From positions 592-16,850 of the forward strand of contig CAZEVX010000046.1 in the NCBI GenBank assembly GCA_964515705.1: a stretch of DNA of 16,259 nt. The letters are read 5' to 3'. Positions 1 to 16,259 of this stretch are shown here, piece after piece. The notes beneath the pieces are model-generated. The model ran no database searches. It saw nothing but the letters and a program-made list of their open reading frames with translations, and had not been told where the DNA came from. This DNA is from an uncultured Verrucomicrobiota bacterium. Its GTDB lineage: Bacteria > Verrucomicrobiota > Kiritimatiellia > JAAZAB01. A program made the position numbers and the translations under genes. Positions within the stretch are counted from its first letter, which is position 1. The number at the start of each line of letters is the position of its first letter.

Positions 1-2342
1 TCGGCCTCGGCGGCCAGGGCGGCCAGGCGCTGCTCCTGCTCGCTCAAGGCTTGGGCGCTCTGCTGGAGACTGTCAGCGGCCTGCCGCCAGGCGGCGTGCC
101 AGGAAGCCGATTCGTGGACGGTCAGGCTGCTCGCCGCCGGGAGCGCGGCGAGCACGGCCCGACAGTGTTGCAAGCGGCGCTGCTCCAGGTGTTGCGCGGC
201 GGTCTCCGCCTGTTCGGACAGCGCGCGCACCTGCGTCTGTTCGGCCACCGCCCGGGCGGCGACGTCCGTGAACGAAGCGGCATCGTCCGGCATCGGATAC
301 ATTGCCGCCGCCTCTTTGAAGAGCGCGCAGGCTCGTTCCCAGGCGCCGGCCTGCACGGCGGTCTCCGCCTGTCCGCGGAGATCGGCGGCCTGCTGGCGCA
401 GGGCCGTGAGACGGTCCCGTTCGCGGTCCAGGCGGGCGCGCAGTTCCGCGGGAGACGGCAGCGGCGTGCCGCCGGGCTGCGGCGCCGCCCACTCCGGCGC
501 CCGGGCCTGATCCGTAAGGCCCGCCAGCATTGGTCCGGCGGCGTCCAGGTCGGATAAGGCGTGATCGAACTGGCGGTCGGCCACGCGGCTGGCGGCGCGC
601 GCCGCCAGGTCCGAGGCCTGCCGGTAGCGCAGGGCCTCGGGGATATCCCGGGCAATGATCTGCTCGACGGTGTTGGACAATTCGCTTTGCGGATGGCCAT
701 GGCGTTTCAGAAAGGCGGCCAGGGGGTCGGCGGCCGTGGCGGGCCGGTCGCGCATCCGGGCGCGGGCATCGGCCAGCGCGGCGCGGTAATCCTGTTCCTC
801 GATGCGGCCTTCGATCTCGCGCAAGGCGGTGGCGATCTCGGGGTTGTGCGGGTCGAGGTCCCGGAGTTGGCTCAGCAGCGCGCGCGCCTCCTCAAAACGG
901 TCGTCGGCGCGGGCGCTCGCCGCGTCCGCCTTGAGGGCCTCGAGTTTTCGGAGCGCCTCCTCGGCTGCCCGCCGGAATGCGGCGGCATCGTCGGCTAGTT
1001 TCCGGCCCTTGGGGCCCGGGAGCCGCAGCGCGGCCGGCCACTGGCCGGCTTCCTTCAGCACCCGGCTCCAGCGCTTGGCTTGGGCATGCTCCTGCATCCG
1101 CTGCACGATCTCGATGGCCTTGCCGAAGCCGTCCATTTCCGTGCCGCAGGCCGAGCAGAAGGGCACCTGGATGCGGAACTCGCGGTCGCACTCCGGGCAT
1201 TGCTTGAACAATCCCTGGCCGCAGCCGGCGCAAAACCGCGCGGCCTTGTCGTTCTCGAGGCCGCAGGCGGGGCAGGCGTCCTCGCCGGCGGCCAGGGCGC
1301 CGTGGGGCGCGGCGCGCCGCCCGGCGCGCCCGCCCAGCGTCTCGAGCGCCTGGATCAGTTCGTCGGCGCTGAAGAACCGTTCCTCGGGCTTGGCCTTGAC
1401 GCACTTGAAAATGATGTCCCGCAGACGGGGCGGCGGCGGGATTTTGTCGGGGTCCACCTGGTCGGGGATTTCCCCGGTCACCATTTCGTACAAGGTCTTG
1501 CCGAGGGCGTAGATGTCCGCGGTATGGGTCACGTTCTTGGCGTCGCGCCGCTGCTCGGGCGGCATGTAATAGGGGGTGCCCATCCCGTACCCGGAGATCG
1601 AGAGGGTCGAGTCGCGCCCGGCGCGCGCCAGCCCGAAATCCACGATCTTGGGGATGAGGTCGTCGCCATCCTTCGCCAGCAGGATATTGGCCGGCTTGAG
1701 ATCCCGGTGGATCAGCCCCATGCGGTGGGCGTAGGCCACGCCCTGGGCGACGCCCTTCATCAGGCTGACGGACTCCGGCACCGGCAGCGCGCCGCCGCGC
1801 GCCTTGATCCGGTCGCGGAGCGAACCGCCCTCGACGTACTCCATGACGATATAGAATCCGTCGCTGTCGCGGTTGGTGTCGAAAATGCCGACGATATTAC
1901 GATGGTTCAGCTTGGCGATCAGGAGCGCTTCGTGCTGGAAACGGGCGACGGTCTGGTCCGCCTGTTGGGAAGCCTGCGGGTCGGGCAGCAGGCGCTTGAT
2001 CGCGACCAGCCGGTCCAGGTGCCGGTCGTGCGCCTTGTACACCACGGCAAACCCGCCGCGGCCGATTTCGGACAGAATCTCGTAGCGCGCCGAGAGCGGG
2101 GCGCCGGACGTCGCCGACGCCTGGCCGGGCAAGCCGGGAACCACGAGCGTCGGCCGCTTGCCCACCGAAACCGGTCCGATCCCGGAGCCGGCCGGCTGTT
2201 CGGGAATGGTCCGAGCGGCTCCCACCCCGGAAGGGCTGGCTTCCGCTTCCGATGGCCGCGAGGCGCTGGACAGCGGCCGTCCGCACTCGTGGCAGAACTT
2301 GGCCTTGTCCGGAATCTCGGAGCGGCACTGGGGGCAGATCAT
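1..2342 (-). CDS. Hanks-type Ser/Thr protein kinase with an N-terminal zinc ribbon, an internal double zinc ribbon and a C-terminal alpha-helical (TPR/coiled-coil-like) region. The 3' end runs off the window start.
   Basis: Reverse-strand translation from the ATG at 2342 (revcomp of CAT 2340-2342). The N-terminus is MICPQCRSEIPDKAKFCHECGRPL (zinc ribbon). The kinase domain carries a Gly loop (GRGGFAVVY), catalytic Lys (VAIKRL), catalytic loop (HRDLKPANILL), DFGLA, and GTPYYMPPEQ. Further downstream is CPACG..FCAGCGQ..CPECD..FCSACG (double zinc ribbon), followed by a long Ala/Arg/Glu/Leu-rich helical region with no stop to position 1. The ORF is absent from the supplied track because it has no in-window stop. 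Confidence 0.85.
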   Translation of the reverse strand, partial: MICPQCRSEIPDKAKFCHECGRPLSSASRPSEAEASPSGVGAARTIPEQPAGSGIGPVSVGKRPTLVVPGLPGQASATSGAPLSARYEILSEIGRGGFAVVYKAHDRHLDRLVAIKRLLPDPQASQQADQTVARFQHEALLIAKLNHRNIVGIFDTNRDSDGFYIVMEYVEGGSLRDRIKARGGALPVPESVSLMKGVAQGVAYAHRMGLIHRDLKPANILLAKDGDDLIPKIVDFGLARAGRDSTLSISGYGMGTPYYMPPEQRRDAKNVTHTADIYALGKTLYEMVTGEIPDQVDPDKIPPPPRLRDIIFKCVKAKPEERFFSADELIQALETLGGRAGRRAAPHGALAAGEDACPACGLENDKAARFCAGCGQGLFKQCPECDREFRIQVPFCSACGTEMDGFGKAIEIVQRMQEHAQAKRWSRVLKEAGQWPAALRLPGPKGRKLADDAAAFRRAAEEALRKLEALKADAASARADDRFEEARALLSQLRDLDPHNPEIATALREIEGRIEEQDYRAALADARARMRDRPATAADPLAAFLKRHGHPQSELSNTVEQIIARDIPEALRYRQASDLAARAASRVADRQFDHALSDLDAAGPMLAGLTDQARAPEWAAPQPGGTPLPSPAELRARLDRERDRLTALRQQAADLRGQAETAVQAGAWERACALFKEAAAMYPMPDDAASFTDVAARAVAEQTQVRALSEQAETAAQHLEQRRLQHCRAVLAALPAASSLTVHESASWHAAWRQAADSLQQSAQALSEQEQRLAALAAEA

Positions 2343-2387
2343 GGTCGTTTCCGCGGGCGGGGCGCCGGGCGCGCCCCGTCGAGGGTC

Positions 2388-3587
2388 CTAGCGGCGCCGC
2401 GTTCTGCCAAAGACCGCCTCGGACAGGCGCGCGGCATCCACGGACACGGTGCGGCTGTCCCGCGCCACGGCGTGCTGTTCGAGGGTTAGGGTCAGCGTGG
2501 CGTTGGTCGTGCGCGACAGCCGGTCGGCCAGGTCCACGATCGAAATCCGGGCCGTTCCGGCGTCGTCCAGGGGCTGCCGCGCCGACCACGAGGCGTCCGG
2601 CAGCGACACGACGACGTCAAACGCGCCGAACGCCGGCGGGTCTTCCTGCGTTTGCGGCGGACCGGTTTCCGACAGCACCGCGCCCGTATCCAGCACGGTC
2701 TCGTAGGATCGCAACGCGAACAGGTCCGCGGTGGCGGCGATCCCGTCATAGGTCAGCGTCAGCGGCGTCTTGGCCACGTCCACGGCAAAGGCGCCCGCCA
2801 TCAGGGCGGAATCGGCGGCAAGCACGACGGTGTCCTTGGCGACATCGCCGGGGATTGCCACCAGGGTTGGGGGCAGGTCCACGGCGTAAATCACGCAGTC
2901 AATGGGAGGGCTCAAGGCGAGCACGACCGGGTCCTTCAGGCAGTTGATCGAGTATGCCATGGCGTCCTTGTTGCCCATGGCGGCGCCGACCAGGCTGAAC
3001 GGCAGCCCGATTTCGGCCAAGAGCCCGGGAATGCTGGCTCCCCATTCGCCGCTGAGAGTCAGGGGAAAGACATAGGATTCCAGTTCGCCATCGGACGTCC
3101 ACAACTTGCCGAAGAGGTGTTTGTCCGAGTCGAGCAGCGCGCGCGTCAGCCGCATGCCCATGTGATCGGTCAGCCAGAAGGCCCCGGTCCGGCTCCAGAT
3201 CGGGAAAAGACCGATGCCCCGGCACGCCTGCATGCCGGTCAGCCGTGGGAAGGTCACGTCGCCCAGGGTCCGCCGCCGCTGCACGCGCTCGACCTTGTAG
3301 TCGGAGACCTCCTGCCAGGTGGTGCAATTCGTGCCGGCGGCGGTCACCAGCAGGGATGGCGGCGCGGTCGCGTAGTCCACGTCGGCCAGCGCCAGGCTGA
3401 TGTTGGTGTGGACCATCTCGTTCGTGCGCTGGCAGGAGACGCGCTCGCCCTTGCGGGGCGGGGAACACGTCGTGCAGCCGGCCGCGAACGCCAGGCAGGC
3501 CATCCCGAAGAGCACGCCGATCCAAGCATGTGACGCGCCGGTATCCCGATCGCCGTTCCTGGCAATGTTCGTGCCGCCGCGATGCAT
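2388..3587 (-). CDS. Hypothetical lipoprotein.
   Basis: 399-aa ORF. The N-terminus has a hydrophobic stretch ending in the lipobox-like LAFAAGC|TTCS. No other family is recognisable by eye. The start is uncertain (the ATG at 3587, or an internal or alternative start). It lies 45 nt upstream of the kinase gene on the same strand. Confidence 0.6.
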   Translation of the reverse strand: MHRGGTNIARNGDRDTGASHAWIGVLFGMACLAFAAGCTTCSPPRKGERVSCQRTNEMVHTNISLALADVDYATAPPSLLVTAAGTNCTTWQEVSDYKVERVQRRRTLGDVTFPRLTGMQACRGIGLFPIWSRTGAFWLTDHMGMRLTRALLDSDKHLFGKLWTSDGELESYVFPLTLSGEWGASIPGLLAEIGLPFSLVGAAMGNKDAMAYSINCLKDPVVLALSPPIDCVIYAVDLPPTLVAIPGDVAKDTVVLAADSALMAGAFAVDVAKTPLTLTYDGIAATADLFALRSYETVLDTGAVLSETGPPQTQEDPPAFGAFDVVVSLPDASWSARQPLDDAGTARISIVDLADRLSRTTNATLTLTLEQHAVARDSRTVSVDAARLSEAVFGRTRRR

Positions 3588-3640
3588 ACACTACCGCCCT
3601 CCAGGCGCAGACAGGAATCCCTCGGCCGCTCCGCGGACCC

Positions 3641-4747
3641 TCACCCGAAGCGCTGTTCGCGGAAGCGCTCGTATTGCTTCATCAGGCCGGGGGTGATCGA
3701 GGCCGGGATGTTGCGCAGGGCGGCCTGCAGGTCCTGCTCGCGCACGACCGGCGCGCTGTCGTCCTTCACGCAGCGCCCGAGCGCGGCGCGCTTGGCGGCG
3801 TTGACGATCCCCACGATGTCGCTGCCGGTATAGCCCTCGAGGCGGTCGGCCCAGGCCTCGAGGCCGATCTCCGGCTCGCGCGGCGCGTCCTTCAGGCTGG
3901 AGGACAGGATGCCCAGGCGCGCGGCGCGGTCGGGCGGCGGGATGAAAATCTTCTCGTCGAAGCGCCCGGTGCGGAAGACGGCCTCGTCAATCTCCCAGGG
4001 CTTGTTGGTGGCGCCGAGCAGCAGCAGCACGTTGGCGCTATCCTCGAACCCGCCGACTTCCGCCAGGAACTGCACCACGATGCGGTTGTCCACCACGGAG
4101 TTGCCGCCGCGGCGCGGCAGCAGGCCGTCGACGTCGTCGAAAAACAGGACCGCCAGCGGGTGTTCGCGGGCGGCTTTCACCAGCAGGCGCAGTTTCTGCT
4201 CCGATTCCCCGTGCCACTTCGAGCGGATTTGCGCGCCGGACGCATAGTAGAAGGGCGCGTCCAGTTCGTGCGCGATGGCCTTGCCGAGGGTGGTCTTGCC
4301 GTTGCCGGGCGGCCCGTAGAGCAGCACGCCGCCGCCGGCCTTGAGGCCCAGCGCCTTGGCCTTCTCGAGCGCTTGCAGCGGATAAATCACCATCTCGCGG
4401 ATGGTCCGCTTGGCGTCTTCCATCCCGGCGATCATCGCGAACGTCTCGGCCGCCGGGGCGTCGCCGGGGGCGGCGGCCGGCTCGCGGGCGGTGCCGGGCG
4501 GCGCTCCGGCGGGGGCGGTGCGCGGCGGCGCGGCCTTCAGGCGCGCGGCGATCTCGAGCCAGCCGTCGGCCTCGTCGGCATAGCGCTGGGCGATGGCGCC
4601 GTCGGTCTGGCTGGCCAGGGCCAGGGCGAACTCGGCGGCCTTGGCGGCGTGGAAGACCGCCTCGCGCGGGCGTCCGCCGCGGATCAGGGTCTCGCAGCGC
4701 GCCTCATGCTCGCGCTTCTTGTCGAGGAGGAAGCTCATGAGATGCAT
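3641..4747 (-). CDS. Vps4/CdvC-like AAA+ ATPase (meiotic clade) with an N-terminal MIT-like domain.
   Basis: 368 aa. The N-terminal ~75 aa (REAVFHAAKAAEFALALASQT...AIAQRYADEADGWLEIAARLK) resembles the MIT three-helix bundle of Vps4. A Pro/Ala-rich linker follows. The AAA cassette has Walker A (GPPGNGKT) and Walker B (VLFFDDVD). The meiotic-clade signatures SKWHGESE and GATNKPWEIDEAVFRTGRFDEKIFIPPPD are present (cf. Vps4 [35 protein letters not shown]). The C-terminus (MKQYERFREQRFG) resembles the Vps4 C-terminal helix (LLKQEQFTRDFG). Confidence 0.85.
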   Translation of the reverse strand: MHLMSFLLDKKREHEARCETLIRGGRPREAVFHAAKAAEFALALASQTDGAIAQRYADEADGWLEIAARLKAAPPRTAPAGAPPGTAREPAAAPGDAPAAETFAMIAGMEDAKRTIREMVIYPLQALEKAKALGLKAGGGVLLYGPPGNGKTTLGKAIAHELDAPFYYASGAQIRSKWHGESEQKLRLLVKAAREHPLAVLFFDDVDGLLPRRGGNSVVDNRIVVQFLAEVGGFEDSANVLLLLGATNKPWEIDEAVFRTGRFDEKIFIPPPDRAARLGILSSSLKDAPREPEIGLEAWADRLEGYTGSDIVGIVNAAKRAALGRCVKDDSAPVVREQDLQAALRNIPASITPGLMKQYERFREQRFG

Positions 4748-4750
4748 TCA

Positions 4751-4802
4751 GCGGAGGAGAGGAAAGGCGCTCGCGGAGGCGCGGAGGCGCGGAGGCGCGG
4801 AG
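4751..4802 (+). repeat. Copy of the short GC-rich interspersed repeat (GCGCTCGCGGAGGCGCGGAG with a tandem GCGGAGGC x3).
   Basis: It matches copies at 7444-7477, 14317-14372 and 15971-16146. It sits just upstream of the Vps4-like start codon. Confidence 0.7.
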
Positions 4803-4806
4803 CCGA

Positions 4807-5052
4807 TTATAAATGATTGACAACACGTTTGATGCCATCCTTCACGACGGGCACATTGAAGTTGATCAGAAGCCCCGGGTTTTTATTGGCAAGTTTCAGA
4901 TACGTATGCAATTGCAAAACAAACACGGGCGCCAGTTCCGCAACGGGTCCCAGTTCGCGATGTACGTCGATGGCGCAGCCGATAATCCGGCTGGCTATCA
5001 TATTCTCGGGTTTTCCCGTATGAGTTAGTGATTTCACCCCTCTCCGCGTCAC
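4807..5052 (-). pseudogene. Internally deleted GxxExxY / PD-(D/E)XK_3 family protein remnant.
   Basis: The translation ENMIASRIIGCAIDVHRELGP is joined directly to VAELAPVFVLQLHTYLKLANKNPGLLINFNVPVVKDGIKRVVNHL. These match the N-terminal (..VHRELGPGLLESVYE..) and C-terminal (..VHKAQLLTYLKLSGLKLGLLINFNxxLLKDGIKRIVN) ends of GxxExxY proteins. About 60 central residues are missing, including the GxxExxY and catalytic motifs. The track's M is a GTG at 5052 inside the flanking repeat. The real start is probably near 5001. Confidence 0.65.
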
Positions 5053-5088
5053 CGCGAGTTCATTCCTCTTCTCCGCATCTCCGCGAGA
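5037..5088 (-). repeat. Inverted copy of the interspersed repeat (revcomp GATCTCGCGGAGATGCGGAGAAGAGGAATGAACTCGCGGTGACGCGGAGAGGGG).
   Basis: The reverse complement shares GCGGAGAAGAGGAATGAACTCGCGG with the copy at 16106-16130. It abuts the stop codon of the ESCRT-III gene (5089-5091). Confidence 0.7.
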
Positions 5089-5718
5089 TCACTTCCCATC
5101 CAGCAACTTCTTCACCCGCTCCTGGCCGTCCGCCAGCCGGCTGTCGAGCGCGCCGCCGGCCCGGGCGGCGGCGGCGCCGCCGACGTCGGCGGCGACTTCC
5201 TGCTCGAGTTGCCGGCTGAGTTCTTCCATGCTCGGGATATGATCCTCGAGGGCGGCGGCGGCGCCTTCGGTCTCCTTGCCGTAGAGTTTTTCCCAGAAGC
5301 GGTCGGCGTCTACCTGCTCGCCGAGCAGGTCCTGGGCCTCCTCGAAGACGTCGGCCACCTGTTCGGGGTCGATCTTGACGACCTGGTTGATGCGCTGGAG
5401 CGCGTCGGAAAACTGCTGGTCGGACTCCGCCGCCTGGAGCTTGGTGTAATACTGCTCGAAGACCCAGCGTTTCTGTTCGAGCTTGGTCATCAGCACCTGC
5501 GCGGCGCGGTAACTGATCAGGGCGCGCTGGGCGGCGGCTTTCTGGCCGGCCGTCATCGCCGCGCGCGCCTGGTCCCATTGCTTCTTGGAGTCGCGGTCCA
5601 TCTGCTTGACGCGGTCCTTGACGGTCTCGATGGCGTTCTCGGCCTGGCGGAAGGCGTGCCGCCGTTCCTTGCGCGCGTCGCGCGCGCGCTCTTTCTTGGA
5701 CTTGAAGAGGTGGGTCAT
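5089..5718 (-). CDS. ESCRT-III / Snf7 (CHMP)-family protein.
   Basis: 209 aa. It has a basic N-terminus (MTHLFKSKKERARDARKERR, cf. Snf7/CHMP MGLFGKxxK...) and a helical hairpin rich in K/Q/A. The acidic alpha4-5 signature VVKIDPEQVADVFEEAQDLLGEQVD resembles Snf7 DIDKVDETMDEIREQVELGDEISDA. The acidic C-terminal tail ends ..LDSRLADGQERVKKLLDGK. A strong SD (AAAGGAG) lies 6 nt upstream of the ATG. Confidence 0.8.
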   Translation of the reverse strand: MTHLFKSKKERARDARKERRHAFRQAENAIETVKDRVKQMDRDSKKQWDQARAAMTAGQKAAAQRALISYRAAQVLMTKLEQKRWVFEQYYTKLQAAESDQQFSDALQRINQVVKIDPEQVADVFEEAQDLLGEQVDADRFWEKLYGKETEGAAAALEDHIPSMEELSRQLEQEVAADVGGAAAARAGGALDSRLADGQERVKKLLDGK

Positions 5719-5759
5719 GGGTCGGCTCCTTTCGGGCGGGCCGCGGCGGACGCCGCGCG

Positions 5760-6701
5760 CTATCCGTCGGTCTTGTCCGGGGATTCGGGCCGCGGCGCCG
5801 GGTCGCTTGCCGGCGGCGTCTCCTTGGCCGCGGGCGTGTCGAACCCGGCCAACTCCTGTTCGAGGGCGCTGGCGGCGGCGGGCGTCTCGAAGTCCGCCAG
5901 TTGCTCCCGGAACGCCTCGCGGTCGGACTCGCGCTCGCGCCGGCGCCCGGCGCGCTCCAGGTCGCGCGCGGCGTCGGCGCGGTCTTCGGCCTCCTGGACC
6001 TTGTCCTCGACGTCGTCAATCAAGTCATCGATCGCCGCGTCCTTGACGCCGGCCATGCCGTAGGCCATGACCTCGAGCATGCGCCCCTTGACCTGGGCGA
6101 GGGTGCGCTCGTTTTCGAGCAGGACCGTCAGTTCGCGTTCCGTGGCCTTGTAGGCGGCCAGCAGCGTCTGGAGTTCGGCCTCCAGCAGGCGCTTGCGGGC
6201 GGGCGGCGCGGTCTCGTAGACCTTCTTCTTGGCGGCGATCTCCTGGAAGCGGGTGTCGAGGGTCGTTGACAAGGCGGTGCGCCGCGCCGCGTTGGCGGCG
6301 GCGGCGCTCTCGATCGTCTGCAGCATGGCCTGCGGGGATTTGTCCTGGTGCAGTTTGCGGAACAGGGTCAGCGCGCCGGCGCCCAGTTTCCGGGTCAGGC
6401 GCAGGGTTTCCTGCATGGCGGCCTTGAGCTTGGCGGGGTCCGGCTTGGGCGCCGCCGGCCCGGCGGGCGGAAGCGCGTCTGTCGGAGCGTTCACGGGGTC
6501 CTCCTTGTCCGGCGGCGACGCCGGCGCCGCCGCCGGCGCCGGGCGGGCGTCCGGTTCCCGGTATCCGTGGGCCGGGCAGAGCCGGTTGCCGCGATGCCAA
6601 TGTAGCGCGCAGAACGGCTGGGCGCAATCCGGATGTTGGCAGCGGCCGGCGACGGCATACCGGCTGGGCAAAGGCTTGCCGCAGACACCGCAGGTGTCCA
6701 T
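5760..6701 (-). CDS. ESCRT-III / Snf7-family protein fused to an N-terminal Cys/His zinc finger (AN1/MYND/HIT-like spacing).
   Basis: 313 aa. The N-terminal C4-x2-C7-x13-C21-x4-C26-x4-C31-x2-H34-x-H36-x5-C42-x2-H45 is a Pro/Ala-rich linker. A Snf7-like core follows (..KKKVYETAPPARKRLLEAELQTLLAAYKATERELTVLLENERTLAQVKGRMLEVMAYGMAGVKDAAIDDLIDDVEDKVQEAEDRADA). Compare CHMP MDIDKIDDLMQDIADQQELAEEIS. The C-terminal tail has two LA[DG]F[ED]TPAA motifs and a Pro-rich end. The start is 6 nt after the OMP stop. Confidence 0.75.
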   Translation of the reverse strand: MDTCGVCGKPLPSRYAVAGRCQHPDCAQPFCALHWHRGNRLCPAHGYREPDARPAPAAAPASPPDKEDPVNAPTDALPPAGPAAPKPDPAKLKAAMQETLRLTRKLGAGALTLFRKLHQDKSPQAMLQTIESAAAANAARRTALSTTLDTRFQEIAAKKKVYETAPPARKRLLEAELQTLLAAYKATERELTVLLENERTLAQVKGRMLEVMAYGMAGVKDAAIDDLIDDVEDKVQEAEDRADAARDLERAGRRRERESDREAFREQLADFETPAAASALEQELAGFDTPAAKETPPASDPAPRPESPDKTDG

Positions 6702-6707
6702 GGCGCG

Positions 6708-7394
6708 CTAGAACTCCTGGCGCACGCCGAGTTCGGCGAACGGCAGTTGCAGGCGTTCGGCGAAGTCGCTGTTCTTCAAACGCTGGTCGCGGTAGCCGGC
6801 GGCCAGGTAGAGGTTGGCGTTCTTGGCGATGGCGTCGAGCGTGACGGCGTAGGCCAGCCCGCCCTCGTAGGACCACAGCCAGGCCCAGCCGTCCTTGTCG
6901 GGCACGTCGGTGTTCATGCGCATCGGCAGCACGCGGGTGTTGGCGAACAGGAAGAACCCGCTGCGGCCGAGCGGCACGTTGACGTTGACGCCCAGCCCGG
7001 CGCCGAGCCCGGTGGTGGCGAGGCTCTTGCCCCAGGCCGGGTCGTTCTTGAGGTCGTAGTCGTACCACATCCCGCGGACATCGGCGAAGATCCCGAACAT
7101 CGAGGCGATCTCGTACATCACGATGGCGTCGGCGTCCACGCGGTCCATGTCGCCCAGCGAGCCGTAGAGGCCCTCGACGCCGATCGCCCAGCGTTCGCTG
7201 TTGCCGGGCCGGAACAGCAGGCTCGGCCCGAACATGGCGCCGCTCTCGGAATAATCGCCGTCGCCGTAGAGCGCGGTGTCCTTCCAGTGCGCGCCGCCGA
7301 GGCGCAGTCCGTAGGAGGCCGTTTCGGAATAGGCGCCCTGCGCCAGCAGCGCCAGGGCAAGTCCCGCGGTCAGCCATCGAAGTCTCGGGTTCAT
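6708..7394 (-). CDS. Outer-membrane beta-barrel protein (OMP_b-brl-like).
   Basis: The start is taken at the internal ATG at 7394 (MNPRLRWLTAGLALALLAQGAYS signal peptide, with GAAAGGA 3 nt upstream). The track ORF extends to 7487. It shows an alternating hydrophobic/aromatic beta-strand pattern (WAIGVEGLYGS.., YEIASMFGIFADVRGMWYDYD, LGAGLGVNVNVPL, GFFLFANTRVL, WAWLWSYEGGLAYAVTL, NLYLAAGYR) and a C-terminal ..RQEF (terminal Phe). Confidence 0.75.
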   Translation of the reverse strand: MNPRLRWLTAGLALALLAQGAYSETASYGLRLGGAHWKDTALYGDGDYSESGAMFGPSLLFRPGNSERWAIGVEGLYGSLGDMDRVDADAIVMYEIASMFGIFADVRGMWYDYDLKNDPAWGKSLATTGLGAGLGVNVNVPLGRSGFFLFANTRVLPMRMNTDVPDKDGWAWLWSYEGGLAYAVTLDAIAKNANLYLAAGYRDQRLKNSDFAERLQLPFAELGVRQEF

Positions 7395-7443
7395 GGGAGT
7401 CCTTTCAGTAGGTTGTTGCGTGGCGGGGCGCGAAGCGACGATG

Positions 7444-7477
7444 GCTCGCGGAGACGCGGAGAATGCGGAGAGGAATC
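7444..7477 (+). repeat. Copy of the interspersed repeat (GCTCGCGGAGACGCGGAGAATGCGGAGAGGAATCC).
   Basis: The core CTCGCGGAGACGCGGAG is identical to the copy at 14343-14359. It is intergenic, between genes 7600-8298 and 6708-7394. Confidence 0.7.
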
Positions 7478-7599
7478 CTGGGCGCAAAGCGCCGTGCCGG
7501 AAAAAATCTCGCGTAGGCGCGGAGGACGCTGAACGATAGCCATACGTGCTCCTGCATGTTCCGCTACCGCCAACCTGCGGTCTGCCGCCGTCCGGCCGC

Positions 7600-8298
7600 C
7601 TAGCGCGGGCGGGTGCAGCGGCGCACCAGGCCGCGCAGCAGCAGCAGGCTGACCACCAGGGCGAAGAGCGCCAGGAGGACCAGCGCGATTTCGACCTTGT
7701 AATAGATCACCAGGTCCCGCAGCGGGGGATACGATTCGCCTTCGGCATTCGCGCCGCCGATGCGCTCGCGGGTGTCCACGCGCGCCAGGGAGAGCGGAAT
7801 GCTGACCCAGGCCCTCAGCCAGTCCTCGTCCACGTGGCGCACCCGGCCGACCAGCAGGGCGTCGGCGCCCTTGGCGCTCTCGGGGATGACGTAGGTTCCG
7901 CGCACGGCCTTCCACTTGATGGCGGCCTTGTCCATGATGTCCCCGAAGCCAGAGTTCGGGTCCGTCCGCGCCCACTCGTCCTCGATCTCTTTCCAGTCCG
8001 CGCCCCGCAGGATCACCACGTGGAAGCGCTTTTCCGCCGAGAGCCGGGCCGCCAGCAGTTCCGTGAAGTTGCGCGGGTCGTTGGCCAGCGGCAGGATGCC
8101 GATGTTGGCGACGCCCTCGAGGTGCGGCGCGTTCAGCGCCTCGCGAATCCATTGCTCGATGGCCTGCCCCGCCGCCCGGTCAATGGTCCGCTCGCGGATC
8201 ACGCCGGTTGGCGCCTGGAAGGCCGCCGGCGCGGTTCCGGCCAGCAGCATCCAGCCCGCCAGCATGGTTCCCAACATCCCGGTTGTCTGTCTGCGCAT
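7600..8298 (-). CDS. Hypothetical secreted/periplasmic protein with a C-terminal transmembrane anchor.
   Basis: 232 aa. It has an N-terminal signal peptide (MLGTMLAGWMLLAGTAPAAFQ), a GILPLANDP..ELLAARL segment reminiscent of CsgG/LpoB/TolB-N-type folds (weak), and a C-terminal hydrophobic helix (VEIALVLLALFALVVSLLLL) followed by a basic tail. Confidence 0.55.
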   Translation of the reverse strand: MRRQTTGMLGTMLAGWMLLAGTAPAAFQAPTGVIRERTIDRAAGQAIEQWIREALNAPHLEGVANIGILPLANDPRNFTELLAARLSAEKRFHVVILRGADWKEIEDEWARTDPNSGFGDIMDKAAIKWKAVRGTYVIPESAKGADALLVGRVRHVDEDWLRAWVSIPLSLARVDTRERIGGANAEGESYPPLRDLVIYYKVEIALVLLALFALVVSLLLLRGLVRRCTRPR

Positions 8299-8325
8299 GG
8301 GAGCTCTCCTTTCCGTTCCTGGGGA

Positions 8326-9243
8326 TCACTTGTAGTGCGTCAGAATCCGCTGCAGGGCGTCCATCGCGCCCGGTTCGTAGGTCGAAAGCCGCAGCCGGAT
8401 GCCCGGCAGGTCCGCCAGCAGTTGGCCGATGTCCGACTCGTGTTTCAGCCCGTAGATGATCTCGTAGGACGCCGTTTCGCTCTCGCGGTCCCACTGCAGC
8501 AGGTCCACGTAATTGATGTAGGCCCGGCGTTCCAGTTCGTTCTGGATCGCCACGGCGGCGTCCATCGTCGGGACGCTGTTGACGATCAGGCCCGCCCAGA
8601 GCAACTGGTCGGTCTTGGCGAACAGGTCGTCGAGCAGCCCCGCGCTGACCTTGGCGCCGGCGGCGCGCAGGGCCAGCAGCCCGGCGCGCGCGCTGTCCTG
8701 CTCGCGGGGGCCGTCGGCCTCGAGGCGGGCCGTCGCCAGCAGCGTGCCGTCCCGCCCGCGCACCGCCTGGGCGTCGGCCGTGGCGCGGTAGCGGGCGAAC
8801 CGGCCGGTGGTGTTGACGAAGGCGCTGCGGGCCTCGACCCGCACCACGAGGTGCGCCTTGACGGCCCGGCTGAGCGCCGCCAGGTCGGTGGCGGCGGGCA
8901 CGGCGTCGCTGAACAGCCGGAAATCGCGCCGCACCAGCTCGCGCTCCAGGAGCGGCTTGATTTCCGAGGCCGCGGCCGTCGCGCCGTCCGGGCCGGCGAC
9001 CGTTTCCTGCCCGATGACCACCGTGCGCAGTTTGCCGAACTTGACCAGTTGCCCGCTGCGCGCTTCCAGCGCCCGGAGCGTGTTGGTCGGCGCGGATGGC
9101 GGGCCGGGGGGTGGCGGGAGCGGCACGGTGACCCGCGGCTCGGGCGGCGGGGGCGGCGGGATCGTGGAACAGCCGGCGATCAGCAATACGGCGGCGGCCT
9201 GGCCGACGGCCGCCAGGACGCGCAGGCTTGAGCGACGGGTCAT
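8326..9243 (-). CDS. Hypothetical lipoprotein with a Pro-rich linker.
   Basis: The start is taken at the internal ATG at 9243 (MTRRSSLRVLAAVGQAAAVLLIAGC|S lipobox, with AGGAGA 6 nt upstream). The track ORF extends to 9408 through a Pro/Arg-rich N-terminus that is probably not translated. The mature N-terminus has PPPPPPEP..PLPPPPGPP. Confidence 0.65.
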   Translation of the reverse strand: MTRRSSLRVLAAVGQAAAVLLIAGCSTIPPPPPPEPRVTVPLPPPPGPPSAPTNTLRALEARSGQLVKFGKLRTVVIGQETVAGPDGATAAASEIKPLLERELVRRDFRLFSDAVPAATDLAALSRAVKAHLVVRVEARSAFVNTTGRFARYRATADAQAVRGRDGTLLATARLEADGPREQDSARAGLLALRAAGAKVSAGLLDDLFAKTDQLLWAGLIVNSVPTMDAAVAIQNELERRAYINYVDLLQWDRESETASYEIIYGLKHESDIGQLLADLPGIRLRLSTYEPGAMDALQRILTHYK

Positions 9244-9364
9244 GGGGAGTCTCCTGGTTCCGGGATTAGGGTCGGTCGGACGCCGCGATCGGGCACGCGG
9301 CCTACAGTGTGGTGATGATTGTTGCAGGCCCGCTGCCCTCGCCGGGCGACGGGGTCGCTCGTGT

Positions 9365-11014
9365 TCAGACATCCGGGTGGCGGAACGGTTCGACGCGCAC
9401 CTCGCCATGGGGCGCGCGCAGGGTTTGGCCGGGCGTCAGCCAGTCGCATCGGCCGCCGAGATGCAGCAGGAAGGCGTCCTGCTGCCGGCAGACGCAGGCC
9501 GACCCCAGGCGCGCGTCCAGCAGGCCGAGGGCGGCGTGTTTCCAGAGCGCCACGATCGCCTCGTGCGGCCGGCCGCGCTGGCGCAGGATCAGGCAGGCCG
9601 GACTGTCGGGCGCCGCGCGCCCGCGGCAGGCGGGCTGGCACGGGTCCGCCTGGCCGCACGCCTGCAGGTCGAGGTCGAACGCCACGCAGGCCGAGTCGTC
9701 CGGGTCCGCGCTGCCGAGCGTCAGCAGATGGCGCCGGCCAGCGACGATCGGCGCGCCGTCCGCGTCGCCGACCCGGCGCCCGTCCAGGAAGGTCCCGTGG
9801 GTGCTGGGTTTCGCCTGCCGGGCCGGGGCCGGCAGGCGCCGATCGAGGAGCAGGCAGCGATTCCCGTCCAGCCGCAGGCAGCAATGGAACTGGCTGATCC
9901 AGAGCACGTCCTCCTCGCGGCGGCTCAGGGGGCGGGCCAGGATGTCGGAGTCCTTGTGGCGGCCCAGTTGCAGGAGCGGCGCGGCCAGCAGGCGCGCGGT
10001 CAGCGTTCCGCACCGCAGCGTCAGGCCGCGCGCCTGCGCCGCCGGGGGCGGGCGCTGGACGGGGTGCGGCAGGAACCCGCCGCCCTCGCGCGGCGGCCTG
10101 TAATGGTGGCATTTCTTCAGCGGCAGGGTTTTCCAGCGCGGCGGGATGTCGAACTCCGCCAACTCGCGCACCGGATCGCTGGCGCGCGACTTGAGGGCCT
10201 CGAGCCCGTTGATGGCCTGGTGCACCTGGGCGTCGCCGGCATGGCCCTGCTTGATGTCATTCTTGAGCTCGATGTTCAGCGTGTGGATCACGTGCCCGAT
10301 CGTTTCCTGGGCCTTGAAGACATGATGCTTGACCATCGCCCGGAACCAGTGGTCGCCGCCGTCCCGCGTGAAGCCGACGAGCACGTCGTACGAGATTTTC
10401 CCGCCCAGCCCCGACGGGGGGGCATAGTTGAAATAGATCGGGATGGGTTGGCCGCGGGAAATTTCCAGTTCGGGCTCGTCACTGTTCAGCAGCGCCTGGT
10501 CCAGACGGATTTCGACCCGCAGGTTGGAAAGCCCTTCGCGCAACGGCCGCAGGCGGAACTCGAACGGGAACATCATGTTTTGCACAAACACCCGGCTGCA
10601 GTTGAACTGGATGTCCCAGTCGTCACACTGGCTGCGCTCCATGCCATCGGTCCACACGGCGCTGTCGGCGTCCGGCTCGCGGTCGAGCGCCGGCCGGTCG
10701 GCGCTCGCCGCGCCGCGCTCCGCCAGCGCCTCGGCCCGCGCGGCGGCCGCTTCCAAGATTCCCGCCCGCCGGCCGGCGGGCGCGCCGCCCGCGCCGGCCT
10801 CCGCCGCGGGCGGCTCCGGGGTCGGGTCCGCGCCCGCCGCCGCCGCGATGCCGCTGGCCGGCGCCGGGTCGGCGGCCGCGGCGCGCGTCGGGGCGCTGTC
10901 GCGGGAGTCGGCGCCGGGCGCCGCCGCCAAATCCTGGCCGCAGATCGGGCAGAAGGCGGCGGCCTCTTCCGGCTCGAGCGGTTGGCGGCAGTGCGGGCAG
11001 GCGCGGGCGGTCAT
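9365..11014 (-). CDS. Zinc-ribbon + FHA-domain protein.
   Basis: 549 aa. The N-terminal CPHCRQPL..FCPICGQDL is a zinc ribbon, followed by an Ala/Pro-rich low-complexity region and a ~230-aa central region of unknown family. The C-terminal FHA domain is ..LQLGRHKDSDILARPLSRREEDVLWISQFHCCLRLDGNRCLLLD..STHGTFLDGRRV..IVAGRRHLLTLG (GR..DI, S..H, S.HGT.LDG and GxxxLxLG motifs). The start is 4 nt after the stop of the upstream SPFH gene. Confidence 0.75.
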   Translation of the reverse strand: MTARACPHCRQPLEPEEAAAFCPICGQDLAAAPGADSRDSAPTRAAAADPAPASGIAAAAGADPTPEPPAAEAGAGGAPAGRRAGILEAAAARAEALAERGAASADRPALDREPDADSAVWTDGMERSQCDDWDIQFNCSRVFVQNMMFPFEFRLRPLREGLSNLRVEIRLDQALLNSDEPELEISRGQPIPIYFNYAPPSGLGGKISYDVLVGFTRDGGDHWFRAMVKHHVFKAQETIGHVIHTLNIELKNDIKQGHAGDAQVHQAINGLEALKSRASDPVRELAEFDIPPRWKTLPLKKCHHYRPPREGGGFLPHPVQRPPPAAQARGLTLRCGTLTARLLAAPLLQLGRHKDSDILARPLSRREEDVLWISQFHCCLRLDGNRCLLLDRRLPAPARQAKPSTHGTFLDGRRVGDADGAPIVAGRRHLLTLGSADPDDSACVAFDLDLQACGQADPCQPACRGRAAPDSPACLILRQRGRPHEAIVALWKHAALGLLDARLGSACVCRQQDAFLLHLGGRCDWLTPGQTLRAPHGEVRVEPFRHPDV

Positions 11015-11018
11015 GGCC

Positions 11019-12680
11019 TCATTTCACCACGTGGGTCGTCGTGCCGGGATGCCTGGCCGCCTCGGCGGTCGTCTCGAGCGCCGACTTCAAGATGCGCTCG
11101 AGGCGCTCGGCGGATTCGTCCAGCAGGTTCTTGCGCTCGGCCCAGTCCTTGTCGCGGTCCTCGCGCTTGGCGCGCTCCATCTCCGCCAGCACCCGCACCA
11201 CGTCGGGGTTGCGCCCGGCCTGCAGCGCCAGGATCACGTCGGCCGATTTCCCCTGCGCCTGCAACTGCTCGTTCAGTTTCAGCAGCGCCTCGCGCCGCGC
11301 CGGGTCGTCGGTCATCGCCACCAGCGTTTGCAGGCTCAGCTTGTCCTGGACGGCCGCCCGCTCGGCGTAATCCTGGCGCTCGAAAGCCTTTTTCTTCGCG
11401 CGCACGTCGATCCATTTCAAGGCCTCGTCGACCTCGCGCGCGGTGGTCATCTTCGCCAACTCGTCCTGCAGCCGGGCGTCCTTCGTCTGCCGGTCGCGGG
11501 TGTAGTCGTCCCACTGGATCTTGACCTTGATCTCGTGGGCGGCCTTCTCGATCTCGCAGGCCATGCGGTAGGCGGCCTCTTTCTGGTCGAGTTCGTGGCG
11601 CTGCACCATTTTCAGCAGCGCCAGTTCGCGGTCGCGCTTCTCGGCCGAAATCGCGCGCTCCTGCGCCAACTGCTTGACGTAGTCCTCGAGGTCCTGCTCG
11701 CTCTTGAACAGGTGCATCTTCTCGGACGCCACCAGCTCCCGCAGGCGCTGGCCGAACTCGATCTCGCGCCGGCGCAACTCGAGCGCCCCGGCCTGCGCGC
11801 GCAACGCGTCAAATTCCTTGCCCGAAAACTCGGCCGCCGCCACGCGCACCAGCTCGAGGCCGTAGCGCTCGAGCGCCGTTTTCAGCGTGGTCTCGAGCGC
11901 GTCCTCGACCTGCAGCCGGCGCTGCGGGTCCTTGACCAGGTCGTCGGCCGTCGAGGTCGCGCAGAGGGTCGTCACGGCATAGCGCAGTTCCGCCCGCAAA
12001 ATCTCGGCGATTTCGTCCGCCATCAGCCAGTCGCGGCTCTTGAACAGGTTGGCCACGAAGGCCGGCGCGCCCTTCTCGGAGAAATGAAAGACGGCCTCGA
12101 TTTGCAGGTCCAGCGGCAGCTCCTCGTGCGAGCGCAGGCCCTCGAACCGCAGCGGCAGCGTCACGTCGCCGTTGTCCACCAGGATCGCCGTGCGCGGCGG
12201 CGGGTCGCCCCACCAGTTGATCTTGCGCGCCAGGCTCTCGAGGGTGTGCCGCCCGGGCCCGAGCACGTCCTTGTACGCCCCGCCGTCCAGCAGGATCGCC
12301 GCCGTGCCGGTTTGGATCTCAAGTCCGTTCTTCACCAGCGCCAGGATGTCGCCCACCTCGAGGCGCCGCGCGAACTGCTCGAACCCCTTCTGCCATTGTC
12401 CACCGGCCACCTCGTTGCGGCTCTCGGGATGCAGCGCCTGCTTGCAGTTCCAGCAGAACTCCGATTCGTTGCCGACTTTCTTCCCGCAGCCGGGGCATTG
12501 CCACCAGCCGCCCGGCGCCGGCGCCCCGCACTTGGCGCAGAACAGGGCCGCCTTCTTGACCGCATGCCCGCAGCGCGGCCAGCCGGGATCCTGCAGGGCG
12601 TCCTGCAGGGCTTTGCCGGCCAGCGCCTTGCCGGTGGTCTTGTCCACCAGCGCCCGGCAGGTATCCGAAAAGAGTCCCAT
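11019..12680 (-). CDS. Double zinc-ribbon + SPFH (band-7/flotillin-like) domain protein with a long C-terminal coiled coil.
   Basis: 553 aa. The N-terminus carries two zinc ribbons: PRCGHAVKKAALFCAKCGAP, then WQCPGCGKKVGNESEFCWNCKQAL. An SPFH-like core follows (GTAAILLDGGAYKDVLGPGRHTLE..TAILVDNGDVTLPLRFEGLRSHEELPLDLQIEAVFHF..). The C-terminal ~250 aa is Glu/Ala/Lys/Arg-rich, flotillin-style coiled coil. AGGAGA lies 5 nt upstream of the ATG. Confidence 0.7.
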   Translation of the reverse strand: MGLFSDTCRALVDKTTGKALAGKALQDALQDPGWPRCGHAVKKAALFCAKCGAPAPGGWWQCPGCGKKVGNESEFCWNCKQALHPESRNEVAGGQWQKGFEQFARRLEVGDILALVKNGLEIQTGTAAILLDGGAYKDVLGPGRHTLESLARKINWWGDPPPRTAILVDNGDVTLPLRFEGLRSHEELPLDLQIEAVFHFSEKGAPAFVANLFKSRDWLMADEIAEILRAELRYAVTTLCATSTADDLVKDPQRRLQVEDALETTLKTALERYGLELVRVAAAEFSGKEFDALRAQAGALELRRREIEFGQRLRELVASEKMHLFKSEQDLEDYVKQLAQERAISAEKRDRELALLKMVQRHELDQKEAAYRMACEIEKAAHEIKVKIQWDDYTRDRQTKDARLQDELAKMTTAREVDEALKWIDVRAKKKAFERQDYAERAAVQDKLSLQTLVAMTDDPARREALLKLNEQLQAQGKSADVILALQAGRNPDVVRVLAEMERAKREDRDKDWAERKNLLDESAERLERILKSALETTAEAARHPGTTTHVVK

Positions 12681-12699
12681 GGCGGTCTCCTGAATAGGC

Positions 12700-12770
12700 G
12701 GGTTGTGGTTTGCGGTTGGCGATTAGCCGTTGGCAAGTTGCGGGTTGCGGTTGGTCATTCGTTGTGGTTC
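12700..12770 (-). promoter_or_regulatory. GTTG-rich degenerate direct repeats in the leader/upstream region of the SPFH gene.
   Basis: TTGCGGTTGG appears at 12710-12719 and 12745-12754. GTTGTGGTT appears at 12703-12711 and 12761-12769 (on the coding strand: CCAACCGCAA / AACCACAAC). It lies in the 230-bp gap between the HTH gene stop (12912) and the SPFH start (12680). Confidence 0.35.
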
Positions 12771-12911
12771 TTCGCTGGTTTCAGTGGCCAACGGGAAAGG
12801 CTCGAGATATTCGCGTATTCCAGCGGCCGCCCAGGCTGTGCGGCCCTACCCACATGGCGCCATGATTGTCCCAAACCCCGTTCGCCAACCACCAACCACC
12901 ATTCGCCGTCC

Positions 12912-13259
12912 CTACCCGCTTTTCCGCCCGCCGGGCTCCCCGCCGTGCTCCGAACAGACCCGTACCCGCTTGCGCTCCCAGCAGTCCAGGCAGATCGGCG
13001 CCCCGCATTCCTTGCACGACTGGTTCAGCGACAACTTGCTCTGGTAGGTCTTCGCGCAGGCCGAGCATACCCCGCCGCCGCGGTCAATCTTACTCGTCTC
13101 CAGATAGGCATCAAGGTCTTTCCGCGATACCCGGTAAACTTTTCCGACCCGCGAGGCCGGCAACTCGCCCGCCCGGACGAGCTTGTAAATCAACTGGTAA
13201 TGCACGCCCAGCAGCGCGGCGACGTCGTCCAACGAAAGAAACTCTTTGTCCGGGCTCAT
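12912..13259 (-). CDS. Excisionase/MerR-type helix-turn-helix (HTH_17-like) DNA-binding protein with a C-terminal zinc ribbon.
   Basis: 115 aa. LSLDDVAALLGVHYQLIYKLVRAGELPASRVGKVYRVSRKDLDAYL matches the excisionase-family HTH pattern (cf. LLTVKEAAELLGVSRSTIYRLIRRGELPAVKIG..W.I.REDLEEYL). The C-terminal is CSACAK..x11..CKECGAPICLDCW..VCSEHG. GAAAGGGG lies upstream of the ATG. Confidence 0.7.
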   Translation of the reverse strand: MSPDKEFLSLDDVAALLGVHYQLIYKLVRAGELPASRVGKVYRVSRKDLDAYLETSKIDRGGGVCSACAKTYQSKLSLNQSCKECGAPICLDCWERKRVRVCSEHGGEPGGRKSG

Positions 13260-13318
13260 GCTGGCCCCTTTCGCCCCCGCGGATGACCGATCTTGACCAC
13301 TACTTGCCTTTCGGTTCC

Positions 13319-13347
13319 CTTTTATGCCTGGTTATCTGCATTGTCAA
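13319..13347 (-). promoter_or_regulatory. Putative sigma70-type promoter for the HTH gene (and possibly the downstream minus-strand array).
   Basis: On the minus strand: TTGACA (revcomp of 13342-13347), a 17-nt spacer, then TAAAAG (revcomp of 13319-13324). It lies in the only AT-rich patch of the window (13320-13375), ~55 nt upstream of the ATG at 13259. Confidence 0.4.
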
Positions 13348-13377
13348 ACATTTATTTTCAATATTTTTTATTGGGGA

Positions 13378-13406
13378 TTGACGGGCTGCCTGCTTGGGGA
13401 TAGGCT
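13378..13406 (+). promoter_or_regulatory. Possible weak sigma70-like promoter for the divergent plus-strand genes.
   Basis: TTGACG (13378-13383), a 17-nt spacer, then TAGGCT (13401-13406). It is ~45 nt upstream of the ATG at 13450. The -10 element is a poor match. Confidence 0.25.
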
Positions 13407-13449
13407 GTTGCCAGATTCGGATGTGGTGTCAGGCTTGGATGAAGCTGGT

Positions 13450-13854
13450 ATGAGCGCATCCCGCCCGGTGGACGTCCTCAAGACGGCGCTCAGCACGCTG
13501 GTGCTGGTCTCGGGCGCCATTGGCAGTGTCGTCAACCTGCTCCGGGGCAACAGCATCCCGTTCGCCATTTCGCTGACGGGGTTTTTGCTAATCGTCCTGA
13601 TTGTCCTTTCCGAGGTGCGGGCGGCGTTGCGTGAATCGCGCGCCGCGGCCGCGCAGTCCCGCCGCGCGCCCGCGGACACGGCGGCCTTGTCGGGCGCGGC
13701 GTGCCCGGACTGGCTGGACCTGGCCGCGGCCTCGGCCCGCCACCCGGAAGCCCCGGAGGCCGCCGCGGATGGGCGGGTGTACCTGGCGGACTCCGGCGCG
13801 CCGGTGATCCGCCTCGTGGCGCTGGAACCGGCGGAGGGCCGCCGCCATGGATGA
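13450..13854 (+). CDS. Small membrane protein (two predicted TM helices).
   Basis: The start is taken at the internal ATG at 13450 (MSASRPVDVLKTALSTLVLVSGAIGSVVNLL...IPFAISLTGFLLIVLIVLSEV). The track ORF starts at 13324 inside the AT-rich promoter region. Its stop overlaps the next start (ATGGATGA). Confidence 0.5.
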   Translation: MSASRPVDVLKTALSTLVLVSGAIGSVVNLLRGNSIPFAISLTGFLLIVLIVLSEVRAALRESRAAAAQSRRAPADTAALSGAACPDWLDLAAASARHPEAPEAAADGRVYLADSGAPVIRLVALEPAEGRRHG

Positions 13855-14317
13855 ACGCACGCAGGCGGCGCTCGGCAAGTTCGAGGCCGCCCTGTCGGCC
13901 GAGGAGCGCCAGGCGGTGGTTCGCCACCTGCTCTCGGAGGCGCTGGTCGAGATTCCCTGCTGCCAGTGCGCCCGCGGGCGCTTTGTGCTGCCGCCCGGCC
14001 GGACGGCGGCCTTCGAGTGCCCGGCCTGCGGCGCGCGCACCTATGCCCGGCAGGACGGGGCCGCGCTGGCCATGGTGTCCGAGGCGCGCCTGCGGCGCAT
14101 CCTGCGCTTCGCCGCCGCGCGCCCCTGGTTCTGTCCCGAGCACGCCGGCGTCCGCGTCGCGGTCACCGGCGTCGCGCCCGACCCGGCCAATCCCTTTGCG
14201 ATCCGCATCCAGTTCAACTGCCGCCGCGCGCGCGGCTGGGGCCGCGCGCGCGTCCATGCCGGGGTCCGCGAGGAGAACGCGCTGTCGCTCGAGGCCGCCA
14301 TGCCGGCCGCGCCTTGA
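13847..14317 (+). CDS. Hypothetical protein with a zinc-ribbon motif.
   Basis: 156 aa. It has CCQCARGRFVLPPGRTAAFECPACGARTY (a C4 ribbon) plus a ..FCPEH.. segment. The 8-nt start/stop overlap with the upstream gene suggests translational coupling. Confidence 0.5.
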   Translation: MDERTQAALGKFEAALSAEERQAVVRHLLSEALVEIPCCQCARGRFVLPPGRTAAFECPACGARTYARQDGAALAMVSEARLRRILRFAAARPWFCPEHAGVRVAVTGVAPDPANPFAIRIQFNCRRARGWGRARVHAGVREENALSLEAAMPAAP

Positions 14318-14372
14318 GAGCGCGGAGGAGGCAGCCAGGACGCTCGCGGAGACGCGGAGAGGGTGGAGCGCC
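14317..14372 (+). repeat. Copy of the interspersed repeat (GAGAGCGCGGAGGAGGCAGCCAGGACGCTCGCGGAGACGCGGAGAGGGTGGAGCGCC).
   Basis: The core CTCGCGGAGACGCGGAG is at 14343-14359. It begins at the stop codon of gene 13847-14317 and precedes the kinase gene. Confidence 0.7.
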
Positions 14373-14405
14373 TTGTCCCGACCCGGAGTCGTGTGGCGGC
14401 CACCC

Positions 14406-15926
14406 ATGCCGGCCCGCGTGGCAGGCGCCTTCCTGATGCATAGCAACCACGGGAATGGCTTTCCCATGCAACACTCCATCAATACCGAGAACACCATCGG
14501 CAACCAGCCGGATGGCATGCCGGAAAGCTATATGCTCGCTCCGGGCCAAACGCTGGGCCATTACCGTGTCGTCCGGCCTCTGGGCAGAGGCGGGATGGGA
14601 GAGGTCTACGAGGTCAACCATCAGGTCTTTGGCAGCCGGATGGCGTTGAAAACGATTCTGCGGGAGTTTGCGGCCTCCGAGCGCTTTCAGAAACGCTTTC
14701 TGGACGAGGCGCGCCTGATGCACCGGTTGCAGAATCGCTATATCGTGCATTGTTCCGATGCCGGGGAGCATGACGGGATCTGGTACTTGGTGATGGATTA
14801 TGTGGAGGGACCTGCCGGCGAGCCCGTGAACTTGATGACGCTGCTGCAGCAGCGGCGCGAAAAGGCGCTGCTGTTCGAGGAGGAAGAAGGGGTGCTGGTT
14901 GGCATGCAACTCTGCGAGGCCTTGGCCTATGCCCACTCGTATCGGGACGAGCAGATCCAATCGGGGATCATTCATCGCGATCTCAAACCGGCCAACGTGC
15001 TGCTCAACCGGGATACGCAGTTGCTGGTCACGGACTTCGGTCTGGCGCGGCTGCTGGGGCCTGGGTTCGAACAGAGCGTGATCTCGAGGTCCATGGCCGC
15101 GGCGGTGTCCATGGGCGCCCAGGCCACGCGGGGTTCCCGTTCCGGCACGGCGGGGTCAGACCAGGTCGGCACGTTCGATTACATGAGCCCGGAGCAGCGC
15201 GAAGGGCGGGAAGCGGACGCGCGCAGCGACGTCTATTCCCTGGGAGCCATGCTGTATGAATTGTTGACGGGGCGCAAGGTGGCGGGAGTGCCGCTGAAAC
15301 CGAGCCGGGCGCGGAAGGGGTTGGATCCGATCTGGGACATCATCATCTACGAGCGTTGCTTGTGTGCCGATCCTGACGGGCGCTACGCCAGCGCCGCGGA
15401 GCTGAAAGCGGATATCTTGAAGGAAGTGCCGTGTGCGGCCGGCGAATGGGCCCCGGCCGGCCTGGGCCCAACCCCTGGTTCGGAGGCAGCGAAGCCGGAA
15501 GCGATTGGCCAACTCGCCCACGATCGCGGGCGGCGGGCAGTCGACATCCAGCCAAGATTGACGCCGGCTTCGCCCGCCGAGAGTCCCGTGCCGCCGACCG
15601 GTGTTGCCGAGCTGGGGTATTGGTATCGGGATGCGTGGAAACACGGCAAAACATTTTCCGGGCGATCCCGGCGCCGGGCCTTTTGGATGTTTACTTTGGT
15701 CGATGTCATTATTTCCTTCGGCGTGGGATTTGCCACGGCAGGGGTTGCCGAAATTCCATATATGATTGTCATGTTTCTCCCCAGGTGGGCGGTTGCGGTG
15801 CGCCGGTTGCATGACACGGGACGTAGCGGCTGGTGGAGTCTGCTCCCGATCCTCAATCTCGTCTACTTGTGCGAGGACAGCCAGCCGGGCGTCAACGCGT
15901 ATGGGCCGAATCCGAAAGGACAATAA
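14406..15926 (+). CDS. Hanks-type Ser/Thr protein kinase fused to a C-terminal DUF805 membrane domain.
   Basis: The kinase has a Gly loop (LGRGGMGEVYEV), catalytic Lys (MALKTIL), HRDLKPANVLL and DFGLARL. It carries a ~50-aa Ser/Thr/Gly-rich activation-loop insertion before GTFDYMSPEQ. The C-terminal YWYRDAWKHGKTFSGRSRRRAFWMFTLVDVIISF..IPYMIVMFLPRWAVAVRRLHDTGRSGWWSLLPILNLVYL..GVNAYGPNP matches DUF805 (E. coli YhaH-like: FSGRARRKEYWMF..LPWWAVQFRRLHDTDRSAWW..NRFGPDP). The start is uncertain among the in-frame ATGs at 14406, 14436 and 14466. The upstream part of the track ORF (13701-14405) is a GC-frame artefact overlapping gene 13847-14317. Confidence 0.8.
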   Translation: MPARVAGAFLMHSNHGNGFPMQHSINTENTIGNQPDGMPESYMLAPGQTLGHYRVVRPLGRGGMGEVYEVNHQVFGSRMALKTILREFAASERFQKRFLDEARLMHRLQNRYIVHCSDAGEHDGIWYLVMDYVEGPAGEPVNLMTLLQQRREKALLFEEEEGVLVGMQLCEALAYAHSYRDEQIQSGIIHRDLKPANVLLNRDTQLLVTDFGLARLLGPGFEQSVISRSMAAAVSMGAQATRGSRSGTAGSDQVGTFDYMSPEQREGREADARSDVYSLGAMLYELLTGRKVAGVPLKPSRARKGLDPIWDIIIYERCLCADPDGRYASAAELKADILKEVPCAAGEWAPAGLGPTPGSEAAKPEAIGQLAHDRGRRAVDIQPRLTPASPAESPVPPTGVAELGYWYRDAWKHGKTFSGRSRRRAFWMFTLVDVIISFGVGFATAGVAEIPYMIVMFLPRWAVAVRRLHDTGRSGWWSLLPILNLVYLCEDSQPGVNAYGPNPKGQ

Positions 15927-15970
15927 CGGGGGCTCGGTCGTCTTCCCGCCGCGGCCACGCCCGCGCCGGG

Positions 15971-16146
15971 GAAGCAGGCGCTCGCGGAGACGCGAAGGAA
16001 GCGGAGAAGAGGACGCTCGCGGAGACGCGGAGAGCGCGGAGCGCCGGTAGGGCGCGGCAGCCCTGCCGCGCCGGAGAGGAAGGCGCTCGCGGAGGCGCGG
16101 AGAGCGCGGAGAAGAGGAATGAACTCGCGGAGAGGCGGAGAGAGGG
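15971..16146 (+). repeat. Array of three degenerate copies of the interspersed repeat plus an embedded GC hairpin.
   Basis: Unit 1 is 15975-16010 (GCGCTCGCGGAGACGCGAAGGAAGCGGAGAAGAGGA). Unit 2 is 16012-16046 (GACGCTCGCGGAGACGCGGAGAGCGCGGAGCGCC). A 9-bp-stem hairpin follows at 16051-16072 (GGCGCGGCAGCCCTGCCGCGCC). Unit 3 is 16075-16146 (GGAAGGCGCTCGCGGAGGCGCGGAGAGCGCGGAGAAGAGGAATGAACTCGCGGAGAGGCGGAGAGAGG). Unit 3 is a contiguous version of the two half-elements that flank the GxxExxY remnant at 4751-5088. Confidence 0.7.
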
Positions 16147-16259
16147 TTGTTCGCTGTTTTCAGAGGCTGCCCTTAGCGACATCGATGAGCGCCCGGTGCG
16201 GGCACCGGGCCTACAAAGGCATCCAGGCACTTCGGGGGTATCCGGCAGCGGTTTTCTGT

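Follow-up and report, generated by a model that had tools for sequence, protein, structure and literature searches.

A putative ESCRT-III-like subunit with an N-terminal cross-brace zinc finger, encoded beside Snf7-family and Vps4-like genes in PVC bacteria

We analyzed a 16,259-nt stretch of DNA from an uncultured Verrucomicrobiota bacterium (hereafter, the window). An operon on the minus strand begins with a gene for an HTH_17 DNA-binding protein and continues with genes for an SPFH/Band-7 protein, an FHA-domain protein, and a putative outer-membrane protein. It then reaches a gene whose product combines a zinc finger with a helical core (hereafter, the finger protein), followed by genes for a Snf7-family protein and an AAA ATPase (Table 1).

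Table 1. Features of the finger gene and its neighbors. Coordinates are positions in the window; residues are those of the finger protein unless another protein is named.
Feature	Coordinates	Strand	Evidence or remark
N-terminal two-zinc cross-brace finger (predicted), residues 1-50	6552..6701	-	
Pro/Ala-rich disordered linker, residues 51-88	6438..6551	-	low pLDDT, gap-rich columns
Basic N-terminal core helices, residues 89-122	6336..6437	-	KLGxGA...KDKSP motif conserved
Long antiparallel helical hairpin, residues 123-214	6060..6335	-	
Acidic helix 4, residues 215-251	5949..6059	-	AlphaFold2 helix 221-251
Acidic tail, residues 252-313	5763..5948	-	DLExAGRRRE motif; two short amphipathic helices
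Tail motif 1: F264, L268, F271 (i, i+4, i+7)	5886..5924	-	read from sequence
Tail motif 2, "ELAGFD": L280, L284, F287 (i, i+4, i+7)	5838..5873	-	in most family members
Vps4-like single-domain classical AAA ATPase, 368 aa	3641..4747	-	Pfam AAA, E 2e-34
Snf7-family (ESCRT-III) protein, 209 aa, directly 3' of the finger gene	5089..5718	-	Pfam Snf7, E 0.003
Putative outer-membrane beta-barrel protein	6708..7487	-	weak Pfam OMP_b-brl, E 0.004
Zinc ribbon + FHA-domain protein	9365..11014	-	Pfam FHA, E 1.6e-5
Double zinc ribbon + SPFH/Band-7 + coiled-coil protein	11019..12680	-	Band_7, E 9e-11; DZR, E 7e-7
HTH_17 DNA-binding protein, 115 aa, first operon gene	12912..13259	-	Pfam HTH_17, E 1.1e-15
Second finger copy, C-terminus of the HTH_17 protein	12936..13070	-	hmmsearch with the finger profile, E 1.4e-6
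Ser/Thr kinase fused to DUF805 membrane domain, divergent	14400..15926 (start approximate)	+	Pkinase, E 8.5e-39; DUF805, E 1.5e-18

The initial annotation had reported an open reading frame at 5760-6701 without naming its strand. We confirmed this reading frame, which starts with ATG on the minus strand and encodes 313 amino acids. The Cys/His pattern that had been described for residues 1-45 is also exact (C4-x2-C7-x13-C21-x4-C26-x4-C31-x2-H34-x-H36-x5-C42-x2-H45). It is matched by 61 of 84 close homologues and far exceeds what chance would produce. M1 is the sole start that retains the finger, because there is an in-frame stop two codons upstream. An AGGAG lies 12 nt 5' of the ATG, still inside the 3' end of the preceding gene for the outer-membrane protein, from which the ATG is separated by 6 nt.

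This long Shine-Dalgarno spacing, together with public gene calls that begin 3' of the finger (such as P0025, annotated at 232 amino acids), would be consistent with a true start downstream of an untranslated finger, in which case the Cys/His cluster would be incidental. We find this scarcely credible. The ligands are conserved over 129 instances of the finger and the residues between them are variable, which implies selection on the protein, and the AlphaFold2 model of the finger is confident. Furthermore, the start of P0025 was mis-called, because the ORF at 7001-7870 of its locus (L008) encodes an intact finger in frame, 5' of the annotated start. P0025 is an example of a wider problem: some database entries of about 230 amino acids, apparently finger-less, have mis-called starts. 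The proposition that all homologues of about this length lack the finger was thus rejected for P0025, but it stands for P0043, P0300, P0308, and P0315, and truly unfused relatives do exist. The finger is in frame and conserved, and the true start does not appear to lie downstream of the Cys/His cluster.

To define the ligands, we used the 129 finger domains collected by exhaustive profile search. Eight positions are nearly always retained, namely C4, C7, C21, C26, C31, H34 (His or Cys), C42, and H45: all of them are present in 111 of the 129 instances, most often as CCCC-CH-CH (85 instances) or CCCC-CC-CH (24). W35 and G46 are also conserved. In contrast, H36 and H23 are not ligands, since H36 is a histidine in only 40 of the 129 and H23 shows no conservation. 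Ligand pairs 2 and 4 are lost together, with pairs 1 and 3 kept, in 7 of the 129 instances, and no full-length sequence loses just one of pairs 2 and 4. This correlated loss indicates a cross-brace fold with two zincs. We propose that site 1 comprises C4, C7, C31, and H34 and that site 2 comprises C21, C26, C42, and H45. Structure prediction did not count against a metal-binding fold: AlphaFold2 modelled the finger at pLDDT 94-96, with a helix directly after ligand pair 3. By its ligand pairing, the finger is of the two-zinc cross-brace (treble-clef) class, with metal binding predicted from sequence and model.

An AN1-, MYND-, or HIT-type treble clef had been suggested. The class holds up, but the three named types do not. 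For AN1 (PF01428), neither the signature C-x2-C-x(9-12)-C-x(1-2)-C-x4-C-x2-H-x5-H-x-C nor a Pfam match was found; for MYND and HIT, neither a Pfam match nor a structural neighborhood was found. The nearest folds are ZZ, PHD, RING, FYVE, and C1, all of them weak matches, and the signatures of these folds and of AN1 differ from the finger's own C-x2-C-x13-C-x4-C-x4-C-x2-[HC]-x7-C-x2-H. Across 65 members of the family, no Pfam model reaches its threshold for the finger, with zf-CRD, zf-AN1, and zf-RING_2 all below it. Matches to zf-CRD (PF17979) occur in 50 of the 65 (best E 2.5e-4), but we rejected this assignment: with 15.5 bits it falls short of the gathering threshold of 26.3, and the match covers only positions 21-55 of the 158 in the model. 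A search of the PDB sequences with the finger profile gave nothing significant.

The finger had been called eukaryote-style and set apart from the fingers on neighboring proteins, and our results contradict both descriptions. Fingers of the same family are fused to bacterial HTH_17, FHA, and CHAT proteins, and on the evidence of these profile matches the finger is an unannotated bacterial module. The HTH_17 protein at the head of this very operon carries the same finger at its C-terminus, covering all eight ligand positions (C65, C68, C82, C85, C90, C93, C102, and H105), as do the HTH_17 proteins of related loci L009, L010, and L012.

The Pro/Ala linker (residues about 46-88) was described correctly: its pLDDT is 51-64 and its length varies across the family. 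It is followed by a basic segment (residues 89-122; net charge +6, pI 11.1) with predicted helices at 89-104 and 110-119, which is possibly an alpha-0-like contact with the membrane or the polymer. G107, L113, and P123 are nearly invariant in the alignment of 65 family sequences, and L248, G252, R254, L268, and F271, in helix 4 and the tail, are invariant. In the AlphaFold2 model, the remaining helices span residues 123-164, 167-214, 221-251, 259-271, and 277-285. The first two form a hairpin that turns at a conserved APPARKR motif, and the last two lie in the tail. Helix 4 has a net charge of -9 and contains the motif G-V-x-E-x-x-I-D-D-L-x-D-x-V-E, which resembles alpha4 of Snf7/CHMP4; it aligns with the "LDIDKVDETMDEIREQVE" stretch of Snf7 and with positions 69-121 of the Pfam Snf7 model. 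Both tail motifs have the hydrophobic spacing of MIM1 but not its Arg and Lys positions, and on the strength of this spacing they might bind MIT domains. Distant relatives end instead in terminal helices of the LxxL(E/K) type.

Is the helical core an ESCRT-III protein? A complete Snf7 core had been claimed, but no family member reaches Pfam Snf7 (PF03357). Even at E values up to 1, there is no match to this model in the finger protein of the window or in any of the 65 members, nor is there a match in 10 distant relatives. Pfam and NCBIfam scans of the finger protein gave the sub-threshold zf-CRD match only, and the Pfam model PspA_IM30 does not match either. The family consensus does align with Pfam Snf7 in register (E 0.047; 13.8 bits, where the cut-off is 27.3), but the YtzH family outscores Snf7 in the same scan. 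Similarly, among natural sequences in the PDB, the family profile best matches the core of yeast Snf7, colinearly over alpha1-alpha4 (E 0.54). When the profile was widened with distant relatives, the Snf7 match gave way to generic coiled coils (Rad50, for instance, at E 0.002); searching for homologues with this widened profile yielded no additional relatives. Fold searches with the core were unspecific.

Other features of the core are closer to what would be expected of ESCRT-III. In the model, the lengths and order of the core helices look ESCRT-III-like. The N-terminal half is basic and the C-terminal half acidic, as in ESCRT-III proteins (net +9 and pI 10.1 for residues 89-214; net -14 and pI 4.2 for residues 215-313), and the Snf7-family neighbor has a similar split (+11 and -12). 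The gene is also associated with a gene for a Vps4-type AAA ATPase. Because of the helix layout, the charge split, the tail motifs, the weak Snf7 matches, and the synteny, we favor the view that the core is a very divergent ESCRT-III-like subunit, although homology cannot be proven.

The gene directly downstream had been described as an unfused paralog of the finger gene. By its profile matches it is indeed a Snf7-family gene, but paralogy cannot be demonstrated, because neither BLASTP nor hhalign (probability 2% or less between the two families) detects a relationship between the core and this neighbor's family. We found 438 homologues of the neighbor, many of which match PF03357 and some of which NCBI names "Snf7 family protein." The neighbor's family profile matches yeast SNF7 (E 9.8e-4) and, more weakly, Heimdallarchaeota ESCRT-IIIB (E 0.055). 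The neighbor is far more conserved than the finger family (62-77% versus 35-58% identity), as expected if it is the main polymer and the finger protein an adaptor.

The AAA ATPase has an N-terminal helical region of about 100 amino acids and one AAA domain with a lid. It matches the NCBIfam CdvC model at E 1.4e-49, which is below the cut-off, and CDC48 models score higher; in sequence, the AAA domain is equally close to CDC48/VAT D2 and to CdvC. Its relatives in L003 and L004 (37-39% identical) pass the gathering score of Pfam Vps4_C, and it is only relatives that do. The MIT domain attributed to the ATPase was not confirmed, as Pfam MIT was not detected on any of five ATPase N-termini.

The triad of finger-family, Snf7-like, and AAA genes is found in the window and in six related loci (L001, L003, L004, L006, L010, and L014). 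It persists, with an AAA protein that contains Vps4_C, in distant lineages, where the relatives share only 16-20% identity with the core. L009 and L012 differ: in both, the Snf7 and AAA genes lie apart from the finger gene. PVC genomes also conserve the extended operon. The HTH_17 gene is kept at the head of related loci, the SPFH/Band-7 gene is conserved in L001, L009, L010, L012, and L015, and the FHA gene is conserved in L001, L009, L010, and L012. L009 also has a homologue of the outer-membrane protein gene, and there are several Ser/Thr kinase genes in related loci. The locus occurs across Verrucomicrobiota, Kiritimatiellia, Lentisphaeria/Lentisphaerota, and Victivallales, and the finger-protein family is confined to PVC bacteria.

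We propose that, in PVC bacteria, the finger protein would act as adaptor or nucleator subunit in an ESCRT-like module that remodels membranes, with the finger as its recruitment domain, and we lean towards this reading with modest confidence. The C-terminal 225 residues (the basic N region, hairpin, acidic helix 4, and acidic tail) would form the very divergent ESCRT-III-like part. The neighboring Snf7-family protein would be the likely main polymer and would work with the finger subunit, and the Vps4-like ATPase would dock on the tails and take the polymer apart or remodel it. Residues 1-50, on a flexible Pro/Ala tether of about 40 residues, would serve as a protein-interaction finger that couples the subunit to the products of the extended operon: the SPFH scaffold, the FHA protein, the Ser/Thr kinases, and the envelope proteins. 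The most specific coupling may be to the HTH_17 regulator, which has the same finger, or to a partner common to both proteins. We infer this nucleating or targeting role, as we do the homology of the core, MIT binding, and the partner of the finger, and it is the best explanation we can offer.

Instead of being ESCRT-III, the helical part might be a separate adaptor built on a helical hairpin, like CdvA or the ESCRT-I steadiness box, so that the Snf7 protein would be recruited rather than co-polymerised. The architecture would then parallel that of arCOG03733 (Zn ribbon, coiled coil, CdvA-like). We consider this somewhat unlikely: ESCRT-III proteins, but not CdvA or steadiness-box proteins, typically have this order of five to six helices, this charge split, and C-terminal motifs with MIM1 spacing; the finger protein has no PRC barrel and no detectable similarity to CdvA; and the sole family-specific sequence signals point to Snf7. 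The finger, too, could be of another kind, namely a membrane-lipid-binding head (FYVE- or C1-like) and not a protein-binding one. It would then anchor the subunit to the inner membrane, replacing the myristoyl or alpha-0 anchor of Vps20/Snf7, and we judge this improbable.

Two further explanations can be considered. In this operon, one finger family is represented twice, on the regulator encoded by the first gene and on the ESCRT-III-like subunit, and this pairing is conserved in L001, L009, L010, and L012. The two fingers might interact directly or vie for a common partner, as in a PspA-PspF-like feedback switch in which the assembly state of the polymer controls transcription of the operon. 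The idea is purely inferential, however, and L008 has a finger-bearing subunit without an HTH_17-finger gene within 7 kb upstream; we think that such a switch is unlikely, if not as improbable as a lipid-binding head. Alternatively, the locus might be an anti-phage or abortive-infection system and not a housekeeping membrane-remodelling one, given that the ATPase matches the PADLOC IetA models (E 1.4e-26) and the HTH protein matches mad1 (E 1.3e-8), that a ParE toxin and a PD-(D/E)XK gene lie in or near related loci, and that many kinase genes are nearby. These PADLOC matches reflect generic AAA and HTH_17 similarities, and PADLOC has no match for the finger protein or the Snf7, SPFH, or FHA genes. 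Because the gene order is also conserved over the whole superphylum, along with envelope proteins, we regard a defense role as very unlikely.

If the finger protein is a nucleating or targeting subunit, its closest functional counterparts would be Vps20/CHMP6 and Snf7/CHMP4. Like these, it is a small helical protein with a basic N half, an acidic C half, and an N-terminal targeting device, and its gene is accompanied by those for another ESCRT-III protein and a Vps4-type ATPase. Unlike these, it is bacterial and has no significant match to Snf7 profiles, and it would be targeted by a two-zinc finger on a linker and not by a myristoyl group or a Vps25-binding helix. The fusion of an ESCRT-III-type core to a recruitment domain is a design shared with CHMP7 (N-terminal ESCRT-II-like winged-helix domains and a Snf7-like core) and with archaeal CdvB (an ESCRT-III core and a C-terminal CdvA-binding winged helix), but the finger protein has no winged helix and would recruit via its N-terminal cross-brace zinc finger.

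Among prokaryotes, Makarova et al. 2024 (PMC10936438) described arCOG03733/arCOG03734, which comprise a Zn ribbon, a coiled coil, a CdvA-like domain, and a ribbon-less paralogue. The finger family is similar in having an N-terminal zinc module, a long helical region, a hairpin, finger-less relatives, and ESCRT neighbors. The archaeal proteins, however, have a simple ribbon and CdvA-like helices where the bacterial ones have a cross-brace two-zinc finger and ESCRT-III-like helices. The same study reported FHA proteins and Ser/Thr kinases in the archaeal "Main" and "Halo_FHA" systems, and SPFH with a zinc ribbon in "Meth_adaptin." PspA/Vipp1, the bacterial branch of the ESCRT-III superfamily, functions without a Vps4-type ATPase or a Snf7-type partner (PMC7619361), whereas the finger locus encodes a Vps4-like ATPase and a Snf7-family protein, and its finger protein has no Pfam PspA_IM30 match. 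Ravi et al. 2024 (PMC11237479) interpreted bacterial VPS4-like ATPases such as ACB74714.1 as transfers from archaea and reported that a TPR/6TM protein had displaced snf7. The locus studied here also has a bacterial Vps4-like AAA ATPase, but here the ATPase comes with a Snf7-family gene as well as a second gene that is ESCRT-III-like.

More tentatively, and with considerable doubt, we suggest that PVC bacteria might have a complete, vertically conserved ESCRT-like machine in which the finger family serves as a recruitment code. Its parts would be the Snf7 polymer, the finger-tethered nucleator, the Vps4-like ATPase, the SPFH scaffold, control by FHA proteins and Ser/Thr kinases, and envelope-spanning components (outer-membrane proteins and lipoproteins). 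Through the finger code, the polymer would be connected with its membrane platform as well as with its own transcription regulator, and the machine would perform membrane scission or repair (in division, vesicle release, or endomembrane shaping).

Recent syntheses hold that bacteria have no ESCRT components other than PspA/Vipp1 and that bacterial ESCRT-III proteins lack a Vps4-like ATPase (PMC10936438; PMC7619361), and in the papers that we searched we found no description of a bacterial Snf7 and Vps4 system in PVC bacteria. The locus encodes both a Snf7-family protein and a Vps4-like ATPase, which is a combination that reviews say bacteria lack, together with an unannotated partner family whose members resemble a second ESCRT-III subunit equipped with its own recruitment domain. 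An ESCRT-like machine in PVC bacteria, if real, would contradict the stated absence of Snf7/Vps4-type ESCRT systems from bacteria. If confirmed, it would provide a genetically compact bacterial model for the nucleation and targeting of ESCRT-III polymers, as well as a new family of prokaryotic cross-brace zinc fingers that is used in HTH_17, FHA, and CHAT signalling architectures. It would also bear on the origin of ESCRT and its transfer between domains, and on the debated eukaryote-like cell biology of PVC bacteria.

The zinc finger that opens the finger-core protein (a finger, a linker and a helical core) reads C4-x2-C7-x13-C21-x4-C26-x4-C31-x2-H34-x-H36-x5-C42-x2-H45 in the translation, which is identical to the pattern reported in the initial annotation. 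Two codons ahead of M1 there is a stop in the same frame, so M1 is the sole start that retains the Cys/His cluster. There is an AGGAG 12 nt upstream of the ATG, and the preceding gene, which encodes a putative outer-membrane beta-barrel protein, ends 6 nt before it. Public gene calls of about 230 amino acids appear to lack the finger, and at least one of these has a mis-called start: P0025 is annotated as 232 amino acids from an internal Met, and the open reading frame in its locus (L008, 7001-7870) includes the finger in frame. Annotations of several family members of about 230 amino acids may be truncated similarly. With the cluster in frame and conserved, a true start downstream of it, and with it an untranslated finger, is excluded in practice.

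Features of the window and of the finger-core protein (nucleotide positions in the window; residues where stated)
Feature	Position	Strand	Details
Finger-core gene	5760-6701	-	ORF, 313 aa, ATG start
Pro/Ala linker	residues ~46-88		disordered, pLDDT 51-64 (AlphaFold2)
Two short basic helices	residues 89-104, 110-119		AlphaFold2
Long hairpin	residues 123-164, 167-214		pLDDT 90-97 (AlphaFold2)
Acidic helix	residues 221-251		AlphaFold2
Two short helices in acidic tail	residues 259-271, 277-285		AlphaFold2
Snf7-family gene	5089-5718	-	directly downstream of finger-core gene
PD-(D/E)XK_3 remnant	4807-5052	-	81 aa, between Snf7-like and AAA genes
AAA ATPase	3641-4747	-	single-domain, classical; next full-length gene after Snf7-like
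ORF 3' of ATPase	2388-3587	-	399 aa
Envelope-protein gene	6708-7487	-	weak OMP beta-barrel match
Envelope-protein gene	7600-8298	-	232 aa
Envelope-protein gene	8326-9408	-	probable lipoprotein; likely start near 9243
HTH_17 gene	12912-13259	-	first operon gene
Second finger copy	12936-13070	-	finger profile
Ser/Thr kinase gene	14400-15926	+	C-terminal DUF805 membrane domain

A homologue search returned 84 cluster representatives, all unannotated and metagenome-derived, and 61 of them match the Cys/His pattern. When the family profile was run exhaustively with HMMER against 1.84 billion representatives, 129 proteins scored E ≤0.001. We aligned every finger instance to a finger-only profile (129 domains). 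The ligand sets were CCCC-CH-CH (85 domains), CCCC-CC-CH (24) and all-Cys (2); C31 never varies, and W35 occurs in 121/129. Because the ligand positions are conserved across these domains while H23 is not and H36 is His in just 40, the finger appears to have eight ligands, which would suffice to coordinate two zincs. Seven of the fingers (P0083, P0233, P0237, P0259, P0260, P0306 and P0313) have lost both C21/C26 and C42/H45 and kept C4/C7 and C31/H34; no full-length finger in the alignment has lost just one of the first two pairs. Such joint loss is what a cross-brace predicts, with C4, C7, C31 and H34 as the predicted site 1 and C21, C26, C42 and H45 as the predicted site 2. (The seven proteins form a sub-lineage with a degenerate finger that has the first zinc site only.) AlphaFold2 models residues 1-50 with a pLDDT of 96 in the full-length protein (65-sequence alignment, mean pLDDT 81) and 94.4 for the domain alone, with short beta-pairs and a helix at 32-37 that begins directly after the third ligand pair, so structure prediction does not speak against a metal-binding fold. 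The Pro/Ala linker described initially is predicted to be disordered. We conclude that the protein carries a conserved cross-brace finger, with two predicted zinc sites, on a flexible tether.

No Pfam model reached threshold for the finger in the 65 family members scanned, and the finger profile had no significant match among PDB sequences. Below threshold, zf-CRD (PF17979) matched 50/65 members (at best E 2.5e-4, and over just 35 of the model's 158 positions), zf-AN1 matched 5/65 (best E 0.021), and zf-RING_2 matched the window protein (E 0.49). The proposed treble-clef class, in a two-zinc form, is thus supported, but not the likeness to AN1, MYND or HIT fingers in particular. Nor is "eukaryote-style" supported, as the same finger occurs on bacterial HTH_17, FHA and CHAT proteins. 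The exhaustive search found it in HTH_17-finger(-finger)-C-terminal-domain proteins (P0296, P0297, P0307, P0312, P0316 and P0320-P0322), FHA-FHA-finger (P0291) and CHAT-finger-finger (P0323), and at the protein start in P0292, P0304, P0305 and P0319. Finger proteins outside the finger-core family usually have Cys as their sixth ligand. When the six-frame translation of the window was searched with the finger profile, a second finger (E 1.4e-6) appeared at the C-terminal end of the HTH_17 protein; it aligns at all eight ligand positions (C65, C68, C82, C85, C90, C93, C102 and H105), and L009, L010 and L012 likewise have the finger on both proteins. The SPFH and FHA proteins do carry plain zinc ribbons, in line with the initial view that the neighbours have only simple ribbons; for this first gene, that view is wrong. 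We consider the finger family to be an unannotated bacterial cross-brace module.

Outside the ESCRT-like operon, the finger, often in tandem duplicate, usually precedes a common unannotated C-terminal domain of about 300 amino acids, which closes with a winged-helix-like "...GLVISR" motif and is combined with HTH_17, FHA or CHAT. These proteins (P0291, P0292, P0296, P0297, P0307, P0316 and P0320-P0323) are a separate uncharacterised bacterial family.

The gene downstream of the finger-core gene encodes a Snf7-family protein. It matches Pfam Snf7 (E 0.003), many of its 438 homologues match PF03357, and NCBI names some of these "Snf7 family protein"; the family profile matches yeast SNF7 (E 9.8e-4) and Heimdallarchaeota ESCRT-IIIB (E 0.055). 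Relatives of the AAA ATPase at 37-39% identity exceed the Pfam Vps4_C gathering score; Pfam did not detect a MIT domain in the ATPase. The most distant core relatives that we could place on contigs (P0300, P0308 and P0315, each 16-20% identical and without a fused finger) all lie in a triad of core-family, Snf7-like and AAA genes, and therefore the partnership is older than the finger fusion. The Snf7-like protein is much the more conserved of the two, at 62-77% identity to its best 120 matches versus 35-58% for the finger-core family. In genomic terms, the finger-core protein obligately accompanies a Snf7 protein and a Vps4-like ATPase. The remnant between these two genes matches just the last 40 positions of PF13366 (E 1.2e-10) and has a GC content of 0.58 (about 0.70 elsewhere); L001 has a full PDDEXK_3 gene (154 aa) at the equivalent position.

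The finger-bearing form is found in metagenome-assembled genomes of Verrucomicrobiota, Kiritimatiellia, Lentisphaeria and Victivallales (GTDB genomes). The extended order is HTH_17-finger, zinc-ribbon-SPFH, zinc-ribbon-FHA, variable envelope genes, finger-core, Snf7-like and AAA, and it is kept in L001, L009, L010 and L012. The exceptions are the envelope genes, which vary, and the Snf7-like and AAA genes of L009 and L012. Several Ser/Thr kinase genes flank this operon. The kinase in the window matches Pkinase (E 8.5e-39) and DUF805 (E 1.5e-18), and related loci have 2-5 kinase genes around the operon; some of these kinases also carry PEGA or another extracytoplasmic domain. Among the three envelope-protein genes between the FHA and finger genes, the probable lipoprotein has an "LLIAGC" lipobox, and its L001 counterpart exceeds the Pfam LpoB cut-off (25.3 versus 22.3 bits); the 232-residue product has hydrophobic N- and C-terminal stretches that, judged by sequence, resemble a signal peptide and a membrane anchor. 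In L001, L010 and L012, the envelope block varies or is absent. The ORF 3' of the ATPase had no Pfam, NCBIfam or PADLOC match and was not found by BLAST in related loci.

The initial annotation called the rest of the protein a complete Snf7 core. The helix layout, charge split and tail-motif spacing are ESCRT-III-like. In the AlphaFold2 model, helix order and lengths resemble those of ESCRT-III proteins. The charge of the core is +9 in the N half (pI 10.1) and -14 in the C half (pI 4.2), and the Snf7-like neighbour is split in the same way (+11/-12). The tail has two conserved motifs with hydrophobics at i, i+4 and i+7 (F264/L268/F271 and L280/L284/F287; L268 and F271 are invariant), which is the spacing of MIM1 helices; distant relatives have terminal LxxL(E/K)-type helices instead. 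Of the natural proteins among 177,635 PDB sequences, the yeast Snf7 core matches the family profile best (E 0.54) and is colinear with it over alpha1-alpha4. Positions 69-121 of Pfam Snf7 align with the family consensus (E 0.047), a comparison in which the YtzH family has the higher score, and a broader profile reaches CHMP4B alpha4-5 at E 5.5. These matches are weak, but their register is consistent. The evidence against Snf7 homology is substantial: Pfam Snf7 matches 0/65 members and 0/10 distant relatives, hhalign gives a probability of ≤2% between the core family and the neighbouring Snf7-like family, and Foldseek found nothing below E 0.06, although Vipp1 ranks fourth and accounts for 5 of the top 50 matches. 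For these reasons, we lean towards "ESCRT-III-like" as the most probable reading of the core, with membership not established; under the rival reading, it is not an ESCRT-III protein but a hairpin adaptor of the CdvA or ESCRT-I-like kind.

The finger-core protein is probably a recruited subunit that acts as nucleator or adaptor. Docking would be through its finger, onto one of the proteins of the extended module, the finger of the HTH_17 regulator, or a partner shared with that regulator; the basic N-terminal helices and hairpin would seed or cap the Snf7 polymer; and the tail motifs would bind the ATPase. Alternatively, the finger might be a lipid-binding head, or a component of a PspA/PspF-like regulatory switch, and the locus as a whole might be a defence system.

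Makarova et al. (2024, PMC10936438) state that ESCRT homologues can be recognised in archaea "but not in bacteria"; the archaeal systems that they describe include FHA proteins, Ser/Thr kinases and SPFH proteins with a zinc ribbon, as well as proteins that combine Zn-ribbon, coiled-coil and CdvA-like parts. According to a 2025 review (PMC7619361), a Vps4-like ATPase "appears absent in bacteria", and Ravi et al. (2024, PMC11237479) describe VPS4-like ATPases that were transferred to bacteria, with snf7 displaced there. We found no published description of the PVC locus or the finger family in a partial coverage of the literature, and an earlier description may exist elsewhere. What appears to be new is a bacterial ESCRT-III/Vps4-type module with an unannotated, finger-tethered partner subunit, together with an unannotated bacterial family of cross-brace fingers.

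Follow-up and report, generated by a model that had tools for sequence, protein, structure and literature searches.

By gene order and domain content, a gene cluster of Verrucomicrobia-related bacteria, of which we found no earlier description in the literature, has as its conserved core two adjacent genes, one for an SPFH protein and one for an FHA protein. In the window analyzed here, a stretch of 16,259 nucleotides with about 70% GC, both ORFs lie on the minus strand, the SPFH gene at 11019..12680 and the FHA gene at 9365..11014, and their junction reads TGA-ggcc-ATG, confirming the spacing of exactly 4 nt given in a prior sequence-only reading. Their GC3 values of 0.92 and 0.91 (GC2 0.42 and 0.53) show the bias of real genes, and the two are almost certainly genuine and co-translated. 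The lipoprotein, outer-membrane protein and Snf7-like genes that had been placed downstream are indeed found there on the same strand, along with a gene for an AAA+ ATPase. No terminator-like hairpin was detected between the minus-strand genes of the window; gaps of 231, 121, ~200 and 341 nt could house internal promoters, a point that we count against the functional reading given next.

The reality of the genes, the identities of their domains, the fold and the conserved linkage are established, and on this ground we infer, with a probability of about 0.5, a phospho-relay that leads to recruitment and membrane remodelling. A sensor kinase would bind its ligand and phosphorylate a threonine of itself or of a cluster protein, on which the FHA adaptor would dock. 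This docking would position or nucleate an SPFH assembly at the inner membrane, with membrane protein E as its anchor; the SPFH platform would in turn recruit or gate the Snf7-like polymer, and the AAA ATPase would remodel or recycle this polymer, resulting in local membrane sealing, repair or vesiculation.

The SPFH protein

The SPFH protein (553 aa) consists of an N-terminal zinc-binding region (aa 8-79, nt 12444-12659), a Band_7 domain (aa 121-280, nt 11841-12320) and a predicted helical tail of ~255 residues (aa 288-543, nt 11052-11819). Both Band_7 (42.6 bits versus a cut-off of 23.6) and DZR (29.7 versus 27.3) were recovered with Pfam, which bears out the earlier assignment to Band_7, and 8 cysteines are invariant among the homologues (146 at full length, all named ones being from PVC bacteria). 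A TM scan predicted no TM segment in either this protein or the FHA protein, and the highest Kyte-Doolittle 19-residue mean in the SPFH protein is 1.14, in keeping with the proposed lack of a TM helix. The family profile matched no PDB chain by sequence, nor was there a match to the Pfam Flot domain. In a Foldseek search with an AlphaFold2 model (pLDDT 76.5), the best 50 matches were SPFH proteins throughout, with flotillin, erlin, stomatin, prohibitin and HflK/C in the lead. Flotillin 9bq2 ranked first (E 8.6e-9, 451 aligned columns) in an alignment that spans the long helices as well as the SPFH domain at 17-18% identity, and the label 'flotillin-like' accordingly holds at the level of the fold. 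The suggested 250-aa coiled coil stands in its helical extent, since predicted helices cover aa 288-543 (the longest single ones having 80 and 52 residues); coiled-coil packing is not part of this support. Given this model, the protein is most likely a soluble flotillin-like SPFH scaffold with an N-terminal two-zinc module, and its tail, by analogy, most likely resembles those from which SPFH rings or cages are built.

The conserved array and its other members

In a set of 38 loci, drawn from Verrucomicrobiota, Kiritimatiellia and Lentisphaerota, the gene order HTH_17-SPFH-FHA-lipoprotein-membrane protein is conserved; the five-gene array is restricted to these three lineages as judged from the sequences recovered, and every instance comes from MAGs or metagenomes. 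An HTH_17 gene lies 5' of the SPFH gene in 33 of 37 loci and an FHA homologue 3' of it in 27 of 32. Identity between the SPFH proteins of co-directional syntenic loci is 33-65%, and this conserved synteny in three PVC lineages backs the earlier idea that the pair is coupled to the genes downstream. The HTH_17 DNA-binding protein (115 aa; 12912..13259, minus strand; Pfam HTH_17 58 bits), as the first member of the conserved array, is a putative cluster regulator. Its C-terminal 8-ligand two-zinc Cys/His domain has invariant C65, C68, C82, C85, C90, C93 and C102, with H105 present in at least 90% of orthologues, and BLASTP shows homology between this tail and the N-terminus of protein G (313 aa; E 4e-5).

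Lipoprotein D (305 aa; 8326..9243, minus strand) is a predicted envelope component with a signal/lipobox segment (LIAGC), and has AGGAG 7 nt 5' of its ATG at 9243. It found no match in Pfam, and D-like ORFs lie immediately 3' of the FHA gene in about 25 loci. Protein E (232 aa; 7600..8298, minus strand) shows an N-terminal signal, a periplasmic domain, a C-terminal TM segment (aa 202-220, TM scan) and a short basic cytoplasmic tail, and is a candidate membrane anchor or envelope sensor; E-like ORFs follow D co-directionally in about 28 loci, including the distant locus L044, and the counterpart in L003 weakly matches LpoB. Protein F (6708..7397, minus strand), a putative outer-membrane beta-barrel by a weak OMP_b-brl match (E 0.004), has orthologues in only 4 loci, those of the closest relatives. 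Protein J (399 aa; 2388..3587, minus strand), a putative lipoprotein with the lipobox AAGC, gave 0 homologue matches in related loci and is a putative lineage-specific passenger or envelope component. Two small plus-strand ORFs, P176 (13324-13854) and P156 (13847-14317, with zinc-ribbon-like Cys pairs), have GC3 values of 0.77 and 0.92; divergently transcribed here, they are conserved on the cluster strand of L008, directly 3' of the AAA gene, and by this measure are extended cluster members. The sequence-only reading had included neither the HTH_17 regulator upstream, nor D and E as conserved partners in the envelope, nor the sensor kinases of the FGE-sulfatase/DGR kind described below.

The Snf7-like protein, protein G and the AAA+ ATPase

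Protein H (209 aa; 5089..5718, minus strand) taken alone reaches only 17.7 bits with Pfam Snf7, under the cut-off of 27.3, and its assignment therefore needed evidence at the family level. The family (162 representatives at E<=1e-3) conserves an N-terminal 'LFxKSKKE' and a C-terminal helix, and 61 of the 98 members used for its profile match Pfam Snf7. This profile retrieves yeast Snf7 (E=9e-13), Heimdall ESCRT-IIIB (1e-9), CHMP3/1B/2A and CdvB, identifying H, as a family, as a genuine Snf7-family ESCRT-III. Protein G (313 aa; 5760..6701, minus strand), which occurs in 20 loci, has an N-terminal two-zinc Cys/His domain, a linker, a helical core of ~170 aa and a conserved C-terminal 'ELAxFD' motif. 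Searches of PDB and Pfam gave no significant match; hhalign aligned its family with the Snf7-like family in register and weakly (probability 22%, E 9e-4), and G is possibly a divergent ESCRT-III, as yet unproven.

Protein I (368 aa; 3641..4747, minus strand; Pfam AAA 119 bits) is a single-cassette classical AAA+ ATPase with a helical N-domain of ~75 aa, no detectable MIT domain and an invariant pore loop RSKWxGESEQ. Its NCBIfam scores, CDC48 195 bits and CdvC 169 bits, are each far under the respective cut-off, and the higher score of its core with Cdc48-D2 than with CdvC counts against our reading. In length and architecture it appears CdvC-like, its identity as Vps4 not being proven. The designation 'ESCRT locus' hence applies by virtue of H, and extends neither to G as a proven ESCRT-III nor to the ATPase as a demonstrable Vps4.

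Kinases and sensor domains

Both Hanks kinases that had been noticed in the window were confirmed. Kinase K (1..2342, minus strand; Pkinase 170 bits) is cluster-specific, runs off the window and comprises a zinc ribbon, the kinase domain, a double zinc ribbon and a long helical region; its orthologues in L006, L019, L035 and L041 share 41-46% identity, the full-length one of L041 (1204 aa) having a C-terminal FGE-sulfatase domain and no TM segment. Kinase L (14460..15926, plus strand; Pkinase 132 bits) has a C-terminal DUF805 membrane domain (67 bits) with two TM segments in the TM scan. The motifs HRDLKPAN and DFG are intact, and with kinases in 20 of 22 long loci such neighbours are near-constant. 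The SPFH protein, the FHA protein and the kinases have zinc-ribbon modules in common; the HTH_17 regulator and G share a two-zinc domain of another type. Among the loci with listed Pfam annotations none showed a phosphatase gene, which we count against the phospho-relay.

FGE-sulfatase (C-type-lectin-fold) sensor domains are often found on the neighbouring kinases, and in 4 loci DGR reverse transcriptases adjoin such kinases. In L001, 22 of the 29 mismatches of a TR/VR pair fall on template adenines and the VR lies at the 3' end of the FGE-sulfatase domain of a kinase, a pattern that marks this domain as a target of DGR hypermutation. As both this kinase and the L041 orthologue of K lack a TM segment, their sensors would be cytoplasmic. 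These observations raise the possibility, to which we give distinctly less weight than to the membrane-remodelling reading, that the cluster is a biological-conflict (anti-phage/anti-invader) system, in which hypervariable sensors fused to kinases, or to caspase-like peptidases in other lineages, would recognise invader molecules and act through the SPFH, FHA, ESCRT-III and AAA proteins as a membrane-directed effector or damage-control arm; the two overlap in mechanism and differ in biological role. Consistent with such a role, Snf7-like, AAA and HTH_17 genes in L044 and L045 stand beside Peptidase_C14-FGE-sulfatase fusions rather than kinases, fitting the published syntax of a partner domain N-terminal to FGS (PMC7159879), the clusters are variable in composition and patchy in distribution, an IS/transposase disrupts the L001 array, and the HTH_17 protein resembles MADS mad1 in a PADLOC comparison. 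However, no PADLOC model is matched by any core protein (SPFH, FHA, Snf7-like, G, D or E), the flanks of L003 and L004 hold housekeeping genes (FeoAB, glycoside hydrolase) and not defence islands, and this window itself shows neither a DGR nor an FGE-sulfatase domain. Furthermore, ESCRT-III and SPFH proteins are classically associated with repair and scaffolding, and the paper on conflict systems reports no ESCRT or Snf7 link (PMC7159879).

The FHA protein

The soluble FHA protein (549 aa) carries a zinc ribbon (aa 6-25, nt 10940-10999) followed by a low-complexity linker, an uncharacterised conserved middle domain (aa ~130-300, nt 10115-10627), the FHA domain (aa 350-419, nt 9758-9967) and a conserved, beta-rich, Cys/Trp-containing C-terminal domain (aa ~455-549). 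Structure prediction reached a pLDDT of only 43.6 and gave no usable model, and for this reason the middle and C-terminal domains have no fold assignment. The FHA domain suspected earlier lies above the Pfam cut-off (25.6 versus 20.7 bits), and all 26 syntenic orthologues match the same model (best E 9.2e-10); against PDB the family profile drew in FHA chains only, GarA among them. By its motifs the domain is divergent, as the canonical Asn that binds the peptide backbone is present in 2 orthologues and absent in 24. It is conceivable, if improbable, that it serves as a phospho-independent structural or oligomerisation module and that the kinases have other targets, with no relay between them: besides the loss of the Asn, Lys replaces Arg in 7 of 26 orthologues, the Pfam match in the window spans model positions 3-54 of 67 only, and the best E-value against PDB is no lower than ~1e-3. 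Nevertheless, the Gly and the structural His are kept in 26/26 and the phosphate-contacting Ser in 25/26, the Arg position is occupied by a basic residue in 26/26, and kinases are found both in nearly all long loci and in archaeal FHA-ESCRT loci. The protein is a putative soluble adaptor, most likely of the phosphothreonine-reader type.

Linkage between the array and the Snf7-like module

Snf7-like and AAA genes adjoin each other even in Planctomycetia, and in these and other distant loci the pair occurs with neither SPFH nor FHA genes, which separates a core from an accessory module. The five-gene array is, on this comparison, most likely an accessory addition to a core that is more widespread in PVC bacteria and consists of one or more Snf7-family ESCRT-III proteins and a single-cassette AAA+ ATPase. 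That the array instead works on its own as an envelope-stress or scaffolding module, loosely co-located with the Snf7-like and AAA genes, is the least probable alternative: it would account for the greater constancy of the array (all three of G, H and I in only 10 of 22 long loci, and none within 10 kb in 4, including the closest relative L006), for the variable order and position of these genes, for the Planctomycetia pairs and for the ~200 nt between E and F and the 341-nt gap with a pseudogene between H and I, but at least one of the three is present in 18 of the 22, on the same strand everywhere but in L009, a Snf7-like gene directly follows the FHA gene in L020, L025, L028, L030, L036 and L038, the array-head regulator shares its specific two-zinc domain with G, an E-like protein occurs at the distant Snf7/AAA locus L044, and these partnerships recur in archaeal ESCRT loci. 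For the relay from sensor kinase to membrane remodelling we counted the domain identities, the 4-nt junction, the synteny, the shared zinc modules, the intact kinase motifs and the precedents below; against it, the loss of the Asn, the lack of an MIT domain, the unproven status of G, the four loci without G, H or I and the low pLDDT of the FHA model.

Relationship to known systems

In Bacillus subtilis, the SPFH protein YdjI is required for the link of PspA to the membrane (PMC8581546; bioRxiv 10.64898/2026.02.06.704340). Like the cluster described here, the pspA-ydjGHI (samGHI) operon encodes a TM-less cytosolic SPFH protein (YdjI/SamI) with a protein belonging to the ESCRT-III superfamily (PspA) and membrane partners, and a logic of transcription regulator and membrane stress is plausible in both. 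The PVC cluster differs in its Snf7-type rather than PspA-type polymer, the adjacent AAA+ ATPase, the double zinc module and far longer helical tail of its SPFH protein, the additional FHA adaptor and Hanks kinases, and its range in PVC bacteria instead of Firmicutes. Eukaryotic flotillin-1/2, which form a cage through SPFH and flotillin domains, include the best structural match and likewise lack a TM helix; they attach by acylation or a hairpin, whereas the PVC protein has an N-terminal zinc module and no Flot domain. Actinobacterial PknB with GarA/FhaA also pairs Hanks kinases with an FHA reader, but these readers possess full canonical motifs, including the Asn missing here, and regulate metabolism or cell-wall synthesis, while the partners of the PVC protein are membrane-remodelling proteins. 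DGR-diversified FGS conflict systems resemble the sensor kinases in having an FGE-sulfatase domain C-terminal to a signalling or effector domain, an adjacent DGR and adenine-specific TR/VR differences; the published ones are built around vWA-MoxR, STAND or GTPase modules, with no link to ESCRT-III, SPFH or FHA adaptors reported (PMC7159879).

Archaeal Vps4/ESCRT-III loci have as partners either FHA proteins and STKs or SPFH, CC and ZnR (PMC10936438). Halo_FHA systems encode an FHA protein (arCOG13166) and Ser/Thr kinases and phosphatases with ESCRT-III and the AAA ATPase Vps4, phosphorylation being proposed as the key input (PMC10936438). The FHA proteins, likened here by description, differ in that the archaeal one is fused to a CdvA-like domain, whereas the PVC domain sits between the zinc ribbon and uncharacterised domain and the C-terminal domain; moreover, the PVC cluster shows no phosphatase in the loci with listed annotations and its ATPase is not proven to be Vps4. 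Meth_adaptin loci combine the three elements of the PVC protein, SPFH, coiled coil and zinc ribbon, in one protein beside ESCRT-III/Vps4 genes (PMC10936438), the SPFH proteins again being compared by description, and have adaptin-appendage/GOLD proteins in place of an FHA/kinase pair. The parallel to eukaryotic microdomains and ESCRT recruitment drawn earlier is less apt than those to archaeal ESCRT neighbourhoods and to PspA-YdjI of B. subtilis, and in these bacteria we encounter a combination of SPFH, FHA, Snf7-type ESCRT-III, AAA and kinase genes so far described in archaea only.

The SPFH and FHA gene pair

The SPFH and FHA genes are of interest mainly for the cluster that houses them, and to a lesser degree for the two domain calls; at least one sensor kinase of such a cluster (that of the related locus L001) is diversified by a DGR. 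The best-supported reading of this cluster is a phosphorylation-gated membrane-remodeling or repair module, whose components and genetic linkage are observed directly and of whose operation every step is one that we infer.

The window has a GC content of ~70%, and its ORF lists are therefore full of spurious frames. The two focal ORFs, 11019-12680(-) for the SPFH protein (553 aa) and 9365-11014(-) for the FHA protein (549 aa), show GC3 values of 0.92 and 0.91 and GC2 values of 0.42 and 0.53, respectively. Since the remaining minus-strand array genes all show this pattern, both ORFs are taken to be real genes, as the sequence-only reading had held, and they are separated by just 4 nt in a TGA-ggcc-ATG junction. 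Co-transcription of the pair is almost certain, and translational coupling is possible. Pfam searches bore out the two domain assignments of that reading: Band_7 (PF01145) matched the SPFH protein at aa 121-280 with 42.6 bits against a curated cut-off of 23.6, and FHA (PF00498) matched the FHA protein with 25.6 bits against a curated cut-off of 20.7. Neither domain call is new in itself, since orthologues of the two already bear the names 'SPFH domain-containing' and 'FHA domain-containing' in public annotation. Taken together, what that reading had observed was confirmed, and its interpretation, a kinase and FHA input into a flotillin-like scaffold and an ESCRT-III machine, was partly supported.

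Sequence and predicted structure of the SPFH protein

We collected 146 full-length homologues of the SPFH protein with identities of 33-100%, and those that carry a taxonomic name all belong to Verrucomicrobia, Kiritimatiellia or Lentisphaeria. A precomputed PF01145 assignment is present for almost every one of the 120 homologues listed. A DZR in the window protein also scored above its Pfam curated cut-off, and eight cysteines are invariant in the alignment (C8, C37, C48, C51, C62, C65, C76 and C79), a number sufficient for two zinc sites. An AlphaFold2 model built on a 26-sequence alignment (mean pLDDT 76.5, with values of 80-90 across the SPFH core) predicts an alpha/beta domain at aa ~100-286 followed by helices from aa 288 to 543, in keeping with the ~250-aa coiled coil that had been proposed. 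When this model was compared with the PDB using Foldseek, the best 50 matches were all SPFH proteins, led by the flotillin complex 9bq2 (E 8.6e-9, 451 aligned columns) and followed by erlin, stomatin, prohibitin, HflK/C, QmcA and the major vault protein. At the level of sequence, the family profile recovered no PDB chain at E<=0.01, the family being too divergent, and a Pfam search found no Flot domain in the window protein at E<=0.1. Thus, the description 'flotillin-like' holds for the fold and architecture, and not for membership in the flotillin subfamily.

The SPFH protein was correctly described as devoid of a TM helix. We found no anchor of its own, be it an N-terminal TM, a hairpin or lipidation, and no hydrophobic segment (maximum KD19 1.14); such a segment is absent from 33 orthologues too (maximum KD19 0.8-1.64). 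Given this, the protein would have to be brought to the membrane by a partner, a property in which it resembles the cytosolic YdjI/SamI.

The Snf7-like protein and its AAA neighbor

The 209-aa Snf7-like protein (H) of the window, when queried alone against Pfam Snf7 (PF03357), scored 17.7 bits, which is below the cut-off of 27.3, and an 11-sequence profile of its family gave only marginal Snf7 matches. An exhaustive search for the family yielded 162 cluster representatives, nearly all of them 205-230 aa in length. Pfam Snf7 was matched individually by 61 of 98 family members (best E 8.2e-9), and a 98-member profile matched yeast Snf7 in register (residues 19-145 vs 17-148) with an e-value of 9.2e-13, its further matches being Heimdall ESCRT-IIIB at 1e-9, CHMP3, CHMP1B, CHMP2A and CdvB. 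On this profile evidence H is classified as a Snf7-family ESCRT-III protein. The 313-aa protein G is helical, with a conserved C-terminal ELAxFD motif in its alignment, and has no significant match in Pfam or, by profile search, in the PDB. In hhalign comparisons it reached a probability of 1.4% with the H-family orthologues, and a weak though in-register match with the 98-member H profile (probability 22%, E 9e-4).

The 368-aa protein I contains one classical AAA cassette (Pfam AAA 119 bits, with AAA_lid_3), in which the RSKWxGESEQ pore loop is invariant. Its match is colinear with positions 101-367 of the 370-position CdvC model and its length is CdvC-like. Its NCBIfam scores are highest for CDC48 (194.7 bits), followed by CdvC (169.0) and PAN (162.4), none of which comes near its curated cut-off, and its core scores better to Cdc48-D2 than to CdvC. 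Its best PDB matches are VCP/Cdc48, in searches that cannot part Vps4 from Cdc48 as two-domain Cdc48 chains occupy the top 60. The N-domain (aa 1-75) displays three helix-like segments by eye in the alignment; its identification as an MIT domain gained no support, with Pfam MIT detected in 0 of 15 orthologues and no PDB profile match. I may work like Vps4 and is at most a candidate member of the Vps4 group. The earlier designation of an ESCRT locus is accordingly upheld for H by its family profile; G is possibly a divergent ESCRT-III protein, and I scores higher to CDC48 than to CdvC.

The gene for I adjoins or lies near Snf7-like genes in PVC loci, and likewise in the distant loci L042 and L044, and distant members of the H family retain an AAA neighbor in the absence of SPFH or FHA genes. 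A Planctomycetia MAG (L042:1987-5461) encodes two tandem H-family paralogues (2886-3524 and 3546-4172) along with an AAA protein, flanked by further ORFs of ~210-230 aa, one of which (1987-2613) is unmatched by the H profile. In L044 and L045, Snf7-like, AAA and HTH_17 genes are accompanied by Peptidase_C14 (caspase-like)-FGE-sulfatase proteins that replace the kinases, and DUF4384 proteins are also found in the lineage of L044:3384-15254. Because such distant loci are without SPFH and FHA, the Snf7-like and AAA genes are best seen as a wider core, and the SPFH-FHA pair with the kinases as a lineage-specific accessory module.

Sensor kinases and a DGR target in L001

Both of the Hanks kinases reported for the window were recovered, at 1-2342(-) and ~14460-15926(+), with Pkinase (PF00069) scores of 170 and 132 bits and with intact HRDLKPANIL/VDFG and HRDLKPANVL/TDFG motifs, respectively. 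The first (K) begins with a zinc ribbon and runs off the left edge of the window; the second is fused to DUF805. Many of the neighboring kinases in related loci end in an FGE-sulfatase domain (about 18 loci), and in four loci (L001, L014, L016 and L039) a DGR reverse transcriptase (RT) lies beside these FGE-sulfatase kinases. The DGR of L001, which adjoins the SPFH/FHA array, includes bAvd and the RT. It also has a 137-nt repeat pair (4289-4425 and 5894-6030), with the variable copy at the 3' end of the FGE-sulfatase domain of a kinase and the other just after the RT; 22 of the 29 mismatches between them fall at template adenines, though A makes up 24% of the template. This FGE-sulfatase kinase is a genuine DGR target. 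The topology of the sensors is mixed, with some FGE-sulfatase kinases having no TM segment, as predicted for the DGR target of L001, and others having one; those without would be cytoplasmic.

The DGR/FGE-sulfatase sensors, along with the caspase-FGE-sulfatase variant, suggest the main rival to a membrane-remodeling or repair module, namely that the same machinery is a conflict or immunity system. This rival is without support from PADLOC v2, which returned no match for the SPFH and FHA proteins, the lipoprotein D, the single-pass membrane protein E, the putative beta-barrel F, G, H or the putative lipoprotein J, and only generic matches for the HTH (mad1) and AAA (IetA, TRIP13) proteins.

The conserved array and its variable attachments

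We surveyed the neighborhoods of three SPFH homologues together with 36 loci from species-representative genomes, all mapped with the proteins of the window. The taxon-named loci are all PVC, and several others are titled only 'bacterium', 'uncultured bacterium' or 'metagenome'. Counting for each feature the loci long enough to show it, an HTH_17 gene lies immediately upstream of the SPFH gene in 33 of 37 and a homologue of the FHA protein downstream of it in 27 of 32, while at least one of G, H and I is found in 18/22, all three together in 10/22 and at least one Hanks kinase in 20/22. Iterative ORF searches located D in ~25 loci and E in ~28, directly after the FHA gene; F is limited to 4 loci and J was found in none. 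A Snf7-like gene directly follows the FHA gene in six loci (L020, L025, L028, L030, L036 and L038). These counts point to HTH_17-SPFH-FHA-D-E as the conserved unit, to which the kinases and the Snf7-like/AAA module are attached in variable order. An autonomous SPFH-FHA-D-E system is a lesser rival, to be weighed between this variable order and the fact that G, H and I are nearly always co-stranded with the array.

Zinc ribbons of the Zn_Ribbon_1/DZR type are common to the SPFH protein, the FHA protein and kinase K. The HTH_17 protein (12912-13259(-), 58 bits) has as its tail an eight-ligand Cys/His domain, in which seven ligands are invariant and H105 is present in at least 90% of the orthologues. 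This tail (12912-13100(-)) is homologous to the N-terminus of G (6560-6701(-); BLASTP E 4e-5), and tblastn cross-matches between the two domains were obtained in L012 and L014. Hence, a putative regulator and a structural component have an interaction-type module in common, and it is possible that this shared two-zinc domain couples the regulator to the structural protein, by a logic reminiscent of PspF-PspA.

Two further features of the neighborhoods were noted. A 176-aa ORF and a 156-aa Cys-pair ORF, which are divergently oriented in the window (13324-14317(+)), are both kept in L008:14360-15165, on the strand of the cluster, between the AAA gene that immediately precedes them and a kinase; given this position they probably belong to an extended system. 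One and the same SPFH protein (P0006) is encoded in two settings, L001:11703-16938 and L002/L007:7359-12505. The FHA gene of L001 is shortened (464 vs 523 aa), and the place of D-E-F-G after it is taken by transposase-type HTH genes and a GIY-YIG/RAMA gene, which suggests that the array was disrupted by an IS in one population.

Conservation within the FHA protein

The 26 orthologues of the FHA protein taken from syntenic loci all match Pfam FHA (best E 9.2e-10) and all open with a CxxC...CxxC pattern; the window protein has a weak N-terminal zinc-ribbon signal in Pfam. The family profile retrieved 33 PDB chains, every one of them an FHA domain (Chk2 at 1e-3, Rad53, GarA, RNF8 and others). G351 and H377 are invariant (26/26), S374 is present in 25/26, and position 352 is occupied by R in 19 orthologues and by K in 7; as judged from the alignment, the phosphate-binding Gly-Arg and Ser-x-x-His set of the FHA domain is kept. 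The canonical peptide-backbone Asn (position 406, before G407) is seen in only two of the 26, with the flanking S404 and G407 being invariant. That the domain is phospho-independent is likewise a lesser rival, the rarity of this Asn standing beside the conserved phosphate-binding positions. Two further domains of the protein could not be assigned to a family, namely a conserved one in the middle (aa ~130-300), which bears a GHAxD motif, and one at the C-terminus with conserved Cys and Trp. No hydrophobic segment was found in the protein. As a homologue query the full-length protein returned only itself, probably because its Ala/Pro-rich linker swamps the word prefilter, and a trimmed 26-sequence profile added only 3 proteins. 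An AF2 model of aa 126-549 from a 4-sequence alignment was unusable (pLDDT 43.6).

Transcription and inserted elements

Along the minus strand, the HTH_17 and SPFH genes are separated by 231 nt, SPFH and FHA by 4, FHA and D by 121, D and E by 27, E and F by ~200, F and G by 6, G and H by 41, H and I by 341, I and J by 53, and J and kinase K by 45. Co-transcription of the cluster genes beyond the SPFH-FHA pair is plausible. A sigma-70 consensus scan of the window found no site, a result of low weight in a 70% GC PVC genome, and terminator-like sites occur at the chance level (8 vs 8.3 expected), with none in the minus-strand intergenic regions, and are uninformative on transcript boundaries. 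The HTH_17 gene is preceded by an AT-rich stretch (13300-13400(-)) in which TTGACA is followed 16 nt on by ATAAAA; this site, spotted by eye and failing the criteria of the scanner, is the most plausible candidate for the start of the cluster transcript. The HTH_17-SPFH spacer (12681-12911(-)) is longer here than the ~13-95 nt of related loci and contains a long-range inverted repeat, GGTGGTTGGTGGTTGGCG ... CGCCAACCGCAAACCACAACC. A structured leader was considered for this spacer and rejected, its fold being no better than that of shuffles (z = -0.77), and no Rfam family was detected in the window.

The gap between H and I (between 5089 and 4747) holds a 64-aa ORF (4810-5004(-)) corresponding to the C-terminal third of PD-(D/E)XK_3 (PF13366, E 6.5e-11), with a GC3 of 0.58 vs ~0.9 in its neighbors; in related loci the spacing between the Snf7-like and AAA genes is just 3-20 nt. 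The ORF is a truncated gene remnant, probably of foreign origin, inserted in the cluster. A short GC-rich repeat with the core GCTCGCGGAGRCGCGGAGA is dispersed only in intergenic gaps, with copies at 4761-4799, 5037-5076, 7425-7525, 14334-14372 and 15961-16145. It includes a 40-nt inverted pair that is 93% complementary (5037-5076 with 16106-16145) and 3-4 near-tandem copies 3' of the DUF805 kinase, and looks REP- or MITE-like. We attribute the larger gaps of the cluster, the two largest among them, to insertions, namely the PD-(D/E)XK_3 remnant and copies of this repeat.

Functional and evolutionary implications

In the phosphorylation-gated module that we favor, the sensor kinases would phosphorylate threonine, and the phosphothreonine would be read by the FHA adaptor. 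An SPFH platform would form at the inner membrane, recruited via E or other partners, and the Snf7-like polymer would then be recruited or gated, and remodeled by the AAA ATPase. More specifically, we would give roughly one chance in five to the proposal that a bona fide ESCRT-III/AAA machine of the Snf7 type exists in PVC bacteria, its recruitment being phospho-gated through the FHA adaptor together with a flotillin-like SPFH cage, with DGR-hypermutable FGE-sulfatase sensor kinases as its inputs, and that it is the counterpart, by ancestry or transfer, of archaeal FHA- and SPFH-linked ESCRT systems, providing adaptive-type sensing for membrane defense or repair.

Archaeal Vps4/ESCRT-III neighborhoods come in two relevant kinds, of which one ('Halo_FHA') combines an FHA protein with kinases (Makarova et al. 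2024, PMC10936438); the same authors note the B. subtilis PspA-YdjI link, and according to their abstract no ESCRT components can be identified in bacteria apart from PspA/Vipp1. A Vps4-like partner ATPase of ESCRT-III is said to appear absent in bacteria in a 2025 review (PMC7619361). A survey of the PSP system (PMC11237479) reports that some bacteria acquired Vps4-like ATPases by transfer and that Snf7/PspA-AAA+ associations occur occasionally, and mentions no SPFH, FHA or kinase cluster; a paper on conflict systems (PMC7159879) nowhere mentions ESCRT or Snf7. Literature searches combining ESCRT/Snf7 with PVC taxa returned nothing relevant, and the cluster as a unit appears to be undescribed in the literature searched.

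The cluster represents a conserved bacterial setting in which sensor kinases and an FHA adaptor are genetically linked to a flotillin-like SPFH protein, a Snf7-family protein and a dedicated AAA ATPase. If it functions as proposed, it would make the long-suspected partnership of ESCRT-III with SPFH proteins, and its phospho-control, testable with a few soluble bacterial proteins, and would bear on whether such partnerships are of ancient origin or result from exchange between PVC bacteria and archaea. It would also tie DGR-diversified sensing to a membrane-remodeling output.

Follow-up and report, generated by a model that had tools for sequence, protein, structure and literature searches.

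A Hanks-type kinase fused to DUF805 beside a conserved ESCRT-III-like gene cluster in a Kiritimatiellia bacterium

In this analysis of a 16,259-nucleotide stretch of DNA from an uncultured Kiritimatiellia bacterium (hereafter, the window), we found a gene whose product is very probably a cytoplasmic kinase that is tethered to the inner membrane by a fused DUF805 module, which serves as its anchor. Membrane kinases of a mix-and-match design are common in Lentisphaerae/Kiritimatiellae-type bacteria, and the fusion is a rare variant among them. The gene adjoins a cluster that is conserved in the PVC superphylum and, judging from the sequences, the best overall reading, which we hold with moderate confidence, is that of an accessory, membrane-tethered kinase of a phospho-regulated membrane system. 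By itself, the fusion contributes one more uncommon architecture to a family of kinases that is very modular in any case; it gains its value from the context, and the cluster is the more novel part of the two.

The kinase-DUF805 gene and its product

The gene and the parts of its product are as follows.
14406..15926, plus strand: kinase-DUF805 gene, a single ORF of 506 aa from the first ATG (Pfam Pkinase and DUF805), identical to the NCBI protein P0001
14562..15422, plus strand: Hanks-type kinase catalytic domain, residues 53 to ~339 (Pfam Pkinase 53-292; the PknB alignment reaches 339)
15033..15194, plus strand: extended activation segment from DFG to SPE, residues 210-263, 54 aa (comparison with PknB)
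15063-15140, plus strand: insert relative to PknB, residues 220-245 (phmmer alignment to M. tuberculosis PknB)
15423..15614, plus strand: Pro/Ala-rich linker, residues 340-403 (64 residues), unconserved among the homologues in alignment A1, with an in-frame GC3 of 0.71
15615..15923, plus strand: complete DUF805 module, residues 404-506 (PF05656, stand-alone homologues, AF2 model and hydropathy)

The reading frame is unbroken from the first ATG at 14406 to the stop codon at 15924-15926, and both domains are joined without a frameshift. The initial annotation had described a kinase-DUF805 fusion and had raised the concern that the two domains might lie in separate frames because of a sequencing frameshift; one continuous ORF of 506 aa was found, so the fusion is real. 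Two alternative starts are present at 14436 and 14466 (M21), and one of these, rather than 14406, may be the true start because the N-termini of the homologues in alignment A1 begin near M21.

The Pfam Pkinase profile (PF00069) matched residues 53-292 with 134 bits against a cut-off of 31.7 (E 8.4e-39). The catalytic motifs are intact, i.e., the glycine loop GRGGMGEV, K82 (MALK), E101, HRDLKPAN at 190-197 (D192, N197), DFG at 210-212 and SPE at 261-263. Residues K82, E101, D192, N197 and D210 are invariant in alignment A1, and the motifs also align to those of PknB; the protein is apparently a catalytically competent, RD-type Hanks Ser/Thr kinase. Its family spans the PVC lineage and was found in Lentisphaerae, Kiritimatiellae, Verrucomicrobiota and Planctomycetota. 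The activation segment has 54 residues, among them 11 Ser/Thr, compared to 31 residues in PknB. The estimate of ~25 extra residues in this loop proved nearly right: residues 220-245 are unaligned where PknB has ~4, which corresponds to roughly 22-23 extra residues in the phmmer alignment. Activation segments of 50-65 residues with conserved Ser/Thr positions are common to members of the kinase family. In 129 of these members, Ser/Thr was conserved at positions 224 (80%), 229 (91%), 235 (74%), 241 (92%), 248-250 (72-76%) and 256 (97%). It is feasible that the kinase would be activated by the autophosphorylation of its own long loop, for which S224, S229, S235, T241, T248 and T256 are the predicted candidate sites.

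The DUF805 assignment held up in a search with the PF05656 profile (67.7 bits against a gathering cut-off of 25.7, E 1.5e-18), in which residues 416-501 matched profile positions 3-111, and the motifs that the initial annotation had quoted, FSGRSRRRAFWMF, LPRWAVAVRRLHDTGRSGWW and SVISRSMAAAVSMGAQATRGSRSGTAGSDQVGT, are literally present. Alignment A3 (121 sequences) has 15 invariant columns, and the DUF805 of the window agrees with every one of them; the invariant motifs are GRxRRxxYW, RRLHDTGRSGWW (RRLHDxGxSGWW) and DSxPGxNxYGPNPK. The module consists of an N-terminal amphipathic helix (405-412), TM1 (423-444), TM2 (449-470), a short kinked hydrophobic segment (475-489) and a C-terminal hairpin that bears the DSQPGxNxYGPNPK motif. 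The AF2 model of this part (mean pLDDT 87.6) has the same helices at 423-444 and 449-470, each of 22 residues, while the third hydrophobic segment is only ~15 residues long and is kinked at Pro481. Hydrophobic stretches are confined to residues 424-489, one buried kinase helix aside; the C-terminal DUF805 provides the only hydrophobic segments of the protein. Arg-rich stretches are located ahead of TM1 (GRSRRR) and after TM2 (RRLHDTGRS), and the positive-inside rule places both of them on the kinase (cytoplasmic) side. According to the AF2 model, the predicted periplasmic exposure is limited to a ~4-residue loop and perhaps a 17-residue tail. DUF805 would act mainly as a membrane-localising anchor, rather than as a large ligand sensor. 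A Foldseek search of the DUF805 model against the PDB returned nothing meaningful (best E 2.5), and a literature search on DUF805 found passing mentions only and no functional data.

The statement that DUF805 is normally a stand-alone protein was confirmed: 119 of the 120 best DUF805 matches have no other Pfam domain (114-198 aa, mostly ~115-125 aa), while the remaining one has a zinc ribbon, and a kinase was found on none of these 120 nearest relatives. A search for other kinase-DUF805 fusions found two, P0052 (MBN1672426.1) and P0056; such fusions are rare. When the best 150 of 1.84 billion cluster representatives were considered, the alignment reached into DUF805 for P0001 and P0052 alone. 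The protein of the window is a singleton from one 16,850-nt MAG contig in a collection of 5.8 billion sequences, and a GTDB scan with the full protein found no close relative; the relatives of the neighbouring genes come from Lentisphaerae, Kiritimatiellae and Verrucomicrobiota MAGs. As a singleton, the fusion may not be maintained by selection, which speaks against the overall reading.

Genomic surroundings and the adjacent cluster

The other features of the window are listed below; L-numbers denote the comparison loci.
3..2387, minus strand: second Hanks kinase with an N-terminal zinc ribbon and a double zinc ribbon (Pfam Pkinase, DZR, Zn_Ribbon_1), which runs off the window end
3641..4747, minus strand: single-domain classical AAA+ ATPase, 368 aa (Pfam AAA, AAA_lid_3; 49-65% identical across loci)
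5089..5718, minus strand: Snf7-like (ESCRT-III superfamily) protein, 209 aa (Pfam, relatives, AF2/Foldseek)
5760..9408, minus strand: four conserved proteins of unknown function, 360, 232, 259 and 313 aa (L012 orthologues in the same order, 48-56% identical)
9365..11014, minus strand: FHA-domain protein, a phospho-threonine reader (Pfam FHA, E 1.6e-5)
11019..12680, minus strand: double-zinc-ribbon and SPFH/Band-7 protein, the first cluster gene (Pfam Band_7, DZR; orthologues 38-62% identical in seven other loci)
13450..13854, plus strand: o176, a small two-TM protein (the ORF opens at 13324, the likely start is M43 at 13450; GC3 0.88)
13847..14317, plus strand: o156, a zinc-ribbon-like CxxC...CxxC protein (GC3 0.92; only weak Zn-binding Pfam matches)
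14342..14361, plus strand: copy of the dispersed repeat GCTCGCGGAGACGCGGAGAG, upstream of the kinase gene
15967..16142, plus strand: array with a ~35-nt period and four copies of the dispersed repeat, just downstream of the kinase stop (Tandem Repeats Finder, motif search)

The cluster adjoins the kinase-DUF805 gene in a divergent orientation and has the order zinc-ribbon-SPFH, FHA, four unknowns, Snf7-like, AAA+ and kinase(s). It recurs in 11 GTDB genomes. Synteny was observed with L001/L012, L003 and L004, in which the AAA proteins are 62-65%, the Snf7-like proteins 65-70% and the 313-aa proteins ~50% identical. The FHA gene comes after the SPFH gene in L009, L012, L013, L014, L016 and L017, and it was also found in L018, whose short contig does not cover the SPFH gene. 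In L013, L014, L016 and L017, the AAA gene is followed by a kinase; each of the remaining loci also has a kinase near the cluster, with the exception of the 3.9-kb contig L015, whose flanks are not usable. None of the four proteins of unknown function matched a Pfam family. Relatives of the 313-aa protein were found in most of the loci, and L001, which is the same contig as L012, also has a match to the 259-aa protein.

The product of 5089..5718 is assigned the Snf7/ESCRT-III fold, and the C-terminal tail of the Snf7-like proteins, ERVKKLLDGK, is invariant. The window copy matched Pfam Snf7 with an E of 0.003 and 17.7 bits, which is below the cut-off of 27.3, while its 70%-identical L001 orthologue scored 29.5, which is above it. 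Many of the 438 relatives carry PF03357, some are named 'Snf7 family protein' by NCBI, and the top PDB sequence matches are SNF7 (E 0.003). Moreover, the top Foldseek PDB matches of the AF2 model (pLDDT 80), which were PspA, CdvB2, Asgard ESCRT-IIIB, Vipp1, Snf7 and IST1, all belong to the ESCRT-III superfamily, with a probability of up to 0.99 and weak E-values of 0.17-1. The best PDB matches of the adjacent AAA+ ATPase are the D2 domains of VAT and p97/Cdc48, not Vps4. Its N-terminus resembles a helical bundle by eye. Because Pfam detected no MIT domain in seven orthologous N-termini, even at an E of up to 10, we withheld the label of a Vps4-like ATPase.

On the side of the kinase-DUF805 gene, o156 overlaps the end of the upstream o176 by 8 nt, and the gap between the end of o156 and the kinase start is 89-149 nt. 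A probable operon is formed by o176, which would come first, o156 and the kinase. Homologues of o176 adjoin the AAA gene in L008 and L009, the o156 protein is 38-42% identical to its homologues in these two loci, and L009 keeps the order AAA, o176, o156, kinase. The dispersed repeat occurs in nine copies in the window, compared to the 0.01 expected (motif search), and is considered genome-specific because it is absent from all 18 of the comparison loci. A promoter and terminator scan gave nothing above the shuffled expectation, and neither tRNA genes nor Rfam families were found in the window.

Relation of the kinase to the cluster and alternative readings

The three kinase-DUF805 genes that were found are all located less than 10 kb from one and the same conserved PVC-superphylum cluster. 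The genes of P0052 and P0056 are both less than 10 kb from the same AAA+ gene as in the window; that of P0052 is also beside a Snf7-like gene, while no Snf7-like gene could be recognised on the short contig of P0056. When all 18 loci were scanned in six frames with the DUF805 HMM, matches came solely from the window, L001/L012 and L003. DUF805 is not core to the cluster system because, among the 11 GTDB cluster loci, it occurs within 10 kb in L012 only, which is the same contig as L001. Additionally, five kinases were found in 18 kb in L002, and the crowding of kinases in such genomes could make some of the adjacency between kinases and the cluster coincidental. Whether the kinase-DUF805 gene and the cluster are functionally linked is, in our view, evenly balanced. 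Under such a link, the kinase at the membrane would phosphorylate components of the neighbouring ESCRT-III-like/SPFH system, and the FHA protein of the cluster would read the resulting phospho-threonines. We propose this specific kinase-to-FHA circuit only tentatively and consider it rather doubtful.

It is possible, if somewhat unlikely, that the gene is the product of a neutral domain shuffle, i.e., that DUF805 is a generic anchor on one of many paralogous kinases that is unrelated to the cluster, the adjacency being due to kinase density and shared locus ancestry. The kinases of this family are extremely abundant and modular. Among PVC Ser/Thr kinases, 70-80% are membrane-spanning and 307 architectures, with repeated independent origins, have been reported (PMC11032199). 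Instead of DUF805, the closest kinase homologues (P0002-P0013; kinase domains 50-67% identical) have FGE-sulfatase, GYF_2, RDD, MamF_MmsF, LysM+YkuD or DnaJ-CXXCXGXG modules at the C-terminus, and L004 and L005 have a 51%-identical kinase with MamF_MmsF in the equivalent position. Since the closest homologues carry other C-terminal modules, DUF805 appears, also in our main reading, to be an interchangeable membrane anchor, probably one that was recently captured. Its identity to stand-alone DUF805 proteins is 45-55% (51% as a single figure), with alignments that start at the first residues of the latter, compared to only 30-32% for the DUF805 of P0052 and P0056; the module was probably taken over as a whole from a stand-alone DUF805 gene, and at a fairly recent time. 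In line with such a capture, GC3 is 0.80 in the kinase, 0.71 in the linker and 0.67 in DUF805, compared to the 0.87-0.93 of all ten neighbouring cluster genes and of o176/o156. This atypical composition and the repeats that flank the gene fit a recent insertion at least as well as a long-standing functional coupling and, together with the lack of DUF805 in 10 of the 11 GTDB cluster loci, they speak for a neutral shuffle. However, it would have to explain why three kinase-DUF805 genes with only 33-34% identity in the kinase and 30-32% in DUF805 are all less than 10 kb from the same cluster, and why the o176/o156 pair is itself associated with the cluster in L008 and L009, in the latter with a kinase next.

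In a reading drawn from the initial annotation, DUF805 would be a membrane sensor that controls the kinase, and the Ser/Thr-rich loop would be a fusion-specific autophosphorylation platform that recruits an FHA protein. The expanded loop is, however, present in 97 of the 120 closest homologues whatever their C-terminus, which is why we regard it as a family trait that, on the alignments, is unconnected with the fusion. In the nearest relatives, DUF805 is replaced by RDD, MamF_MmsF or soluble domains, as it is in the equivalent kinase of L004, and a generic anchor seems to fit this variety of membrane and soluble modules better than a dedicated sensor. The predicted extracytoplasmic exposure is also minimal, and an inspection of alignment A1 revealed no conserved residue at the +3 position after the conserved threonines (T30, T241), as FHA ligands need. 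Even though a passive anchor would not require as much conservation as the invariant DUF805 motifs show, the cluster nearby encodes an FHA protein and Ser/Thr positions in the loop are conserved, including T241 at 92%, we consider the sensor proposal improbable. The expectation that the fusion would be a handle on the function of DUF805 was weakened by the same comparison; taken alone, the fusion tells little about the role of DUF805 beyond membrane insertion.

An artefact, in which a sequencing frameshift or a chimeric MAG contig merged two separate genes, is very unlikely. Although the protein is a singleton among 5.8 billion sequences and GC3 drops stepwise across its gene, the frame continues without a stop through the 64-residue linker, independent kinase-DUF805 fusions occur in two other assemblies, and the genome-specific repeat, which is found to either side of the gene as well as within the cluster (4769, 5040, 5069, 7444), ties the region to one genome. 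An anti-phage defence kinase of the PD-T4-6, MADS Mad6 or PglW type is scarcely credible and was rejected, the PADLOC (PD-T4-6 models up to 199 bits, mad6 182 bits) and NCBIfam (antiphage_MADS6 122.8 bits) matches reflecting generic kinase and AAA similarity: the antiphage_MADS6 score is far below the cut-off of 460 and that of PglW is 59.6 against 990, the matches cover the generic kinase domain alone, an unrelated neighbouring kinase scores even higher, and no methyltransferase, BREX or other defence partner was found among the ten cluster proteins scanned.

Going further than an accessory, membrane-tethered kinase, it can be speculated that Lentisphaerae, Kiritimatiellae and related PVC bacteria possess a phospho-regulated ESCRT-III-like membrane-remodelling machine, of which membrane-embedded kinases such as the kinase-DUF805 protein are the input arm and for which DUF805 was recruited repeatedly and independently as a recogniser of the membrane state. 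We consider this unlikely as it stands. In such a machine, the Snf7-family protein would form the polymer and a dedicated AAA+ ATPase would serve for disassembly, the zinc-ribbon-SPFH protein would be the scaffold and the FHA protein the reader, several Hanks kinases would also take part, and the state that DUF805 would sense might be lipid composition, curvature or a microdomain. If true, this would be the first functional assignment for DUF805 and would reveal a bacterial counterpart of kinase-controlled ESCRT-III dynamics. According to a 2025 review, a Vps4-like ATPase that regulates ESCRT-III appears to be absent in bacteria (PMC7619361); a conserved Snf7-family/AAA+ pair that is wired to Ser/Thr phosphorylation in PVC bacteria would therefore be of interest to the fields of ESCRT-III evolution and bacterial membrane repair, and it would also supply testable substrates for an orphan kinase family.

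Comparison with known systems

The cluster resembles the bacterial PspA/Snf7 neighbourhoods that were described by Ravi et al. (2024, PMC11237479), in which Snf7-family proteins are associated with AAA+ and zinc-ribbon/Band-7 proteins as in the window, B. subtilis ydjFGHL being one example. No mention of FHA or DUF805 was found in that work, and the kinase passages that were consulted concern histidine kinases, whereas the cluster of the window has an FHA protein and Ser/Thr kinases. To judge from the literature that was searched, a PVC cluster in which FHA is combined with one or more Ser/Thr kinases appears to be undescribed.

The best matches of the kinase among solved structures are M. tuberculosis PknB, S. 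pneumoniae StkP and B. subtilis YabT (E ~4e-29), all of which are membrane-anchored Hanks kinases. YabT is anchored C-terminally without an extracellular sensor domain (PMC6333020), as is the window protein. In PknB and StkP, one TM helix leads to PASTA repeats outside the cell and the activation segment has 31 residues, whereas the window protein has a multi-helix DUF805 anchor and a 54-residue segment; compared to PknB, its kinase also has a 7-residue insert before HRD and a ~14-residue deletion after the alpha-F region. Assignment to the PASTA-type PknB/Stk1 kinases was rejected, as NF033483 scored 193 against a cut-off of 450 and covered the kinase domain only, and there is no PASTA domain. 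The modular PVC kinases (kinase-FGE-sulfatase, kinase-RDD and kinase-DZR; PMC11032199) belong to the same subfamily and share the extended segment and the combination of a cytoplasmic kinase with a variable C-terminus. Most kinases of the PVC family have one TM helix and a large periplasmic domain, while the window protein has essentially no periplasmic domain. DUF805 was not found among the accessory domains in the accessible part of this survey.

The stand-alone DUF805 proteins of the E. coli YhaH/YhaI type, of which P0121, P0122 and P0125 are the closest, have all of the invariant motifs in common with the window protein, and the shortened third hydrophobic segment PILNLVYLCEDSQPG is also found in the stand-alone P0121, P0125 and P0132. 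They are ~115-125 aa long with nothing attached, in contrast to the DUF805 of the window, which trails a 400-residue kinase and linker. The nearest counterparts in architecture are P0052, which is from a Kiritimatiellia MAG (742 aa), and the metagenomic P0056 (690 aa). Like the window protein, both consist of an N-terminal Hanks kinase, a low-complexity linker and DUF805 (PF05656), and their activation segments are also long (58 and 55 residues, respectively). However, their identity to the window protein is only 33-34% for the kinase domain and 30-32% for DUF805, both carry an additional multi-TM C-terminal extension of ~200 residues that it lacks, and they do not have its 7-residue insert before HRD. 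By their sequences, the three fusions probably arose independently.

Domain organisation of the kinase-DUF805 protein

In the window, whose GC content is about 0.69, the kinase-DUF805 gene occupies an uninterrupted reading frame:

14406–15926, plus strand, kinase-DUF805 protein

The frame is open already from 13701, upstream of the first ATG; the codon-position GC in the kinase frame is of a non-coding pattern in 13701–14405 (0.67/0.89/0.74) and of a coding pattern in 14406–15926 (0.64/0.47/0.76). Translation from the first ATG gives 506 amino acids that are identical to the NCBI protein P0001 (one sequence on one 16,850-nt contig). Because the N-termini of the homologues align with M21, translation may in fact begin at 14436 or 14466. 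A conserved motif with the consensus S-x-G-x-x-x-T-[ILMV] (residues 21–35, 14466–14510) precedes the kinase domain, and T30 was nearly invariant in a 13-sequence alignment; it is a possible regulatory phosphosite or docking motif.

The initial annotation described the gene as a kinase-DUF805 fusion, and this observation was confirmed. The Pfam Pkinase domain covers residues 53–292 (E 8.4e-39) and DUF805 (PF05656) residues 416–501 (E 1.5e-18), the latter with 67.7 bits where the cut-off is 25.7, and both lie in a single frame, 14406–15926, with no frame break. The kinase has all the catalytic motifs (GRGGMGEV, K82, E101, HRDLKPAN, DFG and SPE), and none of them varies in the family alignment. 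Among proteins of solved structure, the closest are M. tuberculosis PknB and S. pneumoniae StkP (E about 4e-29). Compared with PknB, the window kinase has an insertion in the activation loop (residues 220–245) and seven extra residues (SYRDEQI) before HRD, and lacks about 14 residues after the alpha-F region. Its DFG-to-SPE segment spans 54 residues and that of PknB 31, a length that agrees with the PknB alignment. The Ser/Thr content is 26% in the insert and 9% in the whole protein. The long Ser/Thr-rich loop that had been noted is thus present, but it is not specific to the fusion; a segment of at least 45 residues was found in 97 of the 120 nearest homologues regardless of their C-terminus, which makes it a feature conserved throughout a kinase family of the PVC superphylum (Planctomycetes-Verrucomicrobia-Chlamydiae and allies). 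Across 129 family members with segments of 48–62 residues, Ser/Thr was conserved at positions 224 (80%), 229 (91%), 235 (74%), 241 (92%), 248–250 (72–76%) and 256 (97%), and the loop is plausibly a multi-site regulatory element.

A search with residues 394–506 returned 1,259 DUF805 relatives. Among the best 120 of these (114–198 amino acids; 39–52% identity in the search, 45–55% in the alignment), DUF805 was the sole Pfam domain in 119 and was joined by a zinc ribbon in one, which bears out the claim that it usually stands alone. The alignment takes in the stand-alone proteins from their very start (LGYWY opposite MxWY), so an entire DUF805 gene appears to have been appended to the kinase. Every invariant column of the family is present in the window protein; the third hydrophobic segment is 7–8 residues shorter than in most members, as it also is in three stand-alone proteins (P0121, P0125 and P0132). 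An AlphaFold2 model that was based on 121 aligned sequences (mean pLDDT 87.6) has an amphipathic helix (405–412), two 22-residue helices (423–444 and 449–470) linked by a 4-residue turn, a short kinked helix (475–489) and a C-terminal hairpin bearing the conserved GxNxYGPNP motif. Arg-rich stretches precede TM1 and follow TM2. Positively charged stretches lie on the cytoplasmic side (the positive-inside rule), and both flanks are therefore predicted to be on the kinase side. Foldseek found no structural analogue of the model in the PDB, and no functional data on DUF805 were found in the literature.

Rarity and origin of the fusion

A search for other kinase-DUF805 fusions was successful: among the best 120 full-length matches, the two domains were combined only in P0052 (MBN1672426.1, 742 amino acids, from a Kiritimatiellia MAG) and P0056 (690 amino acids). 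HMMER was run exhaustively against 1.84 billion cluster representatives; of its top 150 matches, just two (P0001 and P0052) reached into DUF805. The closest kinase relatives (50–67% identity) bear FGE-sulfatase, GYF_2, RDD, LysM+YkuD, MamF_MmsF or DnaJ-type zinc-finger modules. An 18-kb ENA scaffold (L002) encodes five Hanks kinases of this family, several of them joined to FGE-sulfatase, Laminin_G_3 or DnaJ-type zinc-finger modules, an example of how extremely the family has expanded and how its genes cluster in tandem.

The window DUF805 shares 51% identity with stand-alone proteins but only 30–32% with the DUF805 of P0052 and P0056, whose best DUF805 matches are likewise stand-alone proteins; this suggests independent fusion events. 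The in-frame GC3 falls from 0.80 in the kinase through 0.71 in the linker to 0.67 in DUF805, while it is 0.87–0.93 in every other window gene, including the two directly upstream, which is consistent with a recent acquisition or module capture.

The neighbouring gene cluster

The genes preceding the kinase-DUF805 gene and the cluster on the opposite strand are as follows:

13847–14317, plus strand, CxxC...CxxC zinc-ribbon protein (o156)
13450–13854, plus strand, small two-TM protein (o176)
11019–12680, minus strand, double-zinc-ribbon-SPFH/Band-7 protein
9365–11014, minus strand, FHA protein
Between the FHA and Snf7-like genes, minus strand, four proteins without Pfam families (360, 232, 259 and 313 amino acids)
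5089–5718, minus strand, Snf7-like protein (209 amino acids)
3641–4747, minus strand, AAA+ ATPase
After the AAA+ ATPase and before the second kinase, minus strand, 399-amino-acid protein
3–2387, minus strand, second Hanks kinase with zinc ribbons

The 209-amino-acid protein is Snf7-like. Its own Pfam match to Snf7 has an E-value of 0.003, and a 70%-identical orthologue scores 29.5 bits, above the cut-off of 27.3. Many of its 438 relatives have PF03357, some being named 'Snf7 family protein' by NCBI, and SNF7 ranked first in a profile search against PDB sequences. The top Foldseek PDB matches of its AlphaFold2 model (pLDDT 80.4) were PspA, CdvB2, Asgard ESCRT-IIIB, Vipp1, Snf7 and IST1, with probabilities up to 0.99 and weak E-values (0.17–1). 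The C-terminal tail of this protein, GQERVKKLLDGK, hardly varies and recalls the MIT-interacting motifs found in ESCRT-III proteins. The cluster ATPase belongs to the classical AAA proteins, with the D2 domains of VAT and p97 as its nearest relatives; because no MIT domain was detected in it, we do not call it Vps4. According to a 2025 review, a Vps4-like ATPase appears to be absent in bacteria (PMC7619361).

Scanning GTDB genomes with the Snf7-like alignment yielded 11 cluster loci (L008–L018) from Lentisphaerae, Victivallales, Kiritimatiellae and Verrucomicrobiota MAGs, most with the order ZnR-SPFH, FHA, (unknowns), Snf7-like, AAA. Wherever the flanks could be used, at all loci but a 3.9-kb contig (L015), at least one kinase lies close by. 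The genes of P0052 (L001/L012) and P0056 (L003) are at most 10 kb from the orthologous AAA+ gene, that of P0052 also adjoining the Snf7-like gene. At two other loci (L004 and L005), a 51%-identical kinase with MamF_MmsF in place of DUF805 is directly flanked by another kinase on one side and the AAA gene on the other. DUF805 was absent from the other ten of the 11 GTDB loci scanned, and it is therefore a variable accessory rather than a core part of the cluster.

The o176 and o156 genes form a conserved, overlapping pair, neither with a Pfam family, and their homologues adjoin the cluster AAA gene at L008 (11336–12218) and L009 (11750–12600). At L009 the pair is followed by a kinase, as in the window; in this stretch (L009 12640–15531) the kinase is truncated after about 100 residues and a 562-amino-acid transposase-like ORF comes directly after it in the opposite orientation, apparently the result of an IS insertion. 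The approximately 700-nt intergenic region 12722–13450, where GC falls to its window minimum (0.62), separates the divergent cluster operon from the o176-o156-kinase genes and is probably a shared regulatory region; it yielded neither an Rfam match nor a sigma-70-like promoter that exceeded chance. A dispersed 20-nt repeat, GCTCGCGGAGACGCGGAGAG, composed of two CGCGGAGA units, occurs in nine mostly intergenic copies with at most three mismatches (0.01 expected):

4769, 5040, 5069, 7444, 14342, 15980, 16015, 16085 and 16123, repeat copies

One copy precedes the kinase-DUF805 gene, and an array of four copies with a period of about 35 nt (15967–16142) follows just after it. None of the 18 related loci carries the repeat, which makes it a genome-specific REP-like element or operator.

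Interpretation and comparison with known systems

The best-supported reading is a membrane-tethered, probably active Hanks kinase with DUF805 as its anchor, which belongs to a PVC family whose long activation loop is conserved and whose C-terminal modules can be exchanged. The recurrent placement of kinase-DUF805 genes beside the cluster, presumed to be a membrane-remodelling or membrane-stress system, suggests from gene neighbourhood that the kinase may feed phosphorylation into the Snf7-like/AAA+/SPFH/FHA system, where the FHA protein could read it. The main rival is a neutral domain shuffle with a coincidental adjacency, which the high kinase density of these genomes and the atypical composition of the gene would favour; that same recurrence beside the cluster is what speaks for a kinase input. 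The proposal that DUF805 is a sensor or anchor was partly supported: the anchor is the favoured role, and the sensor loses weight because the module is interchangeable and only minimally exposed to the periplasm. An assembly artefact was rejected given the continuous frame, the independent fusions at the P0052 and P0056 loci and the repeat shared across the region, as was a defence-system kinase, the PADLOC and NCBIfam matches reflecting generic kinase similarity.

Neither a PVC cluster with FHA and Ser/Thr kinases nor kinase-DUF805 proteins were found described in the searchable literature, whose incomplete coverage means that this does not prove novelty. Neighbourhoods in which bacterial PspA/Snf7 genes have AAA+ ATPase and Band-7/zinc-ribbon partners are already described (PMC11237479). 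The conserved cluster is a more novel element than the fusion. In a survey of PVC Ser/Thr kinases (PMC11032199), the accessory domains include RDD and the double zinc ribbon, and DUF805 was not found in the accessible part of its supplement. The kinase-DUF805 fusion joins the known modular membrane-anchored PVC kinases; the same survey reports that 70–80% of PVC Ser/Thr kinases span the membrane and that they have 307 architectures, with architectures arising repeatedly.
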